From IMG/VR virus record IMGVR_UViG_3300017950_000006, positions 25,994 to 89,993 of that record: a stretch of DNA of 64,000 nucleotides; one strand, given 5' to 3'. The stretch comes from a virus. This document shows, in pieces, positions 1 through 64,000 of this stretch. The number at the start of each line of letters is the position of its first letter. Position 1 is the first letter of the stretch. Under the pieces are notes generated by a model, which did not search any database, was not told the origin of the DNA, and saw only the letters and a program-made list of their open reading frames with translations. The translations under genes and the position numbers were made by a program.

Positions 1-633
1 GATACGTTATATAACGGCCCTGCATATTGTTATTCAGATGAAGAGATTAAAGAAACAGCCGATCGGTATGAAGCAGAAGTACGTAGTGTTACTAAAGAAG
101 ATATTGTTAATTTATTGTCTGAAAGAAATATTGTTAGTATTTTTCAAGGACGATCAGAGAACGGTCCACGTGCTTTAGGTAATAGAAGTTTCTTATATGA
201 TCCTACAGATCCAGATGGTAAAGATCATGTAAACAAAGTTAAACGCCGTGAATACTTCCGTCCATTTGCAGGTACAATTCTTGAAGAAGATGTACACGAA
301 TGGTTTAACTTACGTGGTATGAAATCATCACCTACAATGATGTATGCTGTAAATTGTCAGCCAGGAATTGAAGAAAAGATTCCTGCTATTATTCACGTAG
401 ACGGTACTTGTCGTATCCAAACAGTGAATGAAAAACAAAACCCACACTACTATAATCTAATTAAAGCATTTAAAGAAAAAACTGGGATTCCTATGGTGTT
501 TAATACTAGTTTTAATTTAGGCGGAGATCCGCTAGTTGAAACGCTTGACGATGCTATTAGAACGCTTGCAAAAAGTGATGTAGAGTACCTATATTTGCCT
601 GAATACGATACCTTAATTACAGTTAAAAATTAA
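1..633 (+). CDS. Carbamoyltransferase (NodU/CmcH/TobZ family), C-terminal YrdC-like domain; 5'-truncated by the window edge
   Basis: Frame is open from base 1. Motifs GRSENGPRALGNRS, KRREYFRPFA, HVDGTCRIQTV and NTSFN are typical of the carbamoyltransferase C domain. Confidence 0.9.
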   Translation, partial: DTLYNGPAYCYSDEEIKETADRYEAEVRSVTKEDIVNLLSERNIVSIFQGRSENGPRALGNRSFLYDPTDPDGKDHVNKVKRREYFRPFAGTILEEDVHEWFNLRGMKSSPTMMYAVNCQPGIEEKIPAIIHVDGTCRIQTVNEKQNPHYYNLIKAFKEKTGIPMVFNTSFNLGGDPLVETLDDAIRTLAKSDVEYLYLPEYDTLITVKN

Positions 634-647
634 ATCCTCATAAGCGA

Positions 648-653
648 TAAATA
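648..653 (+). promoter_or_regulatory. Late-promoter-like TAAATA box
   Basis: gaTAAATAc upstream of an SD (GAGGA) and the ATG at 671; the same motif recurs before structural genes. Confidence 0.6.
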
Positions 654-670
654 CTATAAAGAGGACTAAA

Positions 671-1090
671 ATGTTTGATATCGGTAAATTTTTCGGCAAG
701 GGATTAAAGAACACAGTGCTAATGAAAAACGGCGCTAATATAAGTTATCACGGCCCTTGGAAAAAAATAACAGAAGATACGGTAATCGACCGTTGGCTAG
801 TTGGTGATTTTTGTGCCGCAGAATATACTATTGTAGCAGATCTTTCAACATTCCAAAAAGAAATTATCAAGTGTTTAGTAGTTGCTGGACCTAGTACTGC
901 TGAATTAGTAGTGTACGGACGTTCAAATCTTGGAAATCAAATTATCGACTTAACTGCAACAGTTAATGACAGTTATGTTAACATCATTGCTAATGCAAAA
1001 CCACTCGATGATTCAGCACCAGGACGAGGTGCGAAACTAGTTTTCAGTGCCAATTACTATCAAACACAAAATGTTTTAGTACCTGCTTAA
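671..1090 (+). CDS. Hypothetical protein, probably virion-associated
   Basis: 139-aa beta-rich ORF with SD, late promoter and structural-gene context. Confidence 0.5.
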   Translation: MFDIGKFFGKGLKNTVLMKNGANISYHGPWKKITEDTVIDRWLVGDFCAAEYTIVADLSTFQKEIIKCLVVAGPSTAELVVYGRSNLGNQIIDLTATVNDSYVNIIANAKPLDDSAPGRGAKLVFSANYYQTQNVLVPA

Positions 1091-1123
1091 CGAGCAGATA
1101 AATATGTGTAATTGGAGCATCAT

Positions 1124-2161
1124 ATGGCAGTAACTTATAACCCTTTCGAGTCAGAGCATGGATTTAAAAGCCCAGGCTTTACAGTTGATGATAACGGTAA
1201 TGTTACAGTTCGTAGTCTTTCTTATATTGAGGAAGAAGAAGTAGTTCTTGAAGGTAGATTATATTTTAATCAATTAGGAACAGGCGATCAAGCAGTTTAT
1301 ACTCAGGACGGCGTATTTGCACCAGGTTCAGATGTCCTTAGGCAAAATCCTCCATTACAATTTACTAGAGGTGAAACATATTCATTTAACTTAAATAATT
1401 TTAATTATCTTACATGGAATATTTGGCAAGAAGATCTAACAGGAAATTCAGCAGTTACAATTAATGGAACTCCAGTAGTTTATTATAACAATGGAATTAG
1501 TTATAAAGTTAGCGATACTGATGTTTCAACACTAGAAGGACAAGATGCACAAGGAAAAACTAATGGTGTATTTTTCTTCGAGGTTCCACCTTTAGCACCT
1601 GAAACATTATACTATGGAACAGGTGATGGATCTATATTTGGTGTTATTACAACAGCAGATCCAACTATTACAGGTGTTGGTAGTTTTAGTTCTTTAAATG
1701 TTATTGGAGATGCAACATTTACAGGACAAGATTCAGAAATTACTATTGCACCATCTGGTCAGTATGGTACTGTTACAATTAGTCCTGGCGGAGCAGGTAC
1801 ATTAAGTAATATGTACGTCCAAGCAATTACATTAGATGTAACAGATACGACTACAATTACTCCTGATAATAGAAGTGTAACAATAGCACCAACAGGAACA
1901 GGAATTTTAACACTATCATCTGGACTAACAGGATCTATCGATAACATGGAAATAGGTCAGTCAATTCCAAGAGATGGTTCATTCTTAGCCCTAAATGCAG
2001 AAAATGGGTTAAATAGTACAGTGATAGGAAATGTTACTCCAGAAGAGGCAACATTTACACAAGCAACAGGAAAAAACGCACCAGTGACTAGTCAACATTT
2101 AACAAACAAACAGTACGTAGATAATACAGCAACGGCGTTGGCTATTGCATTAGGAGTATAA
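1124..2161 (+). CDS. Putative virion/tail-fibre-type structural protein
   Basis: G/T-rich sequence with C-terminal TNKQYVD fibre motif and ALAIALG end. ATG at 1124 follows a GGAG SD; TAAATA at 1099-1104. Confidence 0.6.
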   Translation: MAVTYNPFESEHGFKSPGFTVDDNGNVTVRSLSYIEEEEVVLEGRLYFNQLGTGDQAVYTQDGVFAPGSDVLRQNPPLQFTRGETYSFNLNNFNYLTWNIWQEDLTGNSAVTINGTPVVYYNNGISYKVSDTDVSTLEGQDAQGKTNGVFFFEVPPLAPETLYYGTGDGSIFGVITTADPTITGVGSFSSLNVIGDATFTGQDSEITIAPSGQYGTVTISPGGAGTLSNMYVQAITLDVTDTTTITPDNRSVTIAPTGTGILTLSSGLTGSIDNMEIGQSIPRDGSFLALNAENGLNSTVIGNVTPEEATFTQATGKNAPVTSQHLTNKQYVDNTATALAIALGV

Positions 2162-2167
2162 TAAGAG

Positions 2168-5100
2168 ATGGCAAAAAGAAAAATTAATGAGTACATTTTC
2201 CATAACGGAATTTCTTATAGTGATAATTACTATCCTAATGCATATTGGTTAATTGAAAACAACGTTGAATTTATCATTGACGAAGTTCGTGCATATATTA
2301 ATACTAATATTGCAAAAGCCGCACAGCACACTCCAACAGACGCAACGTATAATCCGCAAACTGGAATAATGACACTGACTATTCCTAGTCATCCGTTTGT
2401 TCCAGGAGATCAAATTATTATTGAAGAAAGTGCGTTAGTGTTTACTTGTGGATTTGACAATTATGCAACCACACACGCATACCCAAGAGGTTCAGGAGCA
2501 CCAAACGATGCAGGAACTGATCCATATTTTGATGCACCGATTTTAATTACATCAACAACAACATCTACTATTACATTCTTTATTGGAATTTCATCAAATA
2601 CTTCAACACACGTTTTTGATTCAGCAGTTGCTAATGGTGTGCGAAGTGTGTTTTATAACTATGTAAATGATAGTGATGCTAAGTGTGAACGCGATATGCG
2701 TTATAATCTAATTGGTGGAGATAAGAATAATAGTGTTACAGATCAGCCAGGTGGATTATTATACGACTTAAGATATAAAGGTAATGAACAAGCACGTTAT
2801 CTAGCATCAACATATTGGGATAAAGCAATACCTCAGATTGATGGAGATAGAAATCCAGAAAGAGCCGCAAAGAATTTTTGTGCTTGGTTAATTAACAATT
2901 ACATTTTTACTAACGAAGCATGGACAACAAATCAAAGTCCTGCTGTAACAACACAAACTATTAATAGTGAATATATTGCAGAATCAGGCGCATCAAGTCA
3001 AGTTAATAAAGTATTAGTAGATACTATTGGTAGAGTTATTGTTGAAGGCACTGATGCAATGCCAGATTTCCATCGTGCAGAAATTAGTAGAGCAATTTTT
3101 CCAACAAAAGTAACACAAGACAATCTATTATTAATTACAAATACAACTACAAATCAAGTGTTGTTTAACTTTAGTGATCCATCTAAAGGCGCTGACGTAA
3201 AATATACATATGATTCTGTTGAATACACACCTACATATTTCTACTTTCAAAAATTCCTTGAAACTACTGATACAATTACTCAAGTATTATTCAACATAGA
3301 TACTACTAACGAAGAATATCTTACAAATTGTAGAGCATTACTTACAAATAACAAAGAGTTTATTAAAGACGAAGTACGTGCTTGGATCGCAGATCAAGTA
3401 GCAAATGCATCTGTAGGAAGTATCTGGGATGGATATACCTATAATGCGGCTAAGTGTGAAAGAGATACAGGATTTAACATTGACGCAATTATTGCTGATA
3501 TGCAATATGGTGGAAATGCAAACGTAAGAACCACAGCGTCAAAATATTGGAAGGGTCCTACTCCTCAAATTGACGGCACACGCGAACAAGAAATTGCCGC
3601 TAAAAACTTCATGCGTGATTTGGTTAACAATTATATTCTAACAAAAGCGGTATACCCAACAAAGCAAACAGGAACTCCAGAAACTACACAATACTTCTTA
3701 GGTGCAGATTGTGAACTTGGTGGGAACACAAGAGTTACATCACTTGTTTCAATTCTTACTGAAGTAATTGAAAAAGGTTTAGATTTTCTTCCAGTTGAAG
3801 ATAAGCCGAATGTATTTTCTGAAACAGATACACTTCAGATTTTTGTTGAGCAAGGTGATTTAAGAACAAGACCATATGATTTTGGTACTGATGCTATTGA
3901 AAGACAAAGAGTTGCAAATGCACTATCGATGCTTGATGCTGACTTTGAGTACGGATTACAGCCTACTAAATGGCAGGCAATTGGAACGATGCGTGGATAT
4001 CCATCAACATATGAAGTTCCGGGAACAGATACCGCAGTACAAAGTGTTATTACAGATGCGTCAGACGGCTCTGAAGGCATTGGTCAATCATTAATTACAG
4101 TTGTAACGGTTGGACCACATGGCGTACTTGCTGGACAGCCTATTACTATTAGAGGATTAGATGGCGCTGTTAAAGGCAACGGTCGTGCAGAAGGTACATT
4201 TATTGTTAATACTATTGTTAATAATTCAACATTTACATACTATGCAAAAGCAAAAGTTGGCACAGCCGCTGGAACACAGTTAGTAACATTTTATACAATT
4301 TTAAGACAGGCGGCATTTTATACAGGTGCGGCAATCCAAGGAGATACAGCAGGCTTTGTAGTTACATCTCAAGGATCATCAGGCTCATTTAGTCTTGCAT
4401 TAGGAGTTGATGCTGAAGAAAATAGATTACCTATTCAAGGAACACCACCAAGTCTTGGTGCTCCACTACAAGCAACCGGCGGAGGAATTCCAGTAGGTTC
4501 TCAGGTTACTGGTATCACTGGCGACGGAAATATTATTACAACTCCGGTTACTACCGCTGATACACCACAAGGAAGTTTTACAATATCTGTTGAAGATGCA
4601 ACTGATGTTGAAATTGGTTCAGCATTAGATAGAGGTGACGGATCAGCGGCCTTTGTTACTAATGTTGTAGGTAATGATTTAACTATTAGTTCAGCAACTA
4701 CACAAGTACTAGTTGGTAATAGAGTTTTATACTCAGGATTAACTGGAACAAATGATACTACAATTGGTAACGGTGCTACGTTTGATGTAACTAGAACAAG
4801 TGGAGTATACGCAGTATCACTTGGAAATACAGGACAAGATTATAAAATCGGTGATAACATTGTTATTAGTGGTGGAAGTTTAGGCGGAACAGATACAACA
4901 AACGATTTACGTATTGTTATTGAAGATGTTGACACTGGTGGAGAAATAGTTTCATTCGCATTCAGCGGTACAGGATTTGACGGTGAAGGAACATTCTTTG
5001 GAGTTAATGGACAACTTGCTGGCGGACAAGGTACTGATCCAGTATTTGATATTACATATACTAACAACGTTTATACTGCAAGTGTAGCATCACCTGATAC

Positions 5101-8100
5101 ATCATCAGGATATACAGTTGGCGATATTATTGTTATTGATGGTTTTGATGTTGGCGGACAAAGTGTAACCAACGATGCATTTATTAAAGTTGAAACTGTT
5201 GGGGCTGGCGGCTCTATTACTAGTGTATCAACTACAGGTACAGCAGTTGACGCTGATGTGAGTTATTCATCTCCTCCTTACACATCAACTACTATATCAG
5301 GTCTTGGTGCTGACTTTAACGTACAACGTATCGGTACTGTTTATTCAGTAGTAGTAACTAATCCAGGTACAGGATACTTAGCGGCAGAAACATTTACAAT
5401 TTTAGGATCAGAACTTGGTGGCGCTGACGGAACAAATAACTTAACAATTACAATCACTACTGTTGATGTTAACGGCGGTATTACTGGAGTAAGTACAGCA
5501 GGTACAGCAATTAATACAAGATCATATGGTTATGTTTCAGGTACTAACCAAATTGGATCTGGAGCAACATTCCAAATTGATCTAAGTGGCGGCGCTTATA
5601 CAATTAATATTGAAGGTGCAGGCCAAAGGTATGGTGTTGATCAAGTTATTAATATTTTAGGTACTCAAGTTAGCGGCACAGTTCCAGAAAACGACATTGC
5701 TATTACTATTACTTCTATTCAAAATGATGGAGGTATTACAGGAATATCATTTACAGGATCAGGTGCTACAGGATCAGGAACATATCTTGGAGCAATTGGC
5801 GATAACGATCCAAACTCTGGTGCAGATGCAGTCTTTAGTGTAACTAGAGATGCTGGAACTTATTCTATTGTTAATGCAACCGACAACGGTAGCGGATATA
5901 AAGTTGGTGATAGAATTATTATTCCAGGTGATCAATTAGGTGGCGACACTCCTACAAACGATTTAACACTTCGTTGTACAGTTGAATCTACTGAAGGTGA
6001 TTTCTTAGGAATTGATATTAGCGGAACAGCAGTTCCAGGCAGTACATTAGATCTTTATAGTTCTATAACAATGTCAGAGGAAACAACATCTAATATTAGT
6101 CAAGCAACAGTTATTACTTATAGTGCATTAGCAAGTATTAGAGTTACATTCCAAACACCTCATGGTCTTGTACCTGGAGATAGTTTTGCTGTAACTATAT
6201 CATCTGATGATGGTGCTAATCTTCATAACTTAGCGGCTGGACCGTTCAGTGCTACAGCAGTTCCTAGTTTAACACAATTAGAATATCAATGTAGATCACC
6301 AGGATTTATTGATACTGGAACAGCAAACGATCAACCAATTATTGGTGCAGTTTATCCAAGACCAGATTCGTTCTTTCTCCACAGACCATATGATGGTGGT
6401 GTTCAGTTAGGAACAGGTGGTCCACAACACGGTGCTCAAGCAATTAGACAGAGTAAAAAGTATATTAGATATCAGTCAGGTAAAGGTATTATGTACACAA
6501 CTGGTGCACTTTTTGCTCCAAGTTATAATATTCTTAATATTACAGCAAGCAATACATCACCAGGATCTGTAATCACTGTAACTACTGATGAAACAGAACA
6601 CGGGTTACAAGTTGGCGGACAAATTCGTATTATCGGAGTTGACACTGTAGGATATAATGATACTTACACTGTATCAGCGGTCAATGACGAAAATGAATTT
6701 GAAATTATTGCTGTAAATGCACTAGGATCAGTTACTCCTGAACTAAGTTCGGAATGTCAAGTGTCAATTAGTAAGTTTCACGGTGCAACTGTACGTTCAG
6801 GAGCATTTGATGATCAAAACGGTATCTTCTTTGAATATGACGGTACACAATTTAGTGCTGTACAAAGAACTGCTACTTTACAATTAGCAGGTGTTGTTGA
6901 TATCGATGTTGACTCTAACACTTGTACAGGAACAGGAACAAGATTTAGAGAACAACTAAAAGCAGGTGATAGAATTGTTCTTAAAGGTATGACTCACGTT
7001 GTATCCCAGGTTGTTGACAATACAACAATGTACCTTGCACCTGACTTCCGTGGTGTTACTAATGTACGTTCAAGTAAGATTTGTTTAGTAAGAGATAAGA
7101 AAACAGAACAAAAAGATTTTAACAGAGACAGAGGTGACGGAACAGGACCAAGTGGATATAACATTGATATCAGTAAGATGCAGATGGTAGGTATTCAATA
7201 TTCATGGTACGGTGCTGGTTTTATTGATTATATGCTACGTGGTGCAGATGGTAACTTTGTGTTTATGCACAGAATGAGAAACTCAAACATTAACACAGAA
7301 GCATTTATGCGTACAGGTAATATGCCAGTACGTTACGAAATTACTAACGAAGGACCAAGTGGTAAACTTTCACAAAATATTGACGCAGTAGTTGACACTA
7401 TTCCGTTAGTAGATGCTTCGTTCTTTCCACCAGAAGGCGGAACAGTTTATATTGATGCAGAAATGATACGTTTCACTGGAGTTGATGGTAAAAACTTAAT
7501 AGGTTGTACACGAGCAAGTACAATGACAAACTTTGCATCAGGCGCTACAAGAACATATAGCGGTGGACCAGCGGCGCAACATACACGAAATACAGGAGTT
7601 GTATTAATTAGTAATACAGCGTCACCGGTTATTTCACACTGGGGTTCAGCGTTTATTACAGACGGCGGCTTTGACTCAGATCGTGGATACTTGTTCTCAT
7701 ACAAATCAACTGGAGTTCAAGTTAGCACAACAAGAACAACATCATTCTTGCTTAGACTAGCACCGTCAGTATCTAACGCACTAGTTGGAGACTTGGGTGA
7801 AAGAGAACTACTTAACAGAGCACAGTTACTACTTGAAGGTCTTGAGATTACAACAGACCAACCGGTAGCGTTAGACACGGGCGGTATTGTTATTGAAGGT
7901 ATTTTGAATCCACAAAACTATCCATTAAACCCAGCGGACGTTGGTTGGCAGGGACTGTCAGGACTAGCACAAGGTGGACAGCCTAGTTTTGCACAAGTAG
8001 CACCAGGTGGTTCTACTAACTGGAACTCGGGTGATATACCAACCCAATCACTAGTCCTTACACAGGCACCGATTACTGCCGCTGTTACAGGTGTTGATAG

Positions 8101-8839
8101 AGGATATAGAAATAATAACGACTATTGGGATAATGCTGTGCGTACAGGAAGAAACTTCTTCTGGGTACAAGAGTCATTTTATGCGGCAAATCAAGCCTTA
8201 TTCCAAGTAGGTATTGAAATAGAATCACCAGGAAACTTCCCAGCAGGTACTACTATTCAACAAGTTGGTTCTTGGACAACGAGTTCGGCTAGTTCAGGAA
8301 CAATTAGACCAATTTATCTTAGTTCCAATGGTCAAACAAACGTTACAACCGGATCAATAGCCATTACATTTAAGAAAACGTTTAAAGAAGCACCAACTAA
8401 CAACATCTTCTTTGACAAAACTAGTTTTGATGCGGCTGGTGTAGCACAAGGTACTAACGTAAGTGATGGCAGATTCCCAGCAGGAACACAGGTATCTACA
8501 GTTAGTATTGGTGAATATAATAATGTAGAATATTATAGCGTAACATTTAACCAAACTTCAGATAACAGTGCTATTACTGCAGGTACTACAACTATTGAAT
8601 TTGAATTTGTGCAACCACCGTTTGCTCAACCAGGCGAAACTATCTTCTCATTCATTGCACAGCCTGGAGAAAGATCAACTCTTGATCTATCATTCATTAA
8701 GGAATTAACTAATACTACACTAGGTGGTAGAGGTACATTCCCGAATGGTCCAGACGTATTAGCAATTAACGTTTATAAGACATCGGGTGCGTCAATCATT
8801 AGTAACATTGTACTACGTTGGTCGGAAGCACAAGCATAA
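2168..8839 (+). CDS. Giant virion structural protein (baseplate/fibre-like) with internal repeats
   Basis: 2223 aa, G/T/S-rich. Two KCERD helical repeats and five ~85-aa Gly-rich beta repeats, like large structural proteins of marine T4-like phages. Confidence 0.7.
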   Translation: MAKRKINEYIFHNGISYSDNYYPNAYWLIENNVEFIIDEVRAYINTNIAKAAQHTPTDATYNPQTGIMTLTIPSHPFVPGDQIIIEESALVFTCGFDNYATTHAYPRGSGAPNDAGTDPYFDAPILITSTTTSTITFFIGISSNTSTHVFDSAVANGVRSVFYNYVNDSDAKCERDMRYNLIGGDKNNSVTDQPGGLLYDLRYKGNEQARYLASTYWDKAIPQIDGDRNPERAAKNFCAWLINNYIFTNEAWTTNQSPAVTTQTINSEYIAESGASSQVNKVLVDTIGRVIVEGTDAMPDFHRAEISRAIFPTKVTQDNLLLITNTTTNQVLFNFSDPSKGADVKYTYDSVEYTPTYFYFQKFLETTDTITQVLFNIDTTNEEYLTNCRALLTNNKEFIKDEVRAWIADQVANASVGSIWDGYTYNAAKCERDTGFNIDAIIADMQYGGNANVRTTASKYWKGPTPQIDGTREQEIAAKNFMRDLVNNYILTKAVYPTKQTGTPETTQYFLGADCELGGNTRVTSLVSILTEVIEKGLDFLPVEDKPNVFSETDTLQIFVEQGDLRTRPYDFGTDAIERQRVANALSMLDADFEYGLQPTKWQAIGTMRGYPSTYEVPGTDTAVQSVITDASDGSEGIGQSLITVVTVGPHGVLAGQPITIRGLDGAVKGNGRAEGTFIVNTIVNNSTFTYYAKAKVGTAAGTQLVTFYTILRQAAFYTGAAIQGDTAGFVVTSQGSSGSFSLALGVDAEENRLPIQGTPPSLGAPLQATGGGIPVGSQVTGITGDGNIITTPVTTADTPQGSFTISVEDATDVEIGSALDRGDGSAAFVTNVVGNDLTISSATTQVLVGNRVLYSGLTGTNDTTIGNGATFDVTRTSGVYAVSLGNTGQDYKIGDNIVISGGSLGGTDTTNDLRIVIEDVDTGGEIVSFAFSGTGFDGEGTFFGVNGQLAGGQGTDPVFDITYTNNVYTASVASPDTSSGYTVGDIIVIDGFDVGGQSVTNDAFIKVETVGAGGSITSVSTTGTAVDADVSYSSPPYTSTTISGLGADFNVQRIGTVYSVVVTNPGTGYLAAETFTILGSELGGADGTNNLTITITTVDVNGGITGVSTAGTAINTRSYGYVSGTNQIGSGATFQIDLSGGAYTINIEGAGQRYGVDQVINILGTQVSGTVPENDIAITITSIQNDGGITGISFTGSGATGSGTYLGAIGDNDPNSGADAVFSVTRDAGTYSIVNATDNGSGYKVGDRIIIPGDQLGGDTPTNDLTLRCTVESTEGDFLGIDISGTAVPGSTLDLYSSITMSEETTSNISQATVITYSALASIRVTFQTPHGLVPGDSFAVTISSDDGANLHNLAAGPFSATAVPSLTQLEYQCRSPGFIDTGTANDQPIIGAVYPRPDSFFLHRPYDGGVQLGTGGPQHGAQAIRQSKKYIRYQSGKGIMYTTGALFAPSYNILNITASNTSPGSVITVTTDETEHGLQVGGQIRIIGVDTVGYNDTYTVSAVNDENEFEIIAVNALGSVTPELSSECQVSISKFHGATVRSGAFDDQNGIFFEYDGTQFSAVQRTATLQLAGVVDIDVDSNTCTGTGTRFREQLKAGDRIVLKGMTHVVSQVVDNTTMYLAPDFRGVTNVRSSKICLVRDKKTEQKDFNRDRGDGTGPSGYNIDISKMQMVGIQYSWYGAGFIDYMLRGADGNFVFMHRMRNSNINTEAFMRTGNMPVRYEITNEGPSGKLSQNIDAVVDTIPLVDASFFPPEGGTVYIDAEMIRFTGVDGKNLIGCTRASTMTNFASGATRTYSGGPAAQHTRNTGVVLISNTASPVISHWGSAFITDGGFDSDRGYLFSYKSTGVQVSTTRTTSFLLRLAPSVSNALVGDLGERELLNRAQLLLEGLEITTDQPVALDTGGIVIEGILNPQNYPLNPADVGWQGLSGLAQGGQPSFAQVAPGGSTNWNSGDIPTQSLVLTQAPITAAVTGVDRGYRNNNDYWDNAVRTGRNFFWVQESFYAANQALFQVGIEIESPGNFPAGTTIQQVGSWTTSSASSGTIRPIYLSSNGQTNVTTGSIAITFKKTFKEAPTNNIFFDKTSFDAAGVAQGTNVSDGRFPAGTQVSTVSIGEYNNVEYYSVTFNQTSDNSAITAGTTTIEFEFVQPPFAQPGETIFSFIAQPGERSTLDLSFIKELTNTTLGGRGTFPNGPDVLAINVYKTSGASIISNIVLRWSEAQA

Positions 8840-8964
8840 TGGAAATCACAGCAGATCTAATTAGAGCAATGAACGAAACATCGTGGGTAGATGGTATTGG
8901 TACTATTGTTGTACTATTATTAGCCTATGCGGCTTATCGTTGGATTAAAAATAAGACTAAGTAG
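8839..8964 (+). CDS. 41-aa single-pass membrane protein (absent from ORF track)
   Basis: MEITADLIRAMNETSWVDGIGTIVVLLLAYAAYRWIKNKTK. ATG overlaps the upstream TAA (TAATG); one hydrophobic span and a basic tail. Confidence 0.6.
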   Translation: MEITADLIRAMNETSWVDGIGTIVVLLLAYAAYRWIKNKTK

Positions 8965-9361
8965 GCATCGGCGGCGGATTATTTTTCTTTATAACATCTT
9001 TTTGACTGTCACCTGGAATAATGCGGTAGTTGTCTTCAACTGAATCTGGTGTACTTACTTCACTTACAGAACTATTTGGTTCTAACGCAATAAGTTGGTG
9101 CGGTTGTAGTGGTGGATTATGCCAAGTATCCCCGGGTTTCAATTCTTTGCTGTATAATACAGCATCTTTTGTGTCAATCCATTTAACTTCAAAACGTCCT
9201 TGGTTAACAAACCAGGTTTCGTCTTTCTCTTTATGAAAATGCATAGAAAATTTAGCACCTGCTTTTTCAAATACCATAATTTTTCCGCAGTACTTGTCAT
9301 TAGTAGCCCAGATTAACTCGTAGCCCCAACCTTTTTCAACTTTACCATCAAGTCGACTCAT
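8957..9361 (-). CDS. Cupin, mannose-6-phosphate isomerase-like
   Basis: KGWGYE, SMHFHKEKDETW, PHQL and EVSTPD cupin motifs; last gene of the heptose operon. Confidence 0.75.
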   Translation of the reverse strand: MSRLDGKVEKGWGYELIWATNDKYCGKIMVFEKAGAKFSMHFHKEKDETWFVNQGRFEVKWIDTKDAVLYSKELKPGDTWHNPPLQPHQLIALEPNSSVSEVSTPDSVEDNYRIIPGDSQKDVIKKNNPPPMPT

Positions 9362-10059
9362 TCTTTACTCCATTTTTTCATAAAATTTTTGTATGCTCCA
9401 CGAAACTTACTTTGAAAGATCATATTACTAACAAAACTAGCACGATACTTCTCTTGATCTTCGTCTTGTACAGTCGTTTCTAACTCAGTAAGTCTAATAG
9501 GAATGTACATTGCTAAAGGTGTACCTTTTTCTATTAAAAATTCACCTTCTTTTTTAATTAGTAGTTGTTGATTGATCTGATGACTCCATTCGGTATGGGT
9601 AACACCAGGCATACATTCAAAATATTCATTAAAATCATAAAACATCGGTAATTGCATCATTGCCCAACCCGGACTTGTGCGTACACGCCACGGACAATCG
9701 GTTTTCGCAACACATAAAAACTTATCTTTCACATTTTCTGGCAAATAGTTTTTAAACTGTTCGTCATAATGTAAACTCATAGTAAAATCTTCATTACTCG
9801 AATGCCATGCAAACTCGTTCTTCGTTACTTTCAGGTGAAAATCACACCACATAGTAACTACATAAGCATTTTTATAATAATCAACAAAACCAGGACAGTT
9901 TTTTAATGTGCCTTTGTCTTTAAAATTATCCTCTTGAATAAATTTAGGCATATTTTTAAACCATAACGGCAGAAACTTAGTAGCAGACTGTACCGGTTCT
10001 ACTTTAGTAAGACCAGGTACTACACTCCACCATTCAACTTTACATTTATTTTGACTCAT
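9358..10059 (-). CDS. Hypothetical protein (KxCP family, possibly dUTPase-like beta fold); paralog of 51860-52573
   Basis: Shares P.W(F/W)K.MP, TLK.CP, PW..R and G.P motifs with 51860-52573. Start chosen at ATG 10059. Confidence 0.55.
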   Translation of the reverse strand: MSQNKCKVEWWSVVPGLTKVEPVQSATKFLPLWFKNMPKFIQEDNFKDKGTLKNCPGFVDYYKNAYVVTMWCDFHLKVTKNEFAWHSSNEDFTMSLHYDEQFKNYLPENVKDKFLCVAKTDCPWRVRTSPGWAMMQLPMFYDFNEYFECMPGVTHTEWSHQINQQLLIKKEGEFLIEKGTPLAMYIPIRLTELETTVQDEDQEKYRASFVSNMIFQSKFRGAYKNFMKKWSKE

Positions 10060-10870
10060 GTATCCATTCCGTTGGTCTAATAAAAGAATGATCAATTACA
10101 TTAAGCAATTTTGTGTTATCAGCACAGGTGTACTCTTGATATTGACTTTTTAATTTTTCAGGCATAGGTATATATTCTATTCTAGCATCATATTTTTTAG
10201 CAATGGTTAACGCAATGTCTTTGAATGATGTTGCAGTACCAGTACCTAAGTTAAAAATACCATTTACGTCTTTTTCTAACATTTTTTCATGCACTAAACA
10301 CACATCCTGTACACTAATAAAATCACGCAAGTAATTTTCACTATTTTCAAACAATGTAATCACACCACGTTCTTTGGCTTGTTTAGTAAACTTAGTTATT
10401 GGACTTGCTTGATCTCCTTTATGGTCTTCATAATTTCCATATACATTAAAATAACGGAATCCTTGAATATTAATTTTAAAGTCATCATTAAAATCATTAA
10501 CCCATCTATCAATAAGATACTTGCTCCATGCATAAGGACTTTGTGGAAAGCATTTAGATGTTTCACGAAATCCATCTGCTCCAGGCCCATACACACTTGC
10601 TGAACTTGAAAACTGTAAACTAGTACCCATCATATCACAAATTTCAATAAGTTTCATTGTCCATTCATAATTTTGTTTTAATACCTTTTCAACATCGGAT
10701 TCAGTAGTACTTGAAATAGCACCGCAGTGAATAATACGATCATATTGTTGAGCATCAGGAAACTTGTTTTCTTGCCACTCCCAACCTTCAACATCATGTC
10801 CTTTATGTTGTAAGTAAGAAGAAAGATTTTTACCAATAAATCCTTCATGTCCTGTAACTAAAATTTTCAT
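10046..10870 (-). CDS. hldD: ADP-L-glycero-D-manno-heptose 6-epimerase (extended SDR)
   Basis: TGxxGFIG, HCGAISSTTE, SSASVYG, YAWSK, RYFNVYG..E.HKG and YQEYT.AD motifs. Confidence 0.85.
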   Translation of the reverse strand: MKILVTGHEGFIGKNLSSYLQHKGHDVEGWEWQENKFPDAQQYDRIIHCGAISSTTESDVEKVLKQNYEWTMKLIEICDMMGTSLQFSSSASVYGPGADGFRETSKCFPQSPYAWSKYLIDRWVNDFNDDFKINIQGFRYFNVYGNYEDHKGDQASPITKFTKQAKERGVITLFENSENYLRDFISVQDVCLVHEKMLEKDVNGIFNLGTGTATSFKDIALTIAKKYDARIEYIPMPEKLKSQYQEYTCADNTKLLNVIDHSFIRPTEWIHESK

Positions 10871-12114
10871 TTAAAACTCTCTATTATTTTTGTAGTTGAA
10901 TTTCCTTCTACTGTTGGAAAAATTTCAACAGGATATTCTTCATGTCCAACTACCGTTTCTATTGTATAGTCTCCGCCCTTAATAATCAAGTCCGGATTGT
11001 ATTTTTTTATTACATTTATAGGAGTGTCCTCATCAAAAATGATAACTTCATCTACCCACGGTAATAATTTTAAATTTATTTGTCTTTGTAACTGATTGTT
11101 AATTGGACGATTTTCGCCTTTTAATCTTTTTGTACTAGAATCACTATTAATGCCAACAACTAAGTATTGTCCTTTAGACTTTGCAAACTTTAGTAATTGA
11201 AAATGCCCTTCGTGTAATATGTCAAACACTCCATTGGTCCATACTAATTTTGATTTTAAATCATCCTTAGTAATAACTACAACTCCTCTACGTTCAACAG
11301 TCCTTGCCGCGGCATAGCAAGCCATCTTACAACATTCAGCAATTGACATATTTCTTTCAATGCCGTATGCAATAACAGATAGTACAGTGTCACCTGCACC
11401 AGTAACATCAGCCACCTCGTGTACCGGTTCTTTAAAATGAAAATAATTTTTATTCTCATCAAGAACATGAATACCATTTGCTCCGTCAGTTACTACTAAA
11501 TTTTTCCAGTTATACTCGTGCATTTTAAGTAATGCAATTTCTTTCCTAAACGTACCAAACCAAGATACATATTCTTTCATATTCGGTTTAACTAAAAAAG
11601 CACCTTTATAAAATTCAGGCTCTTGTTTAGGATCAACTAAAACCTTATCAGTCTTTTTAAGTAATTCTTTTACTGTATTTTTATTAATAGTACCTTTTGC
11701 ATAATCACTAACACAAACAATATCAGATTGTTTAGTATCATTTACTAATCTTTTAAATCCTTCAGTACTATGAAATGTAGTTTCTCTATCCCAACGTAAT
11801 AATTGCTGACCGTTATCACCAACTAGCCTTGTTTTAGTAGTAGTCATTGGTGAATCCATTGTAAGGTTAGAATGTAAATTAGTTACATCAAGTAACTCAA
11901 TAGCCTTGTATCCTTCTTTATCACAGGATAATGCACCATATAAACTAACATCTCCGTTAATAGAAGAAATATTTAATGCTAAGTTACCGGCACCGCCAAT
12001 ACTATATGTTTGTTCTATTTCTTTTAAAATAGGAATAGGCGCTTCAGGACTAATTCTATCAGCATTACCAAAAATCCATCGATCTAGCATTATGTCGCCA
12101 TATACTCTAATCAT
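10867..12114 (-). CDS. hldE: Bifunctional heptose-7-phosphate kinase / heptose-1-phosphate adenylyltransferase
   Basis: GDIMLD, RISPEAP, SDYAKG, DPK, DVTGAGD (PfkB domain), then NGVFDILHEGH, GINSD and KGGDY (cytidylyltransferase-like domain). Confidence 0.9.
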   Translation of the reverse strand: MIRVYGDIMLDRWIFGNADRISPEAPIPILKEIEQTYSIGGAGNLALNISSINGDVSLYGALSCDKEGYKAIELLDVTNLHSNLTMDSPMTTTKTRLVGDNGQQLLRWDRETTFHSTEGFKRLVNDTKQSDIVCVSDYAKGTINKNTVKELLKKTDKVLVDPKQEPEFYKGAFLVKPNMKEYVSWFGTFRKEIALLKMHEYNWKNLVVTDGANGIHVLDENKNYFHFKEPVHEVADVTGAGDTVLSVIAYGIERNMSIAECCKMACYAAARTVERRGVVVITKDDLKSKLVWTNGVFDILHEGHFQLLKFAKSKGQYLVVGINSDSSTKRLKGENRPINNQLQRQINLKLLPWVDEVIIFDEDTPINVIKKYNPDLIIKGGDYTIETVVGHEEYPVEIFPTVEGNSTTKIIESFK

Positions 12115-12117
12115 ATA

Positions 12118-12558
12118 TTAAGTCTCTAATAGGTTTACAACTTGGAATACTGTTTCTAGTTTTGTGATATTTGTTTTATTTTGAAGTGTATTACGTAATC
12201 CTTGGTGTAAAGGTTTTGGCCATTTTCCAAAACTAGCCCAAGCATACCCATCATGTTCGATATTAAGAGTTGGTAAGAATTCTTCTTTAACAACTATAAG
12301 GTATGTATGGAAATTAAACTTTTCGTCTGTGCTTACAAATGTTTCTAGGGGAATGGATTTTATAAACTTAGGTGTAGGACCTATTTCTTCGGAAATTTCT
12401 CTAGTAAGAGCATCAAATGGTGTTTCGCCAGAATTACTTCTACCACCTACTAATCCCCAAACTTGAGATTGTTTACTTTGAGTACGGTGTAAGAATAAAA
12501 AACGTTTTGTGTTAAGGGCATAAAATAATGCACCACTACATGATATCTTCTGGCTCAT
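12118..12558 (-). CDS. NUDIX hydrolase
   Basis: Nudix box GGRSNSGETPFDALTREISEEIG. Confidence 0.85.
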   Translation of the reverse strand: MSQKISCSGALFYALNTKRFLFLHRTQSKQSQVWGLVGGRSNSGETPFDALTREISEEIGPTPKFIKSIPLETFVSTDEKFNFHTYLIVVKEEFLPTLNIEHDGYAWASFGKWPKPLHQGLRNTLQNKTNITKLETVFQVVNLLET

Positions 12559-12570
12559 ATATATAGTTAT

Positions 12571-13989
12571 TTAAAACTGTATACGCCAAGTGCCGTTTCG
12601 ATATTCGCCTTCGAATGATAAAACCCATTCACTGCCAGTCCATTTATATTGGACTCCAGTATTTAAGTTAGTAGTGTATTTGATATTTGTTTCAGTACTT
12701 GAATCAAATAATACTTCCCATTTCGAACCTGTCCATTCAATAATATCATTTTCGCCTGCAATAAGATCAGTGTTATCGGTGTTTTTCCAAGCAACCGGAC
12801 CACTAGCATTACTAGCATCACCGATACTACCTAACAGTAATATTCTTACTCCTGGATTTTTAATATTTGATGGATTATAAGTTTTTGGATCGATAATATA
12901 ATCAATTTTATTTCTATCGCCAGTTGAGCCTGCAATAACCGTGTCACTAGGAATAGTATCACTATCCCAAGTAATTGCTAGTTTAGTATCATCATTAGGA
13001 TTAATTGCAACAGTACCATTAATACTTTGTGATATGTCTTGTCTTGTAAGTTGTAGTTGACTCACACCAGACGTAAATGATCCTGGTAATGAATCTAACA
13101 ATTCAGTCCACGGAGTGGAACCAACTACACCTCTATAAATTAATTGTGCTTCGTTACCCATTACAAGTAAATCATAATTATTATACGCAGTAATAGCAAG
13201 GCCAGCAGTATCTTTTCTAGTAGCAGGTTGATTATTATCCGGCTGTGTAGGTTGTTCTGCAAGTTCGTCATTATATCGTTTAAACTCAGGAGTTGATTCT
13301 CCTAAGTCAATAGTTCCGTTGTCTTCGTTAAAGATGCTCATAATAACACTTGTAATAACTCCAAGTTTTTTAACTTTTGCAGGCGGACTAATATAGATAG
13401 GAGTTGTAAATTGTAAACTTCCAACGTCAATCTCACTTTCAGTACCTGTTGGAATACTTCTACCACTCCAAGTAACACCATCTAGATTTACTACACTTAA
13501 ACTAGTCCAGTCGATATAATTATCAGTTGTTTGAATCTCTAAACTAGGATTAAACAACATTAGGATCTGCTCCATAATTTGTAATTTTTGATCTGTATTA
13601 GTTGACCAAATATCTGCTGTTACTTGTAATGTATAAGGAGTTGGCATTAAACGTTCTACTGTAACATTTTTACCTTGTGTATTTAAATATTCGTTATTAT
13701 CTTCATCATATGCACGTTCACGCAAATGAACCTTGCTTACGTGTGTAGCATCTGCTAATCGATCACGATCTAATTCTAAACCAGTCATATAAACTGCTAT
13801 GCGAGGAGCACTTGGAATTTTATTTTCAGAATTATCTCTAAGGATATGTCCTACTTGTCTAGTAATGTCGCCGTACATAACAGGAATTTGTCTTAAATTC
13901 CCATCGCCATCCTTATAAGAAAAATTACTCATAAGTCTAATCAACTGAGTAATGTATCTTCTTATTTGTCCATCATAAAAATGTTGCAT
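12571..13989 (-). CDS. Tail sheath stabiliser/terminator, T4 gp15-like, with C-terminal extension
   Basis: FYDGQIRRY..Q, IPVMYG, MPTPY.L, QIMEQIL..FNPS motifs; neck-gene context. Confidence 0.7.
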   Translation of the reverse strand: MQHFYDGQIRRYITQLIRLMSNFSYKDGDGNLRQIPVMYGDITRQVGHILRDNSENKIPSAPRIAVYMTGLELDRDRLADATHVSKVHLRERAYDEDNNEYLNTQGKNVTVERLMPTPYTLQVTADIWSTNTDQKLQIMEQILMLFNPSLEIQTTDNYIDWTSLSVVNLDGVTWSGRSIPTGTESEIDVGSLQFTTPIYISPPAKVKKLGVITSVIMSIFNEDNGTIDLGESTPEFKRYNDELAEQPTQPDNNQPATRKDTAGLAITAYNNYDLLVMGNEAQLIYRGVVGSTPWTELLDSLPGSFTSGVSQLQLTRQDISQSINGTVAINPNDDTKLAITWDSDTIPSDTVIAGSTGDRNKIDYIIDPKTYNPSNIKNPGVRILLLGSIGDASNASGPVAWKNTDNTDLIAGENDIIEWTGSKWEVLFDSSTETNIKYTTNLNTGVQYKWTGSEWVLSFEGEYRNGTWRIQF

Positions 13990-15152
13990 TAATTATCTGC
14001 CTTAGGTCTAAGTGCTTGTGAAAGACTTTGTCTTTCTTCTACTTGTTCACCATTAATATCTGATGTTTTAGTATTATTAATAAAGTCTGTCTTATATGTA
14101 TTTCTATCATTAGTATTTGTCATAGTCATACGTACTTGATCTTCCATCTTAACCCATCTTGTTCCATCGAAGCGGAATAAGCGTTTAGGCAAAAAGTCTG
14201 TTCTTAAATAATAGTCACCTTTAGTAGTAGTTAGCGGGAATGATGTTCCAAAACCAAATGCTTCACCGTTAGGCGGAATACCGTCACCGATTAAGTAACC
14301 TTGATATCCTTCTCTTTCTGGTGTTTCGTTTACTCTACTTGCATCAATGTTACCATTAGCAATACTAGCATCAATAAGTGTTTCGTCTGCACCCACAAGT
14401 TCTGGCTTACCTTCTGCATCAACTTGTAATGTATAAAGAGATGTTGTATCATAACCTGACTTAGGTGCATCGGCTTCTGCTTGATCTAATATAGCATTAT
14501 TAATTTGCATTTCTTTTTCGTATGTACTAAGCACATCACGTAATGTATTAGTACTTCCTTCTTCTGCCGGTAAATCAAGTATATCTTTAAACTCTTGAGA
14601 GTCAACTATTTGTTTTAATTTAACTCTATATAAATGTGGATACCAAGTTTGTGTAAATCCTTCTGCGGCCCTGTTTACATCTTCTACAACATAAAAACGT
14701 TTCAATGCTACACTATAATCATTAAGTGCATTTTCGTCTTTTAAGTGAGGTAATTCAAATACGTCACCTGGCATTACTTTTCTGCCTAACGTTTTTACAC
14801 TATAATTGATCGGTATGGTCATAAACAATGTGTCGTTGGTTAAGAATAAACCAAATTGGCTCATATCAAAGTCAACATCTTGTACATTGTAAATACCTCG
14901 AATTACGTAAACATCTGGATCATATTTTCTATCACGGTTTTCCATGAATAACATATCTTGAATGTTAGTTTCTTTTACAGCATCGTAATGAGGCTGTGAC
15001 GGAGTAGCATCTGCTTCGTCTGGGTTTTTAGGGCCTAAATATTTGTGAACAAATACGTCAGTTCCGCCAACAGTAAACATTTCTGTTACTGTTCTGTCTA
15101 GGAACTCGTAATCGTTGCCCTTTTCTGGTTTGTATAAACTTATCCTTGGCAT
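13989..15152 (-). CDS. Neck/head-closure protein, T4 gp14-like
   Basis: SQFGLF and LGRKVMPGDVFELPHL motifs; lies between the gp13-like and gp15-like genes. Confidence 0.6.
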   Translation of the reverse strand: MPRISLYKPEKGNDYEFLDRTVTEMFTVGGTDVFVHKYLGPKNPDEADATPSQPHYDAVKETNIQDMLFMENRDRKYDPDVYVIRGIYNVQDVDFDMSQFGLFLTNDTLFMTIPINYSVKTLGRKVMPGDVFELPHLKDENALNDYSVALKRFYVVEDVNRAAEGFTQTWYPHLYRVKLKQIVDSQEFKDILDLPAEEGSTNTLRDVLSTYEKEMQINNAILDQAEADAPKSGYDTTSLYTLQVDAEGKPELVGADETLIDASIANGNIDASRVNETPEREGYQGYLIGDGIPPNGEAFGFGTSFPLTTTKGDYYLRTDFLPKRLFRFDGTRWVKMEDQVRMTMTNTNDRNTYKTDFINNTKTSDINGEQVEERQSLSQALRPKADN

Positions 15153-15160
15153 AGTAATAG

Positions 15161-15192
15161 TATTTATCGTTAGATAATCGTTCGCATAAATA
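15161..15192. promoter_or_regulatory. Back-to-back divergent late promoters
   Basis: TATTTA at 15161-15166 (minus-strand TAAATA) and TAAATA at 15187-15192, between divergent neck genes. Confidence 0.65.
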
Positions 15193-15211
15193 CTAATGGA
15201 GACTGAAACTT

Positions 15212-15961
15212 ATGGCGACACAAAAACAAGAAATATTTGATTATGTAGCGGCTATGCTAGGAAGTGGCATGGTTGATGTTGAACTAGATCCAGTACATTA
15301 TGAAGTAGGATTGCAAGCGGCATTTGACAAATATCGTCAACGTTCAGATAATTCTGTAGAAGAATCTTATGCATTCTTAACTACTGTAATTGATCAGAAC
15401 GAGTATACTTTAGATCCAAACATTATGGAAGTTCGCCAAATTTTCCGTAGATCAATTGGGTCAAGAACAGGTGGTGGTGATGGCGGAACATTGTTTGAGC
15501 CGTTTAACTTAGCCTATACAAATACATACTTGCTATCTAGTTCAAATATGGGTGGACTAGCAACTTATAATATGTTTGCAAGTTATCAAGAACTTGTAGG
15601 ACGTATGTTTGGATCATTTATTGAATTTAAATGGAACAACACTACTAAAAATCTTACAATTCTTCAACGTCCTAGAGCAGAAGAAGAATTACTTTTATAC
15701 TGTTACAATAAACGACCTGATTCAGAAATATTAAATGACTATCTAGCAAAGCAATGGATTAAAGATTATACACTTGCTAAGTGTAAGTATATGCTAGGTG
15801 AAGCACGTAGTAAATTTGCTACTATTGCTGGTCCACAAGGAGGTTCAACTCTAAATGGCGATGCACTAAAAGCAGAAGCACAGGGCGAAATGGAAAAATT
15901 AGAACAAGATCTAATGACCAATGTTGCCGGCGGCGTTGGCTACGGCTTTACAATTGGCTAG
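15212..15961 (+). CDS. Neck protein, T4 gp13-like
   Basis: LGSGMVDVEL, WIKDYTLA..K..LG..RSKF and GG.TLNG motifs. Confidence 0.8.
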   Translation: MATQKQEIFDYVAAMLGSGMVDVELDPVHYEVGLQAAFDKYRQRSDNSVEESYAFLTTVIDQNEYTLDPNIMEVRQIFRRSIGSRTGGGDGGTLFEPFNLAYTNTYLLSSSNMGGLATYNMFASYQELVGRMFGSFIEFKWNNTTKNLTILQRPRAEEELLLYCYNKRPDSEILNDYLAKQWIKDYTLAKCKYMLGEARSKFATIAGPQGGSTLNGDALKAEAQGEMEKLEQDLMTNVAGGVGYGFTIG

Positions 15962-15968
15962 ATTCAAC

Positions 15969-15997
15969 TTGACATCCTTCACATAAGATTATATACT
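15969..15997 (+). promoter_or_regulatory. Sigma70-type promoter
   Basis: TTGACA-17 nt-TATACT upstream of the dNMP kinase gene. Confidence 0.75.
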
Positions 15998-16022
15998 ATA
16001 TACTTCTAATAAGGAGTTTTAT

Positions 16023-16634
16023 ATGATCATCGGCATTTGCGGTTTAATCGGTTCTGGTAAAGATACAGTTGCCCAATATCTTATTGATAATCACAATTTT
16101 CAAAAAATCTCGTTTGCAGACAAATTAAAAGATTCTGTTGCTGTTATGTTTGATTGGGATAGAGAATTACTTGATGGAAAAACAGATGAATCAAGACAAT
16201 GGCGAGAGACGCAAGACGACTATTGGACTAAAGAAACTGGACGTACAATTACTCCACGCAAAGTGCTTCAAGAATTTGGCACAGAATGTATGCGTAACGG
16301 ATTCTATGATGGAATTTGGGTTAGTTTAACTAAGAAAATACTAATAGATAATAAGAATACAAACTTTGTTATACCTGATGTACGGTTTCCTAACGAAGCA
16401 CTAATGCTTACAAAAATGGGCAGTGAATTATGGCGTGTTCGAAGAGGAGCAGATCCTGTATGGTTTAGAATGTATCAAGATATCGGAGTTGAACCAAAGG
16501 ATGTTCATGCATCTGAATGGGCATGGGCAAATTCAAACTTTACACAAATTATTGATAACAACAGTACACTTGATGATCTTAAAAATCAGGTGAAAGGTCA
16601 CCTTGCTTCCACTTCACACCTTTCCGTTGCATAG
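16023..16634 (+). CDS. Deoxynucleoside monophosphate kinase (T4 gp1-like)
   Basis: GLIGSGKDT P-loop, SFADKLK, TPR..LQ.FGTE, DVRFPNE and H.SE motifs. Confidence 0.9.
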   Translation: MIIGICGLIGSGKDTVAQYLIDNHNFQKISFADKLKDSVAVMFDWDRELLDGKTDESRQWRETQDDYWTKETGRTITPRKVLQEFGTECMRNGFYDGIWVSLTKKILIDNKNTNFVIPDVRFPNEALMLTKMGSELWRVRRGADPVWFRMYQDIGVEPKDVHASEWAWANSNFTQIIDNNSTLDDLKNQVKGHLASTSHLSVA

Positions 16635-16911
16635 CAATTTGACAGTTAGCACAAATAGTTTTTAAATTAGCAGGTCTACAATTTTCTAAGTTTCCGTCTA
16701 TATGATAGACTCTTAATTGTTCTTTATATTCTGCTTTAAACCCGCATTTTTCACATTCGGGTTTTTGTCGATATCCTGATTGATGCCATCGAGGTTTCTT
16801 AGGTGTTCCGTTGCGTAAACATCTATCACATTTAGTTCTATAAAACGTTTTGTTGTGTTTTTTATAATTAACGGCTACAGGCCTCTGTCCACAACTGCAT
16901 AAAGGTCTCAT
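16579..16911 (-). CDS. Zn-binding HNH-like protein
   Basis: Several CxxC pairs plus HIDGN..N...NL..ICANC; TAAATA (minus) at 16916-16921. Confidence 0.6.
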   Translation of the reverse strand: MRPLCSCGQRPVAVNYKKHNKTFYRTKCDRCLRNGTPKKPRWHQSGYRQKPECEKCGFKAEYKEQLRVYHIDGNLENCRPANLKTICANCQIAMQRKGVKWKQGDLSPDF

Positions 16912-17029
16912 ATTGTATTTAGCATACCTTTTTCTGCCCTTTTTCGACGGTAATATAATGTCCTTTTTGAGTGAAACATATAAATACTATTGACAGAACA
17001 AAGTTTAAAGTTCAACAGGAGAACACAAG

Positions 17030-20000
17030 ATGGCAAACTTAGTATCACCAGGAGTATCGGTCAGCGTAATTGACGAAAGTTTTTATACGCCCGCTGAGCC
17101 AGGTACTACCCCAATGATTTTCGTTGCTACTGCACAGGATAAAGCCAATGCAAGTGGCACAGGTACAGCAAGAGGAACTACACAAGCAAATGCAGGTGTA
17201 CCTTTCTTGTTAACATCGCAAAGAGATCTTTCAGAGACTTTTGGCGATCCGTTATTTTATACAGATAACAACAACAATCCAATTCACGGTGGAGAACTTA
17301 ATGAATACGGATTGCAAGCGGCATACTCATACTTAGGCGTAAGTAACAGAGCGTGGGTCGTAAGAGCAGATATTAATCTAGGCGAACTGCAAGCAAGTGC
17401 AACAGCACCAGCGGCTGATCCAGAAGATGGAACACAATGGTTCGACACACAAGTTTCAAAATTTGGTATTTTTGAATGGAATGGTAACTCTGTATCATCT
17501 ACAGGCGGACAAACGTTCACTAACAAAGTACCTACAGTAATTACAGACAATACTAAACTAGTAGGTAATAGCAATACTGGCGTTCCGAAGACTTCTGTTG
17601 GACAGGCGGGCGACTATGTTGTTGTTGCAACAACTACTATAAACAAAGTATACTATAAAGCATCTACAGGTGAATGGGTTAAAGTAGGTTCTGACAATTG
17701 GGTAGCATCTTGGCCCACAGTTGTTGGTACTGTAAGCAATCCAACTTTCACAGGTGACTTTACTATCAATGGTACAACAGTTACTGGTGGTGGAACACTT
17801 GCAGACTTAGTTTTAGACATTAATAACGATGCTACTTTACAAACAGCAGGTATTACTGCTAAAGCAGTTAACAGCAAGTTAGAAATTTATTCAACAGGTG
17901 TAGCAGTTGTTATTGCTGATCCAAACAGCAACATTGTTGCAGGATTAGGTTTAACAGCGGCAACTTACCAAGCACCGAAATTAAGTATTGCTCCGCATAC
18001 AAGCATTCCAGAATACAAGTCAACAGATACTAATCCACGTCCAAGTGGATCTGTTTGGTTTAAGACTACAGATGCTAACCAAGGTGCAAACTTAAATGTT
18101 AAAACATTTAACGCAACAACTGGTTTGTGGGAAAAGAAAGATGTTCCGATTTATGCGAACAACGCTTCTGCACTAGAAAAACTAGATTCAACAGGTGGTG
18201 GCAAGAACTTATCAATTGATACTTACTATGCACAAACTAATGTTGTTGAAGGTAGTGACGCAGAGTTTGATTTTAAAATCTTCAAACGTGCAACGGCTGG
18301 ATCAACAGCAGTTGTATCAAGCATTATTCCTTCAAGTGGTGTTGCGGCAAGCACATATACATTTACAGTGGCTGAAACACTAGTTAATGATGCAGACTTT
18401 ACTACACCAGTAACAGTTAGCATAATTACTACTGGCGCGGCAGGCGACGCTGATGAAATTGCAGGACAAATTAACTCAGCAGGTTTAACAAATGTTATTG
18501 CTTCAGTTGACGCACAGAACAGAGTTGTTATTGAACATACATTAGGCGGTGATATTAGATTTGTTGACACAGACGGATTGCTTAACCTTATTGGTTATGC
18601 ACCTTACGTAAGTGCAACATCTGGTACTGCTAACTTATACTTTGTTCCAGGTACAGACGGTGATACAAATCCAGAACAGTACATGGCATCAAACTGGAGA
18701 GTATTATCATATACTGCAAGTGAAGATGCTCCAAATGCACTAGCATCAGATGGTCAACTATGGTACAATTCAATTGTTGACGAAGTTGATATGCTAATTC
18801 ATAATGGTACTAACTGGGTAGGTTATCAAAATTATCAGTCAGGTAGCATTGATTACGCCGACACTTCACCAGCAGGTCCAATTGTTTCAGCAACTGAGCC
18901 AACACAACAATCAGATGGTTCTGATTTAGTTGAAGGTGATCTTTGGATTTCAACAGCAGACTTAGAAAATTATCCACTAGTTTATCAGTATAACTTTACT
19001 ACTAAAAAGTGGACACTAAGAGATAGTTCAGATCAATCAACTGACAACGGTATTTTATTTGCAGATGCACGTTATAATACAGCAGGTGCAAATAGTGACG
19101 AAGCAGGTGATATTACAGATCTACTAGCAAGCGATTACTTAGATCCAGACGCTCCAGATCCAGCATTATATCCAAAAGGTATGTTGCTTTGGAATTTAAG
19201 ACGTTCAGGATTTAATGTTAAGAAATTTGTACGTAACTACATTGACACTACAGAAGATAACGGACGTGGTAGCGATGATGGTTCTTCAATGGATGCTTAC
19301 TATCCACACAGATGGGTAACTGAAAGTGCTAACCAAGCAGACGGTTCAGGTTCATTTGGTAGAAAAGCACAGCGTAAAGTTATTGTACAATCATTCCAAG
19401 CAATGGTTAATAGCAATGATGACATTAGAGATAATGAATCACGTATCTTTAACTTAATGGCAACACCAGGATATCCAGAACTAATTGGCGAAATGATTTC
19501 ACTAAACTATGACAGAGGCTTAACTGCGTTTGTTGTTGGTGATTCTCCATTCAGACTAAAAAGCGATGGTACTACATTAAACAACTGGGCAACTAACGTT
19601 GCAGGTGCAGTTGAAGATAATGATCAAGGTCTAGTAAGTAATGACGAATACCTAGGTATTTTTTACCCAAGTTTATTCACAAGCGACAATGCAGGAAATA
19701 ACGTAGTTGTTCCAGCATCGCATGGTATACTAAGAACTATTGCACTAAGTGACAATGTTTCTTATCCATGGTTTGCACCAGCAGGAACTAGAAGAGGCGG
19801 CATTACAAATGCTACTTCCGCAGGTTACATTGATGCAGAAGGTGAATTTAAAACTGTTGCACTTAACGAAGGTCAAAGAGATACATTGTACAGCAGTGCA
19901 GTTAATCCGATTACATTCTTAACTGGTTCTGGACTTGTTAACTTTGGTCAAAAGACAAGAGCAAGAAACGCTAGTTCTTTAGATAGAATTAACGTTGCAC

Positions 20001-20299
20001 GTTTAGTAATTTACTTACGTTCACAATTGAACAAACTTGCTAAACCATATATCTTTGAACCTAATGATAAGATCACTAGGGATGAGATTAAACAGCAAGT
20101 TGATAGTTTAATGCTAGAACTTGTAGGACAAAGAGCGTTATATGATTTCCTAGTAGTGTGTGATGAATCAAACAACACACCAAATAGAATTGATCGTAAC
20201 GAGTTATATGTAGATATAGCGATTGAACCAGTAAAAGCAGTAGAATTTATTTACATTCCACTAAGACTTAAAAATACTGGTGAGATAGCGGGCCTATAA
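17030..20299 (+). CDS. Tail sheath protein (gp18-like) with a large insertion
   Basis: LVSPGVSVSVIDES N-terminus; PWFAPAG.RRG, DRINVARL, FEPND..TR, VCDESNNTP and AVEFIYI motifs. TAAATA at 16981. Confidence 0.95.
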   Translation: MANLVSPGVSVSVIDESFYTPAEPGTTPMIFVATAQDKANASGTGTARGTTQANAGVPFLLTSQRDLSETFGDPLFYTDNNNNPIHGGELNEYGLQAAYSYLGVSNRAWVVRADINLGELQASATAPAADPEDGTQWFDTQVSKFGIFEWNGNSVSSTGGQTFTNKVPTVITDNTKLVGNSNTGVPKTSVGQAGDYVVVATTTINKVYYKASTGEWVKVGSDNWVASWPTVVGTVSNPTFTGDFTINGTTVTGGGTLADLVLDINNDATLQTAGITAKAVNSKLEIYSTGVAVVIADPNSNIVAGLGLTAATYQAPKLSIAPHTSIPEYKSTDTNPRPSGSVWFKTTDANQGANLNVKTFNATTGLWEKKDVPIYANNASALEKLDSTGGGKNLSIDTYYAQTNVVEGSDAEFDFKIFKRATAGSTAVVSSIIPSSGVAASTYTFTVAETLVNDADFTTPVTVSIITTGAAGDADEIAGQINSAGLTNVIASVDAQNRVVIEHTLGGDIRFVDTDGLLNLIGYAPYVSATSGTANLYFVPGTDGDTNPEQYMASNWRVLSYTASEDAPNALASDGQLWYNSIVDEVDMLIHNGTNWVGYQNYQSGSIDYADTSPAGPIVSATEPTQQSDGSDLVEGDLWISTADLENYPLVYQYNFTTKKWTLRDSSDQSTDNGILFADARYNTAGANSDEAGDITDLLASDYLDPDAPDPALYPKGMLLWNLRRSGFNVKKFVRNYIDTTEDNGRGSDDGSSMDAYYPHRWVTESANQADGSGSFGRKAQRKVIVQSFQAMVNSNDDIRDNESRIFNLMATPGYPELIGEMISLNYDRGLTAFVVGDSPFRLKSDGTTLNNWATNVAGAVEDNDQGLVSNDEYLGIFYPSLFTSDNAGNNVVVPASHGILRTIALSDNVSYPWFAPAGTRRGGITNATSAGYIDAEGEFKTVALNEGQRDTLYSSAVNPITFLTGSGLVNFGQKTRARNASSLDRINVARLVIYLRSQLNKLAKPYIFEPNDKITRDEIKQQVDSLMLELVGQRALYDFLVVCDESNNTPNRIDRNELYVDIAIEPVKAVEFIYIPLRLKNTGEIAGL

Positions 20300-20331
20300 C
20301 ATGATAAATAATATTAATAGGAGCAAATAAA

Positions 20332-20961
20332 ATGGCAATTTCATCACTCTCAAGATTAACAGTGCCTTTGGATAGTAACGCGAGTTCTTCCGCTCAAGGT
20401 TTGTTAATGCCAAAACTGCAATACCGCTTTAGGGTATCGCTAGAAAACTTTGGTGTAAGTACACCAACTACTGAATTAACCAAACAGGTAGTTGATGTTA
20501 CAAGACCTAACGTTTCATTCGAACAGATTACACTTGATGTATATAACTCACGTGTGTACCTAGCAGGTAAACACACTTGGGAACCAATTACACTTAACTT
20601 ACGTGAAGATGTTTCAAACAATGTTCAGAAACTTGTAGGCGAGCAACTACAGAAGCAATTCGACTTCTTCGAACAGTCGAGTGCGGCTTCAGGCGCGGAT
20701 TACAAATTCGTTACACGTATCGAAATTTTAGATGGTGGTAACGGAGCGAATACGGCAAGTGTGCTAGAGACTTTTGAATTGTACGGTTGTTATCTTGAGA
20801 GTGCAAACTACAACTCATTAGCGTATTCAACTAATGATCCTGTAACTGTTGCACTATCTATTAGATACGATAACGCAATTCAAACACCACAAGGTACTGG
20901 TATTGGTACTGCTGTAGGCAGAACTGTAAATACTCTAGTTACTGGCGGTGGCGCAAGTTAA
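20332..20961 (+). CDS. Tail tube protein (gp19-like)
   Basis: Follows the sheath gene; RFRV, RP.V, YLAGKHTWEPI and YDNA motifs. TAAATA at 20305. Confidence 0.85.
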   Translation: MAISSLSRLTVPLDSNASSSAQGLLMPKLQYRFRVSLENFGVSTPTTELTKQVVDVTRPNVSFEQITLDVYNSRVYLAGKHTWEPITLNLREDVSNNVQKLVGEQLQKQFDFFEQSSAASGADYKFVTRIEILDGGNGANTASVLETFELYGCYLESANYNSLAYSTNDPVTVALSIRYDNAIQTPQGTGIGTAVGRTVNTLVTGGGAS

Positions 20962-20984
20962 TTAAAGTTTTAATTAAAAATATT

Positions 20985-21010
20985 AAAGGCGGCTTTATGT
21001 CGCCTTTTTT
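20985..21010 (+). terminator. Rho-independent terminator
   Basis: AAAGGCGGC-TTTAT-GTCGCCTTT followed by a T-run. Confidence 0.8.
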
Positions 21011-21047
21011 ATTATCTGCGTACTTTTTATATTAGATAAATATTAGT

Positions 21048-22403
21048 ATGGCAGACATATCCAAATTTCTTAACAACTTAGCCAGTGGTGCTCTCAACCC
21101 TAAAGGCAATCTTGCAGACTTTCAACATGGCGCAAGATTATATGTTGATGATAATTTTAAATTTGCTCCAAAGCAAAAATTCCTTTATCATGTTGCATTT
21201 AATATTAATCCTCAAGCATCAGCAATTATTCCACAGTTAACACAAAAGCATAGTAATACAATTAATATGCTTGTAAAAAGTGTAGACTTGCCTAAGTTTG
21301 ATATTACTACTGAAGTCAAACACGCATATAATAGAAAACGTGTTTTACAAAAACGTATTGACTATAGTCCATGTAATGTTACATTCCATGATGACAATTA
21401 TGGATTAACAACAGCGATGTGGGAAGCATACTATAGATATTATTACAGAGATGGTAACTATGCATCAGTTGATCAAGCAGGTAATCCTGAACAAACAGCA
21501 ACAGCATACAACAGAGGAAACATATACGGAACAGATGCACAAAATAAATTTCGTTATGGTTTTGATAATGACAGTTATAGCCCATTCTTTAACAGTATTA
21601 TTGTATATCAAATGTCAAGGAAAAGATATACAGCATATACGCTAGTTAATCCGATAATTCAAAGTTGGCAACACGATACTATGGATCAGTCTGTAAGTGA
21701 TCCTGTACAAAGTACTATGTCAATTCAATTTGAAACAGTTTGGTATTCGCGAGGTCCAGTGTCAAAAGGGTCAGCACCAAAAGGATTTGCAACAGAACAT
21801 TACGACCAAACTCCAAGTCCACTAACATTGGCTGGTGGAGGAACATCAAGTTTATTCGGTGTTGGAGGAGTTGCGTCTGGTACCGCTGATGTATTTGATG
21901 ATATTACTAGTGGCAGAGCATTTAGTTCTCCGGGGGCACTATTAGGTACAGTATTAAAAGCAGGTAATATTGCTAAAAATGTCAAGTCTTTAAGTAAAGA
22001 CGGTTTAAGACAAGAAGGATTTCAAATTTTAAAAGGAGCGTTAGGAGACATAAGTGGTGCACCAGTTGGCGGCGTTGCAAATTCATTGTTTCCAAAGTCA
22101 GCAGGCAATGGAGGATTGAACAATGTTGTTACAGCAATCGCAGGAGTAAGTGCAGTTGCTAAAATTGCTTCACTAGCACAAACAACTAGTTTATCAGATG
22201 CTAAAGCGGCTCTCGAAGCAAATCCAGATGCATTAGCAGACTTAACAAAGTCAACAACATTTAAAAAGACACACCTAGCAGGAGGAGGCGATCCTAGTGT
22301 CAATGCTATTAATAATGCATGGGAAACTACTAGTGCCTCATTTAAGACTGCTCAGAATAATGAAACGTTAAATAACTTAGGAAACATAATTAAAGGTGCA
22401 TAA
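21048..22403 (+). CDS. Tail-tube-related baseplate protein (gp54/gp48-like)
   Basis: Tube-like N domain (LVKSVDLPKF, TFHDD, W.HD.MD); follows the tube gene; TAAATA-N5-ATG start. Confidence 0.55.
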   Translation: MADISKFLNNLASGALNPKGNLADFQHGARLYVDDNFKFAPKQKFLYHVAFNINPQASAIIPQLTQKHSNTINMLVKSVDLPKFDITTEVKHAYNRKRVLQKRIDYSPCNVTFHDDNYGLTTAMWEAYYRYYYRDGNYASVDQAGNPEQTATAYNRGNIYGTDAQNKFRYGFDNDSYSPFFNSIIVYQMSRKRYTAYTLVNPIIQSWQHDTMDQSVSDPVQSTMSIQFETVWYSRGPVSKGSAPKGFATEHYDQTPSPLTLAGGGTSSLFGVGGVASGTADVFDDITSGRAFSSPGALLGTVLKAGNIAKNVKSLSKDGLRQEGFQILKGALGDISGAPVGGVANSLFPKSAGNGGLNNVVTAIAGVSAVAKIASLAQTTSLSDAKAALEANPDALADLTKSTTFKKTHLAGGGDPSVNAINNAWETTSASFKTAQNNETLNNLGNIIKGA

Positions 22404-22771
22404 TGGCTAGTAACTTACCAAAGACACAATCAAGAGACAGCGCAAGTGAAGTAAAGCAATTTTATAATCAGTATTTTACTGACTTTATTAATTTTCCTTC
22501 AAATGATGTTGACGCAGTAATTGGATTTTTTGAAAATAGAGGATTTAGTAAAACAGGCGCCATTGCAGTTGGAACTGTGCTACTCCAACAAGCAAAGTTA
22601 GACGGTATTAAAGTTTTTGAATTATTAGATACATTAAAGCAAACTGATCAAGTACAATTAAGCAGTGTAGTTACAGAAGTATTAAACTACAATAGAGAAA
22701 AAATTTCTACACTAGGTTATAAAGTTGATAATACTTCAAATAGAATCGAAGCACGAAACATAGAGGTGTAG
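22403..22771 (+). CDS. Hypothetical protein
   Basis: 122-aa ORF translationally coupled (TAATG) within the structural operon. Confidence 0.6.
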   Translation: MASNLPKTQSRDSASEVKQFYNQYFTDFINFPSNDVDAVIGFFENRGFSKTGAIAVGTVLLQQAKLDGIKVFELLDTLKQTDQVQLSSVVTEVLNYNREKISTLGYKVDNTSNRIEARNIEV

Positions 22772-22772
22772 C

Positions 22773-23213
22773 ATGGCTAAATTTGCCCAAGGGCGATATA
22801 ACCTCAAAAATCCAGACAAATACGTAGGACGCAAAACACCACTATATAGAAGTAGTTGGGAATTTGCTTTTATGAAGTTCTGTGATGAAAATCCCAATGT
22901 TGCTAAGTGGGCCAGTGAAGCAGTTAAGATACCTTATCTTAATCCGTTAACAGGTAAACACACAGTTTATGTTCCAGACTTCTTTATTGCATATGCAGAT
23001 AAGAATGGCAAACAACGTGCAGAAGTAATTGAAGTAAAACCGGATAATCAAACTACACTTGAAAGTGCAGGACGTAATAAGTATAAACAAGCACAAGTAG
23101 TACTTAATATGGCTAAATGGGAAGCCGCTAGAGCATGGTGTAGAGATAAAGGACTATTTTTTAGAGTAATTACTGAAAAGGATATGTTCCATCAAGGAAC
23201 ACGTAAAGGCTAA
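22773..23213 (+). CDS. Head completion nuclease (T4 gp4-like, TnsA-like PD-(D/E)XK)
   Basis: NPDKYVG, YRSSWE, WASE, Y.PDF, IEVKP and N.AKW.AA motifs. Confidence 0.85.
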   Translation: MAKFAQGRYNLKNPDKYVGRKTPLYRSSWEFAFMKFCDENPNVAKWASEAVKIPYLNPLTGKHTVYVPDFFIAYADKNGKQRAEVIEVKPDNQTTLESAGRNKYKQAQVVLNMAKWEAARAWCRDKGLFFRVITEKDMFHQGTRKG

Positions 23214-23243
23214 ATAATAGTAGCATATAATGGATTTTAAGTT

Positions 23244-23735
23244 ATGAAGAAACTAGAAGAATTGCTTAATTTGCCCGAGTCTAAAGAAATTGTAGACGAA
23301 GCAAAATCTGAAGCAAAAGCAGAAGCAAAAACGGCTGTTATTGAACGTGAAGAAACACAGCGTAGTATTGCTGAATTAGATAAGATTAGTTCTGCACTTC
23401 CACAAGTTAAAGGCCTAGGAGAAATGGCTGATAAAGAACTTAATGAAGTTGCAGATAAAGCCATGCAAGCATACGAAGATCTAATGGACTTGGGTATGAA
23501 TGTAGAAAGCCGTTATAGTGGTAGAGTTTTTGAAGTAGCCGGCGGTATGCTTAAAACTAGTTTAGATGCTAAAGTTGCTAAGTTAGATAAGAAACTTAAA
23601 ATGGTAGAATTGCAACTTAAAAAAGAAAAACAAGATAAAGACGGTGGAAACGACGATGATCTAGTTTCAGGTGAAGGATATGTAGTTGCAGACCGAAATA
23701 GTTTACTTGAAAAATTGAAAAACATGGATAAATAA
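23244..23735 (+). CDS. Putative terminase small subunit
   Basis: Helical 163-aa protein with R.FEVA..ML and C-terminal DRN.LL; lies upstream of terL. Confidence 0.5.
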   Translation: MKKLEELLNLPESKEIVDEAKSEAKAEAKTAVIEREETQRSIAELDKISSALPQVKGLGEMADKELNEVADKAMQAYEDLMDLGMNVESRYSGRVFEVAGGMLKTSLDAKVAKLDKKLKMVELQLKKEKQDKDGGNDDDLVSGEGYVVADRNSLLEKLKNMDK

Positions 23736-23755
23736 CATTGTAATAGGAAACGGAT

Positions 23756-24322
23756 ATGAAATTATACAGCGAATATTTAACAGAAGCATACAACAATAAA
23801 ACTTACGAGTTTAAGATTGGTGTTGCTGGCGACAACGATGGTGTTGCAGATAAACTTGAAATGTGTCTTAAAAAGTTTGGAGTTACAAATATTACTCCAG
23901 GCAAAAAAACACCAATTCAAGAACGCCCACTAGATTTTCCACAGTTGCAAAACGAAGAAGTAACTTATTACGAAGCAACTATTACATATCCAACACACGC
24001 TGAAGCATTACAAGAGTATCTAGGTTATAATATTGGTAAATCACAATCACACATTATGGTACGCAATATGAATGCTCCACAAGAAGTTTATCAAGAGATT
24101 AACGATGCACCATATGAAATAAAACTTACTAAAGAAGATATGGGCGGCGAATCAGCACAAGAAAATGTTGGAAACAACAGAGTTATGGATTTGCTTAAAG
24201 AGTTAGAAACTGCTCGTAAAGAACACGAGTACGATCCAACTGCTACTGCAAAGACTATTACATCAGACCAACCAAAAACAGAAATGACTGACGTTAAGTC
24301 TAAAAGTCCAATAGGGAGTTAA
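23756..24322 (+). CDS. Hypothetical protein, possibly an internal head protein
   Basis: MKLYSEYLTE N-terminus resembles T4-type capsid-targeting/cleavage leaders; late promoter at 23729. Confidence 0.5.
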   Translation: MKLYSEYLTEAYNNKTYEFKIGVAGDNDGVADKLEMCLKKFGVTNITPGKKTPIQERPLDFPQLQNEEVTYYEATITYPTHAEALQEYLGYNIGKSQSHIMVRNMNAPQEVYQEINDAPYEIKLTKEDMGGESAQENVGNNRVMDLLKELETARKEHEYDPTATAKTITSDQPKTEMTDVKSKSPIGS

Positions 24323-24324
24323 TT

Positions 24325-25125
24325 ATGAGATTAGATGACATTTACAAAAAGATTCAGCAATTGGACGAGGCGATGAATGAAGCCGCTTCTGCTTCGATTA
24401 ATATGTCAGGCGACAATGCTGAGGACGTTATAAAATTAATGAATGCACTTAAAGGTGGTTCGGGCGCAGATTCAATTGACAGTATTCCAACTGCAATTAA
24501 GAAACCAGTTGCACCTATGCCTGTTATGGGTCCACCAGATATGAGCGACGACATGGCTAAGTTAAGAGACATTGTAGACGGTCCAAAAGATAGAGATCAA
24601 TTGAAGCCGGGCATACAGGGAGAACCATGTAAGATTTGCGGTAAAGATCATTTAGGCAATTCAGGATGTGGAGAAGATATTGAAACAAGTGAAGGCGCTG
24701 GCGTAAGTTTAGATCAAGCACGTGAATACTTTTTTGATAAGCATGACTTTGCTGATGAAAATGTTCAAGGCGAATATGACGAAATGGCAAGCAAAATGTC
24801 TCCAGAAGATGCTGAGACACTTAAAAAAGAACTTGAAGAATTTTATCCTGATGTTACTTTTGAAGGTTATGCTAACGAGCCAGATGAAAGTTATCAAGAT
24901 CAGCATTATATGACTAAAGATTTATCAGGCGGTAGTGAACAAGGTCAAAAGAAATCATATCCAAAAGCGGCTGGCGGAGATAATCCAATGGCACTAGAGG
25001 CTGAAATTGCAAAAAGTTTAGCGGCACAGTTAAAAACATTTATGTCTGAAGGTAAAGGCTGTGAATGTAATGACGGCGGCTCATGTGATTGCGACGATAG
25101 TTGCGAAGATTGTAGTTGTAAATAG
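24325..25125 (+). CDS. Acidic hypothetical protein with Cys-rich C-terminus
   Basis: 266 aa, very acidic, ending GCECNDGGSCDCDDSCEDCSCK. Confidence 0.55.
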   Translation: MRLDDIYKKIQQLDEAMNEAASASINMSGDNAEDVIKLMNALKGGSGADSIDSIPTAIKKPVAPMPVMGPPDMSDDMAKLRDIVDGPKDRDQLKPGIQGEPCKICGKDHLGNSGCGEDIETSEGAGVSLDQAREYFFDKHDFADENVQGEYDEMASKMSPEDAETLKKELEEFYPDVTFEGYANEPDESYQDQHYMTKDLSGGSEQGQKKSYPKAAGGDNPMALEAEIAKSLAAQLKTFMSEGKGCECNDGGSCDCDDSCEDCSCK

Positions 25126-25144
25126 TTTACTCAAAGGCTATTTC

Positions 25145-25172
25145 AAATAGGGCCTCCGGGCCCTATTTTTTT
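25145..25172 (+). terminator. Rho-independent terminator
   Basis: AAATAGGGCC-TCCG-GGCCCTATTT plus T-run; UNCG loop. Confidence 0.9.
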
Positions 25173-25186
25173 GAGTAAATACTAGT

Positions 25187-26779
25187 ATGGCAAACAAAAG
25201 TTTAGACGGTGTACTAACTAAGAAAGCACACCAAAAAGAAAAGTTTACACAAGTACAGATTGAGGATTTGGCTAACTGTATGGATCCTGAATCGGGGTAT
25301 CTATATTTTGCTAGGAAGTTCTTCTATATTCAACATCCTGTAAAAGGTAAAGTGTTGTTTGAACCTTATGATTATCAAACACGACTACTTTCAAGTTATC
25401 ACGATCATCGATTTAATATTAATATGTTACCTAGACAGAGCGGAAAGACTACTACTGCCGCAGGATATCTATTATGGTATGCAATGTTTCATCCAGACCA
25501 AACAATTCTAATTGCCGCTCACAAATATACAGGTGCCCAAGAAATTATGCAACGTATTAGATACGGATATGAACTGTGTCCTGATCACATACGTGCTGGA
25601 GTTGTTAACTATAATAAAGGGTCAATGGAATTTGAAAATGGATCACGTATTGTAGCACAAACAACCACAGGCAACACAGGACGTGGTATGAGTATCTCAT
25701 TACTATACTGTGACGAGTTTGCGTTTGTGCAACCTAACATTGCTACAGACTTTTGGACTTCGATATCACCTACACTAGCAACTGGTGGTCGTGCTATTAT
25801 TACAAGCACACCAAACTCAGACGAAGATACATTTGCTATTATTTGGAAAGAATCTCAAAACAAATTTGATGAACACGGCAACGAACAACAAGTAGGTATT
25901 AATGGTTTCCATGGGTTTACTGCATCCTGGGACGAACATCCTGATCGAGATGATGAATGGAAGAAAACTGAATTAGGACGTATCGGAGAAGAAAGATTCC
26001 GTCGTGAGTATGGTTGTGAATTCTTAGTATTTGATGAAACACTAATTAATTCAATTAAACTTGCGTCAATGGAAGGTAACGATCCAATTGAGAATATGGG
26101 CCAAATACGTTGGTATAAAAAATTAGATCCAACACAAACTTACACAATTAGTTTAGATCCTGCTATGGGCACAGGCGGTGATTACTCTGCTATCCAAGTG
26201 TTTGAAGTTCCTTCATACAAACAAGTTGCAGAATGGAGACACAACACAACTCCTATTACTGGGCAAGTTAGAATACTAAAAGAAATTTGTGACTATATTA
26301 AAGAAACAACTAGGAATAATACTGCTAGTAACATTTATTGGAGTATAGAAAATAACACAATTGGAGAAGCGGCTTTAATTGTTGTTCAGGATATTGGCGA
26401 AGAAAATATACCAGGGCTATTTGTAAGTGAACCTATGCGTAAAGGACACGTTAGAAAATTCCGTAAAGGATTTAATACTACCCATGCTACTAAAATTAGT
26501 GCTTGTGCTAAATTAAAGAGTATGGTAGAATCAGATCTTATGACGATTAACAGTAAAGCATTAATATCAGAACTTAAAGGATTTGTAGCAAGTGGAACAA
26601 GTTTTAAAGCAAAGCCGGGTGAAACTGACGATTTAATCAGTGCAACACTACTGGCATTAAGAATGATGAAAGTTTTAAAGGACTGGGATCCTAGAGTGTA
26701 CAATACATTTAAGCAAGATCACGTAGATGGAGAGGATTATGAGCCGCCGATGCCAATTTTTGTATCTTCCGGCTTCTAG
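25187..26779 (+). CDS. Terminase large subunit (gp17-like)
   Basis: PRQSGKTT Walker A, LLYCDEFAF Walker B, ITSTPN, F.REY.CEF, DPAMG.GGDYS and DDL nuclease motifs. Confidence 0.95.
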   Translation: MANKSLDGVLTKKAHQKEKFTQVQIEDLANCMDPESGYLYFARKFFYIQHPVKGKVLFEPYDYQTRLLSSYHDHRFNINMLPRQSGKTTTAAGYLLWYAMFHPDQTILIAAHKYTGAQEIMQRIRYGYELCPDHIRAGVVNYNKGSMEFENGSRIVAQTTTGNTGRGMSISLLYCDEFAFVQPNIATDFWTSISPTLATGGRAIITSTPNSDEDTFAIIWKESQNKFDEHGNEQQVGINGFHGFTASWDEHPDRDDEWKKTELGRIGEERFRREYGCEFLVFDETLINSIKLASMEGNDPIENMGQIRWYKKLDPTQTYTISLDPAMGTGGDYSAIQVFEVPSYKQVAEWRHNTTPITGQVRILKEICDYIKETTRNNTASNIYWSIENNTIGEAALIVVQDIGEENIPGLFVSEPMRKGHVRKFRKGFNTTHATKISACAKLKSMVESDLMTINSKALISELKGFVASGTSFKAKPGETDDLISATLLALRMMKVLKDWDPRVYNTFKQDHVDGEDYEPPMPIFVSSGF

Positions 26780-26791
26780 ATAAATACTAAT

Positions 26792-29563
26792 ATGTTAAAC
26801 TTAGACAAAATTGCAGAAGAACTTTTTAATAAGATTAGAGGTCGTTATCCTAAAGTAACACTAGGAGACGAAAACTCTCTTATTACAAATGTGCCAAATA
26901 AAGCACGATTTTTTGATTTTGAGTTTAGTAAAGGAAATAAAGTAAATATTACTGTTGACGAAAAATCAGTAACTGTACTATATAATAACAAATTACTATC
27001 AGATGACAGCAAAATTCAAAAAGAAGACTGGTATGGTTTTATGAAAGAATTAAGAGTTTTTGCTAAAAAGCGTATGCTTAATTTTGATACTCGAGATATT
27101 ACTAAAACAAACTTAGATAAAAGAGATTATCAGTACATAGCAACAAATAGACCCGGAGAAGAAAAAATGAGTGAAAGTAAGATGTATGGAACTAGTAGAA
27201 CTAGTTTCCAAGATTTAGGAAATGCTAGACTTGTAGTCAAGCATAGAAATGCAGTTGATCAAGAAAATCCTGCAGGACGTACACAACAAATTGATAGCAT
27301 TTATATTGAAAGCAGTGAGGGTGAAAGATTTAAATATCCTTACAGACATCTCAACGGTGCAAGAGCAATGGCTATGCACGTTTCAGAAGGTGGCAATGCA
27401 TATGACACATTTGGTAAGCACATCGTATCACTCAGCGAAGAACTTAGCAAACTACGTCAATTCAAAACTTATATGAATCGTTCAAGTGTAATGGCTGAGG
27501 GTCTTGCTGGTTACATGGACATTGTTAATGAAAGAATTGACACTGTTAAAGAAACAGTTTTTAAATTACAAAGACAAAATTATTACAAAGAAGCATTTGA
27601 ATCATTTGAAGAAACAGTAATGGAAGAAGTACCAACTGACGTAAGTTCAAACTGGATTGATGAATTAACTATTCGTCAATTTAATGAAGAACTAAAAAGT
27701 GTATTCCCTTACATTTATAATCTTGTTAAAGAAAATACAAAACCTACACAGATTGGTCCGGAAGATTTGTTAGGCGAAGAAAAATTAGATTTTAGTGACA
27801 AGAATAAAGAACTATCTATGTGGCTGGCAAAGTATGACGAATACACCGGCGGCAATGGTGATGGATTACCTATGGGCTGGATCAAAGCCATGACATCAAC
27901 TGGGATTGTAAGTGATGGATATGAGCAAGACGAACTTATAGCATTTGAAAAGAAAATTGGCAAAGAAGAATCCGAGTGGGAAGATGCAGAATGGGATGAA
28001 TTTAGAAAGCCTGAAAATTCTCCAATCACTTCAAAAATGTTTGCAGACTTAGCAAAGATTATCGGCACAGACGATCATGATGAAGATGTTGCTCGTGCTG
28101 TCAGCGATGCATTAAGTATCGGCGAAGGTGAAACAAATAAAGCAGACAGCATGAACATGGAAGAAGCAGATGATGGTAAGAAAGAACAACTCCAGGCATG
28201 GTATGAAAAGTATAACCAATATGACCCTGCAGACATCGGTAGTTTAGCAGACGGTATGTTTAAGTTCTTTCAAGATTCGGGTGTGGATTTAGACACAGTC
28301 GAAAAAAGTGAATACGATGCACTCGTAGCAAAACACGGCGAAGACAAAATAGAAGGTAATGCCTTGAGATTTTTAAGTGATGAGGATACACCTATCACTA
28401 AAGCAATGTTCGACGAGTTTGAAAGAATAATGGGCGAACCTGCAGATGAAGAAAGTTCAGAAAAAGCGGTATCATTGCTGGGACTGGATGAAGGTATGAA
28501 CATGGAAGATGCATATGCTTCACACTTAGACAATATAGTTGCTACATCAAAACACGAGCAAGGTCCAGAACAAAACGAAGGCTCAGTACCTAACTACCTT
28601 GACAGCGAATGGAAAGATAAGTTAGCGGCTTGTGCTAAAGGTGAAGAAGGCGGTGAAGACGCAGTGTGCGATATGCTGGATAAGTTTGATATTCCAAAAG
28701 ACAAAGCCGGCGATTTAATTCAAAAACAAATTGACAAAAAGTTTAAAGGCATTGGAGTAATGTTTAAAAATCCATTGAAAGCGGATCCTGAATGGGACAA
28801 CCTACAAAAATTAGTTGATCGCTTAAAAGGCAAAAGTATGGGCGAAGGCAACGAATTTGCACAAAAGGTACAAGCACTAAAAGCCAAAGGTGCTAAGCCA
28901 GGAACTAAATTCAAAACATCAGACGGTGAAGAACATACACTCGAAGATGCTATTAGATTAGCAGGACTACAAGTTGAAGACTTTTGGACTGCTGAAGAAT
29001 TAGTATCTGAAAGCGAACTTCCAAAAAGTCCCAAAGTATTAAAACTTGTTATTGATGATTTGAAAAAATTTAAAGCGGAACAAGAAGAAGCAAAAAAACA
29101 AGGCTATGACGAAGATGTAAGAATGATGCAAGGTCGAATTGACGATATGATGGACATTGCAAATCTTATAAAGGATGGTGGTCCTATAGCCGCTTTGGAT
29201 ACATCAGTACAGGACCTTATTGTAGATTACTACGAAAAAGCAGGTGAGCCGTTACCATTTGCAAAAGAAGCAGATGATGACACTATGGATATCAAAATTG
29301 ACAAAGACGGTGCGTTATCAAAAGCAGATGCTCCAGACAAGTTACACGATAAAGAAGAATTACCTTTAGATGAGTTTATCAAAGGACACTTTGATTACAC
29401 TTCTAATCAATTCCCTAAAGGTGAAACTGCGGTCATGACAGCAGTTGAAAAGAAGTATGGTGACGAAGCAATAAAAGATGCTATGAACATCATGAAGGAA
29501 TTGGTTACAAATCAAGATGAAGAGATGGCAAGAATTAAGACTTTAGCGGGTTTGGCTCACTAA
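26792..29563 (+). CDS. Large acidic hypothetical protein with an internal duplication, possibly an internal virion protein
   Basis: 923 aa; TAAATA-N5-ATG start; ~110-aa tandem repeat; two LAGL motifs. Confidence 0.65.
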   Translation: MLNLDKIAEELFNKIRGRYPKVTLGDENSLITNVPNKARFFDFEFSKGNKVNITVDEKSVTVLYNNKLLSDDSKIQKEDWYGFMKELRVFAKKRMLNFDTRDITKTNLDKRDYQYIATNRPGEEKMSESKMYGTSRTSFQDLGNARLVVKHRNAVDQENPAGRTQQIDSIYIESSEGERFKYPYRHLNGARAMAMHVSEGGNAYDTFGKHIVSLSEELSKLRQFKTYMNRSSVMAEGLAGYMDIVNERIDTVKETVFKLQRQNYYKEAFESFEETVMEEVPTDVSSNWIDELTIRQFNEELKSVFPYIYNLVKENTKPTQIGPEDLLGEEKLDFSDKNKELSMWLAKYDEYTGGNGDGLPMGWIKAMTSTGIVSDGYEQDELIAFEKKIGKEESEWEDAEWDEFRKPENSPITSKMFADLAKIIGTDDHDEDVARAVSDALSIGEGETNKADSMNMEEADDGKKEQLQAWYEKYNQYDPADIGSLADGMFKFFQDSGVDLDTVEKSEYDALVAKHGEDKIEGNALRFLSDEDTPITKAMFDEFERIMGEPADEESSEKAVSLLGLDEGMNMEDAYASHLDNIVATSKHEQGPEQNEGSVPNYLDSEWKDKLAACAKGEEGGEDAVCDMLDKFDIPKDKAGDLIQKQIDKKFKGIGVMFKNPLKADPEWDNLQKLVDRLKGKSMGEGNEFAQKVQALKAKGAKPGTKFKTSDGEEHTLEDAIRLAGLQVEDFWTAEELVSESELPKSPKVLKLVIDDLKKFKAEQEEAKKQGYDEDVRMMQGRIDDMMDIANLIKDGGPIAALDTSVQDLIVDYYEKAGEPLPFAKEADDDTMDIKIDKDGALSKADAPDKLHDKEELPLDEFIKGHFDYTSNQFPKGETAVMTAVEKKYGDEAIKDAMNIMKELVTNQDEEMARIKTLAGLAH

Positions 29564-29587
29564 GTCACTTTTTTGACAAAGTTTCAC

Positions 29588-29616
29588 TTGACTTTATAAG
29601 TAAGTTTGTGTATTAT
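29588..29616 (+). promoter_or_regulatory. Sigma70-type promoter
   Basis: TTGACT-17 nt-TATTAT upstream of the gp32 gene. Confidence 0.7.
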
Positions 29617-29685
29617 AGTAAATGTACTGCACAATCTAGGCAATACAATAACAGCCAAAGGCAAATAACATAGGAGGCTTTAATT

Positions 29686-30675
29686 ATGGCAACATTAGCA
29701 GAAATTCGTGCTAAACTAAAAGAACAAGAATCACGCACAGGTGGTTCTAATCAATCAACAAGCGGCGACAACGCCATTTACCCATTTTGGAACTTAAAGG
29801 AAGGCGAGCAGTCAACTGTACGTTTCTTACCTGATGGTGACGAAAATAACACTTTCTTTTGGAAAGAGCGTTTGATGATCAAACTACCTTTCGCAGGTGT
29901 TAAGGGTGAAACAGACTCACGTCCAGTTCAAGTACAAGTACCATGTATGGAAATGTATGGTGAATCTTGTCCAATCCTAAGCGAAGTTCGCGGATGGTTT
30001 AAAGATCCAACTCTAGAAGATATGGGTCGTAAGTATTGGAAAAAGCGTTCATACGTATTCCAAGGTTTTGTAACTGAGAACGGTCTTAATGAAGACAAAA
30101 CTCCAGAAAATCCAATCAGACGTTTTATTATTGGTCCACAAATTTTCCAAATCATTAAGGGTGCATTAATGGATCCTGAAATGGAAGAACTACCAACTGA
30201 TTATACAGCAGGAGTAGACTTTAGACTTATTAAAACTTCTAAAGGCGGCTATGCTGATTACTCAACATCACAATGGTCACGTAGAGAGCGTCCATTAACT
30301 GATGCAGAGATGCAAGCAGTTAACACAAATGGATTGTTTAACATGAGCGACTTTTTACCTAAGAAACCAGGTGAAGTAGAAGTTAAAGTAATGCAAGAAA
30401 TGTTCCAAGCATCAGTTGACGGTGAAGCATATGATCCGGAACGTTGGGGACAGTACTTCCGTCCAGCAGGGATGGCGGCACGTACAGGTGATCCGAATAC
30501 TCAATCATCTGCTCCGACTACACCAGTATCGACAGCACCAGAGGCTACAACTACACCAGTAGTAGAAGCACCTGCGGCGCCAGCACCAGAAGTAGCACCG
30601 GTGTCGGCACCAGCAAGCGATAATGGTAAAGCCGAAGATATCTTGGCAATGATCCGTTCACGTCAAGCACAGTAA
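29686..30675 (+). CDS. Single-stranded DNA-binding protein (gp32-like)
   Basis: VRFLP, C...GESCP, GVDF.L.K..KGGYADY..S.W motifs; Pro/Ala linker; next to UvsX. Confidence 0.85.
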   Translation: MATLAEIRAKLKEQESRTGGSNQSTSGDNAIYPFWNLKEGEQSTVRFLPDGDENNTFFWKERLMIKLPFAGVKGETDSRPVQVQVPCMEMYGESCPILSEVRGWFKDPTLEDMGRKYWKKRSYVFQGFVTENGLNEDKTPENPIRRFIIGPQIFQIIKGALMDPEMEELPTDYTAGVDFRLIKTSKGGYADYSTSQWSRRERPLTDAEMQAVNTNGLFNMSDFLPKKPGEVEVKVMQEMFQASVDGEAYDPERWGQYFRPAGMAARTGDPNTQSSAPTTPVSTAPEATTTPVVEAPAAPAPEVAPVSAPASDNGKAEDILAMIRSRQAQ

Positions 30676-30683
30676 TAATAATT

Positions 30684-30709
30684 AAAGGGTGGCTTCGGTC
30701 ACCCTTTTT
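30684..30709 (+). terminator. Rho-independent terminator
   Basis: AAAGGGTGGC-TTCG-GTCACCCTTT-TT. Confidence 0.9.
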
Positions 30710-30726
30710 ATGCTAAAGGAGAAACC

Positions 30727-31824
30727 ATGGCTAGTAAAGCATTTGACGTTTCTAAGTTTCGTAAAAACTTAACTAAATCTATTTCAGGCATGAGTGCAGG
30801 ATTTAACGATCCTACTGATTGGATTAGTACAGGTAACTATGCACTCAACTTCCTTATCTCAGGAGACTTTAACAAAGGTGTTCCACTAGGTAAGGTAACT
30901 GTTTTTGCAGGAGAATCTGGTGCAGGTAAATCATATATCTGTGCAGGTAACATTGTAAAGGCGGCACAAGATCAAGGCATCTTTGTAGTTCTAATTGACT
31001 CAGAGAACGCACTTGATGAAACATGGCTACAGGCTCTTGAAGTTGACACAAGTGAAGAAAAACTTCTTAAACTTAATATGTCAATGATTGATGATGTAGC
31101 AAAAACAATTTCAACATTTATGGCAGACTATAAAGAAATGCCGGATGAAGAACGTCCTAAAGTATTATTTGTTATTGATAGTTTAGGTATGTTGCTAACA
31201 CCTACTGATGTTGATCAGTTTAACAAGGGTGATATGAAAGGTGATATGGGTCGTAAGCCTAAGGCATTGACTTCACTTGTTCGTAACACAGTTAATATGA
31301 TTGGCTCACACAATGTTGGCTTGGTATGTACTAACCATACATACGCATCGCAAGATATGTTCGATCCAGATGATAAGATTTCAGGTGGACAAGGATTTAT
31401 CTATGCATCTTCAATTGTTGTAGCAATGAAAAAACTAAAACTAAAAGAAGATGAAGATGGTAATAAAATTAGCGAAGTGCGTGGAATTAGAGCAGGTTGT
31501 AAAGTAATGAAAACACGTTACGCAAAACCGTTCGAAGGCGTACAAGTTAAAATTCCATACGAAACTGGTATGAATCCTTACAGTGGACTTGTTGATCTTT
31601 TTGAGAAAAAAGGTATGCTTGTTAAAGATGGTAACAGACTTAAATATGTTACTACTACAGGCGAAGAAGTTAAAGAATATCGTAAAGTTTGGGAAGCCGG
31701 CGGCACTTTATTAGATCAAGTCATGAATGACTTTAGTAACCGTGAGGAAGAACTAATTACAGATGAAGAGGTTCAAATCGAACCTGATGAAACTGTAGTA
31801 CAGGAACCAGTAACTGAGGAGTAA
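30727..31824 (+). CDS. uvsX: RecA-like recombinase
   Basis: AGESGAGKS, IDSENALD, VIDSLG, TNHTY and SGG.G..YASS motifs. Confidence 0.92.
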   Translation: MASKAFDVSKFRKNLTKSISGMSAGFNDPTDWISTGNYALNFLISGDFNKGVPLGKVTVFAGESGAGKSYICAGNIVKAAQDQGIFVVLIDSENALDETWLQALEVDTSEEKLLKLNMSMIDDVAKTISTFMADYKEMPDEERPKVLFVIDSLGMLLTPTDVDQFNKGDMKGDMGRKPKALTSLVRNTVNMIGSHNVGLVCTNHTYASQDMFDPDDKISGGQGFIYASSIVVAMKKLKLKEDEDGNKISEVRGIRAGCKVMKTRYAKPFEGVQVKIPYETGMNPYSGLVDLFEKKGMLVKDGNRLKYVTTTGEEVKEYRKVWEAGGTLLDQVMNDFSNREEELITDEEVQIEPDETVVQEPVTEE

Positions 31825-31832
31825 TTTGTTTT

Positions 31833-32060
31833 ATGGATAGTTCACAAGTTGTAGATATATGGAATCTTTTTAAAGAGCATACAGATAAGAAACATCTCGA
31901 AACACTTGCTGAAAGGTTTGTTGATCTTTTAGCAGATTATGGTGTTGGTGATGATGCGCTTAAAGATGCCATTGGTAACTGCGATTTCCTTGATTCAGCA
32001 ATTAACTATTATCTTGATATAGATGAAGAACTAGTTTCAGACGATGATGATTGGGATTAA
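31833..32060 (+). CDS. Small acidic hypothetical protein
   Basis: 75-aa ORF between uvsX and uvsY. Confidence 0.6.
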   Translation: MDSSQVVDIWNLFKEHTDKKHLETLAERFVDLLADYGVGDDALKDAIGNCDFLDSAINYYLDIDEELVSDDDDWD

Positions 32061-32062
32061 TA

Positions 32063-32515
32063 ATGTGGTATAGCAAAATATCAAAAGATATTAGCCATAT
32101 TCCAGATGCTATATCATACTTCGAAGCAGAACTTATTGAAGCAAAAAAAGAAATCCGAATTTATGGAAATCTAGAGAAGGCCGCGGCAGAAATGCCCGGC
32201 CTTGTCGAGCATCGTTTTAATCAATTACAAGAACTTGAAGCAATACTTGAGTATCTTAATATCGAACTTCGTAGACTTCGTAGTAGTTTTTTTAAAAAAT
32301 ATCTTGAAAACTATCAACGTGCATTAAGCAGTCGTGACGTTGAAAAATACGTTGACGGTGAGGCAGACGTTGTTGACTACGAAAAGATTATTAACGAGTT
32401 TGCTCTTATGCGTAATAAATGGTTAGGAATCTCGAAAGGACTTGATCAGAAGCAATGGCAGATTACAAACATTACTAAGTTACGTGTAGCGGGCATGGAA
32501 GATGCATCAATTTAA
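32063..32515 (+). CDS. uvsY: Recombination mediator, UvsY-like
   Basis: Helical protein with DVEKYVDGEADV motif, downstream of uvsX. Confidence 0.7.
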   Translation: MWYSKISKDISHIPDAISYFEAELIEAKKEIRIYGNLEKAAAEMPGLVEHRFNQLQELEAILEYLNIELRRLRSSFFKKYLENYQRALSSRDVEKYVDGEADVVDYEKIINEFALMRNKWLGISKGLDQKQWQITNITKLRVAGMEDASI

Positions 32516-33050
32516 CAATGAACTAGATACCCTTATGTCCAAAGTTAAAAAAGGACAAATGGAAAGATCCGAATATGCTTACATTGCCGAAAGACTTGGA
32601 AATAAAAATTTATTAATATTTGGTACCGGACATGATTCTCAATTTTGGAGACACGCTAATACCGGTACTACAATTTTTCTAGAACATGATCCGGAATGGG
32701 TACTAGAAAAAACTAAAGATGTATTCTTAATTGAATATACATCAAACATAAAAGATTATCAAAAACTATTAGACGAATACAATTCTAATAACTTTTCTAA
32801 CTTAGAAATTACCTTACCTTCTGTTGTTTATGAGCACGAATGGGACGTAATATTTGTTGACGGACCTCCAGGAAATAAAAAGAAAAGTATCGGACGTATG
32901 CAAAGTATCTATATGGCTAATAAATTAGCAAATAAGAATACTGATATATTTGTACATGATTGTAATCGTATTGTCGAAGACGTTTATACTAAGGCATTCT
33001 TTAACATACAAGAAGAATTAGTTAAACTTAGACACTGTAGGAAAAAATAA
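32502..33050 (+). CDS. DUF579-like (glucuronoxylan/arabinogalactan O-methyltransferase-type) protein
   Basis: NLLIFGTGHDS..W...N..T.FLE...W; WDVIFVDGP.G; GRMQSIY.A; DIFVHD..R.VED. Confidence 0.7.
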   Translation: MHQFNNELDTLMSKVKKGQMERSEYAYIAERLGNKNLLIFGTGHDSQFWRHANTGTTIFLEHDPEWVLEKTKDVFLIEYTSNIKDYQKLLDEYNSNNFSNLEITLPSVVYEHEWDVIFVDGPPGNKKKSIGRMQSIYMANKLANKNTDIFVHDCNRIVEDVYTKAFFNIQEELVKLRHCRKK

Positions 33051-33790
33051 TGAATCGTATAATTTCTTTTGATCCTCGAGATCTAACATTTATTACAACT
33101 GCTAATAACTTATATGTTAATTTCGTAGAACCGTTTATATACTTTTGTAAAACTAGTAATCCTGGTTGTAAGATTGAAATTTGGGTTGATGACTTAAATG
33201 CAGTATCAAAAATAAATGATCCAGATGTTAGAATTCATCAATTACCAAACACTTATCATGTTGCAACATATAGATACATTTTAACACCAACTTGGGAAAC
33301 TAAGTATTACTATATTACTGATGTAGATATAATGCATACTGAATTTGTTCAACCATTTCATTTAATGCTTATGCAAGAATCTGGGTTGCCATTTAGTAAT
33401 ATTATACGCAACAAAAAAGGTCAACATAATCGTATGAGTGGTTTACATTTTGTAAAATCTCAATGGTACGAAGATACAAAAAATATAAGACCGCGAATTG
33501 AACCTAAAGGACAAGACGAAGAAATGTTATATCAGATTGCAAATAGCATTTATGATTTAGGAAAAGTTACTAAAGGTTTATCTAATAGACCTGTACAAGG
33601 AATTCATTGTTCGGTAGGACGTAATCCTAGAGATAAACAATCGTGGGAACTTACATCACAACGATCGGCTTATTTTGTTGATGCAATTTTAAAACATGGA
33701 ACATTTAATCCATGGTTTGAAGAAAAAGTATGTAGGCCAATAATAGGCGAAGATACATTTGATAAAATGAGAAAACGTAGACGGATATGA
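33050..33790 (+). CDS. Putative GT-A glycosyltransferase
   Basis: YITDVDI DxD motif; R.SGLHF and DE..LY. Confidence 0.5.
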   Translation: MNRIISFDPRDLTFITTANNLYVNFVEPFIYFCKTSNPGCKIEIWVDDLNAVSKINDPDVRIHQLPNTYHVATYRYILTPTWETKYYYITDVDIMHTEFVQPFHLMLMQESGLPFSNIIRNKKGQHNRMSGLHFVKSQWYEDTKNIRPRIEPKGQDEEMLYQIANSIYDLGKVTKGLSNRPVQGIHCSVGRNPRDKQSWELTSQRSAYFVDAILKHGTFNPWFEEKVCRPIIGEDTFDKMRKRRRI

Positions 33791-34398
33791 AGTTCAACAT
33801 TGTAGTTGCTAGTGACATTAATTTAAAACGGTTTATTAATCCTTGCATTGACAGTATTAAGAAAATAGGATATGATCCAATGGTGTATGATCTTGGCGGA
33901 CTAGGATATGGTAAGCCTTTTGAAAGTACAACTAGCGATAAAGCACTTCAGAAATTTCCTAAAAAGCCATTTGTTATTAAAGATGCATTACAACGTATTC
34001 CAAAAGATAGTTGGCTTGCATGGATTGATATTGATTGCATTATGCAACACCCTATAGACGATGCTATTGGGGAGTATGACGTAGGAGTAACCTTTAGAAA
34101 AAATCATTTAAACTCTGGTGTAAATTTTTGGAAACACAACAGTAGAGCATTACACTTTCTAGATGTTTGGAGTAAAGAAGCATTACTAGTAGGTGGTGAT
34201 CAAAACGGTCTTAATAGGATATGTAAAATTACATCTGGTTCAAGTGTTAACACTATACTTGATATTGAAGGTGCTAAAGTAAAAGTTTTTGATTCAAGAG
34301 TTTATAATAATTTCTTTTTCAAGAAAGATCAAAGTAACGCAAGAATACTACATTACAAAAGTAAGTTTAGAAATAGGTTTCCCTTTGATGAAGTATGA
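33787..34398 (+). CDS. Putative nucleotide-diphospho-sugar transferase (GT-A)
   Basis: KP..I, WIDID, NSGV, GDQ..LN, YN and ILHYK motifs. Confidence 0.65.
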   Translation: MKFNIVVASDINLKRFINPCIDSIKKIGYDPMVYDLGGLGYGKPFESTTSDKALQKFPKKPFVIKDALQRIPKDSWLAWIDIDCIMQHPIDDAIGEYDVGVTFRKNHLNSGVNFWKHNSRALHFLDVWSKEALLVGGDQNGLNRICKITSGSSVNTILDIEGAKVKVFDSRVYNNFFFKKDQSNARILHYKSKFRNRFPFDEV

Positions 34399-34972
34399 TT
34401 TTATAGAAATAGGAACTAGTAATTTTCATACATTGATTGAAAATGCTAATAATGAAATTGGTATTTCGATCGAACCTATGAAAAAATATCTAGATCAGTT
34501 GCCAACTCCAAGTAATGTTATTAAGTTAAATTGTGCAATTAGTTTTGACGGTAGTAATAATTTGATTGATTTTTACTATATTGATCCTGATACTATTAAG
34601 CACCTCAACTTAAAACCTTTTATGAAAGGGTGTAACTCAATAGGAAACTATCATCCTATGCACATAAAATATAATGTACAAGAACACGTAACTATAGACA
34701 AGGTAGAACAACGTTCTTTAAAATCTGTTCTTGAAGAATATAATGTTACCGAATTAGATTACTTAAAAATTGATACAGAAGGTGGCGACTGTAAAATCAT
34801 GCAACAACTATATAACATTAAATTCAAACCAAAAAAAATTAAGTTTGAAACAAACAGTCTAGCAAACCCAGATGATGTTGCACATATACTAGATATATTT
34901 TCTAAAATTGGCTATGATATTAGTTGGGATAATAAAGCCAAACGAGACACTATCTTAACATTGCATAGTTAA
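34388..34972 (+). CDS. FkbM-family methyltransferase
   Basis: FIEIG, IEP, N.AI, LKIDTEG.D and I.FE motifs. Confidence 0.75.
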   Translation: MKYDFIEIGTSNFHTLIENANNEIGISIEPMKKYLDQLPTPSNVIKLNCAISFDGSNNLIDFYYIDPDTIKHLNLKPFMKGCNSIGNYHPMHIKYNVQEHVTIDKVEQRSLKSVLEEYNVTELDYLKIDTEGGDCKIMQQLYNIKFKPKKIKFETNSLANPDDVAHILDIFSKIGYDISWDNKAKRDTILTLHS

Positions 34973-34981
34973 ATATTGCTG

Positions 34982-35728
34982 ATGAAACAGCAACTGATTA
35001 ACCATATATTAGATAAATTCCCTGAAACATACGAACTGCAAAAGCAGTATAGAAGTCATCCTGACTACAGTTTATTAACATTAGAAAACTTTATTCCTCA
35101 AGATTTAGTTACACTAATGGCTAAAGAACTTGACGATATTCCATTAGAAGACTGTAAGCATTTTACAAGAGCAGGATCGTGTATGTATGAATTTAACAAT
35201 GTAGATCGTACACCTGTACAAGACGCTGTTGTACACGCACTACACAGTGGTACATTTATTAAATGGTTACAAGAAGTTACAGACACAGTTGATTTAATTC
35301 CTGATCCGCATCTCATTGGTGCAGGATATATGAAATCATTTACTGGCGATAGTTTAAAAGTTCACTCAGATTTTAACTGGAATGAACAACTTAGACTGCA
35401 TCGTATGTTAAGTGTAGTAATATATCTCAATGATGAATGGCAAGATGATTGGGGAGGACAGTTGCAGTTTTATGATACAAAAAGACAAAAGGTACATACT
35501 AAAGTACCAGTAGGACCAGGCAACTGTGTAATATGGAACTACAATAATTTTGCATTCCATGGTTACCCAGAACCAATGACTTGTCCCGAAGGTGTAAGCA
35601 GAAAGGGTATTAGGTTTTTCTATTACGTCAGTAATGCCAAGCATGATGACAAACATCCACCACATCGTAGTTTATATTGGTATGATGAAAAAACAGGAAC
35701 GCCATACGATCAGCCATGGAACAAATAA
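34982..35728 (+). CDS. 2OG-Fe(II) oxygenase (prolyl-hydroxylase-like)
   Basis: HSD, IYLN..W...WGG.L, FHG and R motifs; TAAATA at 34970-34975. Confidence 0.85.
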   Translation: MKQQLINHILDKFPETYELQKQYRSHPDYSLLTLENFIPQDLVTLMAKELDDIPLEDCKHFTRAGSCMYEFNNVDRTPVQDAVVHALHSGTFIKWLQEVTDTVDLIPDPHLIGAGYMKSFTGDSLKVHSDFNWNEQLRLHRMLSVVIYLNDEWQDDWGGQLQFYDTKRQKVHTKVPVGPGNCVIWNYNNFAFHGYPEPMTCPEGVSRKGIRFFYYVSNAKHDDKHPPHRSLYWYDEKTGTPYDQPWNK

Positions 35729-36234
35729 ACATTACATTACCTGAATTAAATTATATACGTTTGCCATATAGAGCAATGGATAACGTTTCAGTTCAGGGTA
35801 GAGCAACTGCATTTGAAAGTCAAAACAAACGATATCATCTTGCTGGATTTACAAAAGAAAACACAAAGTATGAACAATGTTTTCCTGTAACAGATGATTA
35901 CGTACAGTTTGGTGCTACACTTTTTGATAGATGCACGGTAGCAGTAATGAAGCAGATGCCTGGACAAACACTACCAAGTCACGTAGACACATTTTACAAA
36001 ATTTCAAACGATTACGGTGTAGACCCGAAAGACTGTATTCGTGTAAACATCTTCCTTGAAGATTGGAAATCGGGTCATTATTTTGAAATAAATGAAAATC
36101 CGGTCTTGCAATGGAAGCGTGGTGATGCTATAATAATAGAAAAAGATGAACCGCATTTGAGTGCTAACAATGGTATGGTGCCTAAGTACACTATGCAAGT
36201 AACTGGAGTAAAAAATGAATTTAAGGGGTGCTAA
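35716..36234 (+). CDS. Cupin/Asp-hydroxylase-like dioxygenase
   Basis: PG..LPSHVD, W..GD and H..AN.G motifs. Confidence 0.6.
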   Translation: MEQINITLPELNYIRLPYRAMDNVSVQGRATAFESQNKRYHLAGFTKENTKYEQCFPVTDDYVQFGATLFDRCTVAVMKQMPGQTLPSHVDTFYKISNDYGVDPKDCIRVNIFLEDWKSGHYFEINENPVLQWKRGDAIIIEKDEPHLSANNGMVPKYTMQVTGVKNEFKGC

Positions 36235-37087
36235 ACCTGTACCTGATAATAAGGTAAAACAGTTTATTGAAAGTTTAAATCCTGTAAAAGATTTATACAA
36301 TCCAAAACTTCCACAAGAATTTAAGTACGAATTTGTAGATTGGATTTTATCAAGCGAATTTAATTTTATTAAAGGTATTGAAGAGTTTCCAGACATTACA
36401 CTATGTAACGGAACTGTGCAAGCATTTGATCATTTCCATTATAGGCACAAAGAAAAACGTTTTAGATTTTTTAAAGGCGAGTTTATGTATCATCAGGCTT
36501 GTCTAAAAAACGGAAGTCAATTTGAATGGATTAATGATAAACCATTAATGGAAGGTGACGCACTTATACTAAGTGTCCCTTTCAGTGATAGAGGTATTCA
36601 ACACCCTGCAACAGATATGTTGTTGTTAAATGCAGAACAGTTTAATATTCCTGTACTACTTGATTTTGCTTATTATCCTTGTACAAAAAATATTAATTTA
36701 AATCTTAGCAACTACCCAGCAGTAGAAACGATTACATTTAGTATTAGTAAAGCATTCTACGGTGCAGAGTTTTTAAGAGTAGGTGTTCGTCTTGAACGTG
36801 CAAACACAGACGACGGCATTGATGTATTCAATTCTGTTGATATGCACAATAGGATAGATTTAAGTATAGCAAGTAGTTTAATTAAAACCTTTCCGGTTGA
36901 TTGGAACTGGAAAACATACACTGATGTATACAATCAAGTTTGTGAAGAAAAGAATCTTCAACTAACAGATTGTATTATGTTTGGTCTTGGCGGAGATGAG
37001 TACAAAGAGTATAATCGAGGCGGAGAAGTCAATCGTGTTTGCATTAGTGATTTAATAGGAGAGAAAGTAAATGACAATAGTAAGTAG
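36215..37087 (+). CDS. PLP-dependent (fold type I) aminotransferase/decarboxylase-like protein
   Basis: NGT..AF, LDFAY, FSISK (PLP lysine) and RVG motifs. Confidence 0.6.
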   Translation: MNLRGAKPVPDNKVKQFIESLNPVKDLYNPKLPQEFKYEFVDWILSSEFNFIKGIEEFPDITLCNGTVQAFDHFHYRHKEKRFRFFKGEFMYHQACLKNGSQFEWINDKPLMEGDALILSVPFSDRGIQHPATDMLLLNAEQFNIPVLLDFAYYPCTKNINLNLSNYPAVETITFSISKAFYGAEFLRVGVRLERANTDDGIDVFNSVDMHNRIDLSIASSLIKTFPVDWNWKTYTDVYNQVCEEKNLQLTDCIMFGLGGDEYKEYNRGGEVNRVCISDLIGEKVNDNSK

Positions 37088-38132
37088 TCATAATGATTGG
37101 GATCCGTTAGAGGAAGTATTTGTAGGTATTGCAGATCATGCACGTATTCCTACAGTGGATAAATCAACACACAGTTTCGGATTTGCTGATTGTAAATGGG
37201 AACACATTAAGGATCTTGAAGGACCTAGTCCAGAATGGGTAATTAATGAAGCAAACGAGGATTTAGACAATTTTGCAAAAGTATTATCTGATTTAGGTGT
37301 TAAAGTAAGACGCCCCGAATCAATTGACCATTCAAAGGAGTTTGGCTCTCCTGACTGGAAAACAACAGGGTGGTACACGTATTGTCCGCGTGATTTATTG
37401 TTGCCTTTAGATAATCTTATTATTGATTGTCCCGGCGCAATGAGAGCAAGGCAGTACGAAACAACTGCGTACAGAGAATTTTTGTATGAAGCAATGCAAG
37501 GCGGTAGTGAATGGATTAGTGCACCACGTCCAAGACTACTTGATGAAAGTTATCAGTTAGAGGATTTAAGTATTCCAACACTTGTAAACAAAGAGATTGT
37601 TTTTGACGCACCTAACATTGTACGCCTTGGTAAAGATTTATTGTATCAAGTAAGCAACAGTGGAACTAAATTAGGTTACGAATGGCTTAAAACTATTGTT
37701 GAACCAAGAGGTTATAAGTTGCATCTTGCTGAAGGCTTTTATAGTTATTCACACTTTGACTCAACTGTTATTCCTTTACGTCCGGGATTAGTATTGTTTA
37801 ATGGTGATAGAATTAGACCAGACTTTTATCCTAAAATCTTTGAGTCATGGGACAAAATTTATTTCCCAGGTGATAAAGTAATCGACATTGGTACAAACTT
37901 ACCAAATGGTGTATCACCTTGTAGTAAGTATATCGGTTTGAACTTTATGAGTGTAAATGAAAACTTGGTAATCTGTGATGAGAATCAAGAAGAACTACGT
38001 AAAGAGTTAGACAAACACGGTATTGAAACTATCGGATTGCCTATGCGTCAAGCACGTACACTAAGTGGCGGCTTCCATTGTGTTACTTTAGATACTAAAC
38101 GTAAAGGCACATTGGAAAGTTACTTTGACTAA
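37071..38132 (+). CDS. Amidinotransferase (glycine or inosamine-phosphate/StrB1 type)
   Basis: SHNDWDPLEEVFVG, CPRD, FDA, HFDST..PLRPG and GGFHCVTLD (catalytic Cys). Confidence 0.9.
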   Translation: MTIVSSHNDWDPLEEVFVGIADHARIPTVDKSTHSFGFADCKWEHIKDLEGPSPEWVINEANEDLDNFAKVLSDLGVKVRRPESIDHSKEFGSPDWKTTGWYTYCPRDLLLPLDNLIIDCPGAMRARQYETTAYREFLYEAMQGGSEWISAPRPRLLDESYQLEDLSIPTLVNKEIVFDAPNIVRLGKDLLYQVSNSGTKLGYEWLKTIVEPRGYKLHLAEGFYSYSHFDSTVIPLRPGLVLFNGDRIRPDFYPKIFESWDKIYFPGDKVIDIGTNLPNGVSPCSKYIGLNFMSVNENLVICDENQEELRKELDKHGIETIGLPMRQARTLSGGFHCVTLDTKRKGTLESYFD

Positions 38133-38988
38133 ACGCGGACACCATATACCCAATCTTGAATATATGATCACAACCAGTTGCGATCTGGCTTGTCCAGGTT
38201 GTGACCGGTTTATTGATCACGGACATCCGTTTGTAGAGTCGTATGAAGACATAGTTGCTAATATGGAAAAATGGTTCTGTCGATTAGATCCAGACCACAT
38301 AACTATTATTGGTGGCGAACCTCTTCTTCATCCACGGATTTATGATATCCTAAAAGAAGCAAGAAGGATATTTGATCATGCAACTATTGAAGTATACACA
38401 AATGGATTTTTATTACCTAAAAGGCCCGATATACTTAAGGTATTAAAAAAAATTGGTCGTGCAAAAATTAGTTGTAGTATACACAATAAAAATCCAGAAG
38501 TAAGAAAATTAATTGAAAAAAATTTATGGGATTCGTTTTATAGTAAAGGACAATGGTCAATAGTAAGTCCTATTGCTCATAAACAAGACGGAGTAACTGT
38601 TGAAGTAACTGATCCTACCGAAGGTGGTTGGTATGATTATCGACGCAATGTAAATGGCAAACTTAAACCTTGGAACGATCAACAGCCTTCTAAGAGTTAC
38701 AGCAAGTGTGGTGTTTCTACATATCCTATTATCTATAAAGGTAAGTTATACAAGTGCCCACCTATTAGTATGTTAAAGACACACCTTGAAAAATTTGATA
38801 TGTTAGACGATCCTGATTGGAAACCATATTTAAACTACAAAGGATTAGATGTAGAGTGTGATGACGAGGTATTAGAAGCATTTGTAAAAAATATCTTCCA
38901 TCCACATCAAATTTGTTCTATGTGTCCTGCTAATCCAGAACTAAAACCGCAGGAAGAAGCAGTAATTAAAAACGTGAAAATACTATGA
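38125..38988 (+). CDS. Radical SAM protein
   Basis: CDLACPGC, GGEPLLHP, TNG; C-terminal Cys residues (YKCP, CSMC). Confidence 0.85.
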   Translation: MTKRGHHIPNLEYMITTSCDLACPGCDRFIDHGHPFVESYEDIVANMEKWFCRLDPDHITIIGGEPLLHPRIYDILKEARRIFDHATIEVYTNGFLLPKRPDILKVLKKIGRAKISCSIHNKNPEVRKLIEKNLWDSFYSKGQWSIVSPIAHKQDGVTVEVTDPTEGGWYDYRRNVNGKLKPWNDQQPSKSYSKCGVSTYPIIYKGKLYKCPPISMLKTHLEKFDMLDDPDWKPYLNYKGLDVECDDEVLEAFVKNIFHPHQICSMCPANPELKPQEEAVIKNVKIL

Positions 38989-40139
38989 AAACAGTTCCTT
39001 TAATAACAATGGACAATAGTTCCAGAAGCCTTGGAACTGTTATTGAAAACTTCAAAGGCATTCTTAACTTTGAAGGTTATAATAATAAGATACTAGAGGA
39101 TATTGAACATCTTGTAGTATTTTTTGAATATGTTGGAGACAATGATCATACATTTAAAACATTTACTAACTTTTTTGAAACATATAAAATTCCGACCTTT
39201 CTTGTTATCGATGACTCATACGAAGGACTTACAGACTCTACATTTCTTACGTTGGTAGAAGAGACTGTTAAAAAGAATCCTTATATTAAAGATTGGGTTA
39301 TTTTAACTAATAACAAAAAGTTAAAGAGTCCGAACAAAATATATTTTAATGTACAATTACATTTAGACCGATATGACGGCATTGACATTAATAAACATAT
39401 TGACACAGACTGGAACGGTAATAGTAATTTACGTAAGAAAAAGTTTTTATGCTTAAACAGACAAGAACGATTGCATAGGTTAATAACAACAGACTTCTTG
39501 TTAAAAAATGATATTGCTAAACATACATATCTTAGTTGTCCATTAGGTAATTACAAATACGTCCTTGATGGAGAATTTGATCAACCTGAATATAAAAAAT
39601 ATTTAGATAAATCATTACAAGGCACAACCCTAAGTCAAGAGTCAATTAACCGTCTTAAAGAAAACTTACCTATTAGTTTAGACTTAGATGAAACAACATA
39701 TAAATCTATGTCTAGAAATCTGCCAGACGGTAGTCAATACTATGCTGAAAGTTATTTTAGTATTATTACAGAAGGTGACTACGATGACGACAATAGAGAA
39801 GCATTTACAGAGAAAGTATTAAAATGTTTCTTGTTCAAGCATCCGTTTATTGTTATTGGATTGCGTAACACACTACAGCAATTACGCGACTTAGGATTCA
39901 TAACTTTTAATGATGTTATTGACGAAAGATATGATGCGATGTCATTTGCTAGGCATCGGTTTGAATTAGCAACAGCAGAAATTAAGAAACTAAACAGTTA
40001 TAATATTCACGAATTAAGAGACTTATATAATGAGTTACAACCTATTCTTAATTATAACAGAGAACACTATCTACGATTGTTTAATCAAAAACAACCAGTA
40101 GAGTTAATACATAGAATTAAGAAGTTCGTAAATGATTAA
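38985..40139 (+). CDS. Hypothetical protein, possibly glycosyltransferase-like (GT-B)
   Basis: KFLCLNR...HR, YFSIITE, FTEK..K, HPFI..G, L..LGF.TF and YD motifs. Confidence 0.5.
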   Translation: MKTVPLITMDNSSRSLGTVIENFKGILNFEGYNNKILEDIEHLVVFFEYVGDNDHTFKTFTNFFETYKIPTFLVIDDSYEGLTDSTFLTLVEETVKKNPYIKDWVILTNNKKLKSPNKIYFNVQLHLDRYDGIDINKHIDTDWNGNSNLRKKKFLCLNRQERLHRLITTDFLLKNDIAKHTYLSCPLGNYKYVLDGEFDQPEYKKYLDKSLQGTTLSQESINRLKENLPISLDLDETTYKSMSRNLPDGSQYYAESYFSIITEGDYDDDNREAFTEKVLKCFLFKHPFIVIGLRNTLQQLRDLGFITFNDVIDERYDAMSFARHRFELATAEIKKLNSYNIHELRDLYNELQPILNYNREHYLRLFNQKQPVELIHRIKKFVND

Positions 40140-41055
40140 TAATAAATTCTTTGTTAGGCACATTACACTGCTTTGCTACATCAATTAATTGTTTCTGTTC
40201 TTCCTTGTCAAGCAGTGCTATATCAAGATGTAAAGGATATGTTAATACGTTTATATACCAACGTACATCTTGAAAACGTCTGCAAAAGTCATTTAGTTTT
40301 TCTAAACCCATATAATTGTTTTTGTGTAACACAGTATTAAATTCTAAATTAAAACTTTTGTCGTAAACCCAGTCAATAAACTTAACCACGTCGGCCCACT
40401 TAGTACCGCCTCTAACTTTTTCTGCAAGTTCTCCAGTGCCGTCGATGCTTAGAATAAATGTAACATCTTTGTATTGATTTAGTTCCTTAACTATATCGTC
40501 ATTAGGAATAAATGTTCCATTCGTATTGTATATTACCGTTACTTTACTTTTGTGTTTAATTTGATATAACAATCGCAGATGTCTATCTGTAATTAATGGC
40601 TCACCGCCTAAAAATAAAATCTTTTCAATTGTATCAGGAACGTTGGTTACTGCATCAATCTCCATCAACTTGTGTTTTGGTGCTCCATAAATGTTTTTTT
40701 CTTTTACAATCCAACTTGTACTAAACTCTGAATTACATCCGTCGCAAGTTAGGTTGCACAAGTTATCAAACCCAATTTCTAAAAATTTAAGTTCAACGGA
40801 ATTAGTATCATATTTTTCATTAAATTCTTGGCGTAGACTTTTGTGTTGTATTGATTCTTCATAATAACATTTTTCACAACCTGGTATACGTTCGCCTGAC
40901 TCGCTTTGTTGTCGAAGTTCCTTGTATGCATCAGAGTGCAATATGTTGTCTACATTTCCATCAAACGTATCAATAGAATGTTTAAATCGGCAACAAGGAT
41001 AGACTCTATTGCCACTACGTATATTAGTGTGTTTCCAAAATGCACTACACTTCAT
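40117..41055 (-). CDS. Radical SAM protein with N-terminal SPASM/twitch-like Cys cluster
   Basis: C...YPCC...CEKC followed by CNLTCDGC, GGEP and TNG. Confidence 0.85.
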   Translation of the reverse strand: MKCSAFWKHTNIRSGNRVYPCCRFKHSIDTFDGNVDNILHSDAYKELRQQSESGERIPGCEKCYYEESIQHKSLRQEFNEKYDTNSVELKFLEIGFDNLCNLTCDGCNSEFSTSWIVKEKNIYGAPKHKLMEIDAVTNVPDTIEKILFLGGEPLITDRHLRLLYQIKHKSKVTVIYNTNGTFIPNDDIVKELNQYKDVTFILSIDGTGELAEKVRGGTKWADVVKFIDWVYDKSFNLEFNTVLHKNNYMGLEKLNDFCRRFQDVRWYINVLTYPLHLDIALLDKEEQKQLIDVAKQCNVPNKEFIINHLRTS

Positions 41056-41461
41056 AATATGGAATCCATTTATCGTCTAAATCTTTTTGTAAGCATTTGG
41101 TTGCTAAATCTAGAAACGGTTTATAATCTATTTTGGTTTTATCTTCATTACGTAATGGATCAAAAACAAATATGTTGCTTCTGTTTGTAATGTCTAATTC
41201 ATCTGTATGTATGTTTAAGAACACCGGTTTGTTGGTGTCTAAGACGCATTTTAAAGCGCCTACACTGCATATAACATAGTCAGCACTATCAAACATAGCC
41301 TCTAGGTCTTTCTGGTGCTTATAAGACGTTTTAACAAGGTTTACACGTTCTTGTAACCAATTTGTAAGATGTGTTTCTAATACATTATCGTTAAGAGGCA
41401 ACATCAATACATAACTAAATTTATTTTGGTTTGCATCTTTGAATAATTTTTCAATGTTCAT
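41045..41461 (-). CDS. Hypothetical protein
   Basis: 138-aa ORF overlapping both neighbours in the operon. Confidence 0.5.
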   Translation of the reverse strand: MNIEKLFKDANQNKFSYVLMLPLNDNVLETHLTNWLQERVNLVKTSYKHQKDLEAMFDSADYVICSVGALKCVLDTNKPVFLNIHTDELDITNRSNIFVFDPLRNEDKTKIDYKPFLDLATKCLQKDLDDKWIPYYEV

Positions 41462-42051
41462 TTCTTAATGATTTCTAAATCAAATGTAATTATACTTAGA
41501 GGATTTTCACTTTGATTTGGCGTAGTGCTTATATCAAAATATCCAGGAATAAAATATATTTCACCCTCGGGCATAGGCAAATATGTTTGCCAACTATTAA
41601 GTGCATTTCTATTTTCTATAGGAATACTATTGTAGTAATATTCACTAGCAGGATTATCAACAACTAATCCTCCACTCTTAGGATCACTAGTTACAAAATA
41701 CATACCGGTATAAAAACTTTGGGTATTTTTCTTTTTAGTTAAACACCCACCTGGCATAATACATTGTATCGTCGACCGTGTTATGGCAATATGCTGACCT
41801 TGTTTAATATCAAATTCTTTAAAAATAGTTTTACAGAATTCTTTAATTTCTTCACTTTCACTAATATGCTTAAATGCATTATTAGTTTGGAAGTTGTCTT
41901 TACTTTGCCAAGTGTTAATATGTTGAACATTTGTATTGTTTGATTGCTTTTGGAAATCTTCAACCAGTCGTCCAAACATAGCCTTTACGTCAGCGTGTTT
42001 AGCAAACGTACTGTGATACATAGTGTTTACAAAAATATTCAATTGATCCAT
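41458..42051 (-). CDS. Degenerate 2OG-Fe(II) oxygenase-like protein (TIGR02466-type) lacking metal ligands
   Basis: Scaffold WQS...PGG...G.YFV...G.L...P.EG...F.P...PN aligns with 51225-51860, but the His ligands are absent. TAAGTA-N5-ATG start. Confidence 0.5.
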   Translation of the reverse strand: MDQLNIFVNTMYHSTFAKHADVKAMFGRLVEDFQKQSNNTNVQHINTWQSKDNFQTNNAFKHISESEEIKEFCKTIFKEFDIKQGQHIAITRSTIQCIMPGGCLTKKKNTQSFYTGMYFVTSDPKSGGLVVDNPASEYYYNSIPIENRNALNSWQTYLPMPEGEIYFIPGYFDISTTPNQSENPLSIITFDLEIIKK

Positions 42052-42114
42052 ATACATACTTATTTTACGCTCAAATACGAATAGTCTAGTCTGGCTGAAA
42101 ATGTAAATATCTAC

Positions 42115-42882
42115 ATGAAAGTAGTATTAGTAACAGGTGGTTTTGATCCACTACACTCAGGGCATATTGCCTATCTTAAAGAAGCAAAAAAGTTAGGCGA
42201 CAAACTTATTGTTGGTGTAAACAGTGATGCCTGGCTAACACGCAAGAAAGGCAGACCTTTTATGCCTTTTGAAGAGCGTGTTGCATTAATACGAGAAATG
42301 AAAATTGTAGATAAAGTAATCGGATTTGACGATGCAGATAATTCGGCTTGTCAAGCAATTTTTCATACTCTAAGTACACATGGAGATATCAAACTAATCT
42401 TTGCCAATGGCGGAGATAGAACTAACATAACAACACCTGAATACAAAACATACGGAGATCATCCTCTTGTAGAGTTTGTGTTTGGCGTCGGTGGTGAAGA
42501 TAAAAAGAATAGTAGCAGTTGGATACTCGACGAATGGAAAACACAAAAGACAGAACGTGACTGGGGTTATTGGCGTGTACTAGATGACAAGCCAGAGAAA
42601 GGTTACAAAGTAAAAGAACTTGTAATATACCCAGGAAAAAGTCTTTCTATGCAATGTCACTTTAAACGTAGTGAACAATGGAATATATTAGAAGGAGTTG
42701 TCAAAATGGAAACTGAATACGACGGCAGAACAGATATTGTGCATTTAGAATCACATAATAAACCTTATGAGATTGGTATCGGTGTATGGCACAAAGCCAG
42801 TAATCCAAACGGAGTTAATGCTCATGTATTAGAAATACAAAGAGGCACTGAATGTGTTGAGGAAGATATAGAACGCAGATGA
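42115..42882 (+). CDS. Cytidylyltransferase-like nucleotidyltransferase fused to an MPI-type cupin
   Basis: GGFDPLHSGH, GVNSD.WL.RKKG, FANGGDR, then WG.WRVL, SMQ.H..RSE.W and EIQ.G...EEDI.R. Confidence 0.85.
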   Translation: MKVVLVTGGFDPLHSGHIAYLKEAKKLGDKLIVGVNSDAWLTRKKGRPFMPFEERVALIREMKIVDKVIGFDDADNSACQAIFHTLSTHGDIKLIFANGGDRTNITTPEYKTYGDHPLVEFVFGVGGEDKKNSSSWILDEWKTQKTERDWGYWRVLDDKPEKGYKVKELVIYPGKSLSMQCHFKRSEQWNILEGVVKMETEYDGRTDIVHLESHNKPYEIGIGVWHKASNPNGVNAHVLEIQRGTECVEEDIERR

Positions 42883-43574
42883 CACAAAAAATATACGTAG
42901 GTTACGACACAAGAGAAGACATTGCATGGCAAGTTTGCAAACATAGTATTGAAGTTAATTCTCCAACAGCAGTTGTTGAACCACTTAAACTTACAGAACT
43001 AAGAGAACACGGTTGGTACTGGAGAGACGTAGATAAGTTAGGATCAACTGAATTTACATTTAGTAGATTTTTAATTCCGGAACTAATGAACTTTCAAGGC
43101 TGGGCATTGTTTTGCGATAGCGATATTGTGTTTTTAGAAAATGTAAAAAACTTGTTTGATCAAGCAGATGACAAATATGCAGTCATGTGTGCAAAGCACG
43201 ACTATACACCTAAACCTGGAATCAAAATGGATGGCCAAACACAAACTGTTTATCCACGTAAGAATTGGTCAAGCGTTGTGTTATTCAACTGTGCTCATCC
43301 AAGTAACCAAGCACTTACTACAGAATTAGTTAATAATCCTCAAACCACAGGCAAGTACTTGCATAGATTTAGTTGGCTAAAAGACGAAGAAATAGGAACA
43401 CTGAGTCATGAGTGGAATTGGCTTGTTGGCTGGTATGAAGAACCGCAAGACGGGACTCCAAAAGCATTACACTATACAGAAGGTGGACCGTGGTTTGAAA
43501 ACTATAGACACTGTGCATATGGAGATGTCTGGAAAAAGTTTCTCACAGATATGATGTACTCAAATGACGATTGA
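42879..43574 (+). CDS. Glycosyltransferase (GT-A, GT8/Cdi-like)
   Basis: GYD.RE, STEFTFSRF, FCDSD, YPRKNWSS, WNWL and HYT.GGPW motifs. Confidence 0.8.
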   Translation: MTQKIYVGYDTREDIAWQVCKHSIEVNSPTAVVEPLKLTELREHGWYWRDVDKLGSTEFTFSRFLIPELMNFQGWALFCDSDIVFLENVKNLFDQADDKYAVMCAKHDYTPKPGIKMDGQTQTVYPRKNWSSVVLFNCAHPSNQALTTELVNNPQTTGKYLHRFSWLKDEEIGTLSHEWNWLVGWYEEPQDGTPKALHYTEGGPWFENYRHCAYGDVWKKFLTDMMYSNDD

Positions 43575-44031
43575 AGAAAAAGTTAAAGACTGGGCATTCG
43601 GCCAATTATCAAAAGTAAGCGAGCAATTTAATAATATGTCTCCTTGCCCTTACGCTAAGGCTACCTTTGTTAATGATAAAGTTTCATTTGTAAAAACAGA
43701 TTACAAAGATTTTTTAGATACAGTTACAAAGGAAACATTAAACTTCACAGGTGAAAAAGATGTTGTAATTGTTTACTCCGAACACAATCCTTTTGGGTTA
43801 GATTATCTTGAAGGTAGTGTAGAAGCAATGAACTTTGCATTAAATCATATGAAAAAAGATATATGGTTATTAGGATTCCATCATGAATGGACAATGGTGT
43901 TTATTCAAAAAATTACAAAACTTGACGATGCCAGTATTGACTTAGAACAAAAGGGGTATTACAATAATTATAACAAAGACCAGTTTGATCATTATGTTGC
44001 AAAAAGAAGAAAATTGAGAGATAGATTATGA
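43564..44031 (+). CDS. Hypothetical protein (PCPYA motif)
   Basis: 155-aa ORF within the operon. Confidence 0.5.
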   Translation: MTIEEKVKDWAFGQLSKVSEQFNNMSPCPYAKATFVNDKVSFVKTDYKDFLDTVTKETLNFTGEKDVVIVYSEHNPFGLDYLEGSVEAMNFALNHMKKDIWLLGFHHEWTMVFIQKITKLDDASIDLEQKGYYNNYNKDQFDHYVAKRRKLRDRL

Positions 44032-44828
44032 GAGACCACTGTTACATAACTGACTCCGAAGATGCTATTATTAAATTATTAATATCCTCGTTTAAGAACA
44101 ATCAACTCATCGGCTATAAAGAACTAGCAACAAAACCTGACAGAGTTCCATTAGTTGTTAGAGGTATGACTGAGCGTAAAGCCATTGAAGTTGCTATTAA
44201 ACAACATAGGGATTTCTATTACATTGATACAGGATATATGGGCAACTTACAAAAAAGAAAAGATTGGCATCGCGTTGTAAAAAATAATGTACAACACACA
44301 ACACCGCGGTATGACTTACCAGATGACCGTTTTAATCAAGCGGCGAGTAGAGATAGATTTACTGGTTGGAAAAAAATGGACGGTCCTATACTACTAGTAA
44401 CTCCTAGTGCAAAACCTTGTAACTATTATAATATTAATAGAGATCAATGGGTAAATGATACCATTATTGAAATTAAAAAATATACTGATAGACCTATTAT
44501 TATTAGAGATAAAGGACTACGTAGAGAACGACTAGGCGATAACAGCGTACCAGCACAGTTGTTAAGAGATAACATTCATTGTTTAGTAACATACAATTCG
44601 ATTGCGGCAACTGAAGCAATTAGTATGGGAGTTCCTGCTATTGCACTTGCCCCAGGTGCGGCAGGAGAGTTATGTACGGACTCAATAAGCAAAATTGAAT
44701 CACCATACTTTCCAGATGAAGATAAAGTTATTGCTTGGCAAAATTGGTTAGCGTATTGCCAATACACAACAACAGAATTACGTACAGGATTAGCACTAGG
44801 AATACAAGAGGATTTAAATTTATGTTAA
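44028..44828 (+). CDS. Putative GT-B / capsule-modification (KpsS/KpsC-like) protein, paralog 1
   Basis: IDTGY, ILLV, TDRPI.IR, VTYNS.AA.EA...GVP and W...LAY.Q motifs. Confidence 0.5.
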   Translation: MRDHCYITDSEDAIIKLLISSFKNNQLIGYKELATKPDRVPLVVRGMTERKAIEVAIKQHRDFYYIDTGYMGNLQKRKDWHRVVKNNVQHTTPRYDLPDDRFNQAASRDRFTGWKKMDGPILLVTPSAKPCNYYNINRDQWVNDTIIEIKKYTDRPIIIRDKGLRRERLGDNSVPAQLLRDNIHCLVTYNSIAATEAISMGVPAIALAPGAAGELCTDSISKIESPYFPDEDKVIAWQNWLAYCQYTTTELRTGLALGIQEDLNLC

Positions 44829-45748
44829 CAGTAGCATCATACATGAAGGTTATTCCACCAGGGAATTCAAATCCTGAAAAACCAGCATTACTAAAAAACT
44901 TTATTACAGGTGTAAATGCATCTGGAGACCGAGGAATTATTTGTCAAACATTTCATCCAATGGATACCGATGTAGCAGTTATTCAAGGCTTTGTCCATGC
45001 TAACAGTAAAAATGTTCCTCATCTTAAATTGCGTAGACAAGTATATGAAAATCAAATGCGAAGAGAAAAGAAGTGTATTATTGTAGACAGTAACTTATTC
45101 CTAGCATATGACCCTAACAATACTAAAACATATCTACGTTACAGTTACGATGGCATTTTTGCAAACACTGGAGATTATTGTTATTCTAAAGAAACCGTAG
45201 ATCCAAAACGATGGGATAAGATAGCAAAGGATTTAAACATTCAAGTTAAACCTTGGCGTATGGCAGATCATGGACATATTCTTATTGCTTGTCAGCGAGA
45301 CGGCGGCTGGAGTATGCAAGGACAAAATGTATTACAATGGTTAGAACAAACAGTTAACAAAATTCGTAAAGTTACAGACTCCCCTATAGTTGTACGTTTT
45401 CATCCAGGGGATAAACGTAGAGATTTATATCCTAGAATGATCAAACATCTTGATGTAATTCCAAGTACAAAGACAACTCTACTACACGACTTACAATCTG
45501 CAAAAGCATTCGTAGGACATAACAGCAGTCCTGGAGTAATTGCGGCAATTGAAGGTGTGCCTGTATTTTTGACAGACGCTGGAAGAAGTCAGGCTAAAGA
45601 TGTTTCTCATTATAATTTTAACGATTTACTTCATCCTAAAGTCTTTGATAGAACAGAATGGTTACAGAAATTAGCAATGTGTCATTGGACTTTAGATGAA
45701 TTAAAAACTGGAGAGTGTTGGCAACATATGAGGAAATTTATCAAATGA
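44822..45748 (+). CDS. Putative GT-B / capsule-modification protein, paralog 2
   Basis: VKPW, ILIACQ, RFHP, HNSS...A.IEGVP and R..WL..LA..HW motifs. Confidence 0.5.
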   Translation: MLTVASYMKVIPPGNSNPEKPALLKNFITGVNASGDRGIICQTFHPMDTDVAVIQGFVHANSKNVPHLKLRRQVYENQMRREKKCIIVDSNLFLAYDPNNTKTYLRYSYDGIFANTGDYCYSKETVDPKRWDKIAKDLNIQVKPWRMADHGHILIACQRDGGWSMQGQNVLQWLEQTVNKIRKVTDSPIVVRFHPGDKRRDLYPRMIKHLDVIPSTKTTLLHDLQSAKAFVGHNSSPGVIAAIEGVPVFLTDAGRSQAKDVSHYNFNDLLHPKVFDRTEWLQKLAMCHWTLDELKTGECWQHMRKFIK

Positions 45749-46572
45749 GAATACTAGTAGTCACAACATTCCATCAAGCAGGCATGGAAGTATACGGCCA
45801 AAGATTTATTGACACGTTTAGTACAAATGTAGATAAGCGTATTGATTTAAGAGTATACGCTGAAAATTGTAATCCAATAGTTCCAGAAGGAGAAGATCGA
45901 ATTGCAATCTTTTCTGCTGAATCCAATCTTCAAAAGTTACAAGCATTTAAACAAAAGTGGAAAGATGTTCCTAAGGCAAATGGAAAATGTCCTCCAGAAA
46001 TTAAAGTCAAACGTCCACGAGATTGGCATAAAGAATTTAAATGGGACGCAATACGCTTTGCCAATAAAGTATATGCTGTATTTGAAGCCTGTCAAGATCC
46101 CGAATATGATCTAGTTGTATGGATGGATGCTGACACAGTTTGTCATAGTCCAATCACGTATGAAAAATTTATTAGTTTCTTTCCTACAAGCACATGGCTA
46201 AGTTATTTAGGTAGAGGACATAAATGGCCCGAGTGTGGATTTTATGGACTGCAAGTTAAGAAGACTGCCTCTAAAGATTTTCTAAAAGAATTTGAACGTG
46301 TCTATGAAGATGCTGATAATGGAATTTTTAGAATGGAAGAGTGGCACGATAGTTATGTATTTGACGAAGTTCTTAAAAAGATTAGAACGACATATCCTGA
46401 GATACACGATTTAAGCGGACATTTAGTTAAAGGAGAAGGGCACCCCCTTATCAATTGCGAACTAGGTGCATACTTTGATCATCTTAAAGGCGGACGTAAA
46501 TCCGAAGGTATGAGTCGCCGTAAAGATCTTTTTAGAGTACGGAAAGAGGCATATTGGCAACAGGTAAAATAA
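45745..46572 (+). CDS. Putative GT-A glycosyltransferase
   Basis: RF..KV.A, WMDAD, ECGF, EWHDS.VF and H.KG motifs. Confidence 0.7.
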   Translation: MRILVVTTFHQAGMEVYGQRFIDTFSTNVDKRIDLRVYAENCNPIVPEGEDRIAIFSAESNLQKLQAFKQKWKDVPKANGKCPPEIKVKRPRDWHKEFKWDAIRFANKVYAVFEACQDPEYDLVVWMDADTVCHSPITYEKFISFFPTSTWLSYLGRGHKWPECGFYGLQVKKTASKDFLKEFERVYEDADNGIFRMEEWHDSYVFDEVLKKIRTTYPEIHDLSGHLVKGEGHPLINCELGAYFDHLKGGRKSEGMSRRKDLFRVRKEAYWQQVK

Positions 46573-47414
46573 AATTCAGTTTGTTTACAGACTATGGAGC
46601 ACTTAATTCAAAAACAGTGTTCCAAGCATTTGCTCAAGGCTGTCAACAGTTAGGACATGATGTTGTTTACAACGACATGAATGCCGACGTTGCTGTTATC
46701 TGGAGTATACTGTGGCATGGAAGAATGACAGCGAATAAAAAAGTTTGGGATCATTTTAGAAATCAAAATAAGAATGTTATAGTATTAGAAGTAGGAGCAT
46801 TGCATAGAAATGTTACATGGAAAGTAGGTATAAATGGAATTAATAGAGACGCTTATTTTGGCGATGTGGGTATGGATAGTAGTCGTGCTGTTGGTCTCGG
46901 TGTTAAATTAAAACCTTGGCAAGATCCAGGAGAACATATATTAATTTGTACACAACATGATAAGAGTAGACAATGGGAAGGACTTCCGCCTATTAGTGAT
47001 TGGGTGTTAGAAGTTATAGATCATATTAGAAGTCAAACCGATCGTTCGGTTATAATTCGCCCGCATCCTAGATGTAAACTTGAAGGTATTCAACACGAGT
47101 TTCCTAATGTTAAATTACAGCATCCGGTTCATATTAACGGTACATATGATGATTTTGATTTAGACTTTAACAATGTGTATGCTATTGTTAATTGGTCTAG
47201 CAATCCTGCTATCCAATCAATCATCGAAGGTGTGCCTGCATATGTAAGTCAACACAGTCTAGCATATGATGTTGGTAATCCTATTTTTGGAGATTACAAT
47301 AATCCAATCAGGCCTGATAGACAACAATGGATTAACGATTTGGTACATACAGAATGGAGTGTACCTGAAATTGCACAAGGTATTCCACAAAAACGCTTGA
47401 CTTCTTTATTATAA
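46554..47414 (+). CDS. Putative GT-B / capsule-modification protein, paralog 3
   Basis: LKPW, ILICTQ, RPHP, NWSS.P....IEGVP and R.QW...L...EW motifs. TTG start with AGAGG SD. Confidence 0.5.
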   Translation: MATGKIKFSLFTDYGALNSKTVFQAFAQGCQQLGHDVVYNDMNADVAVIWSILWHGRMTANKKVWDHFRNQNKNVIVLEVGALHRNVTWKVGINGINRDAYFGDVGMDSSRAVGLGVKLKPWQDPGEHILICTQHDKSRQWEGLPPISDWVLEVIDHIRSQTDRSVIIRPHPRCKLEGIQHEFPNVKLQHPVHINGTYDDFDLDFNNVYAIVNWSSNPAIQSIIEGVPAYVSQHSLAYDVGNPIFGDYNNPIRPDRQQWINDLVHTEWSVPEIAQGIPQKRLTSLL

Positions 47415-47425
47415 GACTGTATACT
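47397..47425 (+). promoter_or_regulatory. Sigma70-type promoter
   Basis: TTGACT-17 nt-TATACT with an extended -10-like TG. Confidence 0.7.
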
Positions 47426-47452
47426 AGTTCATAATAGTAGAGGATTCATTTA

Positions 47453-48730
47453 ATGAAACATAGTTATTCAATAGAGGATTGTCTTGAGTTTCTTGTAGGA
47501 CACTCAATTGTTCCTGGATTACACTGGAAAGATAAACCATTTAATCTCTATAACGAAAATAGAAAGGTACTGTATAGTATCGGTACCCAGGTGTTTAAAG
47601 GAAAAGCATTAACTGATAAACAGCATGAGTTGGTTAAATCCTTGTTGGTTGAATGGTACTCAGATCAATTTAAAGCAGTTGGAATCAATATTGATCATCA
47701 TGTCGACATACTACGTTCAGAATATAGAGTTGTAGATAAAAGTCATTGGGTTAAGAAAACTACTTCAGAAGGAAACACATATATTAGTATACGTTTTCCG
47801 TTTAGTAATAATGCTATTGATCATATTGCTAAAATCAAATCATTAACTAGTGATAGACTTACTCACAAAGAAGATTATGTGTATAAAGATCATATTCATA
47901 GTTTTAGATACAACGAAATTAATGTTTATAAAATAGTTAATATAGCAAATTCATTTGATAATAAGCCTTTTGAGTTTGATGAAGAAGTTATTCAAGACTA
48001 TAATGATATTAAAAAATTTGATACAAACAAAGATGAATATGTTCCTGGCATTTACAATTTAGAATATAAAAACATTCCAACTACATTAGAATCACATCTA
48101 ACCAAACTATATGGCAAACCGTCCGAAAGTAATATCGTAGAACTTTGGGATAAAAGGCGTCTATATGGATTACACTCGTTTGACACTATTGATATTAGTA
48201 ACTATTCAACATTATCAAATAAAATTTTAGAAAGACAAGTTGCAAATATTCAAATTAGATCTGATGTTTGGACACTTGAACAACTGTTTGAATCAATCCG
48301 AGAACTAAATCGATTTCCGTTATTGGTGCTTATTAATGAGGATTATGCATCTGATGAGTTGTCTATGTTTTGGAATGTTGTAAAAGGATTTATAGATAAT
48401 AATGAGGTTTCAGTAACTTTTAGATTGGATAATAAAAATAATGAGGAATTTAACCAATTCATCAGAGATAAGGGATTAAATAATAGTGTAACAAATAAAA
48501 CTAAAATTGTTGTTGCTAATAGAAAGAAAATTTCAAAGCCGGTTATTAAGTCTGAATGGACACCAACGTGTATGTTAACATTTGGTACTTCACGAATCCC
48601 AAATCATATTGTTAATATCTACATGGAAAGTTTTGACTTAAAATTCTTTTATATAAAAGAAGACAGTTTAATATCTAGTACTATGCGTTCAAGACTACGC
48701 AAATACGACGAAGGAATTATTACAATATGA
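47453..48730 (+). CDS. Hypothetical protein
   Basis: 425-aa ORF with GAGG SD, coupled (ATGA) to uvsW. Confidence 0.65.
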   Translation: MKHSYSIEDCLEFLVGHSIVPGLHWKDKPFNLYNENRKVLYSIGTQVFKGKALTDKQHELVKSLLVEWYSDQFKAVGINIDHHVDILRSEYRVVDKSHWVKKTTSEGNTYISIRFPFSNNAIDHIAKIKSLTSDRLTHKEDYVYKDHIHSFRYNEINVYKIVNIANSFDNKPFEFDEEVIQDYNDIKKFDTNKDEYVPGIYNLEYKNIPTTLESHLTKLYGKPSESNIVELWDKRRLYGLHSFDTIDISNYSTLSNKILERQVANIQIRSDVWTLEQLFESIRELNRFPLLVLINEDYASDELSMFWNVVKGFIDNNEVSVTFRLDNKNNEEFNQFIRDKGLNNSVTNKTKIVVANRKKISKPVIKSEWTPTCMLTFGTSRIPNHIVNIYMESFDLKFFYIKEDSLISSTMRSRLRKYDEGIITI

Positions 48731-50187
48731 CAACTTGCAGAATAGTTTTACAAGACGAAGTAAATCTAAAAATTGAAGGACTTGAAGTAGATGTTCGGAG
48801 AAAGATTGCGAACAAACTAAAGTTTCAAGTTCCTTATGCTCGTTATTTGCCTCAATATAAACTAGGTAGATGGGACGGAACTGTAGGCTTCTTTGGTTTA
48901 GGTGGCAGTGGTTATATTAATCACTTGGATGTTATTCTTCGAGTTCTACAAGAACAAGGTGTAGAAGTTGGGGATATTCAAGACAACAGAGAAAAACATA
49001 ATTTAAGTTTTCCACAAGTAACAGAACGATACTGGGCAGACCAAGGCGTTGTATGGCCTAAAGGTCATCCAGCAGAAGGCGAAGATATTATTCTGCGTGA
49101 CTATCAAGTAGAAGCAGTTAATAACTTTTTAAAAAATCCACAAAGTCTACAAGAGATTGCTACAGGTGCAGGTAAAACTATTACAACTGCTACACTATCT
49201 CATCTATGTGAACCATACGGACGTAGTCTTGTAATTGTGCCTAACAAATCACTTGTTACACAAACAGAAGAAGATTATATTAACTGCGGACTAGACGCAG
49301 GTGTTTACTTTGGAGACCGAAAAGAACTAGGCAAAACTCATACTATCTGCACTTGGCAATCACTAAACATATTAGATAAGAAAAGCAAAAACGGTGAAGA
49401 CGTCCTTACACTTGCAGAATTTTTAGATGGTGTTAGTGCTATTATTGTAGACGAAGTACACCAAGCAAAAGCAGATGTACTTAAAAAACTACTAACACAA
49501 AACTTAAAAAATGCTCCAATACGTTGGGGACTAACTGGAACTATTCCAAAAGAACAATTTGAATTTCAAAGTATTCTTGCAAGTCTCGGACCGGTTGTAG
49601 GAAGTATTACTGCAAAAGAACTACAAGACAAGGGTGTATTATCTGATTGTCACGTCAATGTTGTACAAATGATTGATACTCAAGTACACACTGACTATCA
49701 GAGCGAATTAAAATATCTTGTTACTAACAAAGACAGGATTGAGTATATAGGCAAACTTCTTAACAATATAAAACAAACAGGCAACACTCTAATTTTAGTA
49801 GATAGAATTAGTGCAGGCGAAATGTTACAAGAAATTATTCCAAACTCAACTTTTGTAAAGGGTGATGTTAAATTAAAAGATCGAAAAGAAACTTATGATA
49901 CAATTAAAGAAGGTACCAATGAGGTTATTATCGCTACTTATGGGGTTGCCGCTGTTGGCATTAATATTCCTCGTATTTTTAATTTGGTACTTATTGAACC
50001 CGGGAAAAGTTTTGTCCGAGTTATTCAAAGCATTGGGCGTGGAGTAAGAAAGGCAAAGGATAAAGATTTCGTACAAATATGGGATATAACTTCAACTTGT
50101 AAGTATGCAAAGAGGCATCTTACTGAACGTAAAAAGTTTTACAAAGAAGCACAATATCCATTCACAATAGAAAAAGTAGATTGGTAA
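48727..50187 (+). CDS. uvsW: SF2 DNA helicase, UvsW-like
   Basis: LRDYQ, ATGAGKT, DEVH, GLTGT and QSIGR..R motifs. Confidence 0.9.
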   Translation: MTTCRIVLQDEVNLKIEGLEVDVRRKIANKLKFQVPYARYLPQYKLGRWDGTVGFFGLGGSGYINHLDVILRVLQEQGVEVGDIQDNREKHNLSFPQVTERYWADQGVVWPKGHPAEGEDIILRDYQVEAVNNFLKNPQSLQEIATGAGKTITTATLSHLCEPYGRSLVIVPNKSLVTQTEEDYINCGLDAGVYFGDRKELGKTHTICTWQSLNILDKKSKNGEDVLTLAEFLDGVSAIIVDEVHQAKADVLKKLLTQNLKNAPIRWGLTGTIPKEQFEFQSILASLGPVVGSITAKELQDKGVLSDCHVNVVQMIDTQVHTDYQSELKYLVTNKDRIEYIGKLLNNIKQTGNTLILVDRISAGEMLQEIIPNSTFVKGDVKLKDRKETYDTIKEGTNEVIIATYGVAAVGINIPRIFNLVLIEPGKSFVRVIQSIGRGVRKAKDKDFVQIWDITSTCKYAKRHLTERKKFYKEAQYPFTIEKVDW

Positions 50188-50195
50188 GGAGATAC

Positions 50196-50702
50196 ATGAA
50201 TATACTAACATTAGATAATAAATCATTTTCTTTAAACAACTTGCCTGAACAAATCGAAGAAGACATTAGATTCAGTGTTTTGGATAATAGTAATCCAAAA
50301 GAACCTGACTTCTTTTTTATTCCTTTGATTTTTTTGGAGTCATTTAGTTCACCTGCGATTGTTTTAGAAATTGCAGGAAAAGAAGTGAGTATGCCATTAG
50401 ATTGGCATATTGCAGTAGGAGATAGTTCAAGTGGAAACGACTTAGAAGTTCTTCCACTAACATCAATTAACGATAGAGGATTTGAAGCATTCGTCTTTAA
50501 TCCATTAACAAGTTTCAAACCAGACTTTGCAGAATTAAAAGTTATTAATTTTTACAATGATGTGAAGTGGCACGTACCAAAAACTAAAAACGGACAACTA
50601 CTAAGTGTTCCTATTACAGACGGCGATGATCCGTTCTGTGCATTCTTTATTAAAGACATTAGTAGACAGATTGAAACTATTGATTACGGAGAACTGTTTT
50701 AA
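50196..50702 (+). CDS. Hypothetical protein
   Basis: Beta-rich ORF with AGGAG SD before the ATG at 50196. Confidence 0.6.
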   Translation: MNILTLDNKSFSLNNLPEQIEEDIRFSVLDNSNPKEPDFFFIPLIFLESFSSPAIVLEIAGKEVSMPLDWHIAVGDSSSGNDLEVLPLTSINDRGFEAFVFNPLTSFKPDFAELKVINFYNDVKWHVPKTKNGQLLSVPITDGDDPFCAFFIKDISRQIETIDYGELF

Positions 50703-51250
50703 TGGTGCACACTCTTTCGGATCATTATAGACGTCAACTTCTAAAGTTACATCATACTAAGAATTCGTTTGGTTCGAAGTCTTGGTATAAAGGACTTGAC
50801 GAGTTCTTTGAAAAATATGAACCGGAGAGTGTAATTGATTACGGTTGTGGTAAAGGTAAGTTGTTAGAATCTATTAAAACACGATATCAAATTAAGGGAG
50901 TGGGATACGATCCTGGTGTAATTGAATTTATGACAACCCCGACTGAGCCTGCAGATGTGCTAGTATGTACAGATGTATTAGAACACATTGAACCTAATTT
51001 TATCGATACAGTGCTTTCACAAATCGATAAGTTATATACAAAAGGAGCATGGCTATTAATAGATACTGCTCCAGCAATTAAGTTTTTAGCAGACGGAAGA
51101 AATGCTCATCTAATACTTGAAGATAAAGAATGGTGGGATGATAAAGTAAAAACAATAATGATTAATAGTACTATTGTTTCTAGTAAGTTTAAAAAAAATA
51201 AAGTTATAATGGAGGTGTGTAAAAATGGAACCGATACTAATAAGTCCTAA
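50702..51250 (+). CDS. Class I SAM-dependent methyltransferase
   Basis: IDYGCGKG, GYDP and C.DVLEHI motifs. Confidence 0.8.
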   Translation: MVHTLSDHYRRQLLKLHHTKNSFGSKSWYKGLDEFFEKYEPESVIDYGCGKGKLLESIKTRYQIKGVGYDPGVIEFMTTPTEPADVLVCTDVLEHIEPNFIDTVLSQIDKLYTKGAWLLIDTAPAIKFLADGRNAHLILEDKEWWDDKVKTIMINSTIVSSKFKKNKVIMEVCKNGTDTNKS

Positions 51251-51860
51251 TTTAGTTTATAAGGCACATTGTCCTATAGATATGACTAATATTGCTGAAC
51301 GTGGTGCTAAACTTCTCGATACTATTGTTGACCCTGGCGAAGTTGAACAAGAAGGTGGCATAACAAGTACTGGACATCTAGATGCTCCACATATGTGGGA
51401 AGAAACACAATTATTAAACAAGTGGCTTAGAGTACAAGCAGAAAAGGTTTTAAATCTTTGGGATTTAAAATTTAATACATTTGGAGTTACTAAGAGTTGG
51501 GTTAATAGTCATTATCACGGAGCATGGACTGATTCACACGATCACGGTGACAGTCACTTAGTATGTTCAGTATACTTGAAACAACCGCCACACGGTGGCA
51601 ACTTAGAATTTGAAAATCTTGGTCGTTCAATGTTTGCAAGTTATCCACGTTTCCCTCAAAACAACAGTAGTCTACATAATTATTATACAGAAGTAGAAGT
51701 AAACCAAGGAGATGTTGTTTTCTTTCCTGGCTGGTTAAGTCATAAAAGTCAACCAAATAACAGTATGGAACGAAGAATAGTAATGGGTATGAATTGGCAC
51801 TGTTCTTTTGAAAGACCACCACAAATGAATAACAATCATATTACTAAGGACGCGGCCTAA
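51225..51860 (+). CDS. 2OG-Fe(II) oxygenase (TIGR02466-like)
   Basis: SWVN, HDH, SVYL, FFPGWLSH and R motifs. Confidence 0.75.
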   Translation: MEPILISPNLVYKAHCPIDMTNIAERGAKLLDTIVDPGEVEQEGGITSTGHLDAPHMWEETQLLNKWLRVQAEKVLNLWDLKFNTFGVTKSWVNSHYHGAWTDSHDHGDSHLVCSVYLKQPPHGGNLEFENLGRSMFASYPRFPQNNSSLHNYYTEVEVNQGDVVFFPGWLSHKSQPNNSMERRIVMGMNWHCSFERPPQMNNNHITKDAA

Positions 51861-52573
51861 TGTTTAGTATTTGGAAGAAACCCTCAACTATTACATTAGA
51901 TTGTTTTACAGACCAACGAGTTATTCATGATGCATACGAACCAGTACTTGCTAAAGACTGGATGCCAGACTGGTGGAAAAAAATGCCTGCTACACGTAAA
52001 TTTGATAGCAGAACATTCCAAGGACTAGACAACGCTACACTAAAACGTTGTCCTCATGTCAATCAACTTTTAACTACAGGTGTAATTTTTCCTGCGTGGA
52101 TGCAATTACAAATTAAAACTTTTGATAGAGTTGATCAAGCAATGATTCAAACCTATCCTGAAAATAGTCCTGTTATTCCTCATGACCCGCAAGACTATGC
52201 TCATCATAAACCAAATATGTTTCATGGTAAAGTTATGAGTCCTTGGCAGATTAGAGATAAGAGCGGAATTGACTGGATGTGGATGGCACCACAATGGCAT
52301 CAAACAAATCCTTTAGAATATTGGACAGTTCCAGCAATAACAGAATTTAAGTATCAACACGCTTCACTAGTAAACATTATGATTCCATTTAATACAGAAT
52401 TAAAAGTTGAACCTGGAGATCCTTGGTTACATTTAGTTCCACTCTCTGATAAAAGAATAAACATTAAAACTCACTTAGTAACAAGTCAAGAACTAGCAAA
52501 ACTAAACAGTCTAATGATGGGTGTTGGTAGTTATGCAAAGTTTATGACTAGGATGAAAAGGAAAGGCAAATGA
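51860..52573 (+). CDS. Hypothetical protein (KxCP family); paralog of 9358-10059
   Basis: PDWWKKMP, TLKRCP, SPW and GDP..H motifs. Confidence 0.55.
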   Translation: MFSIWKKPSTITLDCFTDQRVIHDAYEPVLAKDWMPDWWKKMPATRKFDSRTFQGLDNATLKRCPHVNQLLTTGVIFPAWMQLQIKTFDRVDQAMIQTYPENSPVIPHDPQDYAHHKPNMFHGKVMSPWQIRDKSGIDWMWMAPQWHQTNPLEYWTVPAITEFKYQHASLVNIMIPFNTELKVEPGDPWLHLVPLSDKRINIKTHLVTSQELAKLNSLMMGVGSYAKFMTRMKRKGK

Positions 52574-52683
52574 CTGTCGGCGCTGGTATAGGTTTATTTT
52601 TTATAGGAATGATAGCAACCGTTGTGGTTATGTACATTATTATTCGAGCACAAGAAAACGAAAGCAAAGGAGACGACGAATGA
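52570..52683 (+). CDS. 37-aa membrane peptide (absent from ORF track)
   Basis: MTVGAGIGLFFIGMIATVVVMYIIIRAQENESKGDDE; ATGA overlaps at both ends fill the gap exactly. Confidence 0.65.
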   Translation: MTVGAGIGLFFIGMIATVVVMYIIIRAQENESKGDDE

Positions 52684-53033
52684 AAGCAGGAAAGATTTGG
52701 GGTCAAACAGAATTGATCCATGCAAACGGTGTACTAGAATTTCATCGTATAGAATTTAAAAAAGGTTTCAAGTGTAGCGAACACGAACACAAATATAAGT
52801 GGAACGGATTCTTTGTGGAGTCAGGCAAGATGATTGTGCGTGTATGGCAAGATGCTGATCAAGAAGGTCTAGTTGATGAAACAATATTAGGTCCAGGCGA
52901 GTTTACACAGGTCAAGCCGGGCAAGATTCATCAATTTGAAGGTGTAGAAGATGGTGTAGCATTTGAACTGTATTGGGCAGAATTTAATCATGACGATATA
53001 GTAAGAAGAACAGTAGGTACAAAAATTAAGTAA
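52680..53033 (+). CDS. Cupin-domain protein
   Basis: GK.WG, CSEH.H..K.N.F.V.SG and HQF motifs. Confidence 0.7.
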   Translation: MKAGKIWGQTELIHANGVLEFHRIEFKKGFKCSEHEHKYKWNGFFVESGKMIVRVWQDADQEGLVDETILGPGEFTQVKPGKIHQFEGVEDGVAFELYWAEFNHDDIVRRTVGTKIK

Positions 53034-53260
53034 TGGTAAAGATATACGAATCCCCAGATGGAGGTAATACGATTTTTGAACGTGATACTTGCACAGGGGC
53101 TCGTGTTCTTATTGAAGAACTAGAATATCCTGATTGGTATTTGAGTGAATTAGAACTAAGTGAAATAGTAGATTATGCAAATGAAGGAAATAAGTCTTTA
53201 CAAATACAACTAAAGAAGTTAAAATTAATGTATAATCTTATAAAAGAAAGTAACTGGTAA
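53033..53260 (+). CDS. Hypothetical protein (YESPDGG motif)
   Basis: 75-aa translationally coupled ORF. Confidence 0.55.
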   Translation: MVKIYESPDGGNTIFERDTCTGARVLIEELEYPDWYLSELELSEIVDYANEGNKSLQIQLKKLKLMYNLIKESNW

Positions 53261-53838
53261 TGAGAGATCCTAATAGAATTTTTGAAATAGAAAAACCATT
53301 TCCAGACTGGATGGTAAAGTATATTGAAGATCAAACTACTGATGTTGATTGGAAGTTTGTTCATGTTCCTGAAGAAGACGAAGTAGGCAATAACTACAAA
53401 ACACCTGCACTGTTTACTAATGTGATGTACTGCACACAGAGTGGTATACTTGATGATTGGAAAGAACTAAGCAAGATGTTACATACAGCATTGTGTATGA
53501 AAATTATTCCTGATTATATTCCGGACGCACACGTTAATCAAGTTACACGTACACGATTAAATGGAACAGTTAAAGGCGTGTATTATGGTCCTCATAACGA
53601 CGTAGCAAATGGACAGCCAGGATTATGGACGTTTGTTTATTATGTAAATGATGCAGACGGAGATACTATTTTCTTTTCAGATGACGGCAAAACTGAAATG
53701 AAAAGAACAAAATATAAAAAAGGAAATGCAGTTTTATTTCCTGCACATTATTGGCATACTATGGACGTGACAAATGTTCCGTTACGTGTTAGTATAGGAA
53801 TGACATACAGTATAGAGACAAAACTAAATGACGAATAA
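53260..53838 (+). CDS. 2OG-Fe(II) oxygenase
   Basis: PHND, YYVND.DG.T, FP...WH and R motifs. Confidence 0.75.
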   Translation: MRDPNRIFEIEKPFPDWMVKYIEDQTTDVDWKFVHVPEEDEVGNNYKTPALFTNVMYCTQSGILDDWKELSKMLHTALCMKIIPDYIPDAHVNQVTRTRLNGTVKGVYYGPHNDVANGQPGLWTFVYYVNDADGDTIFFSDDGKTEMKRTKYKKGNAVLFPAHYWHTMDVTNVPLRVSIGMTYSIETKLNDE

Positions 53839-54274
53839 ATTACCTTTAAAAGATATTCTAGGTGCAATTGATATGGGCGCCAGAGAAGTATGGGACGAAC
53901 TTGATGACGAGCAAAAGAAGTCTGTTTCTTTTTATTTGCTTAATCGTTATTGTAGTGTAGTCAAGGGTAAACGTGAAGCACAAGAACTTGCAGTGTTTAA
54001 GACAAATGAATATTATAACAAACATTACTTTACACTTGCTAAACATCAAAAACTATTATGGCAACTGTTATGCTTAACTTCAAATGCAGAAAAGAAGATA
54101 CAATATCACGAATGGATTGGCTACAAGAAAAAAGGAGCCAATACTAGTAAGTTAGGAAAAGAATTAGAAAAAATATTTCCTAATATGAAAACAGATGAAA
54201 TTCAGATGCTTGTTGATATGAATAGTAAAAAAGAAGTTGAAAAATATATTGAGGAATTCAATGGTAAAAACTAA
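53828..54274 (+). CDS. Putative clamp-loader small subunit (T4 gp62-like)
   Basis: L..I...ID, F.L.NRY.S, N...N and W..KK pattern resembles the gp62 family. Confidence 0.5.
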   Translation: MTNKLPLKDILGAIDMGAREVWDELDDEQKKSVSFYLLNRYCSVVKGKREAQELAVFKTNEYYNKHYFTLAKHQKLLWQLLCLTSNAEKKIQYHEWIGYKKKGANTSKLGKELEKIFPNMKTDEIQMLVDMNSKKEVEKYIEEFNGKN

Positions 54275-55064
54275 TGGAAGATTATTTACATTTGGTTGTA
54301 GCCTAACAAGATATCACTGGCCTACATGGGCAGACATCTTAGGACAAAGTTATAAAGAATTTTACAACTGGGCAAATCGAGGTGCAGGTAATCGACAAAT
54401 ATTTGAAAGGTTTTCAGAGTTTTTAAGTAAGACTGATCTTTCAGTTGACGATGTTATTGTTATTCAATGGACAGACTTTCATAGATTTGATTATCACATA
54501 TGGGATGAAGAAGCACACGAAACTTGGTATCCTGGAGGAAGTTTATTTGCAAATGTAGAACAGGATCCTATGAAAGGATTTGTAGTGTCTAAAGTTTGGG
54601 AAGAAGAAAGTTATAAGATGCACTCTTTTAATTTTATTCATGCGGCAGTTAGTTTGGCTAGGAATACACCGTGCAAGATACTAATGACATTTTCGCAAGA
54701 CTTTAGACCAGATTTAAATATGAGTTATTGGAAAAACTACAAAAAGATTTTACAAAATAGTTATTGGATTGAAGGTGATATGTACAACTGGCTCTGTGAA
54801 TTACACGATGGAAGGTTGTCATTTTCGGGAGCAAAGCCTGGAGACTTAGCAGAAGATAAACATATGGATTATCATCCAACTCCTATTATGTATTACAAAT
54901 GGCTCAAAGAAAAAGTCAGTACAAAGTTAGGAATTCAAATTGATTTAGAGTTTGCAACTAAAATGCAAAATGCTGTTCAAAAAGTAGAACGATATCAAGA
55001 CATTGGGCAAGCAGTTTTAGATGCAGGATATGATACTAACAAACATTACGTTAGAGGTTACTAA
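54261..55064 (+). CDS. SGNH-hydrolase-like protein
   Basis: FGCS.T, N.A..GAGN, QWT...R.D and D.HP motifs. Confidence 0.55.
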   Translation: MVKTNGRLFTFGCSLTRYHWPTWADILGQSYKEFYNWANRGAGNRQIFERFSEFLSKTDLSVDDVIVIQWTDFHRFDYHIWDEEAHETWYPGGSLFANVEQDPMKGFVVSKVWEEESYKMHSFNFIHAAVSLARNTPCKILMTFSQDFRPDLNMSYWKNYKKILQNSYWIEGDMYNWLCELHDGRLSFSGAKPGDLAEDKHMDYHPTPIMYYKWLKEKVSTKLGIQIDLEFATKMQNAVQKVERYQDIGQAVLDAGYDTNKHYVRGY

Positions 55065-55747
55065 TGTCAGATAAACCGTTTGTTTGTCAATATTGTAATG
55101 TAGGTTACACAAGAGAAAAGACTCTTGCTGTTCATATGTGTGAGCAAAAACGTAGAGCATTACAAAAAGGCGAGAAGCACGTTCAGTTAGGCTATTATGC
55201 GTTCACAAGGTTTTATCAACTATGTCAAAATTTGAAAGGTACAAAGACCTATGAAGAATTCTGTAAGTCTACCTATTATAATGCTTTTGTTAAGTTTGGT
55301 TCCTTTGTTTCAAATGTACGACCGCTATATCCAGAAAAGTATGTTGACTATGTGGTCACATCAGGAGTCAAACTTGATCACTGGTGCCGAGACGAACTAT
55401 ACGAAAAGTACGCACTCGAACTTATCAAAAAAGAAGGTGTCGAAACAGCAGTTGAACGTTCAATCAAAACCATGATGGATTGGGCTGATGCAAATAATGC
55501 TCCGTGGACTCATTATTTCCGTTATGCAAGTTTAAACAGAGTAACACAACATTTACGAGATGGCAAAATTAGTCCATGGCTTGTGTTGAACTGTAAGAGT
55601 GGAAAAGAGATGCTAGGCAAATTTAACGACGAACAACTGGCTATTGTATATCCTGTAATGGATCCACAGCATTGGGCATTACGGTTTAAGCGTAGTCCTG
55701 CTGATATTGAATTGGTAAAAGAAATTGCAGAAAAGGCTAGACTTTAA
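55064..55747 (+). CDS. Hypothetical protein with N-terminal Zn finger
   Basis: CQYC...(12)...HMC. Confidence 0.6.
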   Translation: MSDKPFVCQYCNVGYTREKTLAVHMCEQKRRALQKGEKHVQLGYYAFTRFYQLCQNLKGTKTYEEFCKSTYYNAFVKFGSFVSNVRPLYPEKYVDYVVTSGVKLDHWCRDELYEKYALELIKKEGVETAVERSIKTMMDWADANNAPWTHYFRYASLNRVTQHLRDGKISPWLVLNCKSGKEMLGKFNDEQLAIVYPVMDPQHWALRFKRSPADIELVKEIAEKARL

Positions 55748-55766
55748 CAATATTAGATGTTATAAT
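55738..55766 (+). promoter_or_regulatory. Sigma70-type promoter
   Basis: TAGACT-17 nt-TATAAT heading the operon that ends in the mini-DnaE gene. Confidence 0.65.
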
Positions 55767-55773
55767 AAAAAAC

Positions 55774-56100
55774 ATGAACGACACATTTAACAAAGATTAT
55801 GAATCTAGGACAATAGAGATAGCATCTAATCATGTAGGACCTAATGGTGAAAGTATTGATCGTATTTACGGCAGTCCGGCTAGTGGCGGAACATTAAGAT
55901 TAGTTAATAGAGACTATACAACATACAAAGGTACTATAACTAAAAAAAGTATTACTAGTAAAGGTATTGATGGTAATAATTTTAGAACTCATGTTTATGT
56001 CACAGATGATAATCGATGGTTTGATAGAACAGGAATGCCAATATCAAAAGATAGTGTAAAACTTGACAAAGAGGAGGTTCATGATGCTACACAAGATTAG
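55774..56100 (+). CDS. Hypothetical protein
   Basis: 108-aa ORF just after the promoter. Confidence 0.55.
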   Translation: MNDTFNKDYESRTIEIASNHVGPNGESIDRIYGSPASGGTLRLVNRDYTTYKGTITKKSITSKGIDGNNFRTHVYVTDDNRWFDRTGMPISKDSVKLDKEEVHDATQD

Positions 56101-56284
56101 TCAACTATGCGATAAAATTGACTCACTGAAACTAGATGCTGACAGACTACGAAAAGCAAAGTACGAAAAACCAAAGCGAACAGATGCAGAAATTAATCAA
56201 CTTATTTCACAAATACAATCAGATTGCTATTTGATTTCGCAAGACAAAACACCATATGAAAAAAACGAACAAGAAACAACATAA
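56081..56284 (+). CDS. Small hypothetical protein
   Basis: Strong GAGGAGG SD before the ATG at 56081. Confidence 0.6.
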   Translation: MMLHKISQLCDKIDSLKLDADRLRKAKYEKPKRTDAEINQLISQIQSDCYLISQDKTPYEKNEQETT

Positions 56285-56480
56285 AAAATATTCTGAGGTT
56301 TCACAATATAACCCAGATATACATACAAAAACAAAAGGCGGATTAGGATTCGGTATGAAAAGAAATGTTAAGGATAAAAAATATGACAGCAGTGGTTTAC
56401 ATCTTATTGATGTATTCAAGTGGGAAGTGCCTGAGCATTTAAAAGAAGCATACTTAGAAATGAAAAAAGAAAATGCCTGA
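56256..56480 (+). CDS. Small basic hypothetical protein
   Basis: 74-aa ORF overlapping both neighbours. Confidence 0.5.
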   Translation: MKKTNKKQHKKYSEVSQYNPDIHTKTKGGLGFGMKRNVKDKKYDSSGLHLIDVFKWEVPEHLKEAYLEMKKENA

Positions 56481-57042
56481 TATTGATATAGATTTTGCTA
56501 ACAGAGATCTTATACTTGATAAACTTAAACATCGAGTAGCAAAACTTGATACTGGTAAGAAACATAACACAGGAATTTATGCAACTGAGATCCCCCACAA
56601 TCCAATTGACAATCTTTCAACAATAGATTACGAAACAGCAGAAGAAAGGGGATACTTTAAATTAGACTTTCTTAATGTTTCGATATATACAGATATAAAA
56701 GATGAAGCCCATCTTTTAAACCTTATGAAAAGAGAACCACTATGGGACCTGCTTACCGAGCCAGAATTCAGCGACAACTTATTTCACGTCGCAGGACACA
56801 GTACCTTACTAAAAACAATGAAACCACAGAGTATTCCACAACTAGCCGCTTGCCTAGCAATGATACGTCCAGCGAAGAGACATTTAGTTGGACAACCGTG
56901 GGATACGGTGATGAAAGAAGTGTGGACGAAACCTGAGGACGGAAGTTATTTCTTTAAGAAAGCACACGCAATGGCTTATGCTGTTGGAGTGATTGTACAC
57001 ATGAATTTAATTTGTGAAAAAATTAGTTACGGATACAGTTAA
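56473..57042 (+). CDS. Minimal family-C (DnaE / Pol III alpha-like) polymerase core, 189 aa
   Basis: PDIDIDF, KHNTG, GYFKLDFL, P.SI..LA..LA.IRP and F.KAHA.AY motifs in DnaE order. Confidence 0.8.
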   Translation: MPDIDIDFANRDLILDKLKHRVAKLDTGKKHNTGIYATEIPHNPIDNLSTIDYETAEERGYFKLDFLNVSIYTDIKDEAHLLNLMKREPLWDLLTEPEFSDNLFHVAGHSTLLKTMKPQSIPQLAACLAMIRPAKRHLVGQPWDTVMKEVWTKPEDGSYFFKKAHAMAYAVGVIVHMNLICEKISYGYS

Positions 57043-57411
57043 TTATTTAGGTTTTCTAATAAGTTGAACTGAACGCCTTTTAACTCTTTTAACTGAAAGA
57101 TTCTTTAAATTAACACACGGTCCTAGTAATACTTTTACGTCTTTGCTATTCATATTAACCATACAATATCTAAACGTTTCCATTTCATGTCGTAAAAAGA
57201 TGTTAATCGGAATCATTCGATTAGATTCCCACCACCAGGCTTCACCTAGTTCTATAAAGTGTGTTTGATGTTCTTCATTAAGTATATTCGAATAAACGTA
57301 CATACTTGTAATAAAGTTATCTTGATTATTGATTATCCCAACATACTCCTGCCCACCGTAGGTAACTACGCTTAGGAATGGGAAATTTTCTTCTATGTCT
57401 GTTCTTAGCAT
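57043..57411 (-). CDS. Hypothetical protein
   Basis: 122 aa with WWWESNR.IPI motif; minus-strand TAAATA at 57455-57460. Confidence 0.6.
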   Translation of the reverse strand: MLRTDIEENFPFLSVVTYGGQEYVGIINNQDNFITSMYVYSNILNEEHQTHFIELGEAWWWESNRMIPINIFLRHEMETFRYCMVNMNSKDVKVLLGPCVNLKNLSVKRVKRRSVQLIRKPK

Positions 57412-57436
57412 GATCTCTTTTTAAATAAATATGTGT

Positions 57437-58213
57437 ATGCAACTTACACCTAGATATTTAGTCAATAACAAAACCATTATTGTAGCAGATTTGGCTACAG
57501 GCAACATTACGGAGTATAAACCAGTGTACGCAAAAAATCTAAAAGTATACAGAGGAATAGACAATGTCTTAACCTTTGAAATTAAAAACAACGATCAAAA
57601 ACCAATTAGTATTTTAAACACATATACACCTAAACTAATTGCCTACGATGAAACTAAAACTAAGGTGTTAGAAAAATTAGGAACTGTTATCGAAACATCA
57701 ACTCCTAATTATAAAGGACAATTTACAGTTAATGTATCAGCAAACGATACATTAAACTTAAAAGATCAGTTCTTGTCTTATGCTATCTATTTGGTAAACA
57801 ACAATGATAGTTCAAATGTAGCAACATACGCAAACGCTCATTTTGAAATGTGCGGAATTATAGAAGTTGATAGTTGTGCATTTCCTGGACCAAAAGAATC
57901 GACAACTATTTCATCATTTATAGAATCAGATAGTGTTTATACAAGCGGACCTGTAGGTGCTGAACCAGCACTAAATGGTAATGAAGCATTGCATACTGCG
58001 GCTATCTACTCTACAGACTTTAATGGTACTGTAACTATTCAAGGTAGTTTAGAAAATCAAAATCCAACAAATTGGTTTGACATAACAAATACTGTTTTAA
58101 GTTCTCCAACAGAGCCAGTATATGTTAATTTCAATGGAGTGTTTAATTGGGTAAGAACAACTTATACAACTTCAAATTCTGGAACAATTGATAAAGTACT
58201 CGTCCGAAACTGA
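57437..58213 (+). CDS. Putative virion structural protein
   Basis: Beta-rich; TAAATA-N5-ATG start at 57437. Confidence 0.5.
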   Translation: MQLTPRYLVNNKTIIVADLATGNITEYKPVYAKNLKVYRGIDNVLTFEIKNNDQKPISILNTYTPKLIAYDETKTKVLEKLGTVIETSTPNYKGQFTVNVSANDTLNLKDQFLSYAIYLVNNNDSSNVATYANAHFEMCGIIEVDSCAFPGPKESTTISSFIESDSVYTSGPVGAEPALNGNEALHTAAIYSTDFNGTVTIQGSLENQNPTNWFDITNTVLSSPTEPVYVNFNGVFNWVRTTYTTSNSGTIDKVLVRN

Positions 58214-58242
58214 TTGACTTTTCTGTAGACTTATACTATAAT
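58214..58242 (+). promoter_or_regulatory. Sigma70-type promoter, probably giving a leaderless primase mRNA
   Basis: TTGACT-17 nt-TATAAT, then 6 nt to the ATG with no SD. Confidence 0.7.
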
Positions 58243-58248
58243 AATAGT

Positions 58249-59205
58249 ATGAGCATCGTGTCAGATACATTACAATTACACTTACCAGCGAAACGGAAAA
58301 CTACTCCTAGTGGTTGGACTAGTTTTAATGCTCCCTGTTGTATTCACAATGGCGATAGTGCAGATAAAAGACAGCGTGGTGGATTGATTGCAAATGGCGA
58401 TGGTGGTATTTCTTATCACTGCTTCAATTGTGGATTCAAAGCAAGTTGGGCACCGGGTAGACAATTAAGTCACAAGATGCGTAAACTCTTCCAATGGTTA
58501 GGAACTCCAGACGATACTATTAACAAACTTGCACTTCAATGTTTACAACTAGAAGAAACAGGTACATCGTCTGTTAAAATAGAATTACCAAACTTTGAAG
58601 TAAAAGAATTACCAAACGATTCTAAACTTATCGATGAGCAAACACCTATAGAAGTTATTCAATACTTGCAAACAAGGAATTTATTTTTAGAAGATTATAA
58701 ATTTTATTGGAGTCCTGAATTAAAAGATAGAATTATTATTCCGTTTTATTATAAACAAAACATTGTAGGATATACTGCACGTAAAATTAAATCCGGCAAT
58801 CCTAAATATCTTAGTGAACAACAACCTGGATATGTTTTTAATATTGATAATCAAACATATGATAGAAAATATACTATTGTAGTTGAAGGTCCGTTCGATG
58901 CTGTTACTGTAGAAGGATGTGCATTATTAGGAAGTGAAATCAAAGATCAACAGGCTATGATCCTCAATAGTTTAAATACTACGAAGATAGTTGTACCAGA
59001 TCGCGATGATGCTGGTTCTAAACTTGTTGACCAAGCCATTGAACTTGGTTGGAATGTTAGTATGCCGGACTGGCATGAAAACATAAATGATGTAAACGAT
59101 GCTGTAAATAGATACGGCAAACTTTATACACTGTACTCAATTATTAGTGCAAGTGAAAGCAGTGAGTTAAAAATTAAACTACGGAGCAAAAAATGGTTTG
59201 GCTAA
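58249..59205 (+). CDS. DNA primase (gp61/DnaG-like)
   Basis: Zn ribbon (PCC...HCFNC); RIIIP, G..AR, PKY; TOPRIM EGPFD and DRD..G. Confidence 0.85.
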   Translation: MSIVSDTLQLHLPAKRKTTPSGWTSFNAPCCIHNGDSADKRQRGGLIANGDGGISYHCFNCGFKASWAPGRQLSHKMRKLFQWLGTPDDTINKLALQCLQLEETGTSSVKIELPNFEVKELPNDSKLIDEQTPIEVIQYLQTRNLFLEDYKFYWSPELKDRIIIPFYYKQNIVGYTARKIKSGNPKYLSEQQPGYVFNIDNQTYDRKYTIVVEGPFDAVTVEGCALLGSEIKDQQAMILNSLNTTKIVVPDRDDAGSKLVDQAIELGWNVSMPDWHENINDVNDAVNRYGKLYTLYSIISASESSELKIKLRSKKWFG

Positions 59206-59315
59206 AGAATATTTGGAACAAACTTACTAAGCCTTATCGTGCTTGGCAAGAAAAAAAACGAATGGAAAAGAAAATTGAAGAACTTAAAAAACGAGATCCT
59301 TTTATATACAAGTAA
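59193..59315 (+). CDS. 40-aa basic peptide (absent from ORF track)
   Basis: MVWLKNIWNKLTKPYRAWQEKKRMEKKIEELKKRDPFIYK; GGAG SD; stop abuts the next ATG. Confidence 0.6.
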   Translation: MVWLKNIWNKLTKPYRAWQEKKRMEKKIEELKKRDPFIYK

Positions 59316-59561
59316 ATGTTTATGAGTGAATTTAGACAAGGTATTTTTAATTTGTTAAAACGATTGATTGGCGGTAGCAGTGCGGCGCTGGCAATAGTGT
59401 ACACTATTGGACACATTGTAATTGCTATGATCTGTAACAATTTAATTACTGGTGCTTCATTTGAATTAGCGGCAGTTGATGCTATTGTTGAACCAATGAT
59501 TAACGGTGTGTGGTTTTATATATTACACACAAGTTATAAAAAATTTAAAGGTGTAGAATGA
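59316..59561 (+). CDS. Small membrane protein, DUF2061-like
   Basis: IVYTIGHIVIA...A.VEP.IN.VWFY.LH pattern. Confidence 0.6.
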   Translation: MFMSEFRQGIFNLLKRLIGGSSAALAIVYTIGHIVIAMICNNLITGASFELAAVDAIVEPMINGVWFYILHTSYKKFKGVE

Positions 59562-60520
59562 TAATTTGGGGAATGGTCGGCAACAGTCACGATGCAAGTT
59601 TAGCAGTGTTTAAAGACGGCAAACTAAAATGGGCGGCACTTGCTAAAGACTTTAGTGGCGTAGCAAATGATCCAAACTTTAGTTGGACTATGTTAAGTGT
59701 AGCAAGAGAAATGTACGGAGAACCAGATAAGGTAGTTTGGTATGAACGTCCTATGCTTAAATCTTTTAGACAACTACTAGCCGGACAAGGATTCTTATTT
59801 AAAGAAAACAATATTGAAAGTTATCTAAAGCAATGGAGCATTAGATGTCCTATTGAATATGTACAGCATCATCACAGTCATGCGGCATATGGATATTATA
59901 CTAGTGGCTTTAGAGATGCTAGTATTATTTGTATTGACAGTATTGGAGAGTGGGAAACTCTTACTATGTGGAAAGGCGAAGGGGATAAACTAACAAAAGT
60001 CAGTTCACAAGGATATCCACACAGTCTAGGTTTGTGGTACAGTGCAATGACACAGCGTCTAGGATTTGAACCAAACAAAGACGAATACAAAGTTTCTCAA
60101 CTTGCTATGAAAGGCGACTATAGACTTTACGACCAAGTTATATTAAATGAATTTTTTGAATTTGAACCAAATAACCCATTCTGTGTTGTAAAACTAAAAG
60201 AAAATTGTCATAGAGGTTTACGTTGGTGGAGACCTGAAATCGAAGATTTAGAAAACTTGGCGGCGGCAGTTCAATTTGTTTTCCAAAAGATTGTATTACG
60301 ATTAACAACAAGTATGGCGTTACATATGCCTAGTAAAAATTTAATTGTAACTGGAGGTTGTGCATTAAACAAAGGAGCAATGGACTATATTAGACCAAAC
60401 TGGGAAAACTTATGGATCCCACCAAATCCGGGAGATCCAGGATCATGTATTGGAGCAGTGTTGGCTTCGGAAAAGAAACATATTGACTTTAATCCAGAAG
60501 TATGGTATAATAGCAAGTAA
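59558..60520 (+). CDS. Carbamoyltransferase N-terminal (Kae1-like) domain only
   Basis: SHDAS, HHHSHAA, IDSIGE, SLG..Y, EYKV, GGCALN and PGD.G..IG motifs; ends without a C domain. Confidence 0.8.
   Translation: MIIWGMVGNSHDASLAVFKDGKLKWAALAKDFSGVANDPNFSWTMLSVAREMYGEPDKVVWYERPMLKSFRQLLAGQGFLFKENNIESYLKQWSIRCPIEYVQHHHSHAAYGYYTSGFRDASIICIDSIGEWETLTMWKGEGDKLTKVSSQGYPHSLGLWYSAMTQRLGFEPNKDEYKVSQLAMKGDYRLYDQVILNEFFEFEPNNPFCVVKLKENCHRGLRWWRPEIEDLENLAAAVQFVFQKIVLRLTTSMALHMPSKNLIVTGGCALNKGAMDYIRPNWENLWIPPNPGDPGSCIGAVLASEKKHIDFNPEVWYNSK
60483..60511 (+). promoter_or_regulatory. Sigma70-type promoter
   Basis: TTGACT-17 nt-TATAAT with TG extension, upstream of the helicase gene. Confidence 0.75.
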
Positions 60521-60536
60521 TATAAAGGATCGCTGA

Positions 60537-61964
60537 ATGACAAAACAAAATAGAGATTATGGTTATGATGTACAAAAAGTATATCTAGAAATGATGCTGA
60601 GTGATGCACAATCATTTGTGCGTTGTCAGACAATCTTTGACCATTCTTTGTTTGATAGAAAACTACAAAACGCCGCAGAATTTATTAATGAATATGTTAC
60701 AAATCATAACGCATTACCTACAGAAGATATGGTCAATGCTAACTGTAAAACAGATTTAAAGATTCCTACAGGATTACGTGAAGAACACTATGATTGGTTA
60801 TTGCAAGAATTTGAAACGTTTACTAGACATAAAGGTTTAGAAAGAGCAATCCTTGAAAGTGCTAACTTACTTGAAGAAGGTAACTATGGTCCTGTAGAAG
60901 AAAAAATTAAGAATGCAGTCCAAGTAGGACTAACAAAAGATCTAGGTACAGATTACTTTGAAGATCCTAAAGCAAGACTTATGGGACTTAAAGATAACAA
61001 CGGACAAGTAAGCACAGGTTGGAAGACACTTGACAGGAAACTGTTTGGTGGATTTAATAGAGGTGAACTGAATATCTTTGCAGGCGGTTCGGGTGCAGGT
61101 AAATCTTTGTTCTTGGCTAACTTAGGAGTAAACTGGGCACTCAACGGAATGAATGTTGTGTATCTAAGTTTTGAGTTAAGTGAAGCACTTGTAGCAATGC
61201 GTATTGATAGTATGGTAACTGATGTTCCAACTAAAGAAATTTTTAAAGATCTTGACGGCGTTGAAATGAAAGTTAAACTAATTGGTAAGAAGTCTGGAGC
61301 ATTCCAAGTCAAGTATATGCCAAGTGGTAAAAATGCAAACGACATTAGAAGTTACGTAAAAGAGTATGAAATTAAAACAGGTAAAAAGATTGACGTATTA
61401 TTAATTGACTACTTAGACTTGATGATGCCAATGAGTAGAAAAGTGTCACCGAGTGATTTGTTTATTAAAGATAAATTTGTATCAGAAGAATTACGTAATC
61501 TTGCAATGGAAACGCAAACTGTATTTGTAACTGCATCACAATTGAACAGAGGGGCTGTTGAAGAAATTGAATTTGATCACTCGCACATCTCAGGTGGTTT
61601 GAGTAAGATTCAAACAGCAGATAATGTGATTGGTATCTTTACTAGTAGAGCAATGCGTGAACGAGGACGTTATCAGATACAGTTAATGAAAACAAGAAGT
61701 TCAAGTGGCGTTGGTAGTAAGATTGATTTAGAATTTGACGTTGACAGTTTACGTATTAGAGATCTTGAAGAAGACGATGATACAAACTCATATGGTACAT
61801 CTAAAGCAGGATCAAGTATATTATCAGGACTACAAAGATCATCAACAACATCAAGCGATACTGAAACTATTGAACCTAATGAAGGTGCTCCAGTTAAGAA
61901 AGTAAAAGCAGATGTTGATAGCACTAAGTTACGTGAATTCTTAGGTAACTTAGGCAATGACTAA
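60537..61964 (+). CDS. Replicative DnaB-like helicase (gp41-like)
   Basis: STGW..LD, GGSGAGKS, SFEL, IDYLDL, TASQLNR and K.R motifs. Confidence 0.9.
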   Translation: MTKQNRDYGYDVQKVYLEMMLSDAQSFVRCQTIFDHSLFDRKLQNAAEFINEYVTNHNALPTEDMVNANCKTDLKIPTGLREEHYDWLLQEFETFTRHKGLERAILESANLLEEGNYGPVEEKIKNAVQVGLTKDLGTDYFEDPKARLMGLKDNNGQVSTGWKTLDRKLFGGFNRGELNIFAGGSGAGKSLFLANLGVNWALNGMNVVYLSFELSEALVAMRIDSMVTDVPTKEIFKDLDGVEMKVKLIGKKSGAFQVKYMPSGKNANDIRSYVKEYEIKTGKKIDVLLIDYLDLMMPMSRKVSPSDLFIKDKFVSEELRNLAMETQTVFVTASQLNRGAVEEIEFDHSHISGGLSKIQTADNVIGIFTSRAMRERGRYQIQLMKTRSSSGVGSKIDLEFDVDSLRIRDLEEDDDTNSYGTSKAGSSILSGLQRSSTTSSDTETIEPNEGAPVKKVKADVDSTKLREFLGNLGND

Positions 61965-62002
61965 ATCGTAAAGATAAATATTTTTGTACAAGGGAGTATG
62001 AA

Positions 62003-62515
62003 GTGTCTGATACACTTGTTCTAAATGCCGATGCCAAACCTTACAGTGTTTTACCATTGTCAACTATCACGTGGCAAGAATCAATCAAATATCTAGTTTT
62101 AGAAAAAGTTACAGTACTCGAATGGTATGACGATTGGCTAGTAAGTTCTATGGAATGGGAAACTCGTGTTCCTGCTGTAGTTATGGTTAAGAAGTATGTG
62201 CGTAAAAATTCTAGTGTACGCTTTACTAAATTTAATATGATGTTGCGGGATAGTTTTACTTGTCAATACTGTGAAGAAGTGTTACATCGAAATATCTGTA
62301 CTATGGATCATGTCGTTCCTGTAAGTAAAGGAGGTCGAACTACTTGGACAAATGTAGTTACAGCCTGTGGACCTTGCAATGTAGCAAAAGGCGATAAACT
62401 ACATCCAAAACCAATTCGTCAACCTTTTAAGCCTACCTACTATGATCTAGTTAAAAATAAAGAACATCTACAGTACAAACTAAAACACGAAAGTTGGAAA
62501 AACTTTATTTTTTAG
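62003..62515 (+). CDS. HNH endonuclease (McrA/COG1403-like)
   Basis: LVLNA N-domain; RD.FTCQYC, T.DHVVP.SKGG...W.NVV.AC..CN..K. GTG start with GGGAG SD; TAAATA at 61975. Confidence 0.85.
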   Translation: MSDTLVLNADAKPYSVLPLSTITWQESIKYLVLEKVTVLEWYDDWLVSSMEWETRVPAVVMVKKYVRKNSSVRFTKFNMMLRDSFTCQYCEEVLHRNICTMDHVVPVSKGGRTTWTNVVTACGPCNVAKGDKLHPKPIRQPFKPTYYDLVKNKEHLQYKLKHESWKNFIF

Positions 62516-62519
62516 TTGT

Positions 62520-62680
62520 TCAAGGGTAAAAATGCCCCTATGCGACAGACGTCTTAAATGCATGAAAATCACCCCTAAATGGCTCTTATTTGCCGACTTA
62601 AGGAGTTTTACTATACAATGTATATCAAACAGGGTTTTATGCGAGTAACGGTGTTTTAACCGCTTTTAAGACGCCTATTA
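62520..62680 (-). ncRNA. Candidate structured ncRNA (multi-branched), unassigned
   Basis: 13-bp closing stem TAGGCGTCTTAAA/TTTAAGACGTCTG plus four nested stems and a 3' hairpin, folded by hand. G-U pairs favour the minus strand. Confidence 0.45.
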
Positions 62681-62701
62681 TATATGTATATAAGTACTAG
62701 T

Positions 62702-63286
62702 ATGATTAAAGATTTTATAGGTGTGTTTGACAATCAACTCGATCCAGAGTACTGTCAAACTGTAATTGATTACTATCACCAACAAGAAGGAACACGTATA
62801 CTTACACGCCAAACTGCTAACGAGCAAGCACCAAAGATGAACAAGGACGGTGCGATGCTATATGACGAAGGTGAGTCTGGTACGTTTGCTTTAAGTATGA
62901 ACAAACTGCTAGAGCCTTACTACAATGCTCTTCAAAATTGTATACTAGATTATACACAAGAATTTGGTGTGTTCGAAAATCTTAATCCAATTCAAATATC
63001 ACATTCGATTAAAATACAACATACCCGCCCTACAGAAGGATATCATATTTGGCACTGTGAACACGCAAGTCGCGATACAGGACAACGTGCTTTATTGGCT
63101 ATGGCTTATTTGAATACTGTAAAAGAAGGTGGCGAAACAGAGTTCTTGTATCAAAGCAGACGCATACCTGCGACACAAGGAACTATTATGATTTGTCCTG
63201 CAGGATTTACTCATACACATAGAGGCAATCCTCCACTAAGTGGTGACAAATATGCTATCACCACTTGGTTGGAGTTTACTCACTAA
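62702..63286 (+). CDS. 2OG-Fe(II) oxygenase (prolyl 4-hydroxylase-like)
   Basis: GYH.WHCE, YLN.V.EGGETEF and THTHRGNPP..G.KY motifs; TAAGTA-N5-ATG start at 62702. Confidence 0.85.
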   Translation: MIKDFIGVFDNQLDPEYCQTVIDYYHQQEGTRILTRQTANEQAPKMNKDGAMLYDEGESGTFALSMNKLLEPYYNALQNCILDYTQEFGVFENLNPIQISHSIKIQHTRPTEGYHIWHCEHASRDTGQRALLAMAYLNTVKEGGETEFLYQSRRIPATQGTIMICPAGFTHTHRGNPPLSGDKYAITTWLEFTH

Positions 63287-63481
63287 TTACCAGTTATTAG
63301 TAGATTTAGTAGACTGATGGCCTAAGATTTTATCTTTATTAAGACCATGCTTTACTACATAACCAGAAGTACCATTGGCATTTACTTCCACCTCATGACG
63401 AGCCTTCCATAATTCCATTTCTTTCTTTTTACGTAGTTGTTGCTCAGAATATTGCTTGAGCATAAATGAGTGTCTATCCAT
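63287..63481 (-). CDS. 64-aa hypothetical protein downstream of the glutamine riboswitch
   Basis: Strong SD AAGGAGGG; lies directly 3' of the glnA-motif RNA. Confidence 0.75.
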   Translation of the reverse strand: MDRHSFMLKQYSEQQLRKKKEMELWKARHEVEVNANGTSGYVVKHGLNKDKILGHQSTKSTNNW

Positions 63482-63506
63482 GTCACCCTCCTTTTTAAAG
63501 TTAGGT

Positions 63507-63553
63507 GCGTTCCTTCGACATAGTGTCTACTTCCAAGCGTATTGCTCGAACGT
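63507..63553 (-). ncRNA. Glutamine riboswitch (glnA RNA motif / glutamine-I)
   Basis: ACGUUC-GAGC aauac GCUU-GGAAGUA-GAC acuau GUC-GAAG-GAACG-C: P1 CGUUC/GAACG, P2, and P3 with AGUA/GAA E-loop, matching the glnA consensus as I recall it. Confidence 0.85.
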
Positions 63554-63558
63554 ATTAG

Positions 63559-63619
63559 TATTTAGCATAGCAGGTATGTGTTTTGGGTATATTATAGTAG
63601 ATCTTTTAGCGTACTTCAA
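63559..63619 (-). promoter_or_regulatory. Tandem promoters for the riboswitch transcript
   Basis: Late box TAAATA at 63564-63559, 5 nt before the riboswitch; sigma70-type TTGAAG (63619-63614)-17 nt-TATAAT (63596-63591). Confidence 0.6.
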
Positions 63620-64000
63620 TCCAACCTAGACTTGCAAAGCCATCTTTGTTTGCAACAGTCGATGCCATAGCAATAAGGAATGTGTCACTGGTATCGCCCA
63701 GCGTGGTTGTAGTTCTTCTATCAATCTGTGTGATTGCTCGTTCGTTAAATCTAAAGATGTTGCCTTGTCCGCTTGAACTTACATAGATTGTTTCAACAGG
63801 AATGCCTCCTGTATAACCAGTTGCGGTTATGTTGTATTCAATGGGCGAATCGTCACTATAACTTACCCAAGTGCCGCCTGTGATGACAGCACCTTCTACT
63901 GCCCTAGCAAACACGTTAGAGTTATCCAATGTTGCCGCAGAGAATGAATCAGGTAGTACTACGCTGTTGAGTGCTGTGCTTTTCAATCTAATAGCAACCA
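63606..64000 (-). CDS. C-terminal part of a probable virion structural protein (runs off the window)
   Basis: Open frame, G/T/S-rich, ending LGWIEVR, reminiscent of the W.E end of the 2223-aa protein. Confidence 0.5.
   Translation of the reverse strand, partial: VAIRLKSTALNSVVLPDSFSAATLDNSNVFARAVEGAVITGGTWVSYSDDSPIEYNITATGYTGGIPVETIYVSSSGQGNIFRFNERAITQIDRRTTTTLGDTSDTFLIAMASTVANKDGFASLGWIEVR

Follow-up and report, generated by a model that had tools for sequence, protein, structure and literature searches.

The window analysed here is a stretch of 64,000 nucleotides (positions 25,994 to 89,993 of the viral record IMGVR_UViG_3300017950_000006) from an uncultured giant phage of a salt marsh or estuary. 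On one strand it encodes a protein of 189 residues, which we refer to as the C unit, preceded by the gene of a zinc-finger protein (ZnF227) and followed by a small convergent gene, a virion-structural-like gene and a primase gene (Table 1). Translation showed that the ORF is real and that it contains all the motifs quoted in the original prediction from this DNA, in the order given there: PDIDIDF (residues 2–8), KHNTG (30–34), GYFKLDFL (60–67), P118-x-S-I-x-x-L-A-x-x-L-A-x-I-R-P133 and FKKAHAMAY (161–169).

Table 1. Genes, protein parts and sites around the C unit, in window coordinates.
Feature	Position	Strand	Description
ZnF227, upstream neighbour	55064..55747	+	227 aa; PHROG 11058, E 1.5e-60; function unknown
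Sigma-70-like hexamer pair	55738..55766	+	TAGACT-17-TATAAT, with TG; 10/12 match
C unit gene	56473..57042	+	189 aa and stop; ATG start, TAA stop
Palm part, residues 1–68	56473..56676	+	five beta-strands; aligned to E. coli 399–418, 539–557
D3, D5, D7 codons	56479–56493	+	palm part
K63, D65 codons	56659–56667	+	palm part
Fingers part, residues 69–189	56677..57039	+	reduced, all-helical; aligned to E. coli 557–641, 739–769
R132-P133 codons	56866–56871	+	fingers part
F161-K-K-A-H165 codons	56953–56967	+	fingers part
Convergent neighbour	57043..57411	-	122 aa; PHROG 11637, E 5.7e-35; function unknown
Virion-structural-like gene	57431..58213	+	260 aa; PHROG 14467, E 2.2e-11
gp61-type DNA primase	58249..59205	+	318 aa; PHROG 47, E 1.4e-35; Toprim_2 23.6 bits (cut-off 22.1)

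A conserved five-gene module

The phages PA5oct and RaK2 carry these five genes in the order given above. ZnF227 has an N-terminal C-x2-C-x12-H-x-C finger, and all 39 sequences compared keep its residues C8, C11, H24 and C26; it lies upstream of the C unit in all 72 IMG/VR loci with enough flanking sequence as well as in PA5oct, as EST35_0219, and RaK2. The convergent neighbour, whose stop codon abuts that of the C unit (positions 57040–57045), is likewise kept in these two phages and in 74/74 loci with flank, and the structural-like gene is present in 70/70 loci, its PA5oct counterpart having been annotated as structural by ESI-MS/MS. The primase, found in each of the 58 loci with flank, starts 1.2 kb downstream of the C unit, at the distance first described, and the replication module also includes helicases. 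We treat ZnF227, the structural-like gene and the primase as genomic context, and ZnF227 as at most a candidate part of the enzyme discussed below.

A sigma-70-like promoter at position 55738 had also been proposed; the hexamer pair exists, but the number of such sites in the region (15) equals the expectation from shuffled sequences (14.0 ± 3.8), and no terminator-like site was found in the region. Contigs from RNA libraries cover the C unit ORF, which we do not take as proof of expression because DNA carry-over is possible.

The C unit is a reduced palm and fingers of the DnaE type

Among phage protein families, the C unit matched PHROG 11778, 'DNA polymerase' (E 8.3e-60; residues 3–183 on positions 8–194 of 197), and the Pol III family PHROG 405 (1190 positions; E 9.4e-7). 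When a profile of 71 relatives, 31–53% identical to the query, was compared with the PDB, all nine distinct sequences matched were Pol III alpha (best 2hnh, E 9.1e-6), and hhalign against a full-length metagenomic DnaE gave a probability of 89% (E 2e-6). In Pfam, PF17657 was the sole match, at 11.6 bits and under its cut-off of 22; NCBIfam returned nothing at E ≤ 0.01, phmmer with the single protein matched nothing in the PDB, and megablast of the region matched nothing among phage records. Judged by the PHROG and profile matches and by the fold comparison below, the resemblance of the C unit to family C polymerases exceeds chance.

The AlphaFold2 model of the C unit (pLDDT 96.7, pTM 0.88) contains five strands by DSSP (residues 4–8, 21–24, 30–36, 48–52 and 64–68), followed by helices over residues 70–185. 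The fold comparison with DnaE suggested earlier bore out the relationship, Pol III alpha/DnaE1 chains taking ranks 1–11, 13 and 14 in a Foldseek search (best E 2.4e-4, probability 1.00). The C unit consists of the second part of a Pol-beta-type palm, with the DxDxD and K-x-D strands, and of much reduced fingers with R-P and K-x-H motifs.

On E. coli Pol III alpha, the profile aligned in three collinear stretches (399–418, 539–641 and 739–769) and nowhere else, in agreement with the earlier claim that the PHP, beta-binding and OB domains and most of the thumb are missing. The palm and fingers core is homologous to that of bacterial DnaE (structures: E. coli 2HNH and 5FKV, Thermus 2HPI/3E0D/4IQJ, M. 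tuberculosis DnaE1 5LEW), whereas the C unit has 189 residues against about 1160 and spans the equivalent of E. coli alpha 399–769, being short by about 87 residues at the thumb and by about 87 more within the fingers. It has nothing past position ~780, so that the regions for clamp binding and tau binding and the OB domain are lacking; the PHP domain is absent from it, and the first palm part (270–392) is on another polypeptide.

Using the HMMER alignment in 2hnh numbering together with a review, whose available part names D401, D403, D555 and H760 of E. coli Pol III alpha as functional residues, we mapped D3 to D401, D5 to D403, D7 to D405, K63 to K553, D65 to D555 and H165 to H760; the segment covering the DxDxD motif has no score by itself in this alignment, and the identity of that motif was judged by eye. 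Counterparts of R639-P640 and K758 are also present. D5 and D7 had previously been equated with D401 and D403, which is off by one Asp; as each of the three Asp is invariant, the correction has no further consequence. The pairing of KHNTG with E. coli KHAGG had come from inspection and gained no support from any alignment run.

The gene is intact and under purifying selection

The original prediction had described an intact, streamlined gene rather than a decayed one, and the homologue checks proposed with it (conservation of the catalytic triad, dN/dS and synteny with the primase) came out in its favour. All 81 coding sequences collected, which come from independent contigs, are intact, encode 185–197 residues and keep the same boundaries, with an M-x-D-x-D-x-D start and a stop after ~185–197 residues, as do the complete isolate genomes; homologues at E ≤ 0.001 fall into 424 representatives (50% identity), and those listed, 150 in number, are mostly 183–219 residues long. 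D3, D5, D7, K63, D65, R132 and P133 are invariant in 71/71 sequences, and K162 and H165 occur in at least 90% of them. The median dN/dS was 0.144 and the maximum 0.246, from the 388 usable pairs of 2485 (0.05 < dS < 1.5).

The short length of the ORF could suggest that it is a decayed full-length dnaE or an assembly fragment of one; given its constant boundaries, in isolates as well as in metagenomic contigs, and the conserved genes on both of its flanks, we consider the probability of this negligible. A relic that has lost catalysis and serves the replisome in a structural or regulatory capacity would fit the extreme domain reduction and the fact that activity has been shown for no member. 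Dead enzymes, however, usually lose the residues that bind metal and contact the nucleotide, which here are invariant among sequences this divergent, and purifying selection is strong, so that a relic is scarcely credible. The data support the view of the C unit as an intact, selected and streamlined Pol-beta-fold palm and fingers of the DnaE type, neither a decayed gene nor an assembly fragment.

Relatives in the family of PHROG 11778 were found by tblastn in 96 phage records, and among the matches listed all were jumbo-type myoviruses, of the PA5oct, Atu_ph07 and RaK2 kinds and a few others. The C unit is 50% identical to the PA5oct protein (EST35_0220) and 39% to the RaK2 protein (ORF124). 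The family comprises at least 7978 protein clusters (90% identity) at E ≤ 0.001, and at least 543 stretches of IMG/VR were confirmed to encode it.

In related phages the nucleotide-binding loop lies on a separate N unit

The C unit starts M-P-D-I-D-I-D and has no G-S nucleotide-binding loop ahead of the DxD strand on its own chain. In fuller genomes this loop (GRGS, as G-R-G-S-S) is carried by a separate protein of ~170–185 residues, the N unit, whose profile aligns to E. coli alpha 270–392, the C unit beginning six residues further on, at 399. On PHROG 405 the N unit of PA5oct (EST35_0288, 169 aa) likewise falls on positions 362–429 and the C unit on 440–462, 580–678 and 774–809. Another N unit (P0122) matched Pfam PF07733 with 42.7 bits (cut-off 23.9).

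A tblastn search found the N unit in 98 phage records, close to the number for the C unit and with matching genus tallies, and in the 13 accessions listed in both searches the two units lie on one strand, 14–34 kb apart. The distance between the genes is 43 kb in PA5oct, 33 kb in RaK2, where the N unit gene lies at about 149.1 kb, and 11 kb in Slickus01; among IMG/VR relatives, G002 has both units 122 kb apart and G003 also has both. In all the fuller genomes examined the N unit thus lies 11–122 kb from the C unit on the same strand. It was not found in the phage's own record of 89,993 bases, which is about 25% complete, the partner being 122 kb away in the nearest large relative, nor in three of the five large IMG/VR relatives (33–73% complete). 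In PA5oct, the N unit is preceded by a gene as long as the zinc-finger gene; by eye the two are unrelated, and the preceding gene is not conserved in G003.

Structure prediction for the N unit gave a pLDDT of 67, with residues 1–76 mostly below 60, and Foldseek returned no match to this model at E ≤ 0.001, the ten best rows all being Pol III alpha. A three-chain complex of the N unit, the C unit and ZnF227, the last as scored partner, obtained a score of 0.00, which counts neither for nor against binding; the prediction fell outside the two-chain calibration and left the N–C contact unscored.

A natural fusion joins the two units

A 375-residue metagenome protein in ENA (P0342) opens with an N unit (35% identity, E 3e-28) and continues collinearly, after a linker of roughly 10 residues, with a C unit that scores E 9e-64 against the family profile. 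The junction is spanned by one HSP to DnaE and by one PF07733 match (59.6 bits). P0342 is 37% identical to the protein encoded in the window and differs from it in being one polypeptide instead of two. It is a single protein on a single 2415-base contig, known from its protein sequence only; a search for its DNA returned nothing in viral contigs and, in metagenome contigs, two ordinary dnaE genes only. A further candidate, P0394 (425 aa, 1405-base contig), was dropped as an apparent chimera of a reverse-transcriptase-like N-terminal part and a C unit without the DxD start.

These results bear on the original description of the ORF as a stand-alone core, that is, as a 189-residue protein forming a complete nucleotidyltransferase alone. 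The intact ORF does begin exactly at the catalytic motif, its product, modelled with no partner, gives a compact and confident structure that does not look like an obviously unstable half-domain, and the 90-kb record contains no partner gene. The missing GS/GRGS element, however, is on a separate protein that ends six residues before the split point, both halves occur together in every fuller genome examined, and a naturally fused form exists. Because the loop is on another protein in fuller genomes and because the fusion exists, we find the stand-alone reading unsupported, and consider a complete 189-residue enzyme very unlikely.

A subunit of a split polymerase, the last of the alternatives originally listed, is instead borne out by the presence of the partner in the fuller genomes. 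The ORF is almost certainly the C-terminal, Mg2+- and template-binding unit of the split minimal DNA Pol III alpha known from jumbo phages of group 2.2 (RaK2/PA5oct-like), and very probably pairs obligately with an N unit, which for the phage studied here we infer from its relatives. As a whole, the split pair is the best explanation of the data, with a probability of roughly 0.8.

Predicted activity of the pair

Together, the two units would assemble into one nucleotidyltransferase active site of about 375 residues, in which the N unit would hold the triphosphate, the C unit would hold two metals via D3, D5 and D65, and the fingers of the C unit would contact the template and the incoming nucleotide. 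Because thumb, clamp-binding, OB and proofreading parts are all missing, the most likely products would be short, distributive, templated patches of DNA, made in primer extension after the primase, in gap filling or in repair.

The Pol-beta fold superfamily includes many non-polymerase transferases. This, and the same lack of thumb, clamp-binding, OB and exonuclease parts, could suggest that the pair is active but not as a templated polymerase, serving rather as a tailing, primer-modifying or signalling-nucleotide enzyme. Against this, the fingers motifs for nucleotide selection and catalysis are retained (H165, the counterpart of H760, and R132-P133), neither by structure nor by sequence were relatives found other than replicative C-family polymerases, and the gene keeps a constant place in a replication module that also holds primase and helicases; we regard a non-templated enzyme as unlikely. 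Templated DNA synthesis is the activity that we predict for the split pair, with a slight lean in its favour. A more far-reaching version is unlikely: that the two halves are the smallest known active family C polymerase (~375 residues, no thumb), working only within the fixed module, where the constantly adjacent C2HC zinc-finger protein ZnF227 would supply the missing grip on DNA and the enzyme would take over primers from the gp61-type primase, so that T4-like giant phages would have a second polymerase dedicated to primer extension or gap filling.

A search of the genome for a family B polymerase and for a PHP domain, also suggested earlier, had a mixed outcome: the phage's own partial record has no match to PF00136 or PF02811, whereas PA5oct, G002 and G003 each encode a family B polymerase. 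No PHP domain exceeded the cut-off in any of the five related records; a PHP match in G002 below the cut-off (14.7 bits) was rejected, since it sits in a gene that is KdsB-like as judged by its sequence. In line with the proposal of Iyer et al., the split pair may work as a mini-polymerase beside the phage's family B replicase of the T4 type.

Relation to known systems

The novelty implied by the original prediction did not hold, as available passages of Iyer et al. (2021, Viruses 13:63) already report that jumbo phages of group 2.2 combine a split minimal Pol III alpha with a family B polymerase. The kind has been known from sequence since 2021, and the window adds one more example without changing what is known. 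The C unit shares its length, DxDxD start and gene module with those of the Iyer type in PA5oct and RaK2, and differs in that its partner is not on the 25%-complete record and that the units lie 122 kb apart in the nearest large marine relative, against 30–43 kb in the isolates. The accessible text of the PA5oct omics paper makes no mention of polymerase genes, and a term search of the accessible text of a 2026 jumbo-phage review did not find the enzyme. In the portions of the literature searched, Iyer et al. were the sole source on the enzyme and no bench test of it was found, although the C unit family is very common.

In cyanobacteria, dnaE is a split gene whose products are joined by a trans-splicing intein. 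As in that system, a family C polymerase gene is here in two distant pieces, but the N unit ends at the equivalent of E. coli 392 and the C unit, which has its own Met, starts at 399, leaving no space for intein halves; the pieces would have to associate non-covalently, and would form a minimal core rather than a full replicase. If active, the enzyme would show the bacterial-type replicase fold at its minimum, would be a natural example of an enzyme made in two pieces and would give T4-like replisomes a second polymerase. Beyond the available passages of Iyer et al., our analysis makes modest additions: the naturally fused form, a pair in a 142-kb non-jumbo phage, the conservation of the five-gene module across marine phages and RaK2, and occurrence in metatranscriptome libraries.

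Relationship of the C unit to DNA polymerase III alpha

Every DnaE motif quoted in the original prediction, which had proposed a stand-alone miniature DnaE core, is present in the 189-residue translation (the C unit) and in the same order. In Pfam, the sole match was a sub-threshold hit to the fingers family PF17657 (11.6 bits, cut-off 22), and searches of NCBIfam and, with the single sequence, of the PDB returned no match; a phage library placed the protein in PHROG 11778 'DNA polymerase' (E 8.3e-60), with a further match to PHROG 405, a Pol III family of 1190 positions (E 9.4e-7). A profile built from 71 diverse relatives (31–53% identical to the query) matched nine distinct PDB sequences, all nine of them DNA polymerase III alpha (Pol III alpha), in three collinear stretches corresponding to E. 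coli residues 399–418, 539–641 and 739–769, and hhalign against a full-length metagenomic DnaE gave a probability of 89%.

Using the 71-sequence alignment, AlphaFold2 produced a model (pLDDT 96.7, pTM 0.88) in which residues 1–68 form a five-stranded palm piece followed by an all-helical module. The fold comparison with DnaE suggested by the original prediction yielded Pol III alpha as the best structural matches: six Foldseek hits in the PDB, each a Thermus Pol III alpha, had E ≤ 0.001, and ranks 1–11, 13 and 14 were Pol III alpha or DnaE1 entries, with modest TM-scores (0.38–0.49 on the query) because the Pol III alpha targets have large insertions.

Residues were mapped by profile alignment in 2hnh numbering, except that the DxDxD stretch, which carries no score on its own, was matched by eye; D3, D5 and D7 thus correspond to D401, D403 and D405, K63 to K553, D65 to D555, R132-P133 to R639-P640, K163 to K758 and H165 to H760. 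A review describes D401, D403, D555 and H760 as key active-site residues, and from these residue names and the alignment on 2hnh, the earlier pairing of D5/D7 with D401/D403 is one aspartate out of register. Between the first and second stretches there are ~33 profile positions in the phage protein compared to ~120 in E. coli, and between the second and third ~10 compared to ~97, indicating the absence of the thumb region, described in the review as nested in the palm and gripping the duplex, and of part of the fingers. Relative to E. coli Pol III alpha, the C unit also lacks everything beyond ~residue 780.

Conservation and selection

D3, D5, D7, K63, D65, R132 and P133 are invariant in the 71-sequence alignment, while H31, G34, Y36, P41, W91, P118, K162 and H165, among others, are found in at least 90% of the sequences. 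The coding sequence is intact in 81 of 81 cases (80 IMG/VR loci and the window; 185–197 residues), and dN/dS has a median of 0.144 and a maximum of 0.246 over the 388 pairs, of 2485 among 71 distinct coding sequences, that satisfy 0.05 < dS < 1.5. A decayed gene or an assembly fragment of dnaE is refuted by these intact, uniformly long reading frames and the low dN/dS; together with a catalytic triad retained in 71/71 sequences, they bear out the earlier view that the gene is not decayed. The family comprises at least 7978 clusters at 90% identity with E ≤ 0.001 (8000 candidates scored), and 424 representatives at 50% identity pass the same threshold, most full-length ones having 183–219 residues.

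A partner encoded separately in relatives carries the nucleotide-binding loop

In the jumbo phage PA5oct, a 169-residue ORF (EST35_0288) located 43 kb from the C unit is matched by PHROG 405 positions 362–429, and the C unit itself by positions 440–462, 580–678 and 774–809. This N unit ends shortly past a G-R-G-S-S loop; the first residues of the C unit are M-P-D-I-D-I-D. The 185-residue N unit of a marine relative passes Pfam PF07733 (42.7 bits, cut-off 23.9), and an N-unit profile aligns to E. coli residues 270–392 (E 0.006; five of five matches are E. coli Pol III alpha), a span that begins with the palm and stops six residues short of the C-unit start. Thus, the N and C units represent successive pieces of a single fold, with the cut separating the nucleotide-binding loop from the metal-binding strand. 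The C unit is accordingly half of a split enzyme rather than a stand-alone core; a subunit of a split polymerase, listed as an alternative in the original prediction, agrees with the separate N unit traced in relatives.

The C unit was located by tblastn in 96 phage records; for the N unit the number was 98, which includes a few full-length DnaE matches in Bacillus phages. Tallies by host genus (C/N) agreed, with Escherichia 34/34, Pseudomonas 11/11, Klebsiella 11/10, Erwinia 8/8, Salmonella 8/8, Xanthomonas 4/4 and Yersinia 4/4. At least 13 accessions among the matches listed (40 for each unit) contain both; in each, the two share a strand and are separated by 14–34 kb. Jumbo phage RaK2 carries both units, as does Alishewanella phage vB_AspM_Slickus01 (OQ508957.1), a complete circular myovirus of 141,644 bases with the halves 11 kb apart; since this genome is below the 200-kb jumbo limit, the split enzyme also occurs outside the jumbo phages.

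The N unit was detected in two (67% and 66% complete) of five large IMG/VR relatives, with 122 kb separating it from the C unit in one of them, G002; none was seen in the other three (73%, 46% and 33% complete). G002 and G003 also encode a family B polymerase at a distance of 27–30 kb from the N unit. In G001 neither was found, and because they are absent together, one missing segment may hold both. No PHP domain scored over the cut-off in any of five related records, including the complete PA5oct and RaK2. Pfam matches to the family B polymerase of PA5oct (217618–221395) fall in two distinct open frames, of 825 and 379 residues, so this gene is also in pieces or interrupted.

The window represents bases 25994–89993 of an 89,993-base IMG/VR record (CheckV completeness 25%), within which the N unit, family B polymerase, PF07733 and PHP gave no match. 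Its partner would be expected to lie off the contig, because of the N–C distances in relatives.

We observed one fused form among the 150 listed of the 424 representatives: a 375-residue metagenome protein (P0342) with N-unit-like residues 23–180 (35% identity, E 3e-28) and the C unit at residues 190–370, in DnaE order with a short linker. Its junction is spanned both by a PF07733 match (59.6 bits) and by a single BLAST HSP to full-length DnaE. The protein, a singleton, comes from one ENA contig of 2415 bases, which remains a limitation; it would take a remarkable coincidence for a chimera to arise in frame, collinear and exactly at the split point. Another metagenome protein (P0394, 425 residues, 1405-base ENA contig), with a reverse-transcriptase-like N-terminal part and a C unit lacking the DxD start, is probably a chimeric assembly. 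Metagenome contig OKRZ01000398.1 (L095 6366–10382) encodes a full-size dnaE as adjacent ORFs, a 382-residue PHP part and a 933-residue polymerase part, and so is divided in another way than the phage enzyme.

Gene neighbourhood

The C unit is located in a T4-like replication region.

Features of the replication region and window, in positions of the window
Feature	Position	Strand	Remarks
Very long ORF	2168–8839	+	2223 aa; near window start
UvsW-like helicase	48727–50187
148-aa gene	between UvsW-like helicase and finger protein		PHROG 11758
2OG-Fe(II) oxygenase-like gene	51225–51860	+
2OG-Fe(II) oxygenase-like gene	53260–53838	+
Finger protein	55064–55747	+	227 aa; PHROG 11058, family of unknown function
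Three small ORFs	between finger protein and C unit		unconserved
C unit	56473–57042	+	189 aa; ATG start, TAA stop
Convergent gene	57043–57411	-	122 aa; PHROG 11637, function unknown
Structural-like gene	between convergent gene and primase		260 aa
Primase	downstream of structural-like gene		starts 1.2 kb downstream of C unit, as originally placed
Nol-like carbamoyltransferase	59558–60520	+	between primase and helicase
DnaB/gp41-type helicase	after carbamoyltransferase
2OG-Fe(II) oxygenase-like gene	62684–63286	+

The stop of a 74-residue upstream ORF overlaps the C-unit start by 8 bases, and the stop codons of the C unit and the convergent gene abut. The sigma70-like site proposed at 55738 exists, but promoter-like sites around the C unit are no commoner than in shuffled sequence (15 versus 14.0 ± 3.8); no terminator-like site was found in this region.

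In IMG/VR loci with enough flank, the finger protein (72/72), convergent gene (74/74), structural-like gene (70/70) and primase (58/58, confirming the synteny raised earlier) are all kept, forming a module that runs from the finger protein through the C unit, convergent gene and structural-like gene to the primase. The order is the same in PA5oct and RaK2 and, judged by gene sizes only, in Slickus01. The finger protein, whose match ends at most 9 bases from the C-unit start in 12 of 80 loci, has an invariant N-terminal C-x2-C-x12-H-x-C zinc finger and may be a nucleic-acid-binding partner.

The carbamoyltransferase position is kept in most related loci; this gene and the three scattered oxygenase-like genes may be linked to nucleotide or DNA modification. 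In G002 (L053 5880–7314), KdsA-like and KdsB-like genes (Kdo synthesis/activation, by sequence only) lie just upstream of the finger-protein/C-unit module. The N unit is always followed by a 113–127-residue ORF with a conserved G-D-x-L-G-P-G-G (L093 1978–2361, L094 1987–2370, PA5oct EST35_0289) and then by a GroES-like gene ('chaperonin' in the PA5oct annotation), with a further small ORF in the marine relative.

Proposed mechanism and relation to known systems

With the fold, active-site residues, split point, partner family, co-occurrence and selection of the C unit established, we propose that the two units would associate non-covalently and would jointly form one active site; they leave no space for intein halves. 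The GRGS loop of the N unit would bind the triphosphate, D3, D5 and D65 of the C unit would bind two metals, and the reduced fingers (R132, K163, H165) would close on nucleotide and template. Synthesis should be short and distributive, because thumb, clamp contact, OB domain and proofreading are absent. Primer extension, gap filling or repair would be a role consistent with the constant position next to the primase and with the separate family B replicase; the activity may instead be non-templated.

Split minimal Pol III alpha was described in 2021 (Iyer et al. 2021, Viruses 13:63), and many N units among the matches listed are labelled 'DNA polymerase III alpha' in GenBank; no bench test was found in the literature searched. 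PF07733 is reported as the sole distinguishing domain of the largest marine jumbo-phage cluster defined in one study, in 51.9% of its phages (Weinheimer and Aylward 2022). The window contributes one further member of this family; minor additions to what was known are the fusion protein, a carrier that is not a jumbo phage, and the conservation of the five-gene module.

Occurrence in environmental libraries

A 4.3-kb stretch was almost whole (0.90–0.97 of sampled words) in 14 salt-marsh, estuary and seawater DNA runs, including one possible source run, and partly present in six metatranscriptome runs. Contigs from four RNA libraries, in which DNA carry-over is possible, are at least 99% alike and cover most of the C-unit ORF (for example, 56502–57126 in one run).

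Follow-up and report, generated by a model that had tools for sequence, protein, structure and literature searches.

A type 1 glutamine riboswitch in front of a small basic protein gene in a probable jumbo-type phage

The locus, its carrier and the aptamer

The window analysed here comprises the last 64 kb (64,000 nucleotides) of an 89,993-base IMG/VR record that CheckV rates as 25% complete. Close to its right end, the minus strand carries a riboswitch followed by a 64-codon gene. Upstream of the riboswitch, a gene for a virion structural protein (phrog_1645) comes to its end. On the downstream side, a 2OG-Fe(II) oxygenase gene runs towards the 64-codon ORF and ends one base away from the stop codon of the latter; an HNH endonuclease gene and then a DnaB-like helicase gene follow it. 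The features of the locus are the following:

63591-63619, minus strand: sigma-70-like site TTGAAG-17-TATAAT, matched at 10 of 12 positions and overlapping the end of the upstream virion gene
63559-63565, minus strand: CTAAATA, a late-type (T4-like) box with TG before it, recognised by its sequence and its retention in relatives
63504-63554, minus strand: type 1 glutamine riboswitch aptamer, assigned by its RF01739 score and by covariation in 30 leaders
63552-63548 with 63512-63508, minus strand: helix P1
63546-63544 with 63538-63536, minus strand: helix P2
63527-63525 with 63519-63517, minus strand: helix P3
63534-63527, minus strand: junction GGAAGUAG
63484-63507, minus strand: predicted expression platform hairpin, from folding and covariation
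63493-63487, minus strand: SD sequence AAGGAGG, which the platform hairpin would bury
63287-63481, minus strand: 64-codon gene for a basic protein, an open reading frame with its ATG at 63481-63479

The helicase and the large terminase, whose ORF starts at 25187, are closest to those of PA5oct-like Pseudomonas jumbo phages, with 56% and 54% amino-acid identity, respectively; Agrobacterium phage Atu_ph07 and Sinorhizobium phage Phosso come next. Given the 51% completeness assigned to a related record with 184,930 bases, the phage genome is probably about 360 kb in size. These similarities point to an uncultured jumbo-type myophage as the source of the DNA, and the RNA libraries in which the stretch occurs carry the label salt marsh. 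The cyanophage marker psbA (PF00124) was not found in the 90-kb record, which says little since the record is a fragment. A near-identity DNA search of a phage collection returned no match, and the sole match of a distant search of the same collection was the neighbouring 2OG oxygenase gene.

The first-pass annotation had placed a glnA-type glutamine riboswitch on the minus strand, and the RNA that it quoted reads exactly from 63553 to 63507. The cmscan comparison with Rfam that it had proposed as a check was run on the whole window (Rfam 15) and bears the assignment out: the Glutamine model RF01739 matches 63504-63554 over its full length (model positions 1-53 of 53) with 39.2 bits against a gathering score of 35 and an E value of 5.4e-5. 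This is the sole match; no other Rfam family reaches its gathering score in the 64-kb window, and the Downstream-peptide motif RF01704 was not detected there. The score exceeds the gathering score by merely 4 bits because P2 has three pairs in place of the five in the model. When the whole 89,993-base record is searched, the E value of the match is 1.8e-8, and a second RF01739-like match of 13.4 bits in this record was dismissed as noise.

The assignment is further supported by covariation. Thirty-one distinct leaders were collected upstream of the 64-residue gene family, and 30 of them were aligned (alignment A2), leaving out L034, which has a long hairpin inserted in P3. Standard pairs occupy 96.2% of the pair cells in A2, and changes on both sides are present in four of four P2 pairs and three of four P3 pairs. 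None of 500 shuffles reached this covariation, and sliding the partners against each other gave at most 47.8% pairing. P1 never varies in A2 and therefore provides no information on covariation. The junction and E-loop letters GGAAGUAG and GAAGGAACG are invariant in the 30 leaders, as is the C after P1. By covariance model and covariation, the segment 63504-63554 on the minus strand is a type 1 (glnA-motif) glutamine riboswitch, for which binding of L-glutamine is predicted.

The aptamer is a constant companion of the gene among its close viral relatives. With the 64-residue protein as query, 42 viral loci were retrieved, four of which end at the gene and are thus without upstream DNA. The aptamer is present in 32 of the 32 close homologue loci (at least 61% identity) that have upstream DNA, 31 of them matched by a regular-expression pattern and the last being L034. 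It is absent from six distant viral loci (49% identity). An Rfam search with E values up to 1 likewise found no riboswitch upstream of the homologue in six of six isolate or fosmid pelagiphage loci, and the model R1 had no match in the same six loci or in six IMG/VR loci. The aptamer core is not confined to this gene family: the core pattern occurs in at least 119 stretches in IMG/VR, and nearly all of those listed precede small ORFs.

Both the switch class and its occurrence in marine phages are already known, and the element is an ordinary-looking member of its class. Weinberg 2010 contains a listing of the glnA motif as 'Cyanobacteria, marine', glutamine riboswitches of T4-like cyanophages are mentioned in passages of PMC9964418 and PMC9602691, and RF01739 is noted in SAR86 MAGs in a passage of PMC12379486. 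An RF01739-type element is also borne by the OM43 phage Melnitz, the Pelagibacter phage Mosig and the PMP-MAVGs (Buchholz 2022, PMC9004378). In the passages of that article devoted to it, the element lies within or beside a two-piece tmRNA gene, its target is discussed as ssrA or lysis timing, and the host is said to lack a glutamine riboswitch, whereas the element in the window leads a small protein gene; the same passages describe neither an expression platform nor a small ORF. Phage instances or the pairing with the ribosome binding site may already be shown in the additional files of Weinberg 2010, in Table S1 of Buchholz 2022 or in Fig. S3 and Tables S1-S2 of Klahn 2018.

Promoter, expression platform and switching

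In the window, the TAAATA box (63564-63559) is followed by five nucleotides (63558-63554) and A63553, with P1 starting at C63552, that is, the box ends 6 nt upstream of P1. The proposal that the RNA lies directly behind a late-type box gained support from the relatives: of the 41 distinct upstream regions of the 64-residue gene family, 40 have a TAAATA whose end lies 6-12 nt ahead of P1, the sole exception being L026 with TATAAGTA. Riboswitches that precede other genes have the box in 43 of 84 cases among the matches listed. Several relatives additionally contain TTGAYW 17-18 nt upstream of the TAAATA box, and many have a terminator hairpin and a T-run followed by GACTAAATA. A T4-type late promoter has an TATAAATA-like box about 6 nt before the transcription start, which is recognised by a late sigma factor of the phage; the position of CTAAATA is conserved to the extent given above, and across the window CTAAATA is not enriched (9 sites vs 20.6 expected). 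The conserved box fits a T4-type late promoter from which the transcript would begin at the aptamer, with a predicted start near A63553. With such a start, little of the 5' leader would lie outside the aptamer, and the late transcript would comprise a single gene.

An additional early-type promoter, which the first-pass annotation had seen in TTGAAG-17-TATAAT, did not withstand comparison. No neighbouring site matches sigma-70 better, yet its -35 hexamer TTGAAG is not kept in the upstream regions of the relatives, and sites of this kind occur at chance frequency, with five between 62600 and 64000 against 4.3 expected from shuffles. A promoter function of this site is therefore doubtful.

Contigs identical to 63100-63485 are present in four salt-marsh metatranscriptome runs and cover the 64-codon gene; they document presence and are no proof of transcription, and the uncovered parts carry no meaning. 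Since these contigs break at 63485, where the widely shared SD and riboswitch sequence starts, no start site, strand or level can be read from them. On the other side of the gene, 21 nt past the stop codon, a 9-bp inverted repeat (AAGUGGUGA ... UCACCACUU) is located at 63238-63266 on the minus strand, inside the convergent 2OG-Fe(II) oxygenase gene. It lacks a following U-tract, and a terminator scan made no call at this position; the repeat is possibly a 3'-end structure.

The aptamer end and the ATG at 63481 are separated by 22 nt. Within the leader, C63507, the 'linchpin' C that follows P1, is the first nucleotide of a predicted hairpin that would bury the SD sequence: the 5-nt stretch C63507-U63503 directly behind P1 pairs with G63488-G63484, which include the 3' part of the SD, and C63500-U63498 (CUU) pair with A63493-G63491 (AAG). 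A folding energy of -8.8 kcal/mol (z -3.8) was calculated for the platform hairpin. When the leader is folded in its entirety, P1 is missing from the minimum-free-energy structure.

Of 118 distinct leaders among the matches listed, 90 have a helix that starts with the first nucleotide past P1 and is 5 bp or longer, while permuted between-leader pairs already form such a helix in 36% of cases. The partners in this helix change together, as illustrated by the combinations CACCU/GGGUG, CACUU/GAGUG, CACUUU/GAAGUG, CAUCUUU/GGAGAUG and CAAUCUU/GAGAUUG. A covariance model that contains the helix aligned 111 matches from 100 loci, corresponding to 102 distinct rows (alignment A3). In these 102 distinct viral leaders the anti-SD helix is 95.3% paired and five of five pairs have changes on both sides, values that refer to an alignment fitted to a model already containing this helix and to leaders in which P1 was fixed by the search pattern. 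One of the helix pairs occurs as CG in 48, UA in 23 and UG in 5 rows. The platform helix hardly varies in the gene family of the window, and the covariation therefore comes from the leaders of other families.

The mode of action of type 1 glutamine riboswitches is called unclear by Klahn 2018 (PMC6212724, section 20), where it is postulated that the C of the long-range pair and its 3' neighbours block the ribosome binding site and that glutamine melts this duplex. As related in that article from the structures of Ren et al., the C after P1 joins a ligand-dependent long-range pair. The same long-range pair is described by Huang 2019 (PMC6698751), who argue that type 2 acts likewise. The leaders of gifB (type 1) and DP (type 2) raise reporters after an ammonium upshift (PMC6212724, section 17). 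The viral leaders fit the model of Klahn 2018, and the element in the window is therefore read as a translational ON switch. At the level of sequence comparison, the covariation of the anti-SD helix in the 102 distinct viral leaders of A3 speaks for the mechanism of translational ON switching that was postulated for gifB, and we infer the same switching direction, ON, for the element in the window.

According to this scheme, transcription would start about 6 nt past the TAAATA box, so that the RNA begins at the aptamer. Without glutamine, the pairing of C63507-U63503 with G63488-G63484 and of CUU with AAG would hide the SD and keep translation off. Once glutamine is bound, the C following P1 would be drawn into the long-range pair with a junction G, the short helix attached to P1 would then melt, and the SD would be freed for synthesis of the 64-residue protein. 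The element would thus function as an ON switch by which the 64-residue protein is produced late in infection and only in glutamine-rich cells. A riboswitch-led late gene of a phage, controlled by a translational ON switch, is the best overall explanation of the locus and in our view a probable one.

The alternative is an OFF switch, or a leader that is not gated by a ligand at all, in which the SD hairpin persists in either state and the aptamer contributes to RNA stability or has some other function. The SD hairpin is predicted to be stable on its own, which would agree with this alternative, as would the description of the type 1 mode of action as unclear. Nevertheless, both glutamine riboswitch types that were tested raise expression (PMC6212724), the helix begins at the exact nucleotide that forms the ligand-dependent long-range pair, and the aptamer core is invariant in 30 leaders, so that OFF switching or an ungated leader appears very improbable. 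The many viral leaders provide comparative support for a mechanism that has until now only been postulated for type 1 switches, in which an anti-SD helix beginning at the C of the long-range pair melts.

The element has the aptamer family and the position in the 5' leader beside the SD in common with the type 1 leader of gifB (IF17) in Synechocystis sp. PCC 6803 (PMC6212724); there, too, the nucleotides from the C after P1 onward can pair with the ribosome binding site, and translational ON switching is expected. Unlike gifB, it is carried by a phage with jumbo-phage-like core genes and not by a cyanobacterium, it has a T4-type late box instead of NtcA control, its P2 is shorter, and the protein that it gates is not DUF4278/IF17. 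The Glutamine-II riboswitch (RF01704; Huang 2019, PMC6698751) binds the same ligand in a near-identical pocket, gates small peptides and is likewise proposed to free an occluded ribosome binding site, but differs in its pseudoknot architecture.

The 64-residue protein and its leaders in SAR11

As the first-pass annotation had stated, the phage riboswitch leads a small basic protein, encoded by a 64-codon ORF and with a pI of 9.75. Its description of this protein as an orphan has to be abandoned: in addition to the 42 viral loci, the protein matches phrog_32989 (E 1.3e-12), and the family comprises 65 clusters at 90% identity and, in a profile search, 151 clusters at 50% identity. The invariant core of the family reads V..N.NGTSGY..K.G......L.H (alignment A1). 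The isolate pelagiphages HTVC019P, 131P, 134P, 100P and 008M encode relatives that are 47-50% identical and have no riboswitch. In a genome collection, 13 of 20 loci are from Pelagibacteraceae, and the gene is present in 108 of the 151 Pelagibacteraceae genomes surveyed. Judged by this distribution, the protein is the product of a widespread gene of SAR11 and its phages.

Domain and structure collections gave few clues to its function. A Pfam search with E values up to 10 retrieved no DUF4278 and only a weak match to Ribosomal_L20 (E 0.012, 16.2 bits vs a cut-off of 30.8), NCBIfam returned no family for four members, and a PDB profile search gave no match at E values up to 10. The ESM Atlas contains the sequence, with neither a usable feature match nor a model. 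Literature searches, with supplements outside their scope, found no paper on the 64-residue family or on its fusion to SpeD, and none of the papers on the glutamine riboswitch and SAR11 that were found describes the 64-residue gene.

Two of the 151 Pelagibacteraceae genomes contain RF01739, in both cases directly upstream of the gene for the 64-residue homologue. One of these copies is located on a 263-kb contig amid genes for an MFS transporter, a dehydrogenase, a tRNA and a DEAD-box helicase; judged by its genes, this copy is chromosomal and not part of a prophage. Klahn 2018 (PMC6212724) contains the statement that among cellular genomes glutamine riboswitches are exclusive to cyanobacteria, and the presence of RF01739 in at least two Pelagibacteraceae chromosomes runs against this statement of 2018.

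Most SAR11 copies of the gene are preceded by a different conserved leader, a double pseudoknot that is absent from Rfam; an Rfam search with this leader gave chance-level matches only (E 1.2 and 3.5). A model of its two hairpins (R2) found one copy each in 31 of the 151 genomes, none of which has RF01739. By coordinates, R2 lies directly upstream of the 64-residue homologue in 18 genomes, and in eight of eight other loci inspected it precedes a 48-residue protein. The latter shares 50% identity (E 4e-14) with a family of 50-residue proteins whose members are gated by canonical glutamine riboswitches in viral contigs. In R2, each hairpin loop pairs with four letters past an A-rich linker. The two pseudoknot helices formed in this way, which are not part of the search model, are 99.1% and 95.2% paired with compensatory changes, as compared to at most 31% in slid controls. 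R2 had no match in the window or in 49 other loci, and passages of Meyer 2009 contain no comparable motif. Two protein families swap between the leaders, and the second leader is therefore suggested to sense a related signal.

Association with decarboxylases and possible functions

The only functional link found for the 64-residue protein, a link by association, is with SpeD-family pyruvoyl decarboxylases, to which it is fused in frame or beside which it is encoded in an operon. In P0071, P0106 and P0190, the Pfam domain AdoMet_dc (PF02675) is followed by the 64-residue module, and the same join was recognised in P0098 by eye, not by the domain scan. One of the fusions used as query matched 340 viral stretches. 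Among the best 80 of these 340, 64 are in-frame fusions, and in five more the module follows immediately downstream as an ORF of its own; the fused fraction is biased, since a fused protein had served as the query. The locus L260 has an operon that consists of the enzyme, a small membrane protein and the module. The glutamine riboswitch is absent from all of the best 80 of the 340 loci. No AdoMet_dc gene was found in the 90-kb record or in five related viral records that are 10-51% complete, and no SpeD lies beside the gene in the six isolate or fosmid phage loci or in the SAR11 chromosomal loci inspected.

Phage SpeD/AdoMetDC homologues (Li 2023, PMC9992855) are members of the enzyme family whose proteins carry the module as a fusion in numerous viral contigs, and according to passages of that article the pelagiphage homologues include pyruvoyl arginine decarboxylases. 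As described there, the characterised SpeD enzyme of HTVC201P has 122 aa and is without the module tail; the terms 'C-terminal', 'extension' and 'fusion' do not occur in the main text of that article. It is conceivable, and we propose it only tentatively, that the protein in the window is a free-standing copy of the module that is otherwise fused to, or encoded beside, a phage SpeD-family pyruvoyl decarboxylase (AdoMet or arginine decarboxylase), and that it ties polyamine supply or another nitrogen-costly step to the nitrogen status. With glutamine gating and the fusion to SpeD-type decarboxylases, the gated protein of SAR11 and its phages gains two leads, and the coupling of late functions to the host nitrogen status in phages of heterotrophs becomes a testable question.

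A different reading, which goes back to a guess of the first-pass annotation, would make the protein a nitrogen-assimilation regulator like the cyanobacterial IF7/IF17 that binds and tunes glutamine synthetase, PII or AmtB. In its favour, known glutamine riboswitches mostly gate glutamine synthetase-inactivating factors (PMC6212724, section 15). Its small size and basic character would suit such a regulator, and so would the presence of the gene in 108 of 151 Pelagibacteraceae genomes, in two of them behind RF01739, and the observation that viral glutamine riboswitches also gate DUF4278-like peptides. However, the Pfam search gave no match to DUF4278 (PF14105), a family with YRG-type repeats, and hhalign against the viral DUF4278-like peptides returned a probability of 0.08%. 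Furthermore, none of 10 Pelagibacteraceae genomes has the homologue and glnA on a common contig, the genes found within 3 kb of the homologue encode RmuC, an exonuclease, thioredoxin, a flavodoxin-like protein and FAA hydrolase, and in the loci L173, L174 and L179 there is no ORF of glutamine synthetase size on the right strand within 3 kb. By the Pfam and hhalign results, the 64-residue protein is unrelated to the DUF4278/IF17-like peptides that are gated by other viral glutamine riboswitches; a role in the manner of IF7/IF17 is considered quite unlikely.

The protein might instead be a small factor that binds RNA or ribosomes, acting for instance in autoregulation or in the modulation of translation and having no direct enzyme partner. 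This would be in line with the basic composition, with the sub-threshold match to Ribosomal_L20 and with the pseudoknotted leader of the SAR11 copies, a kind of leader used by ribosomal-protein genes. The L20 match is far under the threshold, though, the fusion to a decarboxylase is hard to explain in this way, and the protein has no sequence match to any solved structure; we regard such a factor as unlikely. A broader proposal, which is speculative and somewhat doubtful at present, combines both leaders: the 64-residue and the approximately 50-residue families would belong to a so far undescribed set of small regulators with a link to nitrogen or polyamines in SAR11-type heterotrophs and in the phages of these, a counterpart of IF17, which phages and a few Pelagibacteraceae gate by the canonical switch and most SAR11 by R2, the latter representing a new riboswitch class for glutamine or a related nitrogen signal.

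Weak profile matches of the 64-residue family to a 640-aa repeat protein (P0182) and to a 3590-aa protein (P0186), with E values of 1.4e-4 to 1.5e-4, were set aside as borderline.

Glutamine riboswitches in phage contigs and in Pelagibacteraceae

Glutamine riboswitches are common among viral contigs, in which they were found on at least 119 stretches (L051-L169), and the proteins that they gate fall into at least six families of 25-80 amino acids each.

Families gated by viral glutamine riboswitches
64-residue family, as in the window
DUF4278-like YRGV peptides
W..C basic peptides
50-amino acid ..RPRCEKN.. family
49-amino acid ..NP(F/Y)YP family, with aptamers in tandem
..AKLAMAMR peptides

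Some of the upstream regions contain a GTA-N8-TAC sequence, a candidate NtcA-like site. In one relative (L034:1369-1503), an insertion of approx. 60 nt lengthens P3 of the aptamer into a long hairpin, while the remainder of the aptamer and the anti-SD platform are kept.

Canonical RF01739 riboswitches, scoring approx. 60 bits, are also present in Pelagibacteraceae chromosomes, where they are located on large contigs with housekeeping genes as neighbours.

RF01739 loci in Pelagibacteraceae
L270, G011:C13:183612-183664
L271, G051:C1:777830-777882
L171 and L172

These copies contradict a statement contained in a 2018 paper, according to which the glutamine riboswitch class is exclusive to cyanobacterial genomes (Klahn et al., PMC6212724).

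A double-pseudoknot leader in Pelagibacteraceae

A second conserved leader was detected in 31 of the 151 surveyed Pelagibacteraceae genomes, as a single copy in each. It consists of two hairpins, and the loop of each pairs with four letters 3' of an A-rich linker. In the alignment, 97.5% of cells are paired, changes on both sides are seen in 9 of the 18 pairs, and no match to this leader was found in Rfam. The genes behind it encode either the 64-residue family or a 48-amino acid family, and phage relatives of the latter carry canonical glutamine riboswitches upstream. We consider the leader a candidate for a new riboswitch class.

Double-pseudoknot leader loci
L173-L180, L183, L187 and L189, approx. 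25-80 nt upstream of a homologue of the 64-residue protein (e.g. L179:2928-2983)
L272-L301, further loci

Fusion of the 64-residue module to decarboxylases

Among the best 80 of 340 viral stretches (L190-L269; e.g. L190:2495-3079 and L260:2489-3281), a sample biased toward fusions because a SpeD fusion protein served as query, 64 loci encode a SpeD/AdoMet_dc-family decarboxylase with the 64-residue module joined in frame at its C-terminus. In an alternative arrangement, the module is encoded just 3' of the decarboxylase gene. The words 'C-terminal', 'extension' and 'fusion' are all absent from the main text of a 2023 paper on polyamines in the virosphere (PMC9992855).

RNA coverage and surroundings of the small gene

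Features in the window
63287-63481, minus strand, small gene
63484-63507, minus strand, platform
63504-63554, minus strand, aptamer

Four RNA libraries from salt marsh show a 20- to 200-fold peak in summed contig depth over the platform and the aptamer's 3' half (63490-63519), and the contigs break at 63485, as expected if many different transcripts have this conserved leader in common. In the region 63238-63289, the small gene and a 2OG-Fe(II) oxygenase gene are convergent and lie end to end, with adjacent stop codons (63284-63289); a 9-bp inverted repeat is located 21 nt 3' of the small gene's stop, within the oxygenase gene. The late-type CTAAATA box is rarer in the window than composition predicts, with 9 sites versus 20.6 expected from shuffles, of which 99 of 100 contained at least 9.
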